Source: Humisphaera sp. (GTDB taxonomy: Bacteria; Planctomycetota; Phycisphaerae; Tepidisphaerales; Tepidisphaeraceae). Taken from it: a DNA stretch of 40,040 bases. The number at the start of each line of letters is the position of its first letter. Positions within the stretch are counted from its first letter, which is position 1. This document shows positions 1 through 40,040 of this stretch, piece after piece. The translations under genes and the position numbers were made by a program. The notes beneath the pieces were generated by a model. It was not told where the DNA came from. It did not search any database and saw only the letters and a list, made by a program, of their open reading frames with translations. Location of the stretch: positions 1 through 40,040 of the forward strand of contig JANXVV010000109.1 in NCBI GenBank assembly GCA_025351525.1, in the 5' to 3' direction.

Positions 1-2861
1 AACCGATACGTTCCCGACCCGATGTTTAACCTCACCGTACCCCCTTCCATTCCGACGATCTGGATATCGGCATTGCGCTCGATCGCCCGATCGCCCTCCT
101 TGAGGTTCGACCCTTTGGCCGCCGGCAGATAAACCGTCGCCGTGGTATTCGCCGGGATCGTCACGTTCAACTCGAACCGCCCGTTCGCCCGCTTCCACTG
201 ACTGATGATCTTTCCATGGATCGAATCATATTCGGCCTTCACCCAGTCGATCGGCGGGTTGTCCGGATTGCTGCCGATGGACGGAGGACCGGGACGCAGC
301 ACGATGTGCTTGAAACCGGGACCGTCCGTATCGATCCCCGCCAGCGATTCAAACATCCACTCGCAGACCGCGCCGAACGAGTAATGGCTGAATGAATTCA
401 TGGCGGCGTTGTGCTTGCCGAAGGCATCCTCCTTCGTGTAACTGTCCCACCGCTCCCACACGCTGGTGGCCCCGTTTGCCACCTCGTAACCCCACGACGG
501 GAACCGGCGGCTCTGGAACAATCGCACGGCCAGATCGTGATGGCCCGTCGCCGTCAGAACCGGCAGCAGCGGCTTGGTGCCGAGAAAACCCGTCGCCATC
601 CGAAACCCGTTTTTTCCGATCATTTCCGCAAGGTGATCCGAGGCGGGTTGAATCAGTTTCGGAGGCAGCAGCCCCATGGAAAGTGCCAGCACGTAGGCCG
701 TCTGCGTTTCGATTTTCAGCGAGCCATCGGGCCTGACATATTCTTTATTGAACGCGGCGGTGATGTCCGCCAGAAGCTTGCCGTAGGTTTTCGCATCCAC
801 CTCGCGGCCGATCGCGCCGGCCATGTCGGCCATCAGTTTTGTCGAGTGGGCATAGAAGCACGCATCGACAAATTCGACCGGTGTGATTTCCCCGAGGCTC
901 AACCAGTCGCCCCACGGATTGCCGATGGAGACGCCGAGATTTTTCGGGCTGGTCGCCATCCGAAATTCCATGAAGCGTTTCATGGAGTCGTAATGGCGTT
1001 CGATGAGGCGGGTGTCATCGTACACTTTCCAGATCGTCCACGGGCAGATGATGCCGGCATCGGTCCAGGCGGTGCCCCAGGATTTGCGGGCCTCACCGTG
1101 GGCCATCGGGTACGGCGCATAGTCGGGGTAGGCCCCGAAGGATCGCTGCGATTCCTCGACATCGTCCATCCACTTGGTGAAAAAAGCCTCGACATCGGCG
1201 TTGTAGGTGGCGGTGCGGACATAGGTTTGGGCATCGCCCATCCACCCCAACCGCTCATCGCGCTGCGGACAGTCGGTGGGGATGTCGATGAAGTTCGCCA
1301 GCTGCGTGCGCACGATATTTTTGAACAGTTGATTCGCGATCGGGTCGGAACACTCGAAGGAACTGGTGAGCGGCGTATCCGAGTGCATCACCAACCCGGT
1401 GACGGCTTCAATCCCCGGTTTATCGGGCAGGCCGGTCAGCTCGACATATTGAAACCCGTGGTAGGTGAAACGGGGCGACCAGGTTTCGCCGTCCGGGTCG
1501 CCGCGCAGAGTGTAATAGTCCGTCGCCCGGGCCCGGCGAAGGTTCTCGGTCATCAGGCGGCCATCGGGATGCAGCATTTCGCCGTACCGGATTTGCACCT
1601 TCGTCCCCTTCGCCCCCTTCACTTTCAACCGAATCACCCCCGCCACGTTTTCACCCAGATCGTAGATGAAAACACCCGGTTTATTTTCGGTCGGTCCCAC
1701 CGCTTTGATCTCGCGCGTGATGCGCACCGCCGGGCCGGAATACGCCGCCATTTTTTTCGGAAGATGAAAGCCGAGGTCCACCTCGCGGTCGCCGGTGACA
1801 TCCGAGAAAACCGCTTTCGTGCTGCCGTTGTCCTCGGCGGGAATGGCGTTCGACCAACCCTCCGCTTTAAAGCCGGGCTTGCACCAGTCGGGCTGTTCAC
1901 GTTGCGCATCGAAACTTTCACCCATGATGATGTCCGCCTCGCGGATCGGGCCGTTGTCGGACACTTTCCAGGTCGGATCGGAAGCGATGATTTCGCGCGA
2001 GCCGTCGGCGTATTCAATCTCAAGTTGGGCGAGGAGCGCCGGGGTTTTGCCGTAAAAACAACGGCCGACTTTGTTCGGCCCGTACCCGACGAGCAAGCCG
2101 TACCCCACATAGCCGCTATACCACCCATCGGCCACGATCGCGCCGATGGCGTTGTCGCCGGAATGAACCAGGGCGGTCACATCAAACGTGTTGTAATAGG
2201 CCCGCTGAAGGTAGTCCGACCAGCCCGGCGTGAGAAAATGATCGCTCACGCGCTGACCGTTGAGATGCAGTTCGTAAAGCCCGAGCGCCGAGGCGTACAC
2301 CGTCGCCCGCCTGATCGGTTTGGCCGCCGCGAAATCGCGGCGGTAGTAGCGCGCGGGGGGAAGGTGGAGCATTTTCCGATCGATGGGCAACGGCGAGGAA
2401 TCGGTCTGGCTGATCCACCGCGCGGCCCACGCGTGCGTTCCGGTCAACCCCATCGTCCAGCGCGCGGTTGCACTCCAGGCAGACTCGCGATTGTCTTTGT
2501 CCCAGACTTTCAATTTCCAAAAGCAGACGCCCTGCTCGCCGATCGGTTTACCGGCGTAGGGAATTTGTGCGGTCGGATCCCCCGCGATTTTTCCCGAATC
2601 CCAGAGATTGCCGCGATCGCCTTTGAGCTCTGCTTCCGTCGACGCGACGAGAATGTGATAGGCCGTCTGCCGTTGCCCGCGCTCGTTGGATTCAACCTGC
2701 CAACTGAGTCGCGGGCGAGAATCTTCGATCCCGAGCGGGTCGACCCGATTTTCGCAGCAAAGATGGGTGGCCGTCAGACCCGTGGCGTTTTCGGCATGGG
2801 CGTCGGCGTGAATTGCAATCAGCGACAGGATGACGATGCAGCGAGCGAAAGGTAGGTTCAC
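1..2861 (-). CDS. alpha-L-rhamnosidase, glycoside hydrolase family 78, secreted; C-terminus lies beyond the left window edge
   Basis: Missing from the ORF track because the reverse frame is open to position 1. Translation from GTG at 2861 (GAGGAG 7 nt upstream) gives signal peptide VNLPFARCIVILSLIAIHADAHA. It continues with LCCENRVDPLGIEDSRPRLSWQ, YASALGLYELHLNGQRVSD, FTYHGFQYVELTG, DCPQRDERLGWMGDAQ and SWGYEVANGATSVWERWD, motifs I recognise from bacterial GH78 rhamnosidases. Confidence 0.9.
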   Translation of the reverse strand, partial: MNLPFARCIVILSLIAIHADAHAENATGLTATHLCCENRVDPLGIEDSRPRLSWQVESNERGQRQTAYHILVASTEAELKGDRGNLWDSGKIAGDPTAQIPYAGKPIGEQGVCFWKLKVWDKDNRESAWSATARWTMGLTGTHAWAARWISQTDSSPLPIDRKMLHLPPARYYRRDFAAAKPIRRATVYASALGLYELHLNGQRVSDHFLTPGWSDYLQRAYYNTFDVTALVHSGDNAIGAIVADGWYSGYVGYGLLVGYGPNKVGRCFYGKTPALLAQLEIEYADGSREIIASDPTWKVSDNGPIREADIIMGESFDAQREQPDWCKPGFKAEGWSNAIPAEDNGSTKAVFSDVTGDREVDLGFHLPKKMAAYSGPAVRITREIKAVGPTENKPGVFIYDLGENVAGVIRLKVKGAKGTKVQIRYGEMLHPDGRLMTENLRRARATDYYTLRGDPDGETWSPRFTYHGFQYVELTGLPDKPGIEAVTGLVMHSDTPLTSSFECSDPIANQLFKNIVRTQLANFIDIPTDCPQRDERLGWMGDAQTYVRTATYNADVEAFFTKWMDDVEESQRSFGAYPDYAPYPMAHGEARKSWGTAWTDAGIICPWTIWKVYDDTRLIERHYDSMKRFMEFRMATSPKNLGVSIGNPWGDWLSLGEITPVEFVDACFYAHSTKLMADMAGAIGREVDAKTYGKLLADITAAFNKEYVRPDGSLKIETQTAYVLALSMGLLPPKLIQPASDHLAEMIGKNGFRMATGFLGTKPLLPVLTATGHHDLAVRLFQSRRFPSWGYEVANGATSVWERWDSYTKEDAFGKHNAAMNSFSHYSFGAVCEWMFESLAGIDTDGPGFKHIVLRPGPPSIGSNPDNPPIDWVKAEYDSIHGKIISQWKRANGRFELNVTIPANTTATVYLPAAKGSNLKEGDRAIERNADIQIVGMEGGTVRLNIGSGTYR

Positions 2862-2924
2862 CAGAAATCTCCTCGAATTTTGAAACGGGTCTTCGTTTGC
2901 CCACGATACCGTAGAACCGGCTAA

Positions 2925-3256
2925 TTTTTTAGCGGCTGTGCCGAAGGCACGCGTTTTCGGGTGCGTGACGCTTTCAGCGGCATTAAAGTAGCATGGGCAT
3001 CCTGCCCGTGTTCGCGGTACCCCGCGATGTCGATCGGTACTCCGATCGACCCAAGCCGAAGCGAAGCGCTCTTCCAACGCTTGAATAAGAAAGACCGCTT
3101 CGCTCTTGCTGGATTGACCGGAGTACCGGTCAACGCCGTGGAGTACCACGGCCATGAACAGGATGCCCATGCTACGAAAATGCCGCAGGAAGTGTCACGC
3201 AACTCGCGTTTTTTCTACCCCGGTAAACGCGTGCCTTCGGCACTGCCACTAAAAGG
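2925..3256. repeat. Composite ~330-bp imperfect palindrome (REP/MITE-like)
   Basis: Outer arms are TTAGCGGCTGTGCCGAAGGCACGCGTTTT (2929-2958) and its inverse AAACGCGTGCCTTCGGCACTGCCACTAAAAGG (3226-3256). Inner arms are GTAGCATGGGCATCCTGCCC (from 2988) and GGATGCCCATGCTAC (to 3175). The ORFs 2921..3202(-) and 2961..3308(+) translate to look-alike peptides, as expected from the dyad symmetry. Confidence 0.8.
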
Positions 3257-3409
3257 TGGAAAATTCTTGGTCGTTTCGATGTCCTTAATCGACTCCGTTC
3301 CGATATAATCCTCGAAATAGACGCGTGGAACGATTTCAACGGTTTCCGCCCTTACTCGTACTATGAATCGACAATCAAATGTCGGTGGGTTGGAAGGTCG
3401 ATAATACGA

Positions 3410-5716
3410 ATGATGTCCCGGCTACTTGCAATCGTTGCCGCCGTCATGTTGCTCGGTGGAGCGGCAGTCGGGATCCTTGCGCTCCGGCCTCTCCCCGCCG
3501 ATGGCCAAGGCGCGGCGATTCAAACCTCGGTCAACCTCCGCATTTCCGCCGCCGACAATCCCACACTGGCCCCTCTTTACGACATTCCCAAGCTCGACAA
3601 AATCTCCATCGACGGCTCCCCACTCGACTGGGGAACGCATGGCCTGCACGTCAACATACTTTCAAATTCCTCCGGTAAAGTCCAGCCCAAAAGCGATATC
3701 GATGCGACGATGCGATTGGGCTGGAACGACCGCGGATTGCTCGCCTTGATCACCGTCACCGACGATATTGCCATTGAAGATGTGAACCCCGCCGGTGGGG
3801 ATTCGGTGGAGATGTTCCTGTCGCCGCACGCCGGGTCACCGGAGGTGATCCGCGTGGCGATTTCTCCCGGCATGGATGCCAAACAGTCCCACCTGCGTAC
3901 CCGCATCTTCGATCAGCGTTCCGATCCCCAGTTGAAAAAAATCGCCCCGCGTGTGTCTGCCGCCCGCACCAGGATCGACGGGGGCTACATTCTCGAGGTG
4001 CTGATTCCCTGGACCGGTCTGGGCATCCACCCTCACCTCGGGCAGGAAGTCGGGTTTCAACTGCAGGTCAATGATGTAGATGCCTTCGAGCAGGGTTCGC
4101 ACCTGGTCTGGTTCCCCAGCACGTTGACTGCAAAGGATCCCACCAAAATGCAGCGTCTGCGTCTGGCGGCGGCCCCCGGTCCGGCGGTGCAGGTGGCGGC
4201 GTATGGCGATTACCCGCGATTCCATCGCACCCATGTCAATGTCCTTGCCGATGCTTCGTTGGTCGGCAAAACGGTTGAAATTGCCCGCCGTGAGATTCCT
4301 CAACAGCCCGCCGAGCCTCGCGTGTTGACCGTCGGTAAACTAGAGACCAATTTCATTCGTCCCGAATATGCCTCGGTCAATCTTTCCATGCCCATGCCGG
4401 CTCGTGGAATTGGTTACGGCACGCTTGATGTCTTGATCGATGGCAAGCGCATGGCGGTCGTCGACCTGCCCGACCCCGGCAATGCGGCTCGCTGGGTCAT
4501 GCCCTACGAGGAGTTCGTCTTCAAGCCGTGCATCTTCAGCAGCCGTGCGTTTCCCGAAGGGGATTTTGCCGACCCGTCCTATGTCGAGGATCTGGTCGGT
4601 TCTTACGAATCCAAGATCACGTTCTACGATGCGAACTACAATCCGGTGACGACCGCCGAAAATCCGGGTCGGTATGGGGCAGTCGTCGAGGTTCACACCG
4701 ATGAAGGCCGTACTTTCAAGCGATTTCGGACGCTTTTTCGCGAGTCCAGAGATTTCAATTGGCGGAACACCGACATCCCCTTCACCGTGAAATTGCCGAA
4801 GGAGATGGGGATCAGTTCCAATGCCTTGAAGGTTCAACAGCAGAGCGTGAGCACGTATTTCAAGGAACTGTTAAAGGACGAGGGCGTGAATCGCGATGCC
4901 GACACTGCCGTGTTGCTCGCCGGGCTTTTCGAGACGAAGATCGGGGACAAATCATTGCTCAGCAACAGCCCACCGGCGATGGATCGCGCGTGGTGGGCCG
5001 GTCTGAAACGCAAGATCGGTGAACCGGTCATCACCCATCTCACCTACTTGCCCCCCACCTACGACAAGGATCCCAATCAGCATTGGCCGCTCGTATTGTT
5101 CTTGCATGGCAAGGGGGAACGCGGCGACAACATCGATCAGATCAAGGAAGCCGCCCTTCCCTCGCGCCTCGAATACGACCACGGTTTTCGCAATCAGTTC
5201 CCCGCGATCGTGATTGCTCCGCAGTGTCCGGCGGGCGAGTGGTGGTCGACGCATGAGTTGGCAGCGCTGCTGGATGTGGTGGCGGCGAAGTATCGCGTCG
5301 ATTTGAACCGCGTCTATGTCACCGGCATGAGCATGGGCGGTTACGGCACCTGGGCGCTCGCGACCGAATTCCCCGATCGGTTCGCCGCCATCGCCCCGGT
5401 CTGCGGCGGGGGCGACATCGCCGAAGCCGAGCGGTTGGTCAATCTTCCCATCTGGGCTTTCCACGGGAATAAAGACAACGTCGTCCCATTCAGCGAATCC
5501 CAAAGAATGGTCGAATCCCTCTGCAATTTAAGCGGCGACATCCGCTTCACTGCCTATCCCGAATGCGGCCATGATGCCTGGACGGCCACCTACTCAAACC
5601 CCGAGTTCTACTCGTGGCTATTTTCACATAGCCGGTCTCAATCCACGGTGATTCAGGTGCCTCTGATGGCTGCCATTGCACGGCCCACGACCATGCCGAC
5701 GGCTGCTTCACGCTGA
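3410..5716 (+). CDS. Secreted two-domain protein: CBM9/DOMON-like carbohydrate-binding domain plus C-terminal alpha/beta-hydrolase esterase
   Basis: ATG start and N-terminal hydrophobic anchor MMSRLLAIVAAVMLLGGAAVGILAL. The middle part (MRLGWNDRGLLALITVTDD, DSVEMFLSP, GGYILEVLIPW, GFQLQVNDVD) resembles CBM9-like domains. The C-terminus carries LVLFLHGKGERGD, the nucleophile elbow GMSMGG, HGNKDNVVP and CGHDAW, which fit a Ser-Asp-His carboxylesterase. Confidence 0.85.
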   Translation: MMSRLLAIVAAVMLLGGAAVGILALRPLPADGQGAAIQTSVNLRISAADNPTLAPLYDIPKLDKISIDGSPLDWGTHGLHVNILSNSSGKVQPKSDIDATMRLGWNDRGLLALITVTDDIAIEDVNPAGGDSVEMFLSPHAGSPEVIRVAISPGMDAKQSHLRTRIFDQRSDPQLKKIAPRVSAARTRIDGGYILEVLIPWTGLGIHPHLGQEVGFQLQVNDVDAFEQGSHLVWFPSTLTAKDPTKMQRLRLAAAPGPAVQVAAYGDYPRFHRTHVNVLADASLVGKTVEIARREIPQQPAEPRVLTVGKLETNFIRPEYASVNLSMPMPARGIGYGTLDVLIDGKRMAVVDLPDPGNAARWVMPYEEFVFKPCIFSSRAFPEGDFADPSYVEDLVGSYESKITFYDANYNPVTTAENPGRYGAVVEVHTDEGRTFKRFRTLFRESRDFNWRNTDIPFTVKLPKEMGISSNALKVQQQSVSTYFKELLKDEGVNRDADTAVLLAGLFETKIGDKSLLSNSPPAMDRAWWAGLKRKIGEPVITHLTYLPPTYDKDPNQHWPLVLFLHGKGERGDNIDQIKEAALPSRLEYDHGFRNQFPAIVIAPQCPAGEWWSTHELAALLDVVAAKYRVDLNRVYVTGMSMGGYGTWALATEFPDRFAAIAPVCGGGDIAEAERLVNLPIWAFHGNKDNVVPFSESQRMVESLCNLSGDIRFTAYPECGHDAWTATYSNPEFYSWLFSHSRSQSTVIQVPLMAAIARPTTMPTAASR

Positions 5717-5750
5717 AAGCCTGTGAACTTCTCATGCCGCCAGTACATCT

Positions 5751-5802
5751 GAGGGCGGCAGTCCCCAGCCGCCGCTGCGGCGATCGAGGACGACCGCCCT
5801 CC
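5751..5802. repeat. GC-rich hairpin (GAGGGCGG ... CCGCCCTC), terminator-like repeat
   Basis: It lies 35 nt after the stop of the 3410..5716 gene. The motif TTTTGGAGGGCGG(C/T)(A/C)GTCC recurs at 26782-26800 in the opposite orientation. There is no U-run, so terminator function is only a guess. Confidence 0.35.
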
Positions 5803-5900
5803 AAAATCCATTTCGGAATTCCTCAGAACGACAATGTCGCCCGATCAAGCAGAGTCATTGAGAGTGACAATCGCCGGGATATTTTGACAACTCCAGCAAG

Positions 5901-5930
5901 AAAACGTGTGCCTCCGGCACTACCGCTAAA
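5901..5930. repeat. Copy of the TAGCGG(C/T)(A/T)GTGCC-GNNG-GCACRCGTTTT short hairpin repeat
   Basis: AAAACGTGTGCCTCCGGCACTACCGCTAAA lies between convergent genes. Related copies are at 2929-2958, 3226-3256 and 39987-40015. Confidence 0.6.
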
Positions 5931-5952
5931 CGAATTCACGCGAAGCGGCAGA

Positions 5953-7584
5953 TCACTTCCCTTTTTGTTCTGCGGCCTCTTTCTTCGCCTCCGCTAAAAA
6001 CGCGTCCGCCTGTCGCGTCCAGATTCCTTCCAATTCCGCCACCTTTTCCGGATGCTCCACCGCGAGATTTTTGGATTCGCTTCGATCGTTGCTCAGATCG
6101 TAGAGCTCCCACGCCGACGTGTGATCGGCTACCAGTTTCCAGTCCCCCACGCGGACGGCGCGATTCCCATCGTGAAACCACCAGAGCAAATCACGCGTCA
6201 CGGTTCCATCCTTCGCAAAAGTCGGCAACAGACTTTTACCCGGATTCGGGGGAACCGGTTTTCCACGGTAAAGCTCCGGCCATTTTCCCCCGGCCAGTTC
6301 GAGAATGGTCGGCGCGAGATCGATCAGATGCCCCGGATTACGGCGAAACTCACCGCAGGCGGCGATCCCCTTCGGCCAATGCACGATCAATGGCGTGGAG
6401 ATGCCGCCCTCGTGTACCCACGACTTATGCAGCCGCATCGGGGTGTTGGCCGCACTGGACCAACCCGGGCCGAGGCATAGAAACGATTTGGCCGAACCCG
6501 GCGGCGCGGCGGGATCGTGCAGATCGCCGCGAATCATCTGCTCCGCACTCGCACCATTGTCAGACACGAAAAATATCAGCGTGTTCTCGAACGCATTCAT
6601 CGCCTTCAACTGTTCGATCACCCGGCCAATTTCAGTATCCATTCGATGCACCATCGCCGCATGGATCGCCATCTTGATCGGTTGAAATTTCTTCTGCTCC
6701 GCCGACAACTCATTCCACGGGATCGCGTGCGCCACCTCACCCGGCCCGATCTTCTCGCGCAGGTTTTCCTCCGCCAGATTCCAACTGGGGATGATGTCCG
6801 GATCCATTTTCGAGAGGGAACAATGGAGGATGCCCATCTCCGTCATGCGCTTGAACCGCTCTTCGCGCAGCACATCCCATCCCATCACATATCGATCGCG
6901 ATACAGGTCGATATCTTTTTGCGGCGCCTGTAACGGCCAATGCGGCTCGGTGAATGCCAGATACTGAAAAAACGGTCGATCGGAATGCCGGTCGGCATGT
7001 TCACGCAGTTGGCGTATCGCCTGATCCGCCTCGGCAGTGGCGGCATAGTAGCCCTCATCCGATTCACCCGGTTGAAGCGATGGGTCGATCTGGGCGGTGA
7101 CACGCGGCGGAAGAAAATGGCGATCGGTATCCGTGTAATCGAATGCCCGATCGAATCCATTCTGCAACGGCGCTCCGTCGACATGCCATTTGCCGGAATA
7201 GTAGGATCGGTAACCCAGCGGTTGAAGAAGCTGCGGCAACAAGCGCGCCCACGCCGGCCGCTTGCCGGCGGCACCGCCCCCAGCACCCGGCAGCGCATCG
7301 CGATGCACCTGCTGCGCGTAATACCCCGTCAAGATACAAGCCCGCGACGGCCAACAGCGGGCTGTGTTGTGAAAGTCCGTGAACCGCAATCCACCCTTTG
7401 CCAGCGCGTTGAGATTCGGCGTGTCAATTTCGCCGCCATAACACCCGACGTCGGAAAAGCCCAGATCGTCGGCGAGAATCAGCAAAACGTTGGGCCGTTT
7501 TGCCGGCTCGTGTTCCGCTCCCAAAGCCGCGATCGATCCGATCAGAGATAGAACGAGCGAAACAATGGCGGCGACGTTTTTCAT
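5953..7584 (-). CDS. Arylsulfatase (formylglycine-dependent, Cys-type), secreted
   Basis: Signal peptide MKNVAAIVSLVLSLIGSIAALGA. LLILADDLGFSDVGCYGG and the sulfatase signature ARCWPSRACILTG (C-x-P-x-R) are present. The protein is 543 aa. Confidence 0.93.
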   Translation of the reverse strand: MKNVAAIVSLVLSLIGSIAALGAEHEPAKRPNVLLILADDLGFSDVGCYGGEIDTPNLNALAKGGLRFTDFHNTARCWPSRACILTGYYAQQVHRDALPGAGGGAAGKRPAWARLLPQLLQPLGYRSYYSGKWHVDGAPLQNGFDRAFDYTDTDRHFLPPRVTAQIDPSLQPGESDEGYYAATAEADQAIRQLREHADRHSDRPFFQYLAFTEPHWPLQAPQKDIDLYRDRYVMGWDVLREERFKRMTEMGILHCSLSKMDPDIIPSWNLAEENLREKIGPGEVAHAIPWNELSAEQKKFQPIKMAIHAAMVHRMDTEIGRVIEQLKAMNAFENTLIFFVSDNGASAEQMIRGDLHDPAAPPGSAKSFLCLGPGWSSAANTPMRLHKSWVHEGGISTPLIVHWPKGIAACGEFRRNPGHLIDLAPTILELAGGKWPELYRGKPVPPNPGKSLLPTFAKDGTVTRDLLWWFHDGNRAVRVGDWKLVADHTSAWELYDLSNDRSESKNLAVEHPEKVAELEGIWTRQADAFLAEAKKEAAEQKGK

Positions 7585-7608
7585 GTAAGCTCGGATGAAG
7601 CGTTGCGA

Positions 7609-7671
7609 CGTAGCATGGGCTACCAGCCCATGCTTTCAATTCCAAAACATGGGCTGGTAGCCCATGCTACG
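7609..7671. repeat. Nested double-hairpin REP element, full copy
   Basis: CGTAGCATGGGCTACCAGCCCATG - CTTTCAATTCCAAAA - CATGGGCTGGTAGCCCATGCTACG. Each 24-nt arm is itself a hairpin (CATGGGCT-ACC-AGCCCATG). It sits between the stop of 7705..8580(-) and the start of the sulfatase gene. Confidence 0.9.
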
Positions 7672-7704
7672 TAAAAGTGACGAACATTGATTCATCCCGA
7701 CCCT

Positions 7705-8580
7705 TCAACGTCGCGGCCCGCCCCCCGGTCCGCCGCGCGGGCCATGCGTGTTGAAACTCGGGTCCGGCGTCCCGCGATACATCCGCGGCACGAACGGAAA
7801 CTTTTCGGTCAGCACATAATGATAAATCCCCGCTGGATATTCCGGCGTCAGGCTCACGCGCCCGTTGCACTCATCCAGATCGCCGCTTCCCGCCACATAT
7901 TCATAATCTGCCACGTAGGTTCCATCATACACCCCACCCGGACCGCTGGGCCGGGTTCCCTTTTTCACACGATAGCTTGATGAGAGCATCTTCAGCGGAC
8001 TGCCCGCGTCTTTCGCATCGGCATGACCGAGCGGGCTATAGATCGGGAAGCCATCCGCCGCCCAACCGACAAGTGCCATTTTGTCCTTGCCATCCGTCAG
8101 GGCATACACCAATGCCGTGGGAATGCCGTGGTAGTGATACGCGCCATTCGGTTGAACGTGCGCATGGCTGCGATCCACCCCGAGCATTCCATCCCCCGCC
8201 AGCGGTTCGTATTGCCAACCGGAGTTGCGATCGCGATTCCACCACTCGGCTGCGCCGGGATCAAAGACCACCCCGTTCACCGCCACCCCGAATGGCTGCA
8301 TACGCAGCGCCGTCACCTGCAATTCCTGCTTCGGATCGGCCGGAATCCGGAACTCATAATGCTGTGGCCCGATCGTGTTCGGATTGCCGCGATTGGGAAA
8401 CTGCCCGGTGGGATGATCCGGGATCCCGTTCGACCGAATCGTTCGAACCGCCCCTTCAATCTGAATCGTGACGCTGCCCGCAAATGCCGGCTTCACCTCT
8501 GAAGGCGGAGGATCAGCGGCGATCAACGGGCTGCCCGCGAGAACGAGAATTAAAAACAACAGTTTAGTACGTTGAGACAT
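7705..8580 (-). CDS. YHYH domain protein, secreted
   Basis: GAYHYHGIP motif, LVGWAADGFPIY and DECNG. Signal peptide MSQRTKLLFLILVLAGSPLIAA starts at the ATG at 8580 (AAGGGA upstream). The ORF track offers an 8-codon longer alternative starting at 8604. Confidence 0.8.
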   Translation of the reverse strand: MSQRTKLLFLILVLAGSPLIAADPPPSEVKPAFAGSVTIQIEGAVRTIRSNGIPDHPTGQFPNRGNPNTIGPQHYEFRIPADPKQELQVTALRMQPFGVAVNGVVFDPGAAEWWNRDRNSGWQYEPLAGDGMLGVDRSHAHVQPNGAYHYHGIPTALVYALTDGKDKMALVGWAADGFPIYSPLGHADAKDAGSPLKMLSSSYRVKKGTRPSGPGGVYDGTYVADYEYVAGSGDLDECNGRVSLTPEYPAGIYHYVLTEKFPFVPRMYRGTPDPSFNTHGPRGGPGGGPRR

Positions 8581-8621
8581 GAGATTCCCTTTCATAAAGA
8601 CCATTAAACCAACCCAGGTTT

Positions 8622-8763
8622 TTCACCACGAAGACACAAAGCACACGACGGAATCGGAAAAGGAACTTTCTTCGCGTTCAACTTCCTCTTTTGCGTCTTC
8701 GCGGCTCCCCCTGAATTCGGTTGCCGATCTGACGCGATGGGCTTTTCGTGCTTTCGTGGTGAA
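8622..8763. repeat. MITE-like element with TCACCACGAA(A)G(C)ACR... terminal inverted repeats
   Basis: The left end is TTCACCACGAAGACACAAAGCACACGA. The right end, reverse-complemented, is TTCACCACGAAAGCACGAAAAGC. A second, better-conserved copy is at 33282-33429. Confidence 0.6.
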
Positions 8764-8965
8764 CTGAATTGGTCCAGGCTAGCACACTCTACCTGAAAGA
8801 AACCTGAAGAACCTCATTTCAGTCAATCTCACGTCCGACAATGTTATTTAATCTCATTTACCCCAAATTGCCCATATTAACCAAAGTCGGCGGTAAATCT
8901 GCCGATATAAGGGGTGTAGAGATGACCAGTTTAACAAACCATCCGGCACTTTTTAGGAGACTCCC

Positions 8966-9424
8966 ATGGCGACGCTGACCGACAAATCGAAAGTGAACCG
9001 TTTCAAACTGGCTGCCGAAACCAAAGGCTCCGAGCGTCGCGAGCATCGGCGATATGAATTGGGAGGTCAGACGCTGAGCGTGAACCGCTGGGATGGCCGT
9101 CGTCGGGAGGCGATGGATTTTGGGTATCTCGTCGATCTTTCCGCCGGCGGCGTGCGGGTTCGCACAAGCCAGCCGAACATCAAGCAGGATCATCAAATCC
9201 GCGTTCGCCTGGAGATGCCCAGCTACGCCGGCATCTGCCCGTTTGTCGAAGCGAAAGAAGGCCAGGCAAAACCGAAGAACGAGTGGATCGGTTGGATGGC
9301 CGTCAGTCGCGTCAGCAAAATTGCCGACAGCGAATTTGACATCTGCGGCCGCCTGATCGACATGGACGAAATGGATCGCGGAATGCTGGGTCTCTATCTT
9401 TCGACTCAACCTCTGGCAGCCTGA
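8966..9424 (+). CDS. PilZ domain protein (c-di-GMP receptor type)
   Basis: AGGAGA lies 6 nt upstream of the ATG. The PilZ signatures RREHRRY (RxxxR) and DLSAGGVRV (D/NxSxxG) are present with correct spacing. Confidence 0.8.
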   Translation: MATLTDKSKVNRFKLAAETKGSERREHRRYELGGQTLSVNRWDGRRREAMDFGYLVDLSAGGVRVRTSQPNIKQDHQIRVRLEMPSYAGICPFVEAKEGQAKPKNEWIGWMAVSRVSKIADSEFDICGRLIDMDEMDRGMLGLYLSTQPLAA

Positions 9425-9654
9425 ATTTTTGCCGCTCGGCTTAGCCCGGCCACAAACTGACGTCGGGACCACCGCTGATTGCCTTTAGCGATGATCCCGG
9501 ACACCGACTCGCCGACGGGATCTCCTTCCTCCGTCGGCGGTGTCGTTGAAACGCGAGCTGCCGGAATCCGGGTCGTCGCCTGAGGCTCCGATCCCGGCGT
9601 GAACGAAGTTTATTGACACTTCAGCAAACCCTTGGTCATCCAAAACGCAATTCG

Positions 9655-9777
9655 TTATTTAGACTTCTTACAACTCCCCTTCGAGCTCGGCTTCTTACCC
9701 GCCACCGGTTCAAACCCCGGCCAGCATCGAGACTTCTTGGCGGGGGAACGACTCACTTTTTTCTTCGTCGGCATCAT
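9655..9777 (-). CDS. Small basic protein, 40 aa (below the ORF-track length cut-off)
   Basis: The reverse strand reads GGAGGT directly followed by ATGATG. Translation is MMPTKKKVSRSPAKKSRCWPGFEPVAGKKPSSKGSCKKSK, ending at TAA. The Lys-rich composition with a CWPGFEPV core looks like a real small protein, but the SD spacing is short (0-4 nt). Confidence 0.4.
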   Translation of the reverse strand: MMPTKKKVSRSPAKKSRCWPGFEPVAGKKPSSKGSCKKSK

Positions 9778-9965
9778 ACCTCCAGTGTTGTAGGGCATAA
9801 GCCGCAAAAGTTGTTCCGGCGAAACAGTTCAGCGATATTTTTGAAAGTGCTGCGATCGGCGTTACTACGCCTGCCATCGCAAATTTTGTTACCATCCTTC
9901 GTCCACCCGAAGAATGTTTCGAAAAAGCAACCGGAGAGTTCAATGAGGCGACCCTGGCGCTGTGC

Positions 9966-10931
9966 TTGAGCCGTCTGCATACTTTCACTCGCCTTCTCAT
10001 TTCACGTCGTCGCCCAAGGTGGATCGGCGGCGGACCGCAAGCCGATCTCAAAGACGTGGTGAAGGTCGTGTGGAACGCGGGCCATCTCAACACCGCGCAC
10101 GCCTGGATCGAGCAGACGCGCAAAGGCATCGGCGCGAAAGGGAAGTTCGCCTACTACGGCTCTGGAACAGTGACGAACGCCATCAGCGCCGAGGTCACGT
10201 TCAACGATGGGTCGATCAAAAACGTTCCGCTTTCACCTGATTTCCAATCGCCGGTGGATGATGGCATCCACCTCCGCAGCACCTACCGGCCCATCGAAAC
10301 CGGCGGTGGTGCCGTCTGGTTCGATGTGGATCTCGACCTGTACGCATCGCGCAACGAGCTGTTTCACAAGATCGATCATGTCGAGTGGCTCTTCGGGCCG
10401 CCTTTTGAAAATCAGCGACGAGTTGCCATCGGAAGCACGACCAATTTCAACGTTTCGGTCAGTACGCTTAAAGAGTTTCGCGTGCGGGCGAAGGTGATCT
10501 ATCGCGATGGCTCCGTGAAGGAACTGTCGCATTGGGTCGAACTGGGGCCGTCCGGAAAATATGCGGATGTGCGGCGGATTGAGATGCAGGCGACGAACTC
10601 CTATCTCGGGGTGCTGGCCGGCAAACCGAATTGGCGCGTTCGCATTCGTCCGATGGGCGATTGGGACACGCTCGACACGCTGCAAAGCGTGAAATACAAA
10701 GTGCCTGCTGCGGTATGGCCGGGCGGAATTCAGGAAGTGCCGGCGGAGAAAACCCCCCGATGGTCGATTCGAGTTCAGCGCATCGGAACCCTTCGACGGG
10801 ACGGCGGATATCGTCTTCAAAAGCGGGATGTTGACGCGCCTGCCATTCTCGGTGAGCAAGCTCGCCGATCGGCAGGATCAGATCGGCCTCGCGGTGGAGG
10901 TGGGCAGGGAGAAGCTGCCCAACTTCGGTAG
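9966..10931 (+). CDS. Tandem pYEATS-like repeat protein, 5' fragment (frame 0); probably a disrupted gene
   Basis: There is no ATG; the listed start is TTG. The translation contains repeated modules of the type W-x-hydrophobic ... L..I..V.Y/W ... F.hydrophobic ... V.F.DGS...L. Examples are AVWFDVDLDLYASRNELFHKIDHVEWLFGPPFENQRRV..FNVSV..FRVRAKVIYRDGSVKELSHWVEL. After about 10750 the translation becomes Arg/Gly-rich nonsense. Confidence 0.55.
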   Translation: MSRLHTFTRLLISRRRPRWIGGGPQADLKDVVKVVWNAGHLNTAHAWIEQTRKGIGAKGKFAYYGSGTVTNAISAEVTFNDGSIKNVPLSPDFQSPVDDGIHLRSTYRPIETGGGAVWFDVDLDLYASRNELFHKIDHVEWLFGPPFENQRRVAIGSTTNFNVSVSTLKEFRVRAKVIYRDGSVKELSHWVELGPSGKYADVRRIEMQATNSYLGVLAGKPNWRVRIRPMGDWDTLDTLQSVKYKVPAAVWPGGIQEVPAEKTPRWSIRVQRIGTLRRDGGYRLQKRDVDAPAILGEQARRSAGSDRPRGGGGQGEAAQLR

Positions 10932-11352
10932 AGCGGTCACCTGGAAAGCTTGGCCGAGCGGCCCGGAGATACAGTTGAAGCGCATTCTGCGTGTCGATTA
11001 TGACTACCGGGTCGACGGTCACACCCAGCACACGACGGTGGATCCCTCGCACAAGGAAATTCCCGAATTTCTAGGTTGCGGCGGCGTGGTGACGGATGGA
11101 TCGCCGCTGCGGGCCATCGTCTGGTTTAACGATGGGTCGCATCTCGCTTTATTTCATACCTTAAGTCCGATTGAAGAGGGCAAAGTGAGTGGTCAGCCGG
11201 CTGAATTGGAGGTGCAGCTGCGCGAGCGTTATTGGGAAATCGAAGCGGGCAAACCGACCTGGTCGATCCGCGCCGAATTGATCGGTTCGGCGGCGAATCT
11301 GGCGAAGATCACGTTGATCGATGAGACGATCGAGAAGCTGACTCGCGAATGA
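10828..11352 (+). CDS. Tandem pYEATS-like repeat protein, 3' fragment (frame +1), continuation of 9966..10931
   Basis: This frame is open from 10693 and continues the repeat pattern (DGRFEFSASEPFDGTADIVFKSGMLTRLPFSV, RAIVWFNDGSHLALFHTL, YWEIEAGKPTWSIRAELIG). The last module stops half-way, at ITLIDETIEKLTRE followed by the stop codon. Confidence 0.55.
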   Translation: MLTRLPFSVSKLADRQDQIGLAVEVGREKLPNFGRAVTWKAWPSGPEIQLKRILRVDYDYRVDGHTQHTTVDPSHKEIPEFLGCGGVVTDGSPLRAIVWFNDGSHLALFHTLSPIEEGKVSGQPAELEVQLRERYWEIEAGKPTWSIRAELIGSAANLAKITLIDETIEKLTRE

Positions 11353-11405
11353 TCAGATTGGACGATGCGGATCACGTCGGCAGCAGCCGGCCAACGGCCC
11401 AGCGA

Positions 11406-11793
11406 GCCGTTCATTTTTTTCGGAAGTGTGGACGCGGCGAAGCCGCCACCGATTCGGAGCGGGCTTCAACGACCTTAATCTGAAAAACGACCGACCCCGC
11501 CCGCTCCGAATCGGAGGTGATTTTGATGTCCACGGTTCCAAATAAAGTTCGATCTTGCAAATGGTGAAGGAGCAGCCGTCACTTGGCTTTATCGGCGTGC
11601 GCTCGGTAAAATAACATATGTGATGTTTCGTGATTTTTAGGGTCGCCGTTCATTTTTTTCGGAACCGTGGACATCAAAATCACCTCCGATTCGGAGCGGG
11701 CGGGAACAGGCGTTTCCCTGAACAAACTCGTTGAAGCCCGCTCCGAATCGAAGGCGGCTTCGCCGCGTCCACACTTCCAAATAAGGTTCGATC
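11406..11793. repeat. Two 149-bp units (11406-11554, 11645-11793) with direct flanks and mutually inverted 110-bp cores
   Basis: The left flanks GCCGTTCATTTTTTTCGGAA are identical. The right flanks TTCCAAATAA(A/G)GTTCGATC have 1 mismatch. Core 11426-11535 equals the reverse complement of 11665-11774, except for 2 nt in the arms and 11 of 24 nt in the centre. Confidence 0.9.
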
Positions 11794-11819
11794 CTGCGGG
11801 AGAAATCCTTCGGATTCGA

Positions 11820-12368
11820 TCAGGAGAACAGTTGTGACACCGCAATCGAGAAACCGGGGAACACCTCGCCGCCCTCCAACAAATCCGTGGCCTGCAATCG
11901 GCGGACACGCCCGTCGGGAGAATGCACCGAAACCGTGCGTCTGCGCGGGTTCAACACCCACACCGCAACCGTCCCCGCCTCAAGATACTCGGCGACCTTG
12001 TCCTCCACTTCCTCCAGGGTGTCGCCGGGCGAAATGATCTCGACGGCAATGTCCGGCGACCCTTTGAAAAAACCCTTCGGCCTCGGATTCGGGATTCGGG
12101 CTTTACAAACAAAAGCCACATCCGGCGCACGAACCGTGTCGGGATCGCGCGAAAGACAGAAGCCCGCTTCGGAGGTCAGCACATCCCCGAGATCATTGGC
12201 AAGCGAGTGCCGACCCATTGCCGTGGCCAATCGGCCGCCAAAAGTACCGTGCTCGTATCCGGCCGGGGCCATGGTTCGCAACTCTCCCTTCACCAGTTCA
12301 TGCCGCATATTCCCGCTGGGCATTTCCAGCAATTCAGCCGCCGTCATCAATCCGGTAGTTGTCGACAT
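11820..12368 (-). CDS. Uma2 family (DUF820) putative endonuclease
   Basis: MSTTTGLMTAAELLEMP..., HELVKGEL, EHG, PDVAF and PDIAVEIISPGD...K..Y match the PD-(D/E)xK Uma2 pattern. I prefer the ATG at 12368 to the ORF-track start at 12419, which would overlap gnd. Confidence 0.8.
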   Translation of the reverse strand: MSTTTGLMTAAELLEMPSGNMRHELVKGELRTMAPAGYEHGTFGGRLATAMGRHSLANDLGDVLTSEAGFCLSRDPDTVRAPDVAFVCKARIPNPRPKGFFKGSPDIAVEIISPGDTLEEVEDKVAEYLEAGTVAVWVLNPRRRTVSVHSPDGRVRRLQATDLLEGGEVFPGFSIAVSQLFS

Positions 12369-12403
12369 AATGCACGCATTATACCGCGTTTGAGATTGCA
12401 TTC

Positions 12404-13846
12404 CTACTTCGCCGACCATTCCGTATGAATGAACTCCCCCGGTTTCTCAGTGCGCTCATAGGTATGCGCCCCAAAGAAATCCCGCTGGGCCTGTATCAGA
12501 TTGCCCGGCAGGCGCGCCCGGCGATAGGTGTCGTAGTACGCCAGCGAACCGCTGAACGCCGGCAGACCGATGCCGTTGGAAATGCCCATGGCCACGATGC
12601 GCCGCCAGGCGTCCTGCCGGCTGTTGATCATCTGGCGGAAATTGTCGTCCATCAGCAGATTCGGCAGACCCGGATTGCTCTTGAACGCCTTGGTAATCTC
12701 TTCCAGAAACGCCGCCCGGATGATGCACCCGGCCCGCCAGATCATGGGCAGATCGGGGAGGGTCATGTGAAAATCGAACCCGCCCTTGTCCTTCGGCTTG
12801 TTCGCCGCCGCCAGCATCGCCATGCCCTGCGCGTACGAACAAATTTTCGAGCAGTAGAGCGCATCCTTCACATCGTTGATGAACTGCTTGAGATCGCCGA
12901 CGAGAGGCTTGGGCTGCGGGCCACCGAGCGATTTTGCAGCCGCCACGCGTTCATCCTTGATCATCGACAGTTCCCGGCTGTCCACCGCCGCCGCCATCGT
13001 GGGGACGGGGACGATCAGATCGTTCGCGGATTTGATCGTCCACGTGCCGGTGCCCTTCATGCCGACCACATCGCGAATCTGTTCGACCAACGCCTGCTTT
13101 GGATTTTGCGGATCGGGGAAGTTGATCACCTTCTCGGTGATGTCGATCAGGAAACTCTGGAGCTCGCCGGTGTTCCAGTCGGCAAAGGTGTCCTTCAGCT
13201 GCGCGTTGTTCAAACCGCCGATGTTTTTCAGCAGATCGTACGCCTCGGCGATGAGCTGCATGTCGCCGTACTCGATGCCGTTGTGGACCATCTTGACGAA
13301 GTGGCCCGCCCCGCCGTCACCACAATAGGTGACGCACGGAACGCCATCGCTCGGGGCTTTCGCCGCGATTTTTTCGAGGATCGGGCGGACGTGCTCGTAG
13401 CTCTCGCGGTCGCCGCCCGGCATGATGCTCGGACCCCACAGCGCGCCCTCTTCACCCCCGCTGACCCCCATGCCGAAAAACTTGATGCCGGTGGGTTTCA
13501 GATACGCCACCCGCCGTTCGGTATCTGTGAACAGCGAATTGCCCCCATCCATCACGATGTCGCCCGGTTGAAGCAGCGGCTTGAGTTCCTCGATCACCGC
13601 ATCGACCGGTTTGCCGGCCTTCACCATGATCAGAATCCGCCGCGGCTTTTCGAGGTTGCCCACGAAGTCGGCGATCTTCTCGAACCCCTTCGCATTCTTC
13701 CCCTTCGCCAGCTCATTGATGAAATGTTCGGTCTTCGAGTAGGTCCGATTGTAGACCGCGATGGGGAACCCGTTCCGCTCGATGTTGAGCGCGATGTTCC
13801 GACCCATGACTTCCAATCCGATGATGCCGAATGCCTGACCGCTCAT
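12404..13846 (-). CDS. gnd: 6-phosphogluconate dehydrogenase, decarboxylating
   Basis: MSGQAFGIIGLEVMGRNIALNIERNGFPIAVYNRT (NADP Rossmann fold), GAGHFVKMVHNGIEYGDMQLIAEAY and RDFFGAHTYER. GAGGA lies 8 nt upstream of the ATG at 13846. Confidence 0.95.
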   Translation of the reverse strand: MSGQAFGIIGLEVMGRNIALNIERNGFPIAVYNRTYSKTEHFINELAKGKNAKGFEKIADFVGNLEKPRRILIMVKAGKPVDAVIEELKPLLQPGDIVMDGGNSLFTDTERRVAYLKPTGIKFFGMGVSGGEEGALWGPSIMPGGDRESYEHVRPILEKIAAKAPSDGVPCVTYCGDGGAGHFVKMVHNGIEYGDMQLIAEAYDLLKNIGGLNNAQLKDTFADWNTGELQSFLIDITEKVINFPDPQNPKQALVEQIRDVVGMKGTGTWTIKSANDLIVPVPTMAAAVDSRELSMIKDERVAAAKSLGGPQPKPLVGDLKQFINDVKDALYCSKICSYAQGMAMLAAANKPKDKGGFDFHMTLPDLPMIWRAGCIIRAAFLEEITKAFKSNPGLPNLLMDDNFRQMINSRQDAWRRIVAMGISNGIGLPAFSGSLAYYDTYRRARLPGNLIQAQRDFFGAHTYERTEKPGEFIHTEWSAK

Positions 13847-14001
13847 GATCTGATCCTCATTTGAAAAAGTATAGAGAGTCACCGAAAGACCGGCATTGTG
13901 GAGTTTTCGGGAGGATTGGCAATACGGTGCCGCAAGGGGACTGCCCGCATCCCGAACGTTACTTTTCTTTCACCGTTTCCAAGCTCGCCTATACTGCCCC
14001 C

Positions 14002-14898
14002 ATGGCCTCCCCCAAACACGCCCCCCGCGATGGTTCCCGCCGGTATCACGACCGAGTCGCCCGGCAGTATGATTCGATCTACGAGGATCCCTACTGGGAA
14101 TTCCACGATGAATTCACCTGGCGATCGATCAAGCCTTTTATTCCCCGCGACCTGTCCGCCCATTGTCTCGATCTCGGTTGCGGCACCGGCAAGTGGGGGT
14201 TGAAACTGTTGAAGACCGGCTTCGCCACCACCTTCGTCGATCACGCCGCCGCCATGATCGAGAAGACGCGAGAGAAGGTCGAGGCGATGGGGCCGAGGGC
14301 GAAAAAGGCCACGCTGCTGGCGGCCGACATGGTCGATCTGTCCTCCCTGCCGCTCGATCATTTTTCGCTGACCCTGGCGATGGGCGATCCCCTGTCGATC
14401 TGTTCCGATCCATTCAAAGCCGCCCGCGAGATGTACCGGGTGAGCAAACCCGGCGGCATCATCATCGCCACCGCCGACAACAAACTGGCCGCCCTCGATC
14501 ATTTCATCGAGCGCGGCAACTTGGACGCCCTGGCGGAGTTCATCCACACCGGCCGCACCCACTGGCTGACCGCCGATGAGCGAGAGCAGTTCGAGCTGAC
14601 CACCTTTACCCCTCTGTCCCTCCGCAGACTCTTTGAGAAATCCGGTTTCGAGGTGCTCGAAATCCTCGGTAAAACCATCCTCCCCGTGCGGAACAACAAG
14701 CAACTGCTGGCCTCACCGGACGCGGTGGAGCGATTGCTCAAGATGGAACTGGAACTTTCCAAAGACCCGGCGGCGGCGGCGCGGGCGGGACACTTGCAGA
14801 TCGTGGCCCGAAAGCCTGCGATCCACGCCGGGATCGAAGCCGCAGGCGACGACCCGGATTCCGCATCGACAGGTGCGGAGCCGCGCGCATGCCCGTGA
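14002..14898 (+). CDS. Class I SAM-dependent methyltransferase
   Basis: CLDLGCGTGKWG (motif I), LLAADMVDL and VSKPGGIIIA. I prefer the start at MASPKH (14002) to the TTG/GTG-extended ORF-track start at 13861. Confidence 0.8.
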   Translation: MASPKHAPRDGSRRYHDRVARQYDSIYEDPYWEFHDEFTWRSIKPFIPRDLSAHCLDLGCGTGKWGLKLLKTGFATTFVDHAAAMIEKTREKVEAMGPRAKKATLLAADMVDLSSLPLDHFSLTLAMGDPLSICSDPFKAAREMYRVSKPGGIIIATADNKLAALDHFIERGNLDALAEFIHTGRTHWLTADEREQFELTTFTPLSLRRLFEKSGFEVLEILGKTILPVRNNKQLLASPDAVERLLKMELELSKDPAAAARAGHLQIVARKPAIHAGIEAAGDDPDSASTGAEPRACP

Positions 14899-15011
14899 AA
14901 GAGCGGCAACCGCATCCCCGATACGCCACCGCAGTGGGCCGAAGGGGGTTGACTCCACGCGCGGCCCCAATCCCGGCCTCTCATCCACCACCACCGCGCC
15001 GGCCGGCAACC

Positions 15012-15617
15012 CTACTCCAGTTCAGGCAACCGCTCCGGCGGCACGAGCAGACGGATCGACCGCGTCGCGCGCGGCGTTCTTTCAATGAACCCCTTCTTTT
15101 CCAACATCAGAATCATGTCGTGAACGGACGGTGGGCTGACCTGGAAATGCCGCCGCATGTCCACTTCGGACGGGGGCCGGTCGTTGAGCTTCGTGTAGGC
15201 GTGAATGAAAGCGAGGAACTGCCCCTGGCGGGCGGTGGCCTGCGGCACTCCCCTAATTCCCGCTGCCCCGGATTTTTGGGCCCCGACCCTCTTTGCCACA
15301 AAGTCTGTTTCCGTTCCCTGATGGAAGAAGAACATCCCCTTCAGCGATCCATCGCGATCCAGCACCGCCCACCCCCGGCCCGACACATGATCCATCTCAT
15401 CATTCCCCTCCCACGTCCACTCGACCCCGGGCTTGCCAACCCGCTCGAGCAATCGGTGATCGACAGCGCCTTCGACGTAGCCGAACGCGAACTCCCCCCG
15501 GTGGTCGGTGTCGAACCGGATGAACGCCGGAACCCCGCTGTCTTCCTCATTCGGGTCGTCTCCCTCCATCTCGACGATGCGCCACGGGCCGAGGATCTCC
15601 GAATTTTTTTTCTTCAT
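15012..15617 (-). CDS. DNA-binding protein with C-terminal LexA-type winged helix and an uncharacterised N-terminal domain
   Basis: The C-terminus TARQGQFLAFIHAYTKLNDRPPSEVDMRRHFQVSPPSVHDMILMLEKKGFIERTPRATRSIRLL matches the LexA DNA-binding domain pattern. No S24 peptidase Ser/Lys domain is present. The N-terminal ~115 aa (GPWRIVEMEGDD...VEWTWEGNDEMDHVSGRGWAVLDRDGSLKGMFFFHQG) is a domain I cannot name. Confidence 0.65.
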   Translation of the reverse strand: MKKKNSEILGPWRIVEMEGDDPNEEDSGVPAFIRFDTDHRGEFAFGYVEGAVDHRLLERVGKPGVEWTWEGNDEMDHVSGRGWAVLDRDGSLKGMFFFHQGTETDFVAKRVGAQKSGAAGIRGVPQATARQGQFLAFIHAYTKLNDRPPSEVDMRRHFQVSPPSVHDMILMLEKKGFIERTPRATRSIRLLVPPERLPELE

Positions 15618-15637
15618 GAACTCGATTAAAGCGACAT

Positions 15638-16077
15638 GGACTGCCCCACGGATGACGGGCGCGGCGAAGGGGCTAATTGAATCTCGCCTCGAACGCTTCG
15701 GGGCTGAGGTACTCTAACAAACTGTGTAACCTTTTGCGATTGTAAAATATTTCAATGTATTCAAAGATCGATTGCCTTGCCCGCTCGCGCGTGGCGTACT
15801 GCACGCCGCGGTCGCGCAGACCGTTTCCCCTTCGGCTTCGATCGCGGCACACACGCGCCGGCTGCCGTATACGCACCGGTTCTCCTCATGCACTTTTTTG
15901 ATTTTCACTTTCAGCGCTTCCATGCGTTTGGCCGCCTCGGGGATCGTGTACCCCTGGGCATTCACCAGACTCACCGTGGAAATCTCGAACTCACGCGTGT
16001 ACTTTCGATTGGCCATCCATCGCTCCTTTGCAGCAGATTATCCTCCATTCGCCGCGCCCGTCATCCGTGGGGCAGTC
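15638..16077 (-). mobile_element. Internally deleted IS3-family mini-element with perfect 31-bp terminal inverted repeats
   Basis: GGACTGCCCCACGGATGACGGGCGCGGCGAA at 15638-15668 is the exact reverse complement of 16047-16077. The internal reading frames carry IS3 OrfA and OrfB fragments. Confidence 0.85.
15673..16016 (-). pseudogene. IS3-family transposase remnant (orfA HTH start fused to orfB start and orfB C-terminus)
   Basis: MANRKYTREFEISTVSLV..GYTIPEAAKR is the Orf[32 protein letters not shown] is the OrfB N-terminus. [35 protein letters not shown], in another frame, is the rve C-terminus. AAGGAG precedes the ATG at 16016. Only ~115 codons remain of a normal ~400. Confidence 0.85.
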
Positions 16078-16274
16078 CGGTTCCCCGTTCCCGCATCATT
16101 CAAACATTCATCATTCGTCATTGATTCGTGAATTCGAATTTCGTCCTTCGTCATTCCTCCCGCCTCCCGGAAGGTGTCGCGGGGGATCACGGTGCCGAGG
16201 CGTGGGCGCATGCCGGTGGCCCACGGCGGTGCTGTCGGTGGCGAACATGGACAGCCGACGCCTGATCGGGCGAT

Positions 16275-16919
16275 TCACATCGGGATCGGAGCCACGCATC
16301 CTTTTTCCAGCACCAGCACCCGGTCGGCCAATCGCCCGGCCTCACCGTGGTGGTGGGTGACGTGCAGGGTCGTCACGCCGGTGCGTTGGCGAATGTTTTT
16401 CAGCAGGGCGTACATCTCTTCGCGGGTCTGATCGTCCAGGGCGCTTAGCGGTTCATCGAGCAGCAGCACGCCGGGATGAAAAGACAGGGCACGGCCCAGG
16501 GCAACGCGCTGCGCCTCCCCGCCGCTGAGGCCGGCCGGCCGCCGCACCAGCAGGTGGCCGATGCCGAGCAGGTCGGAAATTTCACAGACCCGCGCGGCGA
16601 TTTCGGTCGCGGGGGCACGGCGGATTTCCAGGGCGAAGGAAAGATGCTCGCGCACCGTCATCGTGCTGAACAGCGCCTTGTCCTGCGGCACGTAACCGAT
16701 GCCGCGCTGCCCGGGGGACAGGTGCGTGACCTCGCGGCCCCCCAGTTTGATCCGCCCGGCTTTGACGGCCCGCAGGCCGCAGATCGCTTCGAGCAGGGTG
16801 GTTTTGCCGCAACCGGTGCGGCCCATCAGCACGGTGTACTGCCCGGGGGGAACGATGAAACTGACGTGGGTCAATGAGAACGCACCGGCGGAGATCGACA
16901 GCCCGGATACTTCGATCAT
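16275..16919 (-). CDS. ABC transporter ATP-binding protein, ModC/CysA-like but lacking a C-terminal TOBE-type domain
   Basis: Walker A GRTGCGKTT, signature LSGGEAQR, Walker B LLLDEP and an H-loop VTHH are present. The start overlaps the permease stop by ATGA. Confidence 0.9.
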   Translation of the reverse strand: MIEVSGLSISAGAFSLTHVSFIVPPGQYTVLMGRTGCGKTTLLEAICGLRAVKAGRIKLGGREVTHLSPGQRGIGYVPQDKALFSTMTVREHLSFALEIRRAPATEIAARVCEISDLLGIGHLLVRRPAGLSGGEAQRVALGRALSFHPGVLLLDEPLSALDDQTREEMYALLKNIRQRTGVTTLHVTHHHGEAGRLADRVLVLEKGCVAPIPM

Positions 16920-17770
16920 CGGTCCTTCGCCTTTCCGGTCGAATCATCCGGGAGGCTGCCATTGTCCATCAGTCGGATGAGCAACAGCACGAGGATCGCC
17001 GCCGCGACCATCAGCAGCGACACCGCGACCGCCGCCTCGATATGGCCGGCGCTGAGCTCCAGAAAAACGCTGGTGGACAGCACTTCGGTTTTCATCCGGG
17101 TGGCTCCGGAGAAGATGAGGATCGGCCCGAACTCACCGAGCGACCGCGCCCAGGCCAGTGTGCCGGCGGTGAGAATCCCCCGCCGTGCCTCCGGCAGGGT
17201 GACCCGCCAGAACGCGCTTCGCCGGGTGCAACCGAGCGTGAGCGCCACCTGTTCGCCGCGCGGATTGATCTGATCGAAGGTCACGCGCATCGTCCGCACC
17301 GCAAACGCGCACGCCACCGCGAACTGGGCCAGCACCACGCTCGGCACGGCATAGGTGACCGGCAGATGCAGCGTGTCCTGGAAATGCCGTTCGATCGACT
17401 TGCCCCCCAGCCGCATCTGAAACAGGATCAACAGGCTCAACCCCACCACCAACGGCGGCAGCACGATGGGGATGTCCAGCACCGCATCCACCCAGCGACG
17501 GCCCGGAAATCGGGTTCGCGACAGCAGATAGCCCAACGGCACCGCCACCCACACGCTGAGGATCGCGGTTAAAGTGCAGGTGATGAGACTGAGCCTGATC
17601 GCATGGCGAATCTCCGGCGTACGCAGGGCGCTGCCGAGGACGGCCGGCGTGGTGAACGACACATCCGCCGCGATCATCGCCAGGATCAGCACGATATAGA
17701 TCGCGCCGATCAACGAAAGACCGGCGAGGAAAACGCGGTCGGAGCGACGGGTGTTTGCGGAGATGGACAT
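16916..17770 (-). CDS. ABC transporter permease, ModB/CysTW family
   Basis: The start is set at MSISANTRRS (17770). DIPIVLPPLVVG and the EAA-loop WARSLGEFGPILIFSG closely resemble ModB. The 688-aa ORF-track version is extended antisense through the RMD1 gene. Confidence 0.85.
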   Translation of the reverse strand: MSISANTRRSDRVFLAGLSLIGAIYIVLILAMIAADVSFTTPAVLGSALRTPEIRHAIRLSLITCTLTAILSVWVAVPLGYLLSRTRFPGRRWVDAVLDIPIVLPPLVVGLSLLILFQMRLGGKSIERHFQDTLHLPVTYAVPSVVLAQFAVACAFAVRTMRVTFDQINPRGEQVALTLGCTRRSAFWRVTLPEARRGILTAGTLAWARSLGEFGPILIFSGATRMKTEVLSTSVFLELSAGHIEAAVAVSLLMVAAAILVLLLIRLMDNGSLPDDSTGKAKDR

Positions 17771-17929
17771 AAGGCCGTGGCGGATGACGAAACGCGAACT
17801 CACGAATGGGCAGCATGTAACATAACGAGGGTCCAGTGTCATTGCGGAACCCCGCATATTTTTTCGCAGATGTGCATGATCACACACGGTCATTCCGTGC
17901 GAGTATGATTGCAGCCTTGAGGTATCCCC

Positions 17930-19081
17930 ATGACTCTCTCCGGCATTTCCGTTCCCCCGCCGCCCACCCCGCACTACACCGGTGAAGTGGTGTTCGTCTA
18001 TGCGTTCGATGTCGCCTACGAAATGCGCCGCGCCCCGATCAAGATGCTTCTGGGCCAGCCGGTGGCGCAGTTCACCGCCGACGCCAGCAAGCGCAGCCCG
18101 CGTCAACTGTTTTTCTATCGCGCCCAGATGGTCCGCCTCCCGCCGCTGGAACGATTCGGGCCTTACGGGCCGGTGCGCGTCGAGCGCAGTGTGAAGATCC
18201 TGCCGGTGGGAGCGATCAGCATCACGATCCGGATGCCCTTCCGGGTCGAGCGAATCGCGGACCTGGTCGCGTTTCACAATCTCAAGTACAGCAATGGAAC
18301 CTCGCTCTATGAAGAGGTGCGGCAACTGGCGGATGAAGTCCGCCGTGAACTGGTGCCGTATGCCGTGCGCCCGGTCGCCAAACTCGACGAGGAGGAGGGC
18401 TACACCGTTTTCTGTCTCCACGCGCCGCTGACGACCGCGACCGCGACTCCCTTGAGAACGGAGGATTGGCTGCAGGCCAATCGACGTGAGGTGGCGGCGC
18501 TGCTGACCGCCGAGCCGGATCCGGTGCAACTTTCCGATCAGGAGTTCATCGAATCGACCGGCAAGTATTTCAGCTACTACGACCGCGATCTGGTGGTGAT
18601 CGACTGGGACGCGGCCATGATTATCGATGAGCCGCGGTATCTCGACGAAACGCTGTACATCATGGAGCTGGCCAATCTGCAGTTGGCGGAATTGGAGGCC
18701 TACGACCGCCTGCTGGATGATGCGGTGGACCGGGCCTACCGCGATCTGAACACCAAGCGGCTCGACCGCTGGCAGGGCCCGCGCATCCAGCGGGAACTCC
18801 GCGAAATCCGCGTCGATCTCGCCCGGCTGAGCGATGAGCTCTCGAACATCACCAAATTTTTCGGCGACTGGCATCTGGCCCGAATCTATCAGGGGCTTTC
18901 GGCACGATTCCATCTGGGCGACTGGCATCACACGATCGATGAAAAATTGAAGACGCTCGACGACCTGTATCAGTTGCTGCAATCCGACCGGAACAATCGA
19001 TGGATGCTCAAGTTGGAAGTGATCGTGGTCGTGCTGTTCGTGATCGATCTGGCACTGCTGATATTCGGGGGGCGGAAATGA
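17930..19081 (+). CDS. RMD1/DUF155 (YagE-like) family protein with C-terminal TM helix
   Basis: VFVYAFDVAYEM, YFSYYDRDLVVIDWDAAMII, ITKFFGDWHLARIYQGLSARFHLGDW and the C-terminal LEVIVVVLFVIDLALLIF. GAGG lies upstream of the ATG. Confidence 0.8.
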   Translation: MTLSGISVPPPPTPHYTGEVVFVYAFDVAYEMRRAPIKMLLGQPVAQFTADASKRSPRQLFFYRAQMVRLPPLERFGPYGPVRVERSVKILPVGAISITIRMPFRVERIADLVAFHNLKYSNGTSLYEEVRQLADEVRRELVPYAVRPVAKLDEEEGYTVFCLHAPLTTATATPLRTEDWLQANRREVAALLTAEPDPVQLSDQEFIESTGKYFSYYDRDLVVIDWDAAMIIDEPRYLDETLYIMELANLQLAELEAYDRLLDDAVDRAYRDLNTKRLDRWQGPRIQRELREIRVDLARLSDELSNITKFFGDWHLARIYQGLSARFHLGDWHHTIDEKLKTLDDLYQLLQSDRNNRWMLKLEVIVVVLFVIDLALLIFGGRK

Positions 19082-20539
19082 TCAGTGATACCACCAACTG
19101 GCCGTCAACCAACTGTTTTCACCGTGGCTGGACATCAGATGCACACAGTAGAGGATGCCAAAAATGACGTGGAGCGAAAACGTGAACATGCAGAGTGCGG
19201 AGCGCCAGTCGATGGTTTGCTTCGGACGGGGCAGCGATCGACTCGCGCGAATCCTCGCGATGGCGAACAGGGTGGATTCGACGAACAGAACGAACAGGGC
19301 CAGCTGCGCGCTCCACAGGAAATTTCCATGGCGGGTTCGTTTGGTTTCGGCGATGAGATAGGTGAAAAGCAATCCGACCGCGAACACGAGCCATGCCAGA
19401 TTCAACCGCGAACGCGACCGCGCTTCCCGCCACCATGTGAGATAGCAGGTGACGGGAAACAAAATTGACAGCAGAAGTTTCGGCGCCAAATGTCGCGACA
19501 TCGCGGACATCGTCGCGAGCGGCGAAAAAATCGCGTGCGCCCCGCCGGTGTAGCGCGCGTATATCCAACTTTGCCAGCCCAGCACCAAAAACGTCGGCAG
19601 CACCAAGCCCATGAGAAGGAAAGTCCAGCGGACCGGTTGGCTGAATATCCATTGCCGAAGAACAGCCATGAACAATACGCCCGGCACGAGGCACAACAGG
19701 AAGCTGGGTTTGGCCATCGCACCCGCAATCACCAGAACGGCGAATGCCATGGTTGCGAACCACGACGGGCGGGCGTTCGATTTCGACTGCTCCGGGAATC
19801 CCGCGAGAGTCACGAGGAATGTCAGCAGGACGAACGGTTTGGCCGCGATGACGGTGGGGTTGTGCCAGACATTGATGCCGATGTATCCGAAGTAATAGCG
19901 GCCATCCTGCACGTGCAGTAGCGCAATCGGAGTGAGGATCATCAGACCGATGACGAGCGCCACCCCCGCGAGAGTGCCGAGCGCGCTGTCGATCGCCGTC
20001 GCCGTGCGAATCCGGGTCCAGAGGATCATGGACAACAGCCATGCGAAAAATACATTCGTGATGATGGCGGCGGTGGCGTACTGCGTGCTGACTTCCGCCA
20101 GGACCTCATCGTCCACCTCACCGCGAGAATTTCCGACGGCGATTTGGGCGGCGGCGGTCTGGCGATTCCCTTGAAACACTTCCACCCCCTTCTGCACGCC
20201 GATCAACACCCCATGATAAAGCGGATGGGGGATCATCACGGTTCGCTGTTCGCGCAACTCGGCAGCCAGCACACTGTGTGGCGGGAAATCCGACTGCGGG
20301 ACGATCGCCGGTGTGCCGCGAATTCCCCGGCTGAGCAAAGGTGCGAAAAGGGTGGGGATGATCGCGACCAGCAGGGACGTTGCGAAAAGGTCTAATCGAT
20401 CAAGACGCCAAACTTTATCGAGAATGCCTGAAAGCGGTCGAACCATTTTCATTCTCAATTGCTCCAATGGATCTGCTCCACTTTTTGCATCAATCAGATC
20501 CTTGAAAGTCCTCAGAGTTTGTGAATGAGAACGTAGCAT
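19082..20539 (-). CDS. Large polytopic membrane protein (roughly 10 or more hydrophobic segments), last gene of the glycan operon; possible GT-C-type transferase or polymerase
   Basis: The 485-aa ORF is rich in hydrophobic helices (LLVAIIPTLFAPLL, AAIITNVFFAWLLSMILW, LAGVALVIGLMILTPIALL, FLLMGLVLPTFLVLGW and others). The start is uncertain: the annotated ATG lies inside a REP half-copy, and internal Met30/Met32 are alternatives. Confidence 0.7.
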   Translation of the reverse strand: MLRSHSQTLRTFKDLIDAKSGADPLEQLRMKMVRPLSGILDKVWRLDRLDLFATSLLVAIIPTLFAPLLSRGIRGTPAIVPQSDFPPHSVLAAELREQRTVMIPHPLYHGVLIGVQKGVEVFQGNRQTAAAQIAVGNSRGEVDDEVLAEVSTQYATAAIITNVFFAWLLSMILWTRIRTATAIDSALGTLAGVALVIGLMILTPIALLHVQDGRYYFGYIGINVWHNPTVIAAKPFVLLTFLVTLAGFPEQSKSNARPSWFATMAFAVLVIAGAMAKPSFLLCLVPGVLFMAVLRQWIFSQPVRWTFLLMGLVLPTFLVLGWQSWIYARYTGGAHAIFSPLATMSAMSRHLAPKLLLSILFPVTCYLTWWREARSRSRLNLAWLVFAVGLLFTYLIAETKRTRHGNFLWSAQLALFVLFVESTLFAIARIRASRSLPRPKQTIDWRSALCMFTFSLHVIFGILYCVHLMSSHGENSWLTASWWYH

Positions 20540-20547
20540 GGGCTACC

Positions 20548-21153
20548 TTACGCCCCCGTTTTTATACCGGCGACGCAGATGAAGTATTCATGCCAGATCG
20601 CGAATTGATCCCAGGTTTCGATCTTTAATTCGGTCGACACCGCGCTGCGCAACGTCTCGGCGGTGCGAGGGAAACTGCCGCGGTCGTAATGCCAGATCAA
20701 ACGGCCGACACGCCTGCGCGGCGCCCAGATTGCATCGGACAGAATCAGCTTGCCGCCGGGCGCTAAAACCCGTGCGCACTCGGCCATCATCCGTCGCAAC
20801 GCTTCATCGGTCAGATGATGCGTGACATTCGTGCAGAGAACGACGTCGACGGTTGCGGTCGCCACGGGGATGCGCGTCGCATCGCCCAGAAGCGCGATCC
20901 CGGTCGGATTCTTGGAGGCGAAGCCGCGTAATTTCTGGGGGTCGATATCCAGACAGATGTATCTGCTGGAATCACTCCATAAGTCACCGACCGAGCCGGT
21001 CCCCCCGCCGATATCCAACACCCGGCGGGCCGCCCGGAGCGGTATGATTCTCGTCGCCAAGCGGGCGCGAACCTGCTTAGCGCCGACGAGCGTTTGAGCG
21101 GTGTCGTATACCCAGGGGCGGGCCACGAATTGATGGAGCAGGGAACGGATCAT
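20548..21153 (-). CDS. Class I SAM-dependent methyltransferase
   Basis: VLDIGGGTGSVGD (motif I), YICLDIDPQKL and LAPGGKLILSD. The ATG at 21153 overlaps the upstream stop as ATGA. The ORF-track GTG at 21180 is less likely. Confidence 0.85.
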   Translation of the reverse strand: MIRSLLHQFVARPWVYDTAQTLVGAKQVRARLATRIIPLRAARRVLDIGGGTGSVGDLWSDSSRYICLDIDPQKLRGFASKNPTGIALLGDATRIPVATATVDVVLCTNVTHHLTDEALRRMMAECARVLAPGGKLILSDAIWAPRRRVGRLIWHYDRGSFPRTAETLRSAVSTELKIETWDQFAIWHEYFICVAGIKTGA

Positions 21154-22823
21154 CGGGGTTTCCGTAATCGAGCCGACCACTTTTCTTCAACTTCAACCTG
21201 CCATGAATCCGACTCACCGGCGAATTGGGGACGGCGGTAGATCAGGTAGTGCCTTTCGTCCAGCAGCACCCGCCGATAGAGCCGTAATCCATCGTCGAGA
21301 ATATCCTGCGGCGTCAGGTCGACGGTGTCTTCCGGATCGAGAATGAGAGTGGTCAGGCGATATTTTTCACTCAACCGTTTCAGCGTTCGGGCATTGGCGG
21401 GCACGAATGAATACGTCACGTCCGGATGCAGCGAAAGATAGGGAAGGCCCAGTTGCGGCGGGCCGGCCAGCACGGTGGAATCATCGTGGTGCAGTGCTTC
21501 GACGCGAACGGCGGCCCGCTCATCCTCGGTGTCTCTGGACACCATGTCTTTGAACGCTTTGAACGAGATCGGCAGCATCCAGGCCGCGACGCAAACCGCC
21601 CCGATCACCTGTGGCCACAGTCGGTCTTCCGACGGCAAATGGCGGAGGAGCAGCGAGAACAGGGCGACCCACAGTTTCGCCGCCATCAACGCCACGAACG
21701 GCAACGCAAACATCGCCACCCGCAGCGGTCGGTCGTAATGGATCGAATAAAACGCGCAGATGAAACAGATCGTGACCAGAAGCAGAGCCGCGCCGCCGAG
21801 TGAGATTGGATCGCGCTTCCAAAGGCCGCAAATGAAACCGATTGGAATCGCCAAAAGCAGCGGCAGGAGCATGGGAATGGTCGCCTCGCGCTTGCGACGA
21901 TCGTAGCGGCGCAGCATCGCTTTGCAGTTTTCGCCGAAGCGCTTGGCGAGAGTCTGCCGCCATTCCTGCGAGGTGGGCTTCAGTTCATCCCACGCGACAG
22001 AATCCCGATAGATGCGTTCCGCATCCGCCTCCGCGAGAAAAATATCGAGTGTGATCAGCGAAGGCCGACCTTTGGAAATGGGCGATGCGTATACCGCACC
22101 GAGAAGCAGCACCGATAGACCAAAAAACAAAACGGCGTGACCGAGATTGTAAAGAAATCCGCGACCTTCAGCAGTCGGCGCCATGAGCAGCACGATTGCC
22201 ATCGGCACCGCGAGAAACGCGCCGGTTTCGCGGTACAGAAATGGAAGCAACACGAGCAGGGGACCGATCCACGGCATCCATCGACGCGGCAGATGGACGA
22301 ACACACAAAACGCGACCGCCGCCGCCGCCACAACGGAGGTTTCGGCCATTGCCGTCTGCGCGAAATACAGGTTCGCCGGATAGATCAGGAAAAATCCTGC
22401 GGCGGCCAATGCGGTTTTCCGGGTGAAGAAACGCAACCCGATCAGATAGGTGCAGATCGCGCCAAGCGTGTAAGCGAACTGGCTGACGAAAATACTTCTG
22501 CCAGTGCCATAACCGAACAGTTTGTAGACCGCGGCGAGATTCCAATAGTAGCCGGGCATGTAGAGGCGCGTTTTAGTGGTGGGTTGCGAGAGGGTCGACG
22601 GATAGATGACATGGCTGACGATTTCGCCAGTGTTCGCCAGATGCCGGGCGGCGGTGACGTAACCGACTGCATCGTTGTCCACGATTCCGCGAATTTGCCG
22701 ACGGCCGACGGCGGAGTTGCCGGCGATCAGAATGACGATCGCCACGACCGCGATGCCGAGGATGTCGGTCAGGACATTTCGTCCACTGACCGCGCGAAGA
22801 TCTTTCGGTGGAGTATCCGTCAT
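21150..22823 (-). CDS. GT-C fold glycosyltransferase, ArnT/PMT-like (GT39/GT83-type)
   Basis: The 557-aa polytopic protein has a first-loop acidic motif DNDAVGYVTAARHL. This is followed by the multi-TM pattern typical of polyprenyl-phosphate-sugar-dependent transferases and a soluble C-terminal ~130 aa. Confidence 0.7.
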   Translation of the reverse strand: MTDTPPKDLRAVSGRNVLTDILGIAVVAIVILIAGNSAVGRRQIRGIVDNDAVGYVTAARHLANTGEIVSHVIYPSTLSQPTTKTRLYMPGYYWNLAAVYKLFGYGTGRSIFVSQFAYTLGAICTYLIGLRFFTRKTALAAAGFFLIYPANLYFAQTAMAETSVVAAAAVAFCVFVHLPRRWMPWIGPLLVLLPFLYRETGAFLAVPMAIVLLMAPTAEGRGFLYNLGHAVLFFGLSVLLLGAVYASPISKGRPSLITLDIFLAEADAERIYRDSVAWDELKPTSQEWRQTLAKRFGENCKAMLRRYDRRKREATIPMLLPLLLAIPIGFICGLWKRDPISLGGAALLLVTICFICAFYSIHYDRPLRVAMFALPFVALMAAKLWVALFSLLLRHLPSEDRLWPQVIGAVCVAAWMLPISFKAFKDMVSRDTEDERAAVRVEALHHDDSTVLAGPPQLGLPYLSLHPDVTYSFVPANARTLKRLSEKYRLTTLILDPEDTVDLTPQDILDDGLRLYRRVLLDERHYLIYRRPQFAGESDSWQVEVEEKWSARLRKPR

Positions 22824-23620
22824 ATCCGCCTCGCCACTGCCAACAGCGACACCCCGAGACTGATCCGCCGTCGGTTGCGAATCATATTTGCCTCGCCCGC
22901 CAGCGCGCGATCTAAAAGTCCGTTGACACCCGGCACGATGCGGAAATCCGTCTCGGCCAGTTCAGCCATGTCGGCGGCACCATCGCTATGGCTGAATTGT
23001 CGGTTGATCCGCCGTCCAAGCCAAACGAGCGGATAAATCCACGACATGAATTCGGTCTGATACTCGACCCGAAACCCGGCGGTTTTCAACTTGTCGGTCA
23101 GCTCGTCGAACATATAGCGGCGGGCATGTTTTGCAGCCTGATCGAAGTAACTCCACAGCGACATATGCGCCGGCACCGTGATGCACAACGCCCCGCCCGG
23201 CGCGAGCATGGTCCGCACGCTGCGCAGGACCTGTTCGTCATTTTGAATGTGTTCCAGCACGTCGAACATACCGACCAGATGAAGCGCTTCGGAAAAAGGT
23301 GGCCGCAACACATCGCCTTGAACCAGCGGGCAATTCGAGCGGTGCTTGGCATAGACCAACGCCTCGCGGTAGAGGTCCATGCCGAACACATGACCGCCGG
23401 GGCAGGACTGCTGAAGGAGCCGCAACATGCCCCCGTTGCCGCAGCCGAGTTCCAGCACGTTATACCCCGGTGGGAAACCGGCGGCCAACTGACGGAGGAT
23501 CGTGCCGACGGCGCGCTTGCGGGCGCGGAACCAGAAATGGCGATCCTCGACACCGTCCAGTTTCTCGAAAAACGCCGGGTCGTAACCGGCCGAGGTCACC
23601 CCGTTCGCTGCATGGTTCAT
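22820..23620 (-). CDS. Class I SAM-dependent methyltransferase
   Basis: VLELGCGNGGMLRLL (motif I), VFGMDL, DVLEHIQND and LAPGGALCITVP. There are ATGA overlaps at both ends. Confidence 0.85.
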   Translation of the reverse strand: MNHAANGVTSAGYDPAFFEKLDGVEDRHFWFRARKRAVGTILRQLAAGFPPGYNVLELGCGNGGMLRLLQQSCPGGHVFGMDLYREALVYAKHRSNCPLVQGDVLRPPFSEALHLVGMFDVLEHIQNDEQVLRSVRTMLAPGGALCITVPAHMSLWSYFDQAAKHARRYMFDELTDKLKTAGFRVEYQTEFMSWIYPLVWLGRRINRQFSHSDGAADMAELAETDFRIVPGVNGLLDRALAGEANMIRNRRRISLGVSLLAVARRI

Positions 23621-24777
23621 CCACCGCTCCGGCCATCGAGGCAGTTGAATGCGCGCAACGCCTCGACCACCGTCGCCTGATCATTTTCCGCAAGCTCGTT
23701 ATAGAACGGCAGGCGAAGCAACCGATCGGAAAGGTTTTCCGTCACCGGGCAGTCCCCCGCTTTGCCGCCATATTTACGGCCCATGTCCGACAGATGCAGC
23801 GGCAAATAATGGAACACGCTGAGGATGCCCTGCTGCTTGAGATGGCGGATCAACGCCTGTCGCGATTCGAGCGAGGGCAGCAGCAGATAGTACATGTGAA
23901 ACGTCTGCTCGCACTCCGCCGGCACGAACGGTGTGCGAACGCCCTGCCGCCCGGCCCACTCCGCCAGATTCGCATGATAATATTCCCAAACCCGCCGGCG
24001 CTTCGCTTGAATCTGATCGGCACACTCCAGTTGGCCATACAAAAACGCAGCGAGAATATCGGACATCAGATAGCTCGACCCGACATCCACCCAACTGTAT
24101 TTGTCGACCTGCCCGCGGAAGAATCGGCTGCGGTTGGTGCCCTTCTCACGGATGATTTCCGCACGCTCGATAAACGTGCTGTCGTTGATCAACAGCGCGC
24201 CGCCTTCGCCGCAGGTGATGTTTTTCGTCTCATGGAAGCTCTGCGTGGCGAGGCATCCGAACGTGCCGAGCATCTTGCCCTTATACTTTCCGAACAGCCC
24301 GTGCGCATTGTCTTCCACTACCGCAACGCCGTGCTTTGCGGCGATGCTCATCAACGTGTCCATCTCACAGGCGACTCCCGCATAATGGACCGGCACGATG
24401 GCGCGCGTCTTGGAAGTGATCGACGATTCGAGTTTCGTTTCATCGAGGTTTAGCGTGTCCGGACGAATATCGACAAACACCGGTTTGGCCCCGCGAAGCA
24501 CGAACGCGTTGACAGTGGAAACGAACGTGAAGGAGGGCACGATCACCTCATCGCCCGGCTCGATGTTCAGCAGCAGCGCCGACATCTCCAGCGCGTGCGT
24601 GCAAGAGGTGGTGACCAGCGCCTTGGGGATGCCGATCCGGTTTTCGAGCAGTTCGTGGCACTTGCGGGTGAACATCTGATCGCCGGCGATCTGCCCGATG
24701 GCCATCGCCTGCGAGATGTACTCCTGCTCGCGCCCGGCCAGGGAGGAGCGGTTGAACGGAATGCGGATTTCAGTCAT
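23617..24777 (-). CDS. wecE: dTDP-4-amino-4,6-dideoxygalactose transaminase-like (DegT/DnrJ/EryC1 family, WecE type)
   Basis: Long near-identical stretches to E. coli WecE as I recall it: PSFTFVSTVNAFVLRGAKPVFVDIRPDTLNLDE, VPVHYAGVACEMD, SFHETKNITCGEGGALLIND, ERAEIIREKGTNRSRFFRGQVDKYSWVDVGSSYLMSD and LLRLPFY. The start is at MTEIRIPFN (AAGGA upstream). Confidence 0.85.
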   Translation of the reverse strand: MTEIRIPFNRSSLAGREQEYISQAMAIGQIAGDQMFTRKCHELLENRIGIPKALVTTSCTHALEMSALLLNIEPGDEVIVPSFTFVSTVNAFVLRGAKPVFVDIRPDTLNLDETKLESSITSKTRAIVPVHYAGVACEMDTLMSIAAKHGVAVVEDNAHGLFGKYKGKMLGTFGCLATQSFHETKNITCGEGGALLINDSTFIERAEIIREKGTNRSRFFRGQVDKYSWVDVGSSYLMSDILAAFLYGQLECADQIQAKRRRVWEYYHANLAEWAGRQGVRTPFVPAECEQTFHMYYLLLPSLESRQALIRHLKQQGILSVFHYLPLHLSDMGRKYGGKAGDCPVTENLSDRLLRLPFYNELAENDQATVVEALRAFNCLDGRSGG

Positions 24778-24827
24778 CGACGATCCTTGTCGGTGCGATA
24801 CTGTCACTAAGAACCCGTGAAACCTTG

Positions 24828-24889
24828 CGTGGCATGGGCCACCAGCCCATGTTTTCAATTCAAAACATGGGCGGGTAGCCCATGCTACG
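24828..24889. repeat. Nested double-hairpin REP element, full copy, inside the operon
   Basis: CGTGGCATGGGCCACCAGCCCATG - TTTTCAATTCAAAA - CATGGGCGGGTAGCCCATGCTACG. It contains the TAG stop (24885-24887) of the WecD-like gene. Confidence 0.9.
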
Positions 24890-25637
24890 AGTCGCCTCGC
24901 GAAAACCAGCGGTGGTAGTATAGTTCAAGCGTGCGGGGGATAAAACCGGTGCGCGCGTAGAGTCGTTGTGCCGCCATATTTCGGCCTTGCGTTACCACCG
25001 AAACACGCCGCACGTTCTGTGCGATGAACCACTCCATCGCCGCCGCCACGAGTTGCCGACCAAGCCCTTTTCCTTGGTGCGGTACATCCACCGCGATCAA
25101 ACCGATACTCCCCTCGTCACTTTCTTTCGAGCGATGACACGTGACATATCCCCCGACTGAACCTTTTACGTCACTCACGAAAACCGCCTGCGCGAATCCC
25201 TCGAAGCTCGATTGAATCCAGGTCTCGTAAAGTGATTCGCACTGTTCGCGGGGAAACCGATCATCGTAGAAAAACCGGGTATCCGTATGACTGATCCTGG
25301 CGATGCGCCGCATCTCCGAAAGGTCGTCAATTCTCGTTTCCCGAATGCCGCTCACCGGCTTAGCCATCCCCGGTCGAGGTGCATCAGACACCGTTCGTTC
25401 CAAAGTCATTCTCACATCGACCAGATGAAACTCCCACGCCTCCGCCAGTGTGACAGTGACTGAATCATCCGACCGCGCCAGAAAATAAAGGCACTGAATC
25501 CGCCGTTCTTCGCACCAGCATTCGATGGCGTCGGCAATATCGGGAGTGAGAACGTTGCCCCGCACGCGGGCGACCGGAAACCCGAAAAAGTTCGAGTCCC
25601 AGGGAAGCAGTTCGCACGGTTCGGCGGGGGATTCCAC
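24885..25637 (-). CDS. GNAT N-acetyltransferase, WecD (dTDP-fucosamine acetyltransferase)-like
   Basis: LLPWDSNFFGFPVARV at the N-terminus, GYVTCH....IGLIAVD...GKGLGRQLV and VSVVTQGRNMAAQRLYARTGF follow the WecD layout. I prefer the GTG at 25637 (AAGGA upstream, 4 nt after the GT2 stop). The ORF-track start at 25733 would overlap the GT2 gene by 92 nt. Confidence 0.7.
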   Translation of the reverse strand: MESPAEPCELLPWDSNFFGFPVARVRGNVLTPDIADAIECWCEERRIQCLYFLARSDDSVTVTLAEAWEFHLVDVRMTLERTVSDAPRPGMAKPVSGIRETRIDDLSEMRRIARISHTDTRFFYDDRFPREQCESLYETWIQSSFEGFAQAVFVSDVKGSVGGYVTCHRSKESDEGSIGLIAVDVPHQGKGLGRQLVAAAMEWFIAQNVRRVSVVTQGRNMAAQRLYARTGFIPRTLELYYHRWFSRGDS

Positions 25638-25641
25638 AGAT

Positions 25642-26616
25642 TTAATCCTTGATCGCTTCACCGCTAAGCCGCGAGCGGACGGTGTAGGTCGGTCGTTCCA
25701 TCGTGCGGAAATGCAGGCGGGCGAGATATTCACCGATGATGCCCAGGGCGAAAAGTTGCGCGCCGGAAAAGATCGCGATCACCGACGCGAGGAACGCGAA
25801 CCCCGGCGCGGCCACGCCGTGGAACAGCCGCATGGCGATGACAAAGAGCAGAATCCCTAAACCGATCAGCGTGAAGAGAAAGCCGATCATGCTCGCCAAC
25901 TGCAACGGCCAGGTGCTGAAGCCGGTCACCATGTTCAGGGCATGCACCAGCAGTTTCCGCAGCGTGTAATTCGAAACGCCGACCGTTCGCGGCTCATGTT
26001 TCACCGCGATCGCCGTGAAGCGGGTGGTGCCCCAGGTGAGCAGCACATCGATCGAGACGAACGGGCTGCGATAGGTGGAAAACGCGCCGCGCACCGCCGT
26101 GCGGAAAACGCGAAAGGCGCTGATATTCCCCGCAGTGTCCGCCCCCATCGCCTTTTGTAGTACCGCTTTGGTGATCTTCGACGCCAGATTCCGCCAGAGC
26201 CCGTGCGTCATGGCCTCGGGCTTGCCGTAGACCACGTCGTAGCCTTCCGCCAGTTTTGCCAACAGCGCGGGAACCTCTTCAGGCGGGTTTTGCAGGTCAT
26301 CGTCCAGCGTGACGATTTTGTCGAACCGCGCCGCCCGGATGCCGCAGAGCAACGCGTTGTGCTGCCCGTAGTTCCGCATCATGTCAAAGCCGACGACGCA
26401 GGGATATTTTCCCCGCAGCGTTTCGATCACCGGCCAGCTCCCATCGCGGCTTCCATCGTTGACGAGAATGATCTCATGGCTTGCCGTTAGCCCGGTGAGA
26501 ATAGGCACCAACCGCGCGAGCAAAAGCGTCAGCGTTTCCTGACTGTTGTAAACCGGAACAATGACGGAAATACCCAAGGGCAGCAGATCAGGTTGCGTGG
26601 AATCCGAAGGGGTCAT
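25642..26616 (-). CDS. GT2 polyprenyl-phosphate glycosyltransferase, ArnC/GtrB-like
   Basis: ISVIVPVYNSQETL, ILVNDGSRDGS, MRNYGQHNAL and LDDDLQNPPEE are present. Two C-terminal TM helices (LASMIGFLFTLIGLGILLFVI, FLASVIAIFSGAQLFALGIIGEY) are characteristic of Und-P sugar-loading GT2 enzymes. Confidence 0.85.
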   Translation of the reverse strand: MTPSDSTQPDLLPLGISVIVPVYNSQETLTLLLARLVPILTGLTASHEIILVNDGSRDGSWPVIETLRGKYPCVVGFDMMRNYGQHNALLCGIRAARFDKIVTLDDDLQNPPEEVPALLAKLAEGYDVVYGKPEAMTHGLWRNLASKITKAVLQKAMGADTAGNISAFRVFRTAVRGAFSTYRSPFVSIDVLLTWGTTRFTAIAVKHEPRTVGVSNYTLRKLLVHALNMVTGFSTWPLQLASMIGFLFTLIGLGILLFVIAMRLFHGVAAPGFAFLASVIAIFSGAQLFALGIIGEYLARLHFRTMERPTYTVRSRLSGEAIKD

Positions 26617-26843
26617 GCCGAGTCGCGCCTGTAAAAACCATGGAACCTCGACGTCGTTTGACGTGGTTCGGCATTGTGCAACGAGGTGGGGTCAAAGTCC
26701 ATACATCGCCTCAATGGCGCGATCGTTGAATGCGTACCCCATGACCATCGCATTCGAGATTTCCGGTCGCCTCCACCTTCCTTTTGGAGGGCGGCAGTCC
26801 CCTGCCGCTGATATCACTTATTCAGTCCGCCTATCCCCAAAAT

Positions 26844-27025
26844 ATGTGATAGACTGGGAATTGAACCGACGTAGTAGCTGTTAGCGGTATGATGGGCTTG
26901 CCAAGCAAACGGTTGCAGTCGTTTGTGCCTGTAAATTTGGGCAAGCTGCGGCCAACTCTTCTGTCGTTGTCGCAATTTAGCGATGAAACTTGCGAATGAT
27001 GTGATAGAGTAACGTTGAATTGAAC
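26844..27025 (+). promoter_or_regulatory. Two copies of ATGTGATAGA(C/G)T-N(3-7)-GAATTGAAC in an AT-richer divergent intergenic region; candidate extended -10 promoters or operators
   Basis: The copies are at 26844-26866 and 26999-27025. Each contains TGaTAGA(C/G)T, which fits TGnTAnnnT. They lie 98-280 nt upstream of the S53 peptidase ATG. Confidence 0.3.
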
Positions 27026-27122
27026 GCGTTCGATGAACTCGCGGCAGTTAGATTCGTTTATTTGCTGGCAGCGCGACTCCTTTGAATGACTTGTAGGATT
27101 TCTTTGATTTAAAGGCACTGGA

Positions 27123-29465
27123 ATGATTTTCAAACGCGATAAATGCCGGTTTGTAAAGCCTGCCGTGAAATCGATTCACCCCTTTGTGGAATCGCTGGAA
27201 TCTCGCTGCCTGCTGTCCGCCAATTCACATTTTCAGCAGTTGAGGTCGCCTCATCCGCATCTTCATCGCCATCATGCACCGGTGCGGATGGCTACACCGA
27301 CAATTGCGCTGTTGAAAAAGGCCGGCCATTTCGGGCGTGCCAAACCTGCCGCGGGCACGGCGAGTCCCACCGGTTATACCCCCACGCGTTTCCGCAATGC
27401 CTACGGGATCAACAACGTCAGTTTCGGGGGCATCATCGGCGATGGCACGGGGCAGACGATCGCCATTATCGATGCCCATCGGAATCCAAATGTTGTCGCC
27501 GATCTCCACGCTTTTGACCTGCAGTATGGCCTTGCCGATCCACCGAATTTCACGGTCGTCAATCAATTCGGTGGCTCGGCCGCCTCGGTGAGTGTCGATG
27601 TTGGGTGGGCGCTCGAGATTGCCCTGGATGTCGAATGGACGCATGTCGTTGCGCCCAAAGCGAATATCCTGCTGGTCGAGGCCAACAGTGCCAGCTATGA
27701 CGATCTTCTGGCAGGTGCCGCAAGCTACGCGGCGCATCAGCCCGGTGTGGTGGCGGTATCCATGAGTTTCGGCGGTCCGGAATATGACACGCAGACTGCG
27801 GACTATGGAAGTTACCTCACCACGCCCGTCGGCCATGCGCCGGTCACGTTTCTTGCCGCCACAGGCGACACGGGCGCCTATGAGGACTCGTCCAATACAA
27901 CCTTGAAAACAATCTCGTTTCCCTCCGCTTCCCCCACGGTGGTTGCGGTGGGCGGCACGAGTCTTTTTTCAGACGCCGCAGGAAATGGCGCAACGGAATC
28001 CGGCTGGAACGGCAGCGGGGGCGGTATTAGCGCCTATGAATCCCAGCCGTCCTTCCAACAGGGTGCCGTCACTCAAGTGACTCAGAGTTTTACCCAAAGA
28101 ACGGTCCCCGATATTTCGTTCGTCGCCAACCCAAGTGCGGGCGGAGTGTCCGTATATTGCTCGATTTATAATGGTGCCGCAACCCCTTGGCTAACGGTCG
28201 GCGGAACGAGTCTATCGACACCGGCGGTGGCGGGATTGGTCGCCATCACCGCTCAAGGCAGGGCGCTGGCGGGGCTTGATCCGTTGGATGGTGCGAACAC
28301 CCTGTTGCCGCGATTCTATAATTTGCCTCTATCGAATTTCCGGGATTCCACCACGGGAAGCAACGGATTTTACGGCCGCACCGGATACAACGCCGGCCCC
28401 GGTTATGATTTGGTTACGGGCATCGGCAGTCCCCTGGCAAATCTCGCGGTTCCGCAATTGGTTTCCGGCGGGCCGTTCGTGATTAAAACCCTCCAGCCCA
28501 CCAGTTACAATGGATCAATTTCATCGGTGACTTTCAAATTCAGCCAGGCGATCGATCCGAATAGCTTCTCGGCGACTTTGGGCGGAATCAGCTCTTTCAC
28601 CGATCCGAACGGTGCGGATCTCACCGGTCAGATCACCGGTTCAACCTGGATCAACCCCACGACGCTGCAAGTGCAGTTTGCGACGCAAACGCTGGCGGGA
28701 AATTACTCGCTCTCGCTCAGTCCGCAGATACAGGCGGTCGATGGAACGCAGATGGATCAGAATGGGAACTACATCCCCGGCGAAGCGGATGATGGCTTTA
28801 CGGCCAACTTTTCACTCGTGCCCGCCGCTGCAGTTGTCAATCGCGGCATTCTCTACAACAACAGCGTTTTCGACAACAATACCCCCGCCGCAGGTGTGGG
28901 TGATAACGCCGCCATCGCTCCCGACAAAACCGCCTTGCTCCCCGGTCAAACCGCGACGTTTGCCAACTACACCAGTTACGATAAAGGCATCAACGGACTG
29001 GTGATCGACGCCACGAATTTGACCAACGGTGCGGCTCTCAATGCAAGTGATTTCATCTTCAAGACCACCATCGACGGCACCACCTGGGTCGCCGCCCCGC
29101 CACCCACGGGCGTCTCATTCCGGGCGGCGGATGGCATCAACGGTTCCGACCGGATCGAACTGCTTTTCGCCGATCTGTCCATCCGAAACGCATGGCTTCA
29201 GGTGACCGTCAAAGCCGACGCCACCACCGGCCTCGCCGCTCCCGATGTGTTCTATTTCGGAAACCTGGTCGGTTGCAGCGGCAATCACGTCAACCAGGCC
29301 ATCGTCAATAACACAGATGCGATCGCCGCACGGATCAAAATCAATACGGCGGCCACCATCACCTCCGTGCTTGATTACAATCGTTCCGGCATGGTCACCA
29401 ATACAGATGTGATTACCGTCCGCATCAATAACCTGCACTCGATCCCCTTGATTGTGGGGCCTTAA
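27123..29465 (+). CDS. Secreted S53 (sedolisin/kumamolisin-like) serine peptidase with C-terminal Ig-like and dockerin-like regions
   Basis: YGIN, GQTIAIIDA, EIALDVEWTHVVAPKANI (Glu/Asp of the triad), VVAVSMSFGG and GGTSLSTPAVAGL (catalytic Ser). The C-terminus has DYNRSGMVTNTDV (dockerin/EF-hand-like). The N-terminus has ...VESLESRCLLSA. Confidence 0.8.
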   Translation: MIFKRDKCRFVKPAVKSIHPFVESLESRCLLSANSHFQQLRSPHPHLHRHHAPVRMATPTIALLKKAGHFGRAKPAAGTASPTGYTPTRFRNAYGINNVSFGGIIGDGTGQTIAIIDAHRNPNVVADLHAFDLQYGLADPPNFTVVNQFGGSAASVSVDVGWALEIALDVEWTHVVAPKANILLVEANSASYDDLLAGAASYAAHQPGVVAVSMSFGGPEYDTQTADYGSYLTTPVGHAPVTFLAATGDTGAYEDSSNTTLKTISFPSASPTVVAVGGTSLFSDAAGNGATESGWNGSGGGISAYESQPSFQQGAVTQVTQSFTQRTVPDISFVANPSAGGVSVYCSIYNGAATPWLTVGGTSLSTPAVAGLVAITAQGRALAGLDPLDGANTLLPRFYNLPLSNFRDSTTGSNGFYGRTGYNAGPGYDLVTGIGSPLANLAVPQLVSGGPFVIKTLQPTSYNGSISSVTFKFSQAIDPNSFSATLGGISSFTDPNGADLTGQITGSTWINPTTLQVQFATQTLAGNYSLSLSPQIQAVDGTQMDQNGNYIPGEADDGFTANFSLVPAAAVVNRGILYNNSVFDNNTPAAGVGDNAAIAPDKTALLPGQTATFANYTSYDKGINGLVIDATNLTNGAALNASDFIFKTTIDGTTWVAAPPPTGVSFRAADGINGSDRIELLFADLSIRNAWLQVTVKADATTGLAAPDVFYFGNLVGCSGNHVNQAIVNNTDAIAARIKINTAATITSVLDYNRSGMVTNTDVITVRINNLHSIPLIVGP

Positions 29466-29997
29466 TACGACGGCGCGACTGATTCATTCGTTGTTCGGGG
29501 GAACTGCGAAGCGGCTGTGGTCAATGTCAACGGCGTAGACCATGGTTTCGGATTGGGCTTCTGCGGAAACGGCGTCAGTCGGCCACGCGCCGATCGCCGG
29601 GGTCGCGGGTTACTTTGCGACACCCCCGAACGGAGGTTCGCGATGATTCATCACCACCGATTCCGATCATCCCCATCCGGTCTTCGACAACCGCCTCGAC
29701 CGCGACTGCACCGCCACCGGCATGGACCTGAGCGCGCCCATTTTTCGTAGGGAATATCAGTTTAAGGGCCCGATAAGCCGATGTGAGATACAACGTTGCC
29801 CAAACGAGCGATGGCGGATTTCGTAAAAATTGGAAAATCCGGGCCGGGAGGATCCAGGCCACGTAAGATTAAAGGTGGTGTAGACACACGGTTAGGATTC
29901 TCTTAACCTGTGACGGTTGCGTGATGACGCACCGCCGAAGTCGGGTGGTGTGTTCCGGGTGCAAGGACGTGCCCGATTCGCTGGAGGTTTAAAGAAG

Positions 29998-32034
29998 ATG
30001 TCTTTGTCGATGCCCCAAACCAAGTCGCCGACCATGTCGATCATCAAACCGAGCGTAAGAGCCGTTCCTAAAACACTTGAACGCTCCATGCTCGATTTTA
30101 TTCATTCCCCGCAGGATTTGCGAAATCTGTCGATGGATGAGTTGGGGGTATTGGCCGGGGAAATGCGGCTTCGGATCGTCGAGGCGGTCAGCAAGAACGG
30201 CGGGCATCTGGCCTCCAATCTGGGCGTGGTCGAACTCACCCTTGCCCTTCATTATGTCTATGATTTCGGTGCGTATCCCAAGGGTCCGGATCGGCTGTTG
30301 TTTGATGTCGGTCATCAGAGTTACGCGCACAAGATGCTCACTGGCCGGGCGGGCGATTTTTCGATGTTGCGGAAGAAGGGGCATGTCAGCGGATTCCCCA
30401 ATCCGTTTGAGAGTCCTTATGACCTGTTCGCCGTCGGCCATGCCGGCACGGCCATCAGCACCGCCGTGGGATTGGCGCGGGGCGATCAACTGATGAATCG
30501 CCAGAACCATATTGCCGCCATTGTGGGCGATGCGTCGATCGTCAACGGGCTGGCGTTTGAAGGTTTGAATGGCGCGGGAATGCTGCGTCGGCAATGTTTG
30601 ATTGTGCTGAATGACAACGGCATGAGCATCAGCAAGCCGCAGGGCGCGTTTGCCCATTATCTGGAGCGCGTGCGGGTCAGCAGCACCTATGAGGAAGCCA
30701 AGAAGGTGGCCGAGAAGATTGTCGGTCGATTGCCCACGAGTGTGGGAGGGACGATCGAAGGGATTTGGCACCATCTGAAGGAAGGCTTCAAAGGCGCGAT
30801 GTGGCCAGGGCAAATGTTTGAGAGCCTCGGCGTAAAATACATGGGCCCGCTGGATGGGCACGATCTGCCGGGCCTCATCAACATGCTCGGCGAACTGAAG
30901 CACGTAAACACACCGGTCCTGCTTCATGTAAAAACGGTCAAAGGCAACGGTTACGAGATCGCCGCCAGCGAACCGACGCGGTTTCACTCGCCCGCCGCTT
31001 TTCAGGTGGAAGGTTGCCGGGTTACGATCAACAAGGGCACCGGCAAATCGTGGACGACCGCGTTTGCGGATGCCATGATCGAGTTGGCGAAGAACGATTC
31101 CCGCGTGATCGCCCTGACCGCCGCCATGCCGGATGGCACGGGGTTAAGCAAATTTGAGACTGTCTTCCCCGATCGCTACATCGACAGCGGCATCTGCGAA
31201 AGCCACCTGACCGCCATGGCCGCCGGCATGGCCAAAAGCGGCCTTCGCCCCTTCGCGGCCATCTACAGCACCTTCATGCAGCGGGCCTTCGATCAGGCCT
31301 GGCAGGAAGTGATTCTCAATGGCATGCCGGTCGTCTTCTGCATGGACCGCGCCGGATTTGTCGGCGACGATGGAGCCGTTCACCACGGGTTCTGCGATCT
31401 GGCCTTTCTCCGCCCCATGCCCGGCATGGTGCTGATGGCCCCGAGCGATGAAGCGGAACTGAATCGTTCCCTGCGATTCGCCCTGTCGCTGCAAACCGCC
31501 AGCGCCCTGCGGTATCCCCGCGACAATGTCCCGACGGAGAATTTCGAGGCGGTCATTGATGAAGACCTGCGAGTCGCCGCCTCGCAGGAATGGGCCATCG
31601 GGCAAAGCCGCGTGTTGCGGGATGGCCCGGATGCGACATTGATCGCCTATGGTGCCCTGGCGCAGAATGCCATGCAGGCAGCCGAGGCGTTGGCTTGCGA
31701 GGGGATTGAGGTGTCGGTGATCGACGCCCGCTTCTGCAAACCGATCGACGCCGCGATGCTGTCCCGCGTGTTGAAGCCCGGCCATCCGGTGCTGACGATT
31801 GAGGATCACTCGTTGCAATATGGCTTCGGCAGCGCGGTGATCGAGCACGCCGTCACCCATGGCCTGCCGACAATGTCCCTCAGCCGGCTGGGCATGCCCG
31901 ATCGACTGGTGCCGCACGCCACCCGAAAAGAGCAGTTGGCGGAAGTGGGTTTGGACGCCGCGGGAATCGCGGGTAGCACAAGGGATGCGATTCGACGGGC
32001 TGCCTCTTTGATGTCCGAAAAACAATTTGCGTAA
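29998..32034 (+). CDS. dxs: 1-deoxy-D-xylulose-5-phosphate synthase
   Basis: GGHLASNLGVVELTLALHYVYDF, DVGHQSYAHKMLTGR, IVGDASIVNGLAFEGLN, ICESHLTAMAAGMA and VHHGFCDLAFLR. GGAGG lies 9 nt upstream of the ATG at 29998. An alternative ATG is at 30088, and the ORF-track start at 29917 is unlikely. Confidence 0.93.
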   Translation: MSLSMPQTKSPTMSIIKPSVRAVPKTLERSMLDFIHSPQDLRNLSMDELGVLAGEMRLRIVEAVSKNGGHLASNLGVVELTLALHYVYDFGAYPKGPDRLLFDVGHQSYAHKMLTGRAGDFSMLRKKGHVSGFPNPFESPYDLFAVGHAGTAISTAVGLARGDQLMNRQNHIAAIVGDASIVNGLAFEGLNGAGMLRRQCLIVLNDNGMSISKPQGAFAHYLERVRVSSTYEEAKKVAEKIVGRLPTSVGGTIEGIWHHLKEGFKGAMWPGQMFESLGVKYMGPLDGHDLPGLINMLGELKHVNTPVLLHVKTVKGNGYEIAASEPTRFHSPAAFQVEGCRVTINKGTGKSWTTAFADAMIELAKNDSRVIALTAAMPDGTGLSKFETVFPDRYIDSGICESHLTAMAAGMAKSGLRPFAAIYSTFMQRAFDQAWQEVILNGMPVVFCMDRAGFVGDDGAVHHGFCDLAFLRPMPGMVLMAPSDEAELNRSLRFALSLQTASALRYPRDNVPTENFEAVIDEDLRVAASQEWAIGQSRVLRDGPDATLIAYGALAQNAMQAAEALACEGIEVSVIDARFCKPIDAAMLSRVLKPGHPVLTIEDHSLQYGFGSAVIEHAVTHGLPTMSLSRLGMPDRLVPHATRKEQLAEVGLDAAGIAGSTRDAIRRAASLMSEKQFA

Positions 32035-32043
32035 GTCTTTCCG

Positions 32044-32191
32044 GTCCCCTCCCCCCATGTACTCATGGGGGGAGGGTTAGGGTGAGGGAGAATTTCTTCA
32101 TGGCGAGAAGACGTTCGGTTTCCCGACTCGGCGGAAAAAAAGGCAAGACCCCTCACCCTAACCCTCCCCCCGGAGTACCGGGGGGAGGGGA
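32044..32191. repeat. GC-rich nested palindromic element (CCCTCCCCCC / GGGGGGAGGG hairpins plus GGGTTAGGGTGAGGG / CCCTCACCCTAACCC long-range arms)
   Basis: Hairpin 1 is at 32044-32078 and hairpin 2 at 32163-32191. The arms at 32075-32089 and 32150-32164 are complementary. The element starts immediately 3' of dxs. Confidence 0.8.
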
Positions 32192-32202
32192 CTGAAAATC
32201 TT

Positions 32203-32463
32203 ATGCGAAACCTCGCCCTTCCAGCCGATACGACGATTGAAGCCGCCCGCATTCAGATCGCGGTATGGCAGCGATTCGGAACGGATCGACGTGTCGCGGC
32301 CGCCATACGATTACACGCAGACGCCCGCCGCGCTTGCGAAGCATTGATTCAAATTCAAAACCCCGAATACAGCGCCGCGCAAGTCCGGTTGGCCGCGCTC
32401 CGATTGCGAGTTGGCGAAGAACTGTTTCGCAAGGCCTGCCCTGAAAGCCATGTTCTGACTTGA
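32203..32463 (+). CDS. Small helical protein, upstream partner of the nucleotidyltransferase
   Basis: An 86-aa ORF with an ATG start, ending 10 nt before the next gene. A paralogous C-terminal fragment (EYTDAQIRLAGIRLRLGEELYHKAYPGQNVL versus EYSAAQVRLAALRLRVGEELFRKACPESHVL) at 34193-34285 supports it as coding. Confidence 0.6.
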   Translation: MRNLALPADTTIEAARIQIAVWQRFGTDRRVAAAIRLHADARRACEALIQIQNPEYSAAQVRLAALRLRVGEELFRKACPESHVLT

Positions 32464-32473
32464 GGGAAACAGA

Positions 32474-33055
32474 GTGGAATCCGAAGAGCAATCGCAGGTG
32501 ATTGGCCGCATCGTGGGTTTGCTCGATGCGGCGGGCATTCGCTACGTGCTTTGCGGATCACTGGCGAGCATCTCGTATAGCCAACCCCGCGCCACATATG
32601 ACGTTGATCTGATCATCGATCCCACCCTCCCCCAATTAAATGCGCTGGTGGCTTTGATGAACCCGGAAGAATACTACGTCAGTCCCGAAGCGGCTCGCGC
32701 GGCCTATGCGGAGCGCTCGATGTTCAACGCGATCGACTTTTTAACGGGGTGGAAAATCGACCTGATGATGCTCAAGCCCGGTTTGTACGACGCCCAGGAG
32801 TTTAACAGGCGAATCGAGCGTGAGGTGCTGGGAAAAAGAGTTTCCGTCCTGACGCCCGAAGATTCAATGCTCAGTAAATTGAATTGGCGCAAGGATTCCC
32901 GATCTGAACGCCAGTACGAAGATGTCGTCAAGGTGGCGGCGGCGCAGTGGGCGCAACTCGATCTGGCCTATCTCCGCCTCTGGGCCGCAGAGTTGGGGGT
33001 TGCCGGGGATCTCGAGCAGGTTCTCCGCGATGCAGACGAATTGCGGCCGCGGTGA
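32474..33055 (+). CDS. Minimal nucleotidyltransferase-fold protein (Pol-beta superfamily)
   Basis: GTG start with GAGGGA upstream. The GS...D.D signature LCGSLASISYSQPRATYDVDLII is present, followed by MFNAIDFLTGWKIDLMML. Confidence 0.7.
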   Translation: MESEEQSQVIGRIVGLLDAAGIRYVLCGSLASISYSQPRATYDVDLIIDPTLPQLNALVALMNPEEYYVSPEAARAAYAERSMFNAIDFLTGWKIDLMMLKPGLYDAQEFNRRIEREVLGKRVSVLTPEDSMLSKLNWRKDSRSERQYEDVVKVAAAQWAQLDLAYLRLWAAELGVAGDLEQVLRDADELRPR

Positions 33056-33099
33056 GTGCCTTTGATAGAGTGTCAATGAGGCGTCGTGCTCAGGGTGCA

Positions 33100-33250
33100 G
33101 GACATAACCTGCGGCATTCAGGTGGCATGGGCGTCTCGCCCATGCGGTTGCGGTACTCCGCAACTATGGCCGGTATTCCGGACAATCCAACAAGAGCTGA
33201 GCGATCTTTCACGCTCATACGACATCGTGGAGTACCGCAACCATGAGCGG
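33100..33250. repeat. Degenerate copy of the inner part of the 2925-3256 composite palindrome
   Basis: GCGGCATTCAGGTGGCATGGGCGTCTCGCCCATGCGGTTGCGGTACTCCGC ... CGTGGAGTACCGCAACCATGAGCGG parallels 2975-3160. Confidence 0.6.
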
Positions 33251-33281
33251 GTTCAAGCCGATGAGCCCGGATAATTCAAAC

Positions 33282-33429
33282 TCACCACGAAAGCACGAAG
33301 AACACGAAAAAAAACCAGGCGATATGCTTTGTCATCTGCGCAACCTGCGCCGGCATGAACCCCCTTTGAATTATTGCTAATTTCCTATTCTCAAGGTCTT
33401 TATTCGTGTTCTTCGTGCTTTCCTGGTGA
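33282..33429. repeat. MITE-like element with 27-bp terminal inverted repeats (1 mismatch)
   Basis: TCACCACGAAAGCACGAAGAACACGAA (33282-33308) pairs with TTCGTGTTCTTCGTGCTTTCCTGGTGA (33403-33429). It belongs to the same family as 8622-8763. Confidence 0.75.
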
Positions 33430-33537
33430 ATAATCCGGGCGTGTTAGATCACAGGCACCTCAACCTTAACTTTCCAATGTCGCGGCGTTTGATCCAATGC
33501 CTTCACCGTGTTCTAAAATGTATTCCAAATAACGCCG

Positions 33538-34185
33538 TCACCTGACCAAAACCACCCTTTTCCCCGAGGTCAAAAACAGCCGCCGCCCTTCCTGCCGATC
33601 CATCGGATGCCCCCCGGTAAACGAACCAAACGCGGGCAGAATCGCACAGCGCGATTCATCGAACACAAAGCACGGCACGCGCACCGTCGAGCGATCGTGA
33701 TCGTTTAGAATCACCACCGGATGAACATGCCCCGCCAACACCGGAAGCGGTTGATCGTATCGGGGACCATGCGAGAGAATCAGCCCGGAATCCGCGAACG
33801 GCTCTTCCGTTTCAGGAATGTTCCAATCGACCGGAAGGCGACCGGCGGAACGATCGTGGTTGCCGCGGATCAGCAGCATGGACACCGTCGCATGCGATTG
33901 CCGCCAGCGCGACACCACCTCGGATAGTTCCGGTTGATGCGAATTTTTCGCGTGGATAAAATCGCCCAGCACGATGAGTCGGCGGGCGGAAGTGACGGCG
34001 ATCAGTTCGTCCAACCGCCGCAGGTCTTTTTCACTGCCGCCGGAAGGAACGGGAAAACCCGCCTTGCGGAATGCGGCGTCTTTTCCAAGATGCACATCGG
34101 CGACGATGACCGACTGCTCACGCGGCCACCAGATCGCGCGATCGGCCAACAGGTGCAGCGGTTCACCGCCGAATTCCACCGCCAT
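33538..34185 (-). CDS. pdeM: Ligase-associated DNA damage response endonuclease PdeM (metallophosphoesterase)
   Basis: MAVEFGGEPLHLLADRAIWWP, VADVHLGKDAAFRKAGFPVP, LIVLGDFIH, RGNHD and GHVHP. The start is set at the ATG at 34185. Confidence 0.8.
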   Translation of the reverse strand: MAVEFGGEPLHLLADRAIWWPREQSVIVADVHLGKDAAFRKAGFPVPSGGSEKDLRRLDELIAVTSARRLIVLGDFIHAKNSHQPELSEVVSRWRQSHATVSMLLIRGNHDRSAGRLPVDWNIPETEEPFADSGLILSHGPRYDQPLPVLAGHVHPVVILNDHDRSTVRVPCFVFDESRCAILPAFGSFTGGHPMDRQEGRRLFLTSGKRVVLVR

Positions 34186-34189
34186 CGAT

Positions 34190-34660
34190 CCGGAATACAC
34201 CGACGCGCAGATCCGATTGGCGGGGATTCGACTTCGGCTGGGGGAAGAGTTGTACCACAAAGCATATCCCGGCCAGAACGTCTTGCCGCGAGGGGATCAT
34301 GGAAGGTCACGCGGCATTCCTGGCGAAGATAGTTACCCTTCTCAATGGCGCGGGGATCCAACATATGCTCTGCGGTTCCGTCGCGAGCATGGCTTACTCA
34401 GGGCCGCGAAACACCAACGATGTTGACATAGTCATTCGCGCCACGTTGCAACAGTTGAACGCATTCCTTTCGACAATTGATGACGACCTGTACTACATCA
34501 GCCCCGAGGCGGCCCATGAGGCGTTCAAAGCACAATCGATGTTCAACCTGATTGATTTCAACTCCGGATGGAAAGTCGATTTGATCTTCCTGAAATCACG
34601 CGAGTTCGAGGTGGAGGAATTCGAGCGGCGGGTTCCGGGCAATGTGTGGGGCGTCGAATC
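34190..34660 (+). pseudogene. Decayed paralog of the 32203-33055 small-protein/nucleotidyltransferase module, truncated at both ends
   Basis: Only the last ~31 codons of the small gene remain, and its stop codon is lost. The NTase copy (MLCGSVASMAYSGPRNTNDVDIVI, MFNLIDFNSGWKVDLIFL) loses similarity after about 120 codons and then reads through into the antisense of the next gene. Confidence 0.65.
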
Positions 34661-34669
34661 CCCCCCGTT

Positions 34670-35740
34670 TCATGGCCGAGCCTCAAGAACCAGATTAAAA
34701 GGAGTCTGCGTTGCACGGCGGAACCGCGTGAATCCGCCGTCCAGCGCGACCTTTCTGATGGTCGATTCACCGGCTTGCGCACCGAGCGCCGGCCCGTGAT
34801 GAGCGATCGATGCGGGGACGCAGATCATGGTTGAGGCGGCATAATAAACCCGACCGACCGGGTTGAAATTGTCTTCAGGGGCATCGCCGGCGAATGGCTC
34901 AACGATCATCCAGGTGCCGTCGGAGGCCAACGTCTTTAACACGTGGCGCGCGGCACCCGTGGGGTCTCCCATGTCATGCAAACAGTCGAAGTGAGTGACG
35001 AAGTCGAACGGTTTACCACCGGCGTCAGGGTAATCGGTGCTTTTTGCAGTCTCGAACGTGACGCGATCCGCCACGCCGGCGGCGTGAGCGCGGCTTCGGG
35101 CAAGATCGATCGAGTCCGCGTGGAAATCAAAACCCCAGAAGCGAGAATGAGGATAGGCCTCGGCCATCAGGATCGTCGAGGTGCCCAATCCGCAACCCAC
35201 ATCCGCCACACTGGCACCGGCTACGAGTTTGGGCACGACGCCATCCAGCGAGGGAATCCAATGGGCCACGAGGTTACCCGCATAATTGGGGCGGAAGAAT
35301 CGCTCGGTGCCGACAAACAGATCGTGGTGGTGGTCGCACCAATCCAAACCGCCACCCGTGCGAAAATTTTCCTGCATCCGAGGCTCGGCTTTCATCACGG
35401 CGGCGATGATCTGAAATGCGCCGCCGATGAAGCAGGGACTCGTTTCGTCGGCCAATGCGCAGGCCTGCTCCGGTGAGAGAGAATATTTCTTTGCAACAAC
35501 ATCGTAATCGACGTAGCCCCCGGCGGCCTGGTTATTCAGCCACTCGCGAATGTAGCGCTCGTGCGTATGGGTATGGGTCGCCAACTCGGTGGGAGTCAGC
35601 GGACCATGGGCCGCGAGCGCTTTGTAAAGCCCGAGTCGGTCCCCGATCAGCACCAGCGCCGCACTCATCCCCGCGCCGATATCGCCGACGGCCTTTCCCA
35701 TGAAATCCTGAAGCTTGTTCGGATCGACGCGGGTGTTCAT
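34670..35740 (-). CDS. SAM-dependent methyltransferase with N-terminal winged-helix/dimerisation domain
   Basis: VADVGCGLGTSTILMA (motif I), FWGFDFH, FDCLHDMGDP and DGTWMIVEP. The N-terminus has LGLYKALAAHGPLTPTELA. Confidence 0.8.
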   Translation of the reverse strand: MNTRVDPNKLQDFMGKAVGDIGAGMSAALVLIGDRLGLYKALAAHGPLTPTELATHTHTHERYIREWLNNQAAGGYVDYDVVAKKYSLSPEQACALADETSPCFIGGAFQIIAAVMKAEPRMQENFRTGGGLDWCDHHHDLFVGTERFFRPNYAGNLVAHWIPSLDGVVPKLVAGASVADVGCGLGTSTILMAEAYPHSRFWGFDFHADSIDLARSRAHAAGVADRVTFETAKSTDYPDAGGKPFDFVTHFDCLHDMGDPTGAARHVLKTLASDGTWMIVEPFAGDAPEDNFNPVGRVYYAASTMICVPASIAHHGPALGAQAGESTIRKVALDGGFTRFRRATQTPFNLVLEARP

Positions 35741-35932
35741 GGCGATCTCCTGGAATGTGCCAACCTTGGGAATTATCCCACAAGCATTGTTTCACGCAAG
35801 ATTCTTTCTCTGACGAAAACCACTCCCGCACGCGATGCAAACCGGAACCGCTCATCGCCTATCCTCAATTTTCTTCGTAGGCCCTTTTGACACTTCGCGC
35901 CGCTGTCATCCCGGATAGCCGGCGAATCAAGT

Positions 35933-35996
35933 CGTAGCATGGGCTACCAGCCCATGTTTTCAATTCAAAAAACATGGGCTAGTAGCCCATGCTACG
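35933..35996. repeat. Nested double-hairpin REP element, full copy
   Basis: CGTAGCATGGGCTACCAGCCCATG - TTTTCAATTCAAAAAA - CATGGGCTAGTAGCCCATGCTACG. It overlaps the last 6 codons and the TAG stop of the ligase gene. Confidence 0.9.
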
Positions 35997-37580
35997 TAAA
36001 AGCTCCTGCATCGTTTCCAACCGATCCGCCTCCGCCGGTTTCTTATCTTTCCTGATCCGCAAAATCTGCGGGAACCGCAGCGCGATCCCCGATTTGTGCC
36101 GCGGCGACAACTGGATCGCCTCGAACCCGATCTCAAATACCATCAGCGGTTCGATCGTATGCACCGGCCCGTGCCGCCCCGTTGTGTGACGGCGGGCGAA
36201 GCGGTCGATCTCGACGATCTCCACATCGGTCAATCCGGAATACGCCTTGGTAATCGGAACCAGCGAGCCGTTATCCCACACGCCAAACGTGTAATCCGTC
36301 AGCAGCCCCGCACGCCGGCCACGGCCAGGTTCGGCGGCGATCATCACCGCATCCATCGTGTACGGCTCCACCTTCAGCTTCCACCACAATCCCGTTGGCC
36401 GGCCCGGTTGATAGGGGGATGCCAGTCGTTTCAGCATGATGCCCTCAACGCCGCGCGATCTGGCTTCCTCCATGATGTGCAGCACTTCATCCCACGTTTC
36501 GTAATGCAGCGGGGTGGATTTGCGAAGGGTGGAAGTTGTCGGGAAACTGGTTTCAAGCATGGCCCGCCGTTCGACAAGCGACCGATCGCGGACATCTGCG
36601 CCATCTATTTCAAGCGCATCAAATGCAATGAACGTCACCGGCACCTCCGGCCAGAAGGTCATCTCGACGGTCTGCCGATTCAATCGCCGTTGCAGGCGGA
36701 TGAAAGGTTCCGGTTTGGAAGTCTCATCGTTCCACGCGACGATTTCCCCATCCAGCACCGTGCCTTCCGGAAGCGCCGATGCCGCCTGAATGATTTCCGG
36801 AAATGCGCCGGACACCACTTCATCGCCGCGCGACCAGAGGGTGATCTGACCGGCCCGCCGAATCAGCTGCGCGCGGATGCCGTCCCATTTCCATTCGATC
36901 AACCAATCCGCGATGGCCCCAAGCGAAGAGGTGCCATCGTGCAGCGCGTGCGCCAGCATGAACGGGTACGGCGTCCCCGAATCGGCGACGGCGGCGGGAT
37001 CGTGCCGTGCGAGAAGCCGATCCATCGTCGTCTCATCCGGCATCCACTGGCCCGCCAACCGATGCGCCATCACCGCGGAACTCACATCCGCCACTTCCGC
37101 CAGCGCCCGGATCAGCAACTGCTTGGAAACGCCGACGCGGAAATTCCCGCTCAACAATTTGTGGAAGACCAACCGCTCATCGGTGTTCAGTTGCGACCAG
37201 GTGCCCAAGATCACTTCTCGCTGGCTGTCCTGCGTGATGCTCCCCAATGGCCGCACCCGCTCTTCAACGATTTCGTGGAGCGACGGCGCATTCGTGTCGG
37301 CCACCGTTGGAACCAGCAGTGAAATGGTTTCCGAAAGATCACCCACCACGCGATAGCATTGATCCACCAGCCAATCCGGATAGCCCGAGGCTTCGGCGGC
37401 CCATTGCCGTAGAAGTCGCGACGACACCGCCTTGCCGATCTTGCGGCCGGAGACGATGAAAATCGCCCACGCCGCATCCAACGGCGGGGCTTCCCGAAAA
37501 TATCGACCGAGCGCGGCGATCTTTTCGCTCGTTCGCGTCGTCTCGTCCAGCTCGAAATAGAGCGCGGTGAATCGCTTCAC
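35979..37580 (-). CDS. ATP-dependent DNA ligase, ligase-associated damage-response (PP_1105/cisplatin-response) type
   Basis: The adenylation motif I EWKWDGIR is present, along with FMLAHAL, EGIMLKR and LWWKLK. The protein is 533 aa. The GTG start overlaps the upstream stop as GTGA. Confidence 0.85.
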   Translation of the reverse strand: MKRFTALYFELDETTRTSEKIAALGRYFREAPPLDAAWAIFIVSGRKIGKAVSSRLLRQWAAEASGYPDWLVDQCYRVVGDLSETISLLVPTVADTNAPSLHEIVEERVRPLGSITQDSQREVILGTWSQLNTDERLVFHKLLSGNFRVGVSKQLLIRALAEVADVSSAVMAHRLAGQWMPDETTMDRLLARHDPAAVADSGTPYPFMLAHALHDGTSSLGAIADWLIEWKWDGIRAQLIRRAGQITLWSRGDEVVSGAFPEIIQAASALPEGTVLDGEIVAWNDETSKPEPFIRLQRRLNRQTVEMTFWPEVPVTFIAFDALEIDGADVRDRSLVERRAMLETSFPTTSTLRKSTPLHYETWDEVLHIMEEARSRGVEGIMLKRLASPYQPGRPTGLWWKLKVEPYTMDAVMIAAEPGRGRRAGLLTDYTFGVWDNGSLVPITKAYSGLTDVEIVEIDRFARRHTTGRHGPVHTIEPLMVFEIGFEAIQLSPRHKSGIALRFPQILRIRKDKKPAEADRLETMQELLRSMGY

Positions 37581-38680
37581 GCTTCCCCCTCCACCACCGG
37601 CGTCTCCACCGTTTCTTCCGATTCTTCTTCATCACCCCCGAAGCGCGTTTGCAGGGCGGAGGATTGTTTGCCGCGCTCGCGCATGAGTTTGACGAGGGCA
37701 TCGGTGTAGCCGTGCGTGGCGATGATGTGGTCGGCTTCGGTCTGCTCGATCGTTTCGAGCAGCGCGGGGAAATCGACGTGATCCGAAAGCACGAACCCGC
37801 GATCCGCCCCGCGCCGGCGGCGGAACCCGCGCACCTGCATCCAGCCAGAAGCCACGCCGCTGGAGAAGGGTGCGAACTTCCGGGCCCACGTCGAATTCAT
37901 CGCCGAAGGCGGCGCGATCACCATCGCCTTGCCGCGATGCAGCTTGGCGTTTTCAACGCTCGCATATCCCGCCGGCGGTAGCTCGATTCCCGATCCGCGA
38001 TACGCCTCGGTGATGGCATGCACCGCCCCATGCAAAAGAATCGGCCCGAGATTCGCATCCAGCCCGGCCAACACGCGCTGGGCCTTGCCCAGCGAATACG
38101 CCAGCAAAATACTCGTGCGTCCGACCGCCTGATTCCCGGCCCACCACGCGTTGATGTCGGCTGCCACCACGCTTGAATCGATCCACCTGAAAATCGGCAG
38201 CCCGAACGTGCATTCGGTGATGAGGGTATGGCAGCGCACCGGTTCAAACGCACGGCAGGTCGGATCGGCCTGCCGTTTGTAGTCCCCGCTGATCACCCAG
38301 ATTTCACCGGCGGATTCGATGCGGATCTGCGACGATCCCAGCACATGCCCGGCCGGGTGCAGCGACACCCGCACGCCGTTCAGTTCGATGATTTGACCAT
38401 AGGGAATCGGATCAATCACCGCATCGCGCCCCATGCGATGGCGGAGAATATTGACGCCGTCCGAGGCGGTGAGATATCGATCGGAACCCCGCCGGGCGTG
38501 ATCGGAGTGGGCATGCGTGACGATGTTCCGGGGAACGCTTTTCCAGGCGTCGATGTAAAAGTCCCCGGCAGGGCAGAAGAGTCCACGGTCGGTCTCGATG
38601 ATGAGAGATTGATTCGGCATCGTCGGAAAAATATTAGGCATGGCGAACTTAGGATGCGAAAAATATTTCAACGTGTTCAT
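37577..38680 (-). CDS. Ligase-associated DNA damage response exonuclease (metallo-beta-lactamase / beta-CASP fold)
   Basis: GLFCPAGDFYIDAW, THAHSDHA (HxHxDH), VSLHPAGHVLGS and the C-terminal IIATHGY. The start is uncertain: ATGs at 38680, 38641 and 38620 are all in frame. Confidence 0.8.
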   Translation of the reverse strand: MNTLKYFSHPKFAMPNIFPTMPNQSLIIETDRGLFCPAGDFYIDAWKSVPRNIVTHAHSDHARRGSDRYLTASDGVNILRHRMGRDAVIDPIPYGQIIELNGVRVSLHPAGHVLGSSQIRIESAGEIWVISGDYKRQADPTCRAFEPVRCHTLITECTFGLPIFRWIDSSVVAADINAWWAGNQAVGRTSILLAYSLGKAQRVLAGLDANLGPILLHGAVHAITEAYRGSGIELPPAGYASVENAKLHRGKAMVIAPPSAMNSTWARKFAPFSSGVASGWMQVRGFRRRRGADRGFVLSDHVDFPALLETIEQTEADHIIATHGYTDALVKLMRERGKQSSALQTRFGGDEEESEETVETPVVEGEA

Positions 38681-38764
38681 CGTCCCAAGTGATGAGCATT
38701 TTTCAGAATCGCACTAAAAAAAGCCCCTCCCCTTAAACTCGATCTTCTCTATATAAGGAATTGA

Positions 38765-39955
38765 ATGGCAATCGACGCAATTATTTTCGATGTGGATGGC
38801 ACGTTGATCGACAGCAATGCCGCACATGTGGAAGCCTGGTCAACCGCGCTCGGCACTCACGGCTATCGTGTTTCACCGGATCGAATCGCGGTGGAGATCG
38901 GCAAAGGCGGGGACAAACTGGTGCCGTCGATCCTGGGGGACGCGATTGAGAAAAAAGACGGGGATGCCTTGCGGAAGGAGCATTCCAAGGCATTTGCACG
39001 TCTCGCAAACGCCGCCGCGTTGAAAGTATTTCCCGGGGTCGAGGCTCTGCTCACCGACCTGCGTTGCCGGGGTTTGAAAACGGCACTGGCGACTTCCAGT
39101 ACGAAGAGCCATCTCGAAACCACGCTGCACAGCGCAGGCATCGACTTAACGAAACTCGTCGATGAGGTCATCACTGCGGACGATGTCTCAGAGAGCAAAC
39201 CCGCCCCCGGGCTACTGTTGACGACTCTCAAGAAATTGAAACTGTCACCAGCCCAGGCGGTGATGGTCGGCGACACGCCATATGACATAGACGCCAGCCG
39301 GGATGGTGGATTGGTTTGTCTGGGGCTGCTTTGCGGCGGATTGAACGACGCGGAAAAATTGCGTTCCGCCGGTGCCCGAGTCGTCTATCGCGACCCGGCG
39401 GATTTGCTGGCCCATCTCGATAAAGCGATGAAAATCGCCTCGCCCGGTTCGGCCCATCTGGATCAATCACTGATCGAATCGCTCATGCGCGTGGCCTTGG
39501 TCGTTGCGCTCGATGGCATGGAACACGGTGAAGCGCCGATCGGCGCAGTGCTGGCGCGCGGCGACGGCACGATCCTCGCCCGGGGGTACAACGAATTGAA
39601 CGGCTCGAAAAATAAAACCGCTCATGCCGAGATCGTCGCCTTCTCCCGTGCGGCCGGGCAGTCGCCACCGGAGTCGCGGGATCTCATCCTGGTCTCGACG
39701 CTCGAGCCCTGCGTGATGTGTCTGGGAGCGGCAATGGAGGCGGCGGTCGATACGATCCTCTACGGCCTCGGCGCCCCGGCCGATGGTGGCACTCGGCGGG
39801 TTCGACCGCCTTCCAGCCCCGAAAGTCAGATGCCCCGCCTCGTGGGGAACGTGTTGGCGGAGGAGAGTCGGGCAATGTTCAAAGAATTCTTACGGCAAGG
39901 CAATGCCAGCCCGCCGCAGGTGGAGTTTGCAAAGCAGTTGTTGAAGCTCACGTAG
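38765..39955 (+). CDS. Fusion protein: HAD-superfamily phosphatase (N-terminal) plus CDA-fold nucleoside/nucleotide deaminase, TadA/guanine-deaminase-like (C-terminal)
   Basis: The HAD motifs are IFDVDGTLIDS (motif I), ATSS (II) and GDTPYDIDA (IV). The deaminase zinc motifs are HAEIVAF and EPCVMCLGA. AAGGAA lies upstream of the ATG. Confidence 0.8.
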   Translation: MAIDAIIFDVDGTLIDSNAAHVEAWSTALGTHGYRVSPDRIAVEIGKGGDKLVPSILGDAIEKKDGDALRKEHSKAFARLANAAALKVFPGVEALLTDLRCRGLKTALATSSTKSHLETTLHSAGIDLTKLVDEVITADDVSESKPAPGLLLTTLKKLKLSPAQAVMVGDTPYDIDASRDGGLVCLGLLCGGLNDAEKLRSAGARVVYRDPADLLAHLDKAMKIASPGSAHLDQSLIESLMRVALVVALDGMEHGEAPIGAVLARGDGTILARGYNELNGSKNKTAHAEIVAFSRAAGQSPPESRDLILVSTLEPCVMCLGAAMEAAVDTILYGLGAPADGGTRRVRPPSSPESQMPRLVGNVLAEESRAMFKEFLRQGNASPPQVEFAKQLLKLT

Positions 39956-39986
39956 AGATTCCAAAGAAATAGTTTCCAATCTTTTC

Positions 39987-40015
39987 TAGCGGCTGTGCCG
40001 AAGGCACGCGTTTTT
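39987..40015. repeat. Copy of the TAGCGGCTGTGCCGAAGGCACGCGTTTTT short hairpin repeat
   Basis: It is identical to the motif at 2930-2958 and lies 32 nt after the stop of the HAD-deaminase gene. Confidence 0.7.
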
Positions 40016-40040
40016 CGACTTTAAATACAAAAGACGCGTG

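Follow-up and report, generated by a model that had tools for sequence, protein, structure and literature searches.

Probable deletion remnant of a secreted cysteine peptidase gene with tandem YEATS-like modules in Humisphaera sp.

Results

An interrupted array of modules spans two reading frames

The DNA analysed here is a 40,040-nucleotide stretch from Humisphaera sp. (assembly GCA_025351525.1, contig JANXVV010000109.1), which is referred to below as the window. At the locus under study two open reading frames overlap on the forward strand, one in frame 0 (9966-10931) and one in frame 1 (10828-11352). Three-frame translation revealed that the module sequence quits frame 0 and resumes in frame 1 at GAG AAAA CCCCCC GAT, where an A4C6 homopolymer tract (10749-10758, forward strand) contains one extra base. 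When one C is dropped from this tract, both frames join into a 461-aa product and the corrected junction reads as a continuous module (...AEKTP|DGRFEFSASEPFDGTADIVF...). The closest intact homologue, encoded in a genome of the same genus (G002), agrees across this junction (KMPDGRLEFSVSKPFDGTADIVF), and its protein is matched in frame 0 before the tract and in frame 1 after it.

All features of the locus lie on the forward strand. The array begins in frame 0 with the C-terminal two thirds of module 1 (10042-10262), which is 69% identical to residues 441-515 of the G002 protein, is detected by its module HMM and was modelled by AlphaFold2 (AF2) with a pLDDT of 80-96. It is followed by a complete module 2 (10263-10571), which matches Pfam family PF20305 and aligns with canonical pYEATS modules, by module 3 (10572-10884), which is broken by the +1 frameshift and was identified by its HMM and by hhalign (module 2 versus module 3, Prob 98.2), and by a complete module 4 in frame 1 (10885-11199; 70% identity to G002, module HMM, AF2 pLDDT ~90-96). 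Of module 5 only the first half is present (11200-11307); both G002 and a close metagenome relative, L003, continue past this junction as ...ANLAK|VRGVKF.... The final segment, 11308-11352, comprises the native last 14 codons (ITLIDETIEKLTRE) and the stop codon, and is identical to the end of P0002/L003. These codons once supplied the final strand of the terminal module; the tail that they encode is now orphaned and is not folded into a domain in the AF2 model (pLDDT 38-58). In the frame-corrected protein the per-module HMMs place the partial module 1 at residues 20-99, module 2 at 100-202, module 3 at 203-306, module 4 at 307-411 and the partial module 5 at 412-460, so that the 461 aa correspond to 4.5 modules, each of about 100 aa. 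An earlier note, made from the sequence alone, had proposed four to five tandem modules in one frame-corrected protein of ~460 aa, and the HMM and hhalign analyses bear this out.

The modules belong to the YEATS superfamily but lack its reader-pocket His and Trp

Pfam pYEATS (PF20305) matched module 2 at residues 119-190 with an E-value of 3.2e-10 and 40.2 bits, against a cut-off of 26.9; scanned singly, modules 1, 3, 4 and 5 stayed below pYEATS significance. For a comparison of the modules among themselves, profiles were cut by column from the family alignment described below (31-43 members each) and compared with hhalign. Pairwise comparisons between module A, which precedes module 1 in the intact array, and modules 1-6 gave probabilities of 95.8-99.2% with E-values from 1e-9 to 1e-19. 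Module 7 connected to modules 1, 3 and 5 at 95-97%, and module 8, which is truncated at a contig end, did so at 85-97%, while a control comparison of the peptidase domain with the modules remained below 1%. By this measure modules 1, 3, 4 and 5 of the window are homologous to module 2 (Prob 96-99%). A strict iterative search from module 2 with 900 shuffled decoys recruited only orthologous module-2 copies, and an earlier convergence of such a search on all modules was discarded, having been obtained with a lenient threshold and a three-sequence database.

When the module-2 family profile, with the window sequence included, was compared with the PDB, all 37 matches were YEATS domains, headed by YEATS2 (E 1e-9) and followed by Yaf9, TAF14, GAS41, AF9 and ENL. 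AF2 was run on the two unaltered window pieces and returned all-beta models of tandem domains (mean pLDDT 90.9 and pTM 0.79 for one piece, 87.2 and 0.76 for the other). A Foldseek search with the tandem model retrieved the YEATS domains of GAS41, AF9 and ENL at a probability of 1.00 with TMt values of 0.51-0.53; generic tandem Ig-like arrays ranked above them because the query holds 2.5 domains. The earlier note had proposed structure prediction as a check for tandem Ig-like sandwiches; the models obtained are confident and show tandem all-beta domains. The pYEATS-like identity that the earlier note had proposed is upheld by the Pfam and PDB matches of module 2, and on the strength of these profiles we assign the window modules to the YEATS/pYEATS superfamily.

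The motifs of the acyl-lysine pocket have changed in module 2 of the window, LHPTF being replaced by LFGPPF and GWGTF by TLKEF, and the pocket His and Trp are gone. The pTM values of the AF2 models, together with the short linkers, suggest a fixed packing between modules and a rigid array.

An intact homologue carries a C1 peptidase ahead of nine modules

The G002 homologue is 68-70% identical to the window copy. Its gene (C7:3-3584, reverse strand) is an open frame of 1194 aa that reaches the contig end and continues on contig C350 via a 46-aa identical overlap, giving a protein of 1221 aa with a Sec-type signal peptide, a C1 peptidase and nine YEATS-like modules. Pfam detected both Peptidase_C1 (PF00112) and pYEATS in this protein, and among PDB entries its N-terminal 290 aa matched the cysteine protease 3ois best (E 5e-10, residues 53-259), with the Cys motif aligned. 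The search for intact orthologues that the earlier note had suggested therefore led to an array that is fused to a C1 peptidase behind a signal peptide. In terms of the colinear order mA, m1-m8, the window keeps a signal-peptide remnant, part of m1, m2-m4, part of m5 and the native C-terminus, in the same register as G002. The level of identity to G002 suggests that the window copy lies inside the peptidase-bearing clade.

The G002 gene (L013, C7:3-3584; L014, C350:2898-4839) is located in reverse orientation between znuA/znuC-like genes and a gene for a znuB-like permease. It appears to be inserted into a zinc-uptake operon, and the assembly breaks inside the gene. Synteny between the window and G002 is confined to ~700 bp around the PilZ gene, and G002 has no copy of the gene at that site. 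Moreover, the window gene and its G002 homologue differ with a dN of 0.20 and a dS of ~1.7, while the neighbouring PilZ genes have 95% amino acid identity and a dS of 0.89. In view of the different genomic position and a divergence far beyond that of PilZ, the G002 gene may be a paralogue or xenologue rather than a strict positional orthologue. Of the intact genes it is the most suitable model for the parent.

The window copy carries four disabling lesions

Lesions were mapped by aligning the G002 protein to the window with tblastn and inspecting the DNA at the junctions, and L003 was mapped likewise. A remnant of the native 5' end was found at 9943-10041 in frame 1 of the forward strand, where an ATG at 9943 opens a Sec-type signal peptide, MRRPWRCA*AVCILSLAFSFHVVAQGGSAADRK. 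The tblastn match of G002 residues 1-37 to this region (window 9943-10053) is weak (E 0.003) and includes an internal stop, a premature TGA at 9967-9969 where L003 has TTA. The TTG at 9966 overlaps this TGA within the signal-peptide remnant, in a different frame from the ATG at 9943, and is a spurious start. Of the earlier description of a decayed gene with a TTG start and one frameshift, the decay and the frameshift thus stand, but the start has to be moved to the remnant ATG. The same note had read plausible coding sequence upstream to 9801. The frame-0 ORF concerned (9801-9965) overlaps the true frame-1 start at 9943 and gave no match in a Pfam scan, and we rejected it as coding sequence: it is out-of-frame DNA of the promoter or leader and the signal-peptide region, matches no family, and owes its conservation in L003 to that of the DNA alone.

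At the 5' deletion junction (10041|10042, forward strand) the frame changes from 1 to 0, the left side corresponding to ...AADRK of G002 and the right side to ...(L)ADLKDVVKVVW of module 1. Relative to G002 (residues ~34-440) this deletion removed about 1.2 kb, covering the C1 peptidase, module A and the first third of module 1; with the whole domain deleted, the catalytic Gln, Cys, His and Asn of Peptidase_C1 are absent from the window. Further downstream lie the extra base in the A4C6 tract and an in-frame 3' deletion at a GGCGAAG microhomology (11301-11307), which joins mid-module 5 to the last 14 codons with loss of modules 5b-8a. The size of this deletion is 175 aa by comparison with L003 and ~345 aa by comparison with G002, and in L003 the 7-nt repeat GGCGAA(A/G) flanks both break points. 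The last module is indeed cut, as had been noticed before, but not by the neighbouring repeat: an internal deletion is responsible, and the native last codons and stop were kept. Set against intact homologues, the window copy therefore has the disabling lesions of a pseudogene, namely the TGA, the out-of-frame deletion, the +1 insertion and the internal deletion, as read from one assembly, a MAG of 640 contigs that is 89% complete.

Since the homopolymer sits exactly at the frame switch, the locus might be thought of as a phase-variable (contingency) gene whose expression is toggled by slipped-strand mispairing in A4C6. We regard this as scarcely credible, because translation that begins at the native start is already prevented further upstream by the nonsense codon and the out-of-frame deletion, because the G002 gene lacks a homopolymer at the site (KMPDGR is encoded there without a C run), and because C6 is short for a contingency tract.

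A close relative of the gene has decayed along a different route

In a collection of 5.8 billion proteins the sole close relative was represented by two short contigs, L003 and L004, which stem from different samples and assemblers; a word-based protein search retrieved nothing beyond one fragment and the product of the window itself. L003 and L004 are mutually identical and have 90-93% DNA identity to the window. The L003 copy starts with ATA instead of ATG. One of its deletions begins in the signal peptide and ends within the peptidase, a second, in frame, connects the peptidase KGxPT to the KGKPT of module 1, and a third, out of frame, extends from the middle of module 2 to the middle of module 4; modules 6-7 are lacking as well. 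A peptidase fragment is retained between the signal peptide and module 1. None of the break points in L003 coincides with one in the window.

The 191 codons shared by the window and L003 differ by 26 synonymous and 12 nonsynonymous changes, corresponding to a dN/dS of 0.13 at a dS of 0.22. This low ratio implies that purifying selection prevailed for most of the divergence and that inactivation was recent in both lineages. Judged from these alignments, decay of the gene in the window and in L003 appears to have been both recent and independent. The low dN/dS could also mean that the surviving fragments are still under selection.

These comparisons bear on another explanation, namely that the lesions are errors of MAG assembly or consensus, due to strain mixture or homopolymer miscalling, and that the organism has an intact gene at this site. 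The fragmentation of the genome into 640 contigs is compatible with this, as are the repetitive nature of the gene at the protein level, the fact that the G002 copy broke its own assembly (the contig end lies within the gene) and a dN/dS value that resembles that of a constrained gene. We nevertheless consider such errors improbable. Four separate lesions of three kinds would have to be artefacts, the modules have no DNA-level similarity that could collapse an assembly, and the 3' junction displays a clean 7-nt microhomology that is typical of real deletions. The relative from two independently assembled samples has its own reproducible multi-lesion structure, which means that the gene does decay in this lineage.

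The gene belongs to a rare family of peptidases with YEATS-like arrays

To define the family, an exhaustive HMMER search of 1.84 billion representative proteins was performed with the module region of the G002 protein as the query. This yielded 46 family representatives, mostly 1187-1262 aa long, that align colinearly from residue ~285. The family is rare, with matches in 9 of 401 sampled Planctomycetota genomes. Pfam scans across 45 members detected Peptidase_C1 in 38 and pYEATS in 30, and the eukaryote-type YEATS family PF03366 was matched in 12 (best E 4e-29). The putative catalytic residues Gln66, Cys71, His222 and Asn240 are conserved in 34-39 members, with at most one exception per covered position.

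Two size classes can be distinguished. Proteins of the ~1200-aa class, which are found in Planctomycetota and carry the NCBI name 'C1 family peptidase', have nine colinear modules in the same order in all members. The order is fixed and ancient, every module having orthologues in other species, so the nine-module array did not arise by recent tandem duplication. The ~600-aa class, with the NCBI name 'pYEATS domain-containing protein', has three canonical modules with LHPTF and GWGTF and occurs in Leptospira idonii, in Spirochaetota and in some Planctomycetota; in P0034 and P0046 (Leptospira idonii WP_135759584.1), three canonical pYEATS modules follow a signal peptide and a C1 peptidase. The canonical pocket residues (the His of LHP(S/T)F and the aromatic residue of GW/YG.F) are present only in these ~600-aa relatives, and this class would be the most promising one in which to ask whether acylated ligands are bound by secreted YEATS modules. 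Acyl-lysine reading is improbable for the nine-module class, whose modules have lost the reader-pocket His and Trp.

A Tepidisphaeraceae MAG (G034) encodes an intact protein of 641-654 aa (product P0028, L015:6471-8435) with a signal peptide and six modules, equivalent to m3-m8, and without a peptidase. It is a natural array-only derivative and, being apparently intact, indicates that array-only proteins can exist. Another tandem-pYEATS architecture is that of P0037, a membrane-anchored ENA metagenome protein of 509 aa with two identical tandem pYEATS modules in a perfect ~90-aa duplication and no peptidase.

The G034 protein and the low dN/dS of the surviving modules would both be consistent with a native stand-alone tandem-pYEATS protein in the window, perhaps lightly damaged, that acts as an effector-less sensor or decoy of a conflict system. 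This is quite improbable in our judgement. The window keeps a signal peptide of the peptidase form, with a stop codon and an out-of-frame junction behind it, the modules lack an in-frame start codon that is coupled to an export signal, and the frameshift and the truncated last module remain to be explained; in addition, L003 retains a peptidase fragment at the homologous place and conflict-system genes are absent from the vicinity. Rather, the peptidase in G002 and in 38 of the 45 members, the signal-peptide remnant in the window and the fragment in L003 indicate that the ancestor had a peptidase, which the window copy lost by deletion. The lack of an attached effector, which the earlier note had remarked on as an unusual architecture, is thus not supported as the native state.

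Neighbouring genes and elements

Genes in the window next to the locus encode YHYH, PilZ, Uma2, a 6-phosphogluconate dehydrogenase (Gnd) and a methyltransferase. No conflict or immunity genes (NTPase, TIR or other effectors) were found near the window gene or as fusions to it, and the neighbours of its relatives, including SecDF, DUF1501 and transketolase genes, are unrelated to defence. The conflict or immunity context that had been envisaged for the array is therefore not supported, as the neighbours are housekeeping or secreted-enzyme genes and the family is probably secreted. A PilZ gene also occurs near the gene in L016 and L017, but it is not detectably orthologous to the PilZ gene of the window, and we dismissed a conserved PilZ linkage as coincidence. 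The interval from PilZ to the pseudogene contained no remnant of a VWA gene.

Directly downstream of the pseudogene, positions 11406-11793 hold two inverted copies of an internally palindromic element of ~145 nt. About 10 or more copies of this element are present on at least 6 contigs of the MAG, often as inverted pairs ~240 nt apart, and it was also observed downstream of the gene in L003 and L004. An Rfam search of 11300-11900 assigned no family and returned only a chance miRNA match far below threshold.

The same genome encodes a second, unrelated pYEATS protein of 238 aa (L002, G000:C277:435-1151), in which a transmembrane region at the N-terminus is combined with a single pYEATS domain at the C-terminus (28.2 bits). 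Its gene is convergent with that of a 459-aa DNA methyltransferase-like protein, a more classical defence-like setting.

Discussion

Our analyses indicate that the region 9943-11352 is very probably a recently inactivated pseudogene of a secreted, xylellain-like C1 cysteine peptidase of ~1220 aa with nine YEATS-like modules. The parent gene would have encoded, behind a signal peptide, a C1 peptidase followed by nine diverged YEATS-fold modules in a fixed array. Four lesions are seen in the window copy: the signal peptide has acquired a nonsense codon, ~1.2 kb have been deleted out of frame together with the whole peptidase domain and 1.3 modules, the A4C6 run has gained one base, and the last 3.5 modules have been lost in frame through a microhomology-mediated deletion. 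The remaining 4.5 modules have no in-frame start, export signal or catalytic domain, and so the locus most likely yields no functional product.

In the intact relatives, the proteins would be secreted and the N-terminal protease would be their active part, while the rigid tandem array of YEATS-like modules may serve as an extracellular stalk or binding scaffold. For the nine-module class, a role as stalk or scaffold, or some other binding role, is more likely than the reading of acyl-lysine. A more far-reaching idea is that of an extracellular 'reader-guided protease', in which the YEATS modules of the ~600-aa class would aim a secreted papain-like protease at acylated lysines or amines that are exposed on foreign cell surfaces or within extracellular matrices, the nine-module class being a derived rigid stalk. 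We put this forward as a possible but rather doubtful scenario.

The apparent effector-less pYEATS array is thus very probably a deletion remnant, and ought to be listed neither as a novel architecture nor among defence genes. The family from which it derives is a rare and unstudied one of presumably secreted C1 peptidases with three or nine YEATS-fold modules, annotated in databases, which would extend a fold of chromatin readers and conflict systems to an extracellular setting. In a literature search we found no paper that describes a YEATS-papain fusion in bacteria and no experimental study of family members. The locus also documents a recent, deletion-driven loss in the Tepidisphaeraceae, with the same large gene being dismantled by different deletions in two close lineages and intact in a congener.

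In the literature, pYEATS is described as a domain of conflict systems that binds ligands inside the cell (bioRxiv 10.64898/2026.10.19.760177). Module 2 would have in common with pYEATS and YEATS domains (PF20305/PF03366) a probable Ig-like beta-sandwich of ~95-100 aa, and the shorter relatives keep LHPTF and GWGTF. The modules of the present family differ in that they are presumably extracellular, are attached to a protease and occur up to nine in a row, the nine-module class being devoid of the pocket His and Trp. With xylellain-type C1A peptidases (3ois), the intact relatives share the S/D-C-T-x-x-A-L-A Cys motif, the H-A-x-x-x-V-G-Y/F-D-D His motif and N-S-W-G. Known C1A enzymes, however, have a pro-region and no long C-terminal array, and in the window the domain is deleted. 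The NCBI entries named 'C1 family peptidase' or 'pYEATS domain-containing protein' (for example MFO1051687.1, MBI5431987.1 and WP_135759584.1) belong to the same family by colinear alignment, automated annotation having named one or the other domain; the window copy differs from them in being a pseudogene. Lastly, secreted proteases and adhesins with tandem Ig-like, PKD or FN3 arrays likewise combine a catalytic head with a rigid string of beta-sandwiches, and the top Foldseek matches of our tandem model were multi-domain Ig-like arrays, namely the MG domains of complement C3, RbmA and SiiE. Unlike in those proteins, the repeat unit here is a YEATS-fold domain, and the order of the modules is fixed and ancient.

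What the first reader, a model, noticed from the sequence alone, without database searches (positions are those of the whole stretch)
11406..11793. Two tandem 149-bp units with identical direct flanks but reverse-complemented cores (inversion footprint and 390-bp nested hairpin)
**Structure.** Unit 1 is 11406-11554 and unit 2 is 11645-11793, separated by 90 bp. Both begin GCCGTTCATTTTTTTCGGAA and end TTCCAAATAA(A/G)GTTCGATC in the same orientation. The 110 bp between GGAA and TTCC are reverse complements of each other (11426-11535 versus 11665-11774). The 47-nt and 39-nt arms differ at only 2 positions, whereas the central 24 nt (11473-11496) differ at 11 positions.

**Pairing consequences.** 11496-11539 pairs perfectly (44 bp) with 11661-11704. 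11422-11472 pairs with 11728-11778 (51 bp, 2 mismatches). Alternatively each unit folds on itself through CCGATTCGGAGCGGGC/GCCCGCTCCGAATCGG and GTGGAC/GTCCAC, with an asymmetric internal loop containing a GCGGC-GAA-GCCGC mini-hairpin. Conserved arms with a diverged apex argue that the structure, or a protein-recognised arm, is under constraint.

**Interpretation.** Direct flanks plus an inverted core are what a site-specific invertible segment would look like if captured in both orientations. The same pattern would arise from one MITE inserted in opposite orientations into a duplicated target. No recombinase or transposase gene is nearby. The structure lies between the truncated pYEATS-like gene and the stop codon of a Uma2 nuclease gene.
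Basis: seen in the sequence. Interest (0 to 1): 0.7.

Follow-up and report, generated by a model that had tools for sequence, protein, structure and literature searches.

The report
Flipped spacer between two hairpin repeats
Two inverted copies of a strongly conserved ~110-base hairpin sit between two convergent genes of a planctomycete, and the 129 bases between them lie in the opposite orientation in close relatives, which explains the odd "same flanks, flipped core" pattern as a small, probably passive DNA inversion rather than a new kind of switch.

Summary

The interpretation needs correcting. Three contigs from close relatives (L082, L092, L095; Uma2 gene 89-95% identical in L082 and L095) carry both cores in the same orientation as here. 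In them the segment between the cores (window 11536-11664: inner R flank, 90-nt spacer, inner L flank) is inverted. A fourth contig (L096) shows the same state by one discriminating base. In the relatives each unit is a hairpin with perfectly complementary flanks (L-core-L', R'-core-R). So the cores are the inverted repeats and the middle flipped.

Core arms and flanks differ by 2% between strains, against 10% at fourfold sites, 23% in the spacer and 42% in the hairpin apex. They are therefore under constraint. All non-Watson-Crick stem positions are G·U on the strand co-directional with each upstream gene, which suggests RNA hairpins at the 3' ends of two convergent transcripts.

I found no other copies, no recombinase or transposase in 40 kb, no Rfam family and no conserved promoter.

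The most likely cause is recombination or template switching between the 44-bp identical inner arms. A programmed switch, a mobile-element origin or a mis-oriented assembly cannot be excluded without reads.

The parts
11393..11420 (+). Small terminator-like hairpin AACGGC-CCAGCGA-GCCGTT followed by CATTTTTTT. Its 3' half and T-run are the first 15 nt of the outer L flank.
   Evidence: Terminator scan. The hairpin is conserved in L090/L092/L096 with one loop change (C/T), while the 40 nt upstream are unalignable.
11406..11425 (+). Outer L flank, GCCGTTCATTTTTTTCGGAA. It is fixed next to the pYEATS-side gene in all haplotypes.
   Evidence: Identical in the window, L090, L091, L092 and L096.
11426..11535 (+). 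Core 1, the left inverted repeat. It is a 110-nt hairpin whose G·U-compatible ('sense') strand is the + strand, co-directional with the upstream + gene. The conserved arms are 11426-11464 and 11499-11535 and the variable apex is about 11465-11498.
   Evidence: CM R1 scores 137 bits on + against 59 bits on -.
11536..11664 (.). The segment that is inverted relative to close relatives. It consists of inner R flank (11536-11554), a 90-nt poorly conserved spacer (11555-11644) and inner L flank (11645-11664).
   Evidence: The window + strand aligns colinearly with L082 and L095 read in the opposite (Uma2-sense) direction. Alignment score to a state-B rearrangement of the window is 430, against 262 for the window as it is. 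L092 shows the reverse-complemented segment on one contig.
11665..11774 (-). Core 2, the right inverted repeat. It is the same hairpin with its sense strand on the - strand, co-directional with gnd-Uma2.
   Evidence: CM R1 scores 139 bits on - against 59 bits on +.
11775..11797 (+). Outer R flank, TTCCAAATAAGGTTCGATC(CTGC). It is fixed next to Uma2 in all haplotypes.
11802..11818 (-). Small hairpin directly after the Uma2 stop codon, CGAATCC-GAA-GGATTTC.
   Evidence: There is a compensatory change between strains: A-U in the window and L095 becomes G-C in L082/L084 (CGGATCC-GAA-GGATCTC).

Best explanation
Between the convergent pYEATS-like gene and the gnd-Uma2 genes lie two inverted copies of one conserved hairpin element. 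Each has a 38-pair core stem, a free-to-vary 34-nt apex and AT-rich flanks.

SHOWN: in three spanning contigs from close relatives each copy has perfectly complementary flanks (L-core-L' and R'-core-R). A fourth contig agrees by one base.

SHOWN: arms and flanks are far more conserved between strains than synonymous sites or the neighbouring non-coding DNA, and stem imperfections are G·U only on the strand co-directional with each upstream gene.

INFERRED: the inversion arose by exchange between the two cores, either homologous recombination or replication template switching within the 44-bp identical inner arms. It needed no dedicated recombinase and is probably an incidental polymorphism.

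INFERRED: the hairpins act as RNA structures at the 3' ends of the two convergent transcripts (3'-end protection, processing or read-through block). This resembles REP-like elements, although this pair is not shown to belong to a dispersed repeat family.
For: Inversion:
- L082, L092 and L095 each span core, inner segment and the start or whole of the second core. All give L C L' S' R' C' R, against the window's L C R S L C' R. L096 ends ...TTCCG, consistent with L'.
- The relatives are close. gnd+Uma2 DNA is 95.3% identical to L082 over 1433 nt without gaps, and gnd-Uma2 synteny is kept.

Constraint (window vs L082):
- Arms plus flanks differ at 3/144 positions. Post-stop plus spacer DNA differs at 27/116 (Fisher p = 6e-8). 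Fourfold sites differ at 24/235 and the apex at 10/24.
- Six core alleles differ at 0-3 of 84 arm positions but at 3-13 of 34 apex positions, with no indels.

Strand asymmetry:
- On the sense strand 37-38 of 38 pairs form, with 5-6 G·U. On the antisense strand these become A·C mismatches.
- Three independent C>T changes all give U·G on the sense strand. G>A turns G·U into A-U, and A/T turns A·A into U-A.
- The CM scores ~138 bits on the sense strand against ~59 bits on the antisense.
- G·T stem pairs and a position between convergent ORFs are the published arguments that REPs act as RNA (PMC3733652).

Mechanism:
- The inner arms are a perfect 44-bp inverted repeat.
- Template switching between inverted repeats is documented to invert spacers and homogenise arms (PMC8604942).
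- No recombinase or transposase domain was found in the window ORFs scanned.
Against: - Only the window shows state A, and its reads are not available, so a mis-oriented assembly cannot be excluded.
- There are no transcript data. The RNA role rests on 8:1 G·U versus A·C counts (binomial p about 0.02, partly biased because the pair list came from the sense fold) and on no double compensatory change.
- A canonical small terminator (11393-11420) lies upstream of core 1, so core 1 may be poorly transcribed from the + gene.
- The big hairpin has its U-run 5' and an A-rich run 3', so it is not itself an intrinsic terminator.
- L and R flanks are 100% conserved even though state A destroys their perfect pairing. 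This fits a sequence-specific (protein-binding or recombination-site) role at least as well as a passive one.
- The whole genome could not be searched for further copies or for a distant recombinase.
Confidence: 0.55

Rival explanations
1. Programmed inverton. A site-specific recombinase encoded elsewhere reversibly flips the 129-bp segment, using sites in or next to the cores. Flipping toggles each hairpin between a perfectly paired base (L/L', R'/R) and an imperfect one (L/R), or re-orients a promoter in the spacer. Either would change read-through or antisense transcription across the convergent genes.
For: Both orientations exist among close strains. The ends of the flipped segment (inner L and R) and the inverted repeats are nearly invariant, whereas the spacer diverges 23%. 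A sigma-70-like site TTGGCT-18-TAAAAT lies in the spacer. Seven of the eight related contigs carrying this locus end inside the element (L001, L082, L084, L090, L091, L093, L096), and the other contigs end at its edges.
Against: No recombinase domain was found in the window ORFs scanned. The -10 box is not conserved in the Y haplotype (TGAAAC) and the spacer has a 10-nt deletion there. Both neighbouring genes point inward, so there is nothing for a promoter to switch on. All contigs from the relatives that reach the discriminating sequence show one state, and no sample shows both. The 110-nt, self-folding inverted repeats are unlike the 10-30-bp repeats of described invertons (PMC11892184, PMC11602134). 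The contig ends are also explained by low coverage and strain mixtures. For example, both Logan contigs stop at the last strain-specific 31-mer.
Confidence: 0.12
2. Mobile element origin. Each unit (L-core-L' or R'-core-R) is a MITE/REPIN-like non-autonomous transposon with perfect terminal inverted repeats. Two copies landed tail to tail, and the inversion is a later accident.
For: In the relatives' arrangement each unit is 148-150 nt with perfect 19-20-nt terminal inverted repeats. The pair is absent from the orthologous position in the L083/L094 and L085-L089 lineages, where Uma2 is followed by pfkB. The locus is a synteny breakpoint. The same window carries an unrelated GTAG-tagged REP doublet family, so this genome does host such repeats (PMC3733652).
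Against: No other copy was found in the window, in ~60 kb of close relatives or in 1.4 Mb of fetched loci with a covariance model. Exact-pattern scans found none in GTDB representative genomes, JGI metagenomes or IMG/VR, and BLAST found none in plasmids or phages. No called ORF anywhere overlaps a copy. There is no consistent target-site duplication, no GTAG/CGTC tag, and no transposase or RAYT in the window. Recent insertion cannot explain why arms stay at 2% divergence while the spacer between the two copies has reached 23%.
Confidence: 0.15
3. Assembly artefact. The true arrangement in this genome is the same as in the relatives, and the assembler traversed the short repeat-flanked middle segment in the wrong direction.
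For: A short segment between inverted repeats is a classic ambiguity. Three spanning contigs and a fourth by one base show the other orientation. The two Logan contigs of the same strain (L001, L093; Uma2 100% identical) stop inside arm A and cannot confirm the window's state.
Against: Only 44 bp are identical between the two inner arms, and the apexes differ at 11 positions. Any k-mer or read of about 60 nt or more therefore fixes the orientation. The window's junction Uma2 / R' / start of core 2 is confirmed by the two independent Logan contigs.
Confidence: 0.12

Closest known systems
REP / BIME elements (repetitive extragenic palindromes; Di Nocera et al. 2013, PMC3733652)
   Same: Both are extragenic imperfect palindromes lying between convergent ORFs. 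Units occur in opposite orientation and can fold into larger structures. G·T(U) stem pairs point to an RNA role downstream of genes.
   Different: REPs are 20-40 bp, carry a GTAG or CGTC tag and occur in tens to hundreds of dispersed copies. Here the units are 110-150 nt and untagged, and only this one pair was found in all DNA that could be searched.
REPINs (two inverted REPs plus spacer forming a hairpin, mobilised by RAYT; PMC3337134)
   Same: Both are hairpins with highly conserved arms and a variable middle, with no coding capacity.
   Different: No RAYT gene and no population of copies were seen. The arms here contain asymmetric G·U-paired segments rather than two simple REPs.
Spacer inversion between inverted repeats by replication template switching or recombination (Ripley-type; PMC8604942). 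Hairpin-loop 'flip-flop' inversions of chloroplast non-coding DNA are similar (own knowledge).
   Same: The segment between two inverted repeats is found reverse-complemented in a sister lineage while the repeats stay unchanged, and the arms are kept alike.
   Different: Published cases mostly concern arms of about 10-20 bp and spacers of a few bases. Here the arms are 110 nt (44 bp perfect next to the spacer) and the spacer is 129 bp, which is also within reach of RecA recombination.
Invertons / invertible promoters (PMC11892184, PMC11602134)
   Same: An intergenic segment bounded by inverted repeats occurs in both orientations.
   Different: There is no invertase nearby, no conserved promoter and no gene positioned to be switched. 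The repeats are far longer and fold on themselves. Both states have not been seen within one population.
Bacterial MITEs
   Same: The size (about 150 nt) fits, the relatives' arrangement has perfect terminal inverted repeats, and presence or absence varies between lineages.
   Different: There is no target-site duplication, no further copies and no parent IS.

Membership tests
REP / BIME | Many dispersed copies per genome | tested here: inconclusive
   There is no further copy in the 40-kb window or in 1.41 Mb of fetched loci. Pattern scans found none. The complete source genome was not available.
REP / BIME | GTAG or CGTC tetranucleotide at one end of a 20-40-bp palindrome | tested here: not met
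   Read directly in the sequence. The units are 110-150 nt and carry no such tag. A different family in the window does carry GTAG.
REP / BIME | Extragenic, downstream of ORFs, with G·T stem pairs | tested here: met
   The gap is convergent. Each allele has 5-6 G·U pairs on the gene-sense strand only.
REPIN | Associated RAYT (Y1 transposase) gene | tested here: inconclusive
   No Y1_Tnp or other transposase domain was found in the window ORFs. The rest of the genome is unseen.
REPIN | Hairpin of two conserved inverted arms with a less conserved middle | tested here: met
   Arms differ at 0-3 of 84 positions and the apex at 3-13 of 34 among six alleles.
MITE | Terminal inverted repeats | tested here: met
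   The flanks are perfect over 19-20 nt in L092, L095 and L082. They are imperfect in the window because of the inversion.
MITE | Target-site duplication | tested here: not met
   The junctions read ..AGTGA|L...L'|GACGC and ..CGCAA|R'...R|TTGTA. There is no consistent direct repeat.
MITE | Multiple copies at unrelated sites | tested here: inconclusive
   None was found in the DNA available. The complete genome was not searched.
Inverton (invertible promoter) | Segment bounded by inverted repeats and seen in both orientations | tested here: met
   The window differs from L082/L092/L095, but only between genomes.
Inverton (invertible promoter) | Both orientations within one population (reads) | not testable with these tools
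   There is no read access. All contigs of the relatives' samples that reach the discriminating sequence show one state.
Inverton (invertible promoter) | Invertase gene nearby | tested here: not met
   Pfam scans of 31 window ORFs found none.
Inverton (invertible promoter) | Promoter or coding sequence in the invertible part that changes expression of a neighbour | tested here: not met
   There is one weak sigma-70-like site, and its -10 box is lost in the Y haplotype. Both neighbouring genes are convergent.
Intrinsic terminator | GC-rich hairpin directly followed by a U-run | tested here: not met
   On both strands the large hairpins have the U-run 5' and an A-rich run 3'. Only the small hairpin at 11393-11420 fits.
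Integron attC | R'' RYYYAAC and R' GTTRRRY boxes, with sites in one orientation separated by cassettes | tested here: not met
   By inspection, GTTCGAT and GTTCATT violate the consensus. The units are inverted and 129 bp apart without an ORF.
Any Rfam family | Score at or above the gathering threshold | tested here: not met
   The best matches are 25 bits to miRNA-precursor models with thresholds of 70-200.

The most novel reading that the evidence does not exclude
The pair is a reversible DNA switch of an undescribed type. Its recombination sites are two structured, sequence-constrained hairpin repeats. Flipping the 129-bp cassette swaps the 3' flanks of two convergent RNA hairpins, so each alternates between a perfectly paired stem of about 60 bp and a stem with an open base. 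This would co-regulate 3'-end formation or stability of both convergent transcripts. It would explain why the L and R flanks are invariant in both states.
Probability: 0.1. Interest if true: 0.75.

Novelty: new member of a known kind. Interest (0 to 1): 0.4.

Why it matters
The finding shows how a puzzling pattern of direct flanks with an inverted core arises from an ordinary event: inversion of the spacer between two inverted hairpin repeats. It also gives a worked example in which comparison with fragmentary metagenome contigs settled which part moved.

The hairpin itself is an unannotated element under clear purifying selection in an uncultured planctomycete lineage related to Tepidisphaeraceae. 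It shows strand-specific G·U evidence for an RNA role at the ends of two convergent transcription units.

If flipping proved reversible within a population, it would be a new way to couple a DNA switch to RNA 3'-end structure. On present evidence that is a minority possibility.

Tried and rejected
1. Rfam returned only sub-threshold miRNA-like hairpin hits.

2. The exact hairpin pattern TTCGGAGCGGGC-N20-50-GCCCGCTCCGAA gave 0 hits in GTDB representative genomes and JGI metagenomes. This is explained by the lack of close relatives there. The best gnd match is 71% and the best JGI Uma2 match is 57-58%.

3. The invariant 20-mer GGTGATTTTGATGTCCACGG gave 6 JGI hits and 1 IMG/VR hit. None is the element by covariance model.

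4. BLAST against plasmids and phages found nothing.

5. A six-frame 'protein' query, meant to catch ORFs mis-called over other copies, found nothing among 5.8 billion proteins.

6. Small-protein reading. An ORF VDIKITS(D/N)SERA...VEARS.S.AASP(R/C)PHF is open on the antisense strand in all six alleles. However, all five arm substitutions are non-synonymous, the apex changes are nearly all non-synonymous, and the C-terminus depends on the flank. I rejected this reading (own translation).

7. DGR-like diversification of the apex. The changes are not adenine-specific and there is no reverse transcriptase. I rejected it.

8. Apex hypervariability as a dedicated mechanism. L092 and L095 are identical at 323 non-apex positions but differ at 13 of 34 apex positions. 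However, Uma2 genes and their downstream DNA are mosaic between the same contigs. Recombination between diverged lineages with breakpoints hidden in the invariant arms is therefore a sufficient explanation.

9. Apex alleles as inversions of each other, or as complementary between unit 1 and unit 2 (kissing loops). Inspection did not support either.

10. Invertible promoter. The -10 box is not conserved.

11. Contig ends as evidence for mixed orientations. The positions do not coincide with the expected branch point, and low coverage or strain variants explain them.

Full report
**1.

The two 149-nt units are at the stated coordinates.
- The left flanks are identical (20/20) and the right flanks match at 18/19.
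- The 110-nt cores are reverse complements (97/110, against 35/110 in direct register). Eleven of the 13 differences lie in the central ~24 nt.
- The 44-bp perfect and 51-bp two-mismatch cross-pairings are as described.
- None of the motifs recurs in the window, and chance expectation is zero.
- Each unit folds well below shuffled controls, and so does the whole 441-nt region.
- The region fills the gap between two convergent genes: ORF 10828-11352 (+), downstream of a pYEATS-domain ORF, and a Uma2 gene at 11820-12419 (-) that overlaps gnd.

**2. Where the window comes from, and why the DNA scans were empty**

The nearest gnd in GTDB representative genomes is a Tepidisphaeraceae MAG at 71% identity with no synteny. 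The nearest JGI Uma2 is 57-58% identical. Empty pattern scans of genomes and JGI metagenomes therefore say little. Plasmids, phages, IMG/VR and Rfam also gave nothing.

**3. Orthologous loci in close relatives**

A protein search with Uma2 found ENA and Logan proteins at 96, 90, 87 and 75% identity, all next to gnd. A search with the upstream ORF found one cluster at 88% over its C-terminal part. Fetching their contigs gave the decisive comparison. Below, L and R are the flanks, C is the core, S is the spacer, and a prime marks the reverse complement.

- **Window:** read from the pYEATS side, it is L C R S L C' R.
- **L092:** this single 2234-bp contig, read in the same direction, is L C L' S' R' C' followed by TTCCAA, where the contig ends.
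- **L095:** read from Uma2, it is R' C R S L C' followed by TTCC at the contig end. This is the same arrangement seen from the other side.
- **L082:** it has a 96% identical Uma2, and its gnd+Uma2 DNA is 95.3% identical to the window. It reads R' C R S L and then the first 8 nt of C'.
- **L096:** it ends L C TTCCG, where the G distinguishes L' from R.

The window's + strand 11536-11664 aligns colinearly with the inner segments of L082 and L095 read in the opposite direction. Re-orienting that segment raises the alignment score of the L082 tail from 262 to 430. Both cores therefore keep their orientation relative to the outer genes, and the 129-bp middle (inner R, spacer, inner L) is what differs.

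In the relatives each unit has perfectly complementary 19-20-nt flanks.

**4. The element is under constraint**

Between the window and L082:
- arms plus flanks differ at 3 of 144 positions;
- the post-stop and spacer DNA differs at 27 of 116 (Fisher p = 6e-8);
- fourfold-degenerate sites of gnd and Uma2 differ at 24 of 235;
- the apex differs at 10 of 24.

Six core alleles (window 1 and 2, Y1, Y2, X2, Z1) differ at 0-3 of 84 arm positions and 3-13 of 34 apex positions, with no indels. Conversion between the two copies of one genome cannot by itself lower divergence between lineages (inference from neutral theory). The arms and flanks are therefore selectively maintained.

The apex and spacer behave as unconstrained or faster-evolving sequence. 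L092 and L095 are identical outside the apex of unit 1 but differ at 13 positions inside it. The Uma2 genes and their downstream DNA are visibly mosaic among the same contigs. Recombination between diverged lineages, with breakpoints hidden in the invariant arms, is therefore a sufficient explanation.

**5. Strand asymmetry**

I derived a 38-pair stem model from the fold.
- Every allele forms 37-38 pairs on the strand that begins GGAAGUGUGGAC, including 5-6 G·U pairs.
- On the complementary strand these G·U pairs are A·C mismatches.
- Three independent polymorphic C>T changes all create U·G on that strand. One G>A turns G·U into A-U, and one A/T difference turns A·A into U-A.
- The covariance model scores about 138 bits on that strand and about 59 bits on the other.
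- That strand is + for core 1 and - for core 2, so each is co-directional with its upstream gene.

This is the argument used for REPs being RNA elements (PMC3733652). It is suggestive rather than strong. The count is 8 of 9 (p about 0.02), the pair list came from the sense fold, and there is no double compensatory change.

The large hairpins are not intrinsic terminators, because the U-run is 5' and the A-rich run is 3' on both strands. A small canonical terminator-like hairpin uses the first bases of the outer L. A small hairpin after the Uma2 stop codon shows one compensatory A-U to G-C change between strains.

**6. Mechanism of the inversion**

The inner arms form a perfect 44-bp inverted repeat 121 bp apart. 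That is enough for RecA-type exchange. It is also the classical substrate for replication template switching, which is documented to invert spacers and keep arms alike (PMC8604942).

Pfam scans of 31 window ORFs show metabolic, transport, methyltransferase, ligase and similar genes, but no recombinase or transposase. The only promoter-like site in the flipped segment loses its -10 box in one haplotype. The neighbouring genes point inward. I therefore rate a passive inversion as most likely.

I keep a programmed switch as a minority possibility. The invariant L and R flanks at the ends of the flipped segment are not explained by a purely passive model once their pairing is broken.

**7. Mobile-element reading**

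In the relatives' arrangement the units look like MITEs (about 150 nt, perfect terminal repeats). The pair is also absent from the L083/L094 and L085-L089 lineages, where Uma2 is followed by pfkB.

Against this reading:
- The covariance model finds no other copy in the window or in 1.41 Mb of fetched DNA.
- No called ORF in 5.8 billion proteins overlaps a copy.
- There is no target-site duplication and no GTAG/CGTC tag.

Copy number in the complete genome remains untested.

**8. Caveat on assembly**

State A is seen only in the window. The two Logan contigs of the same strain stop inside arm A. The two cores differ in their apexes and share only 44 bp next to the middle segment, so a mis-orientation is unlikely, but it cannot be excluded without reads.

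**9. Verdict**

The 'inversion footprint' idea is right in spirit but wrong about which part moved. The thing itself is a conserved pair of hairpin repeats, REP-like in place and behaviour but not shown to be a REP, REPIN or MITE, with an inversion polymorphism mediated by the inverted repeats. It is a new member of known kinds and of moderate interest.

Noticed in passing
window 7608-7675, 24825-24893, 35922-36000; partial or degenerate copies at 20523-20547, 2975-3025, 3153-3201, 33096-33144: This is a separate repeat family. Inverted doublets of a GTAG-tagged palindrome (ACGTAGCATGGGCTACCAGCCCATGC .. CATGGGCTGGTAGCCCATGCTACGT) lie in intergenic gaps and look like classical REP/REPIN units. 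No RAYT gene is present in the window.
   Followed up: partly
window 2927-3254: An intergenic composite palindrome of about 330 bp. It has nested arms of 35 nt (89% complementary) and 92 nt (77% complementary) built from several small hairpins, and it includes degenerate copies of the GTAG repeat.
   Followed up: partly
window 9562-9601 and 14824-14863: A 40-nt inverted repeat (95% complementary) brackets the 5.2-kb block containing the pYEATS-like genes, the hairpin pair, Uma2, gnd and a methyltransferase. Both copies encode HAGI(E/G)A(A/S)GDDPDS. Relatives (L085, L094) have different neighbours on both sides of gnd-Uma2, so a larger rearrangement may have used these repeats.
   Followed up: no
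window 15638-15671 / 16045-16078 and 33282-33316 / 33395-33429: Two further intergenic inverted-repeat pairs (34 nt at 97% and 35 nt at 91%) enclose 373 and 78 nt. The second shares the motif CACGAAAGCACGAA with 8745-8780.
   Followed up: no
window 9966-10931 and 10828-11352; L092 569-1090 and 1047-1811: The genes upstream of unit 1 form an overlapping ORF pair in different frames, both in the window and in the relatives. Only the last ~75 codons are well conserved between them (88%). The pYEATS domain is detected only in the first window ORF.
   Followed up: partly
L083 1439-1540, L094 6156-6255, L085 6820-7545: Lineages with 75-90% identical Uma2 lack the hairpin pair entirely, and Uma2 is followed by pfkB. 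In L085-L089 a 185-aa ORF on the other strand lies between them. The hairpin pair therefore sits at a synteny breakpoint.
   Followed up: partly
L082/L084/L095 (Uma2 and downstream): The haplotypes are mosaic. L084 and L095 have 98.5% identical Uma2 genes but different downstream sequence. L082 and L084 have only 90% identical Uma2 genes but identical downstream sequence over 97 nt. This points to frequent recombination between co-occurring strains at this locus.
   Followed up: partly
window 11465-11498 and the same columns in five other alleles: The apex keeps exactly 34 nt in all six alleles despite up to 38% substitution. It contains a co-varying internal direct repeat (AACGACC..AACGACC in the window's unit 1, ACGAGCTT..ACGAGCTT in L082). 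This is unexplained.
   Followed up: partly

Follow-up and report, generated by a model that had tools for sequence, protein, structure and literature searches.

A putative periplasmic glycan-decoration operon in Humisphaera sp. that includes an unannotated GT-C-like membrane protein

Gtr-type O-antigen glycosylation, a system that has been reviewed and extended, relies on the GT2 enzyme GtrB, the flippase GtrA and a serotype-specific GT-C (PMC11127046). The Pgf operon of Streptococcus mutans consists of PgfS, PgfE, PgfM1 and PgfM2, and the two GT-Cs, which are YfhO-type and have distinct roles, act in the transfer of GalNAc to proteins of this Gram-positive bacterium (PMC12041528, PMC5856776). 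In Xanthomonas campestris, wxc region 3 is responsible for a dTDP-FucNAc-derived side branch whose addition does not depend on the O-antigen main chain but does require the aminotransferase WxcK and the small membrane protein WxcN (PMC4878081). The Arn pathway (ArnB, ArnA, ArnC, ArnD, ArnE/F and ArnT) is dedicated to lipid A Ara4N, and the dTDP-Fuc4NAc branch of ECA depends on RmlA/B, WecE, WecD and WecF. In the latter, WecF adds Fuc4NAc in the cytoplasm to an acceptor that is Und-PP-linked lipid II.

The operon analysed here (Table 1) shares features with each of these systems. A literature search found no identical characterised cluster, as the preliminary description had supposed, although the composition is less unprecedented than was claimed in view of Pgf (PMC12041528) and wxc (PMC4878081). 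We favour, with a probability of roughly 0.6, a reading of the sequence in which it would be a three-component-type periplasmic (extracytoplasmic) glycan-decoration module, with the seventh protein (M7) as the ancestral transferase and a 557-aa GT-C and the methyltransferase MT2 as insertions.

Layout of the operon and conservation in relatives

All seven ORFs were found on the minus strand at 19082-26616 of the window, i.e. the whole 40,040-nt stretch analysed, and the operon and domain assignments first proposed hold. ATGA overlaps are present at three junctions (aminotransferase/MT1, MT1/GT-C and GT-C/MT2), MT1 overlapping the aminotransferase stop on one side and the GT-C start on the other, which bears out the claimed translational coupling of the methyltransferases with the GT-C. 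The listed GNAT (GTG 25733) and MT2 (GTG 21180) starts are probably too early. A GTG at 25637, 4 nt past the GT2 stop, gives the GNAT the length of its homologues (246-249 aa), and the MT2 ATG at 21153, which overlaps the GT-C stop, does the same for MT2 (199-205 aa). A sigma-70 consensus scan of the presumed promoter region revealed no convincing match, this consensus being uninformative for Planctomycetota. The spacer between GNAT and aminotransferase contains two copies of CATGGGC-N5-GCCCATG and is predicted to fold as RNA with a dG of -52.8 kcal/mol (z -5.9). This REP-like motif also occurs elsewhere in the window (9 matches vs 0.38 expected), and the spacer is absent from one relative (L002/L003) in which the two genes are fused.

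Table 1. Coordinates of the operon and associated features in the window
Feature	Coordinates	Strand	Remarks
Presumed operon promoter region	26617..27122	.	506-bp divergent intergenic stretch 5' of GT2; inferred from gene layout only
Polyprenyl-phosphate glycosyltransferase, GT2, ArnC/GtrB type, 324 aa	25642..26616	-	Pfam, NCBIfam and PDB matches
WecD-like two-domain GNAT N-acetyltransferase, about 250 aa	24885..25637	-	maximal ORF up to 25733
Intercistronic spacer, 104 nt	24781..24884	-	between GNAT and aminotransferase; REP-like double palindrome
WecE-type dTDP-4-keto-6-deoxy-D-glucose 4-aminotransferase, 387 aa	23617..24780	-	NCBIfam cut-offs passed
MT1, class-I SAM methyltransferase, 266 aa, no TM segment	22820..23620	-	Pfam Methyltransf_23/25/11
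557-aa GT-C-fold membrane glycosyltransferase, PMT_2-like, C-terminal soluble alpha/beta domain	21150..22823	-	Pfam, AF2 and Foldseek
MT2, class-I SAM methyltransferase, 201 aa	20548..21153	-	Methyltransf_11/25; maximal ORF up to GTG 21180
M7, membrane protein of about 10 TM, unannotated family, GT-C-like fold	19082..20539	-	maximal ORF 485 aa

The check for synteny in relatives that had been suggested revealed the seven genes in identical order in five loci (L001, L002/L003, L004/L005, L009 and L089), while a sixth, L090, which is cut off upstream, displays the last four genes and the end of the aminotransferase. The arrangement is more than chance: at least six independent contigs or MAGs share it, with 41-92% protein identity and a Tepidisphaerales MAG as the closest relative. 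Across this clade, GT2 (85-92% identity) and aminotransferase (83-90%) are well ahead of the GT-C (53-77%) and M7 (41-65%), and fastest divergence in the membrane transferases is the behaviour expected of acceptor-specific enzymes. Most relatives have a third, divergently transcribed PMT_2-like GT-C just upstream, which is not in the window. As stated in the preliminary description, there is no flippase, RmlA/RmlB or deacetylase gene, and this extends to the whole 40-kb window, where no RmlA/RmlB, GtrA- or ArnE/F-like flippase or deacetylase was found by Pfam searches of all but a few of the ORFs of at least 150 aa, by tblastn or by scanning for small ORFs with several TM segments.

Sugar tailoring and lipid loading

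The aminotransferase scores well above the WecE cut-offs (584.9 bits against PRK11706, cut-off 375; 545.2 bits against TIGR02379, cut-off 434.85) and matches E. coli WecE over its full length (4piw; 457 bits, E 4e-136), ArnB being a distant homologue (about 169 bits). The GNAT displays an Acetyltransf_1 domain (8e-16) and its top PDB match is the WecD TDP-fucosamine acetyltransferase (2fs5; E 3.4e-9, full length), but its score against WecD PRK10975 (90.5 bits, profile positions 8-220 of 232) is below the cut-off of 219. The fusion of these two proteins in L002/L003 ties amination and N-acetylation together. This WecE orthologue and WecD-like two-domain GNAT are what the operon has in common with the ECA branch, but here a Pren-P GT2 and GT-C enzymes are encoded together with the sugar genes. 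Together with the finding that no WecF-type GT is seen among the scanned ORFs of the window, this coupling implies periplasmic transfer from an Und-P-sugar.

The GT2 has a Glycos_transf_2 domain (5.6e-24) and full-length matches to ArnC (9hwj; E 1.4e-50, residues 16-315) and to GtrB sll0501 (5ekp; E 1.9e-43). Its DDDLQN motif corresponds to DADLQN in ArnC, its R142 is aligned with R137 of ArnC, and two hydrophobic/TM helices (about 243-261 and 268-294) are found at its C-terminus, so the loader features whose lack would have spoken against the initial proposal are present. It is nevertheless not an ArnC equivalog since it scores 196 bits against PRK10714 (residues 16-315), far under the cut-off of 529. 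In the HMM searches originally put forward, WecE and Glycos_transf_2 are matched, and the WecD and PMT_2 matches are below cut-offs. No ArnC-type enzyme is known to use a dTDP-sugar donor, which counts against the reading that we favour.

The resemblance to Arn extends over the 4-aminotransferase, N-acylation and the loading of Und-P with a 4-acylamido sugar by an ArnC-type enzyme. However, tailoring here is by WecE/WecD (the dTDP-6-deoxyhexose branch) rather than ArnA/ArnB, there are no ArnD, ArnE/F or ArnT orthologues, and methyltransferases and a second GT-C are added. One alternative is an Arn-, Lgm- or Flm-like pathway in which Und-P-Fuc4NAc would be de-N-acetylated, as by ArnD, LgmC or NaxD, to a cationic 4-amino sugar that MT1 and MT2 may N-methylate (which is speculation), before its transfer to lipid A phosphates or core. 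This would alter surface charge and resistance to cationic peptides. Although the ArnC model gives the GT2 a higher score than PgfS/GtrB-type models do (136 bits for PgfS) and a 4-acylamido sugar resembles Ara4FN, we regard this scenario as unlikely. A PIG-L-family deacetylase is encoded just upstream in L002, L004/L005 and L009, which makes its absence a trait of the window rather than of the system, but none was found in L001 or L089 either. Similarly, the 557-aa protein is ArnT-like in size and architecture, has ArnT among its Foldseek matches and has two homologues labelled 'ArnT-like' by JGI, yet it has no ArnT match in NCBIfam. Finally, Chloroflexota are rich in members of the M7 family, which also occurs in Actinomycetes, and its context in Pseudomonas is O-antigen.

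No informative close relatives were found for MT1 and MT2, which share only 23% identity. Full-length MT1 orthologues adjoin GT2 and M7 in Pseudomonas (L034, 37%) and Coleofasciculus (L014, 34%), and MT2 was seen only in the Tepidisphaerales-like clade.

Two unrelated candidate transferases

The 557-aa protein scores 25.4 bits against PMT_2, just under the GA of 26.1. Its AF2 model (pLDDT 67.5) matches STT3, PglB, AglB and ArnT in Foldseek (E 4e-7 to 6e-6, TM about 0.5), and a DND motif following TM1 (D49, N50 and D51) is invariant in 13 homologues. Only 13 clusters of its family were found, all within the Tepidisphaerales-like clade, and this GT-C and MT2 look like a lineage-specific addition. 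Since the Pfam match is PMT_2 and the best structural matches are protein-acting oligosaccharyltransferases, both GT-Cs could be imagined to put the amino sugar on Ser/Thr-rich regions of secreted or membrane proteins, in a Pgf- or PMT-like manner. The Pgf operon likewise has two GT-Cs alongside a single Pren-P GT-A enzyme and an enzyme for sugar tailoring, but its GT-Cs are YfhO-type (PMC12041528), a match not seen here, whereas the two GT-Cs of our operon are related neither to each other nor to YfhO, the sugar differs and methyltransferases are present. Moreover, similarity to the OST fold is generic among GT-C-A enzymes, the relatives show no conserved neighbouring gene for an obvious Ser/Thr-rich acceptor, and the 557-aa protein does not group with protein O-mannosyltransferases, a possibility raised earlier (no PF02366 PMT match; Pmt4 marginal in Foldseek, E 0.19). 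Protein O-glycosylation is thus the least probable of the alternatives, and quite improbable.

M7 probably starts at M30 or M32, as in its homologues (20452 or 20446; 456 or 454 aa). M7 and 29 relatives have no sequence match in Pfam, NCBIfam or PDB, and no profile-profile similarity was found between M7 and the 557-aa GT-C. Its AF2 model (pLDDT 89, pTM 0.91) has Foldseek matches with a probability of 1.0 to PglB and AftA only (E 3e-3 to 2e-2, TMq 0.39-0.40), all others having a TMq of 0.18 or less. M7 is therefore probably a GT-C-fold enzyme, albeit with weak structural scores (E about 3e-3, TM 0.39). Among 174 members, K248 (99%), H428 (98%), D55 (96%), H59 (92%) and H76 (89%) are conserved, and the near-invariant D55 lies where the first outer loop begins. 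With 3,446 representative clusters at E<=1e-3, this is not merely the second large membrane protein of the preliminary description but a large unannotated GT-C-like family that co-travels with GT2, GNAT, aminotransferase and MT1.

Because M7 accompanies these four partners across phyla, it is no less likely than the 557-aa protein to be the cognate transferase. GT2-GNAT-aminotransferase-M7 is contiguous in Anaerolineae (L040) and Acidobacteria (L071), and GT2-GNAT-M7 in Geobacteraceae (L031), all without the 557-aa GT-C and MT2. The 557-aa GT-C and MT2 are likewise lacking in Bipolaricaulota (L006), where the order is NTP-transferase, 4,6-dehydratase-like, GT2, MT, small EamA, M7 and aminotransferase, and in Coleofasciculus (L014), where it is NTP-transferase, GT2, GNAT, MT1-like, M7 and aminotransferase. 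Against this, for most M7 homologues, many of them from Chloroflexota, no GT2 lies within 10 kb. In Pseudomonas, M7-GT2-GtrA-MT1-like is flanked by wzz and a WbpM-like gene, which puts M7 in the position of the Gtr-type GT-C within an O-antigen locus. From these contexts, M7 is probably the cognate transferase. Like Gtr, our operon would couple a Pren-P GT2 that ends in two TM helices to GT-C transfer from an Und-P-monosaccharide. It differs in its predicted donor (a dTDP-derived 4-acetamido-4,6-dideoxyhexose vs UDP-Glc), in the lack of GtrA in the window, in having two unrelated GT-Cs and two methyltransferases, and in that M7 bears no sequence similarity to known Gtr GT-Cs.

Conversely, the 557-aa protein could be the sole transferase and M7 an accessory, e.g. 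an Und-P-sugar flippase or transporter, in a window without a flippase gene where one polytopic protein could serve. In favour of this view, the structural match to GT-Cs is stronger for the 557-aa protein, whose gene is also translationally coupled to those of both methyltransferases, and M7 resembles no known GT in sequence. However, M7 co-occurs with flippase candidates (GtrA in three Pseudomonas loci, small EamA in L006, L055 and L087), several of these loci have no Pfam-detectable GT-C nearby, its structural matches are GT-Cs rather than transporters, and several phyla have GT2/GNAT/aminotransferase and M7 without the 557-aa family, which makes this, too, an unlikely explanation. M7 is often beside another large polytopic or PMT_2-type protein (L007, L010, L033, L006, L014 and L071), and it could therefore be a partner subunit rather than an independent transferase.

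Proposed pathway and acceptor

In the decoration module that we favour, dTDP-4-keto-6-deoxyglucose would be supplied by RmlA/RmlB encoded elsewhere. The WecE orthologue would introduce the amino group and the WecD-like GNAT the N-acetyl group (identities assigned by homology), to yield a dTDP-4-acetamido-4,6-dideoxyhexose, presumably of the Fuc4NAc epimer type. Family, motifs and synteny suggest that the ArnC-like GT2 loads this sugar onto undecaprenyl phosphate at the cytoplasmic face. MT1, plus MT2 in this lineage, may methylate the nucleotide-sugar or the Und-P-sugar; as soluble SAM enzymes they would have to act in the cytoplasm. The lipid-linked sugar would then be flipped, with no GtrA- or ArnE/F-like gene in the window, and passed to envelope acceptor(s) by two unrelated GT-C-fold enzymes. 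M7 would be the ancestral, cognate transferase of the GT2/GNAT/aminotransferase/MT1 module, and the inserted 557-aa PMT_2-like GT-C and MT2 would probably serve a second acceptor, linkage or donor variant. GT2 loading and GT-C transfer, as initially interpreted, fit the domain, structural and synteny evidence; the part played by the seventh protein and the degree of novelty call for correction.

The wxc region offers a genetic precedent for decoration with a dTDP-derived acetamido-6-deoxyhexose via a Gtr-like route. The Xanthomonas sugar is, however, the 3-acetamido isomer, methyltransferases are not reported there, and its transferase is not defined. The Pseudomonas locus, taken as an analogy, favours an O-antigen or LPS-type glycan as the acceptor. 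The operon appears to place an acetylated, probably methylated amino sugar on a lipid carrier and to attach it outside the cell membrane.

The operon and its enzymes

The main new point to emerge from the analysis concerns M7, the approximately 10-TM protein encoded by the last gene of the operon, which belongs to a large uncatalogued family that probably has a GT-C fold and is a conserved partner of an amino-sugar and GT2 module. The operon consists of seven ORFs arranged head to tail, which encode a GT2, a GNAT acetyltransferase, an aminotransferase, a methyltransferase (MT1), a 557-aa GT-C protein, a second methyltransferase (MT2) and M7. This layout, proposed in the preliminary description, was confirmed by reading ORFs, gene order and junctions in the sequence. 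Three consecutive junctions, from the aminotransferase gene to MT2, are ATGA stop/start overlaps, the GT2 stop codon is 4 nt from the GNAT start, and the MT2 stop codon lies 8 nt from the longest-ORF start of the M7 gene, for which homologues suggest Met30/32 as the true start. Inside the operon, the sole real gap separates the GNAT and aminotransferase genes (a 104-nt spacer), and a divergent intergenic region of 506 bp lies 5′ of the GT2 gene. Scans for sigma-70 promoters and intrinsic terminators gave matches at or below shuffle expectation. The spacer carries a copy of a REP-like palindromic repeat (CATGGGC-N5-GCCCATG), usually paired and mostly found between ORFs, with nine matches in the window versus 0.38 expected. 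This copy folds at -52.8 kcal/mol (z -5.9) and could act as an mRNA stabilizer or attenuator; it is missing in L002, a related locus in which GNAT and aminotransferase form a fusion.

The enzyme families are assigned by homology. The GT2 (324 aa) aligns end to end over residues 16-315 with ArnC structures (E 1.4e-50) and GtrB (E 2e-43), and its DDDLQN motif aligns with 100-DADLQN-105 of ArnC, the first Asp of which is the proposed catalytic base (bioRxiv 10.1101/2025.01.29.634835, also the source of the motif definitions), and with DADLQD of GtrB. Together with two C-terminal hydrophobic helices (243-261 and 268-294), this GT-A motif and full-length ArnC/GtrB architecture support the earlier view of a polyprenyl-phosphate type enzyme. 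The score against NCBIfam PRK10714 (196.3 bits, cut-off 529) makes it ArnC-like and rules out an ArnC orthologue or equivalog. The aminotransferase qualifies by curated thresholds as a WecE orthologue, as had been anticipated, with 584.9 bits for PRK11706 (cut-off 375), 545.2 bits for TIGR02379 (cut-off 434.85) and 457 bits over residues 6-375 against E. coli WecE (4piw). The WecD-like character of the GNAT stands as far as architecture goes, since its two domains align over the whole of WecD (PRK10975 profile positions 8-220 of 232; best PDB match WecD 2fs5, residues 18-225), but its 90.5 bits fall below the curated WecD cut-off of 219 bits. MT1 and MT2, which are 23% identical, are both soluble class-I SAM methyltransferases by domain match, in line with what had been described; their PDB relatives are only generic class-I methyltransferases and offer nothing informative about substrate.

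Assignment of the 557-aa protein as a GT-C likewise holds. Foldseek searches with its model, of moderate confidence (pLDDT only 67.5), retrieved STT3, PglB, AglB and ArnT (E 4e-7 to 6e-6), and the protein combines a multi-TM fold with an acidic motif in its first extracytoplasmic loop and, at the C-terminus, a soluble alpha/beta domain (residues 445-557). The acidic motif, DND after TM1 (D49, N50 and D51), is invariant in 13 of 13 homologues. The protein has 13 homologous clusters in a word-indexed search, all of them metagenomic. Its supposed ArnT/PMT likeness fell short of the profile thresholds: the PMT_2 match (25.4 bits) is just below the gathering threshold of 26.1, and NCBIfam models, including that of ArnT, were not matched. 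The Pgf operon, with one loader and two GT-Cs, offers a precedent for that combination (PMC12041528), and the window operon might accordingly be thought to carry out Pgf/PMT-like protein O-glycosylation. This is very unlikely, as PF02366 (PMT) is not matched and Pmt4 appears in Foldseek with an E value of only 0.19.

The M7 family

M7 has escaped annotation altogether. No Pfam model matched M7 or 29 relatives, and NCBIfam gave no match for M7 or its distant homologues. Ten M7 proteins with N-terminal extensions yielded nothing in Pfam and hence no Rosetta-stone fusion, and in plasmid and phage collections M7 and its Pseudomonas homologue were unmatched, with no annotated or seroconverting-phage example. 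Single-sequence and profile searches of the PDB returned only noise for both M7 and the 557-aa GT-C. The family is large, a full HMMER profile search defining 3,446 representative clusters (1,407 at E<=1e-30) of proteins that are typically around 400 aa.

GT-C enzymes are typified by an Asp where the first outer loop begins. In the AlphaFold model of M7, built from a 30-sequence alignment (pLDDT 89, pTM 0.91), D55 directly follows TM1 (helix 19-45), in a loop that the positive-inside rule would place in the periplasm. Across 174 family members, D55 (96%), H59 (92%) and H76 (89%) in this loop are conserved, and K248, E369, W380 and H428 are near-invariant too. The only Foldseek matches with a probability of 1.0 were PglB (three entries) and AftA (two chains), with weak E values (3e-3 to 2e-2) and query TM-scores of 0.39-0.40, as against 0.18 or less for all others, and with no support from sequences or profiles. 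Because the hallmark Asp position is conserved and the structural matches are weak, a GT-C fold for M7 is probable, not secure. A comparison of the two families by hhalign (probability 0.5%) dismissed the idea that M7 and the 557-aa GT-C are paralogues. M7 was also rejected as a Wzy polymerase or WaaL ligase, since a Bipolaricaulota locus (L006) has separate Wzx and Wzy_C genes and WaaL is not among the listed structural matches.

Gene neighbourhoods of M7 and of the operon

Scanning GTDB genomes for M7 yielded 85 loci, the neighbours of which were typed by tblastn with all seven window proteins and by Pfam. Chloroflexota account for many of them; the rest come from cyanobacteria, Acidobacteriota, Pseudomonas, Geobacteraceae, Actinomycetes, Methylococcales and further groups. 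In Anaerolineae (L040), GT2 (59%), GNAT (42%), aminotransferase (66%) and M7 stand alone as an operon, and these four genes also lie side by side in Acidobacteria (L071); in Geobacteraceae (L031) GT2 (60%), GNAT and M7 sit amid thiamine and alanine-racemase genes. More elaborate sets occur in L006 (NTP-transferase, 4,6-dehydratase-like, GT2, methyltransferase, small EamA, M7 and aminotransferase, beside wzx and wzy) and in Coleofasciculus (L014; NTP-transferase, GT2, GNAT, MT1 orthologue, M7 and aminotransferase). In Pseudomonas wadenswilerensis (L034), wzz, M7, GT2, GtrA, a full-length MT1 orthologue (37%), a polytopic protein and a WbpM-like gene make up a classical Gtr-type module in an O-antigen locus, in which M7 takes the position of the GT-C. 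Since the 557-aa GT-C family and MT2 are absent from all six loci, the ancestral module is GT2 with M7, joined by various combinations of aminotransferase, GNAT and MT1, and the 557-aa GT-C and MT2 appear to be a pair inserted between MT1 and M7 in a Tepidisphaerales-like lineage.

These findings bear on the preliminary description, the interpretation of which was partly supported: its enzyme families stand, but M7, presented there as a second large membrane protein, is a conserved partner of the GT2 and amino-sugar enzymes. A scheme in which the 557-aa protein is the single GT-C that transfers the sugar, M7 being an accessory or a flippase, would agree with the fold of the former and is rather unlikely given the six loci. 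A flippase role for M7 in particular is less likely in view of its co-occurrence with GtrA (Pseudomonas) or EamA (L006 and two further loci, L055 and L087), flippase candidates that adjoin M7 homologues. M7 also often adjoins other large polytopic proteins, either PMT_2-type or unclassifiable (L007, L010, L033, L006, L014 and L071), those in L006, L014, L031 and L071 being unclassified by Pfam or BLAST, and it might conceivably be a partner subunit of a second membrane protein. L010, a second Tepidisphaerales MAG, has a paralogous pair in which a 557-aa-type GT-C gene (32%) immediately precedes an M7-type gene (35%), no methyltransferase gene intervening, which hints that the two membrane protein types may work together.

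Among relatives, every examined homologue-bearing contig that reaches far enough upstream keeps the seven-gene order (L001, L002/L003, L004/L005, L089 and the Tepidisphaerales MAG L009), and L090, cut off upstream, retains the last four genes and the end of the aminotransferase gene. Identity to L009 is 92% for GT2, 90% for the aminotransferase, 89% for MT1, 82% for MT2, 77% for the GT-C, 70% for GNAT and 65% for M7, which places the window in a Tepidisphaerales-like member of the Planctomycetota. The two membrane proteins are thus much less conserved than the soluble enzymes, a pattern expected of acceptor-specific transferases. The GNAT-aminotransferase fusion in L002/L003 is a 666-aa protein. 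Upstream of GT2, L001, L002, L004, L009 and L089 encode a third, divergently transcribed PMT_2-like GT-C (564-603 aa), beside which a PIG-L-family deacetylase is found in three of the five (L002, L004 and L009). In the window, from which the third GT-C and PIG-L are missing, this position is taken by an unrelated 780-aa protein, divergently transcribed from the operon, which has no Pfam match, a long C-terminal region and a serine-peptidase-like (S8/S53) GGTSLSTP motif. Downstream of the operon in L002, the opposite strand encodes a methyltransferase (261 aa), a 625-aa protein and a 609-aa PMT_2 protein, the last two being paralogues of the third GT-C (35-40% identity), so GT-C and methyltransferase sets recur in this lineage.

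On its other side, the window operon faces a convergent 383-aa gene with a single C-terminal TM, which ends 1 nt before the last stop codon of the operon. Its position is kept in L002/L003 (82% identity) and occupied in L090 by an MJ0711_N (PF27233) gene; it may be functionally linked to the operon or simply syntenic. A 688-aa ORF with a TTG start is artefactual, produced by a long open frame, and only its C-terminal ~300 aa correspond to an ABC-transporter permease (BPD_transp_1); this permease and the ATPase that follows are unrelated to the operon. The remaining context genes fit a Planctomycetota genome.

Positions of features in the window and in related loci
Feature	Position	Strand
Seven-gene operon	19082-26616	-
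M7 gene	19082-20539	-
MT2 gene	20548-21153	-
MT1 gene	22820-23620	-
Aminotransferase/MT1 ATGA overlap	23617-23620	-
MT1/GT-C ATGA overlap	22820-22823	-
GT-C/MT2 ATGA overlap	21150-21153	-
REP-like repeat, GNAT-aminotransferase spacer	24833-24884	
REP-like repeat, other sites	2992-3171, 7614-7666, 33126-33144, 35938-35991	
Sulfatase, YHYH and CBM9-esterase genes	3410-8604	
Prokaryotic YEATS-domain protein	9966-10931	+
Uma2-family endonuclease	11820-12419	-
ABC ATPase	16275-16919	
688-aa TTG ORF	16916-18982	-
383-aa gene	17930-19081	+
780-aa protein	27123-29465	+
ATP-dependent DNA ligase	35979-37580	-
Third GT-C region, L001	L001:4292-5986	
Third GT-C region, L002	L002:2625-5216	
Third GT-C region, L004	L004:1199-3870	
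Third GT-C region, L009	L009:1077-3762	
Third GT-C region, L089	L089:4319-6028	
Methyltransferase, 625-aa and 609-aa genes, L002	L002:14798-19315	opposite to operon
557-aa-type GT-C and M7-type genes, L010	L010:51-2304	

A proposed pathway and its precedents

The pathway that we favour would begin with synthesis of dTDP-4-acetamido-4,6-dideoxyhexose by the WecE and WecD-like enzymes, after which the ArnC-like GT2 is predicted to load the sugar onto undecaprenyl phosphate. MT1 and MT2 would then methylate it, in the cytoplasm because both are soluble and SAM-dependent, a step for which AglP of Haloferax, which methylates dolichol-phosphate-bound glycans, is a precedent. A putative flippase would export the lipid-linked sugar, and M7 and the 557-aa GT-C would finally move it to one or several envelope acceptors. 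In this scheme, we infer which donor the GT2 uses, what is methylated, the flippase, how the two GT-Cs share the work, and the acceptor.

This is the same scheme as that of three-component systems, which include Gtr and the pentofuranose GT136 systems (PMC11127046), except that Gtr-type systems encode a dedicated small flippase and the window operon does not. As had been reported for the operon, flippase, deacetylase and RmlA/RmlB genes are absent, and this holds by Pfam and tblastn across the 40-kb window. RmlA/RmlB, GtrA, small EamA and PIG-L were not found there, nor was a GtrA/EamA/MATE-type flippase with the GT2 and GT-C (Pfam on most ORFs of at least 150 aa; tblastn with GtrA and EamA) or any ORF of 75-200 aa with at least three hydrophobic segments. 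The Arn pathway follows the same chemical logic up to the carrier, but the operon uses ECA-type WecE/WecD enzymes instead, and ArnA, ArnD and ArnE/F domains, present in the Arn pathway, were found neither in the operon nor in the window. An Arn/Lgm/Flm-like modification of lipid A with later deacetylation, for which the PIG-L-family protein upstream in relatives is a possible ArnD/LgmC analogue, seems improbable. A genetic precedent is provided by Xanthomonas wxc region 3, where a dTDP-FucNAc side branch needs a small membrane protein (PMC4878081). A literature search found no characterized cluster of the operon's composition, in agreement with the initial impression.

The boldest reading compatible with the evidence, to which we give a probability of about 0.3, is that M7 founds a new and widespread GT-C family of ~3,400 clusters (50% identity) that no Pfam or NCBIfam model or known structure represents, the ancestral role of which would be to transfer 4-acetamido-4,6-dideoxyhexose from undecaprenyl phosphate, the ArnC-like enzyme accepting a dTDP-sugar and MT1 methylating the monosaccharide before it is flipped. 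In Tepidisphaerales, two or three unrelated GT-Cs with different envelope acceptors would draw on a single donor pool, amounting to an undescribed envelope modification in Planctomycetota. The conceptual surprise would be moderate, because the overall mechanism follows the well-known three-component scheme. If confirmed, this would add a new GT-C family at the CAZy level, frequent in Chloroflexota, cyanobacteria, Acidobacteriota, Pseudomonas and Planctomycetota, and would widen the range of sugars that ArnC-type enzymes load onto lipid carriers to dTDP-derived 4-amino-6-deoxyhexoses; it would also link methylation to a pathway of polyprenyl-monophosphate sugars, which is rare. In Pseudomonas O-antigen loci, M7 genes that lack annotation and adjoin GT2 and GtrA could then be interpreted as seroconversion transferases, and the operon would open the decoration of envelope glycans to genetic study in Planctomycetota, the surface chemistry of which is little known.
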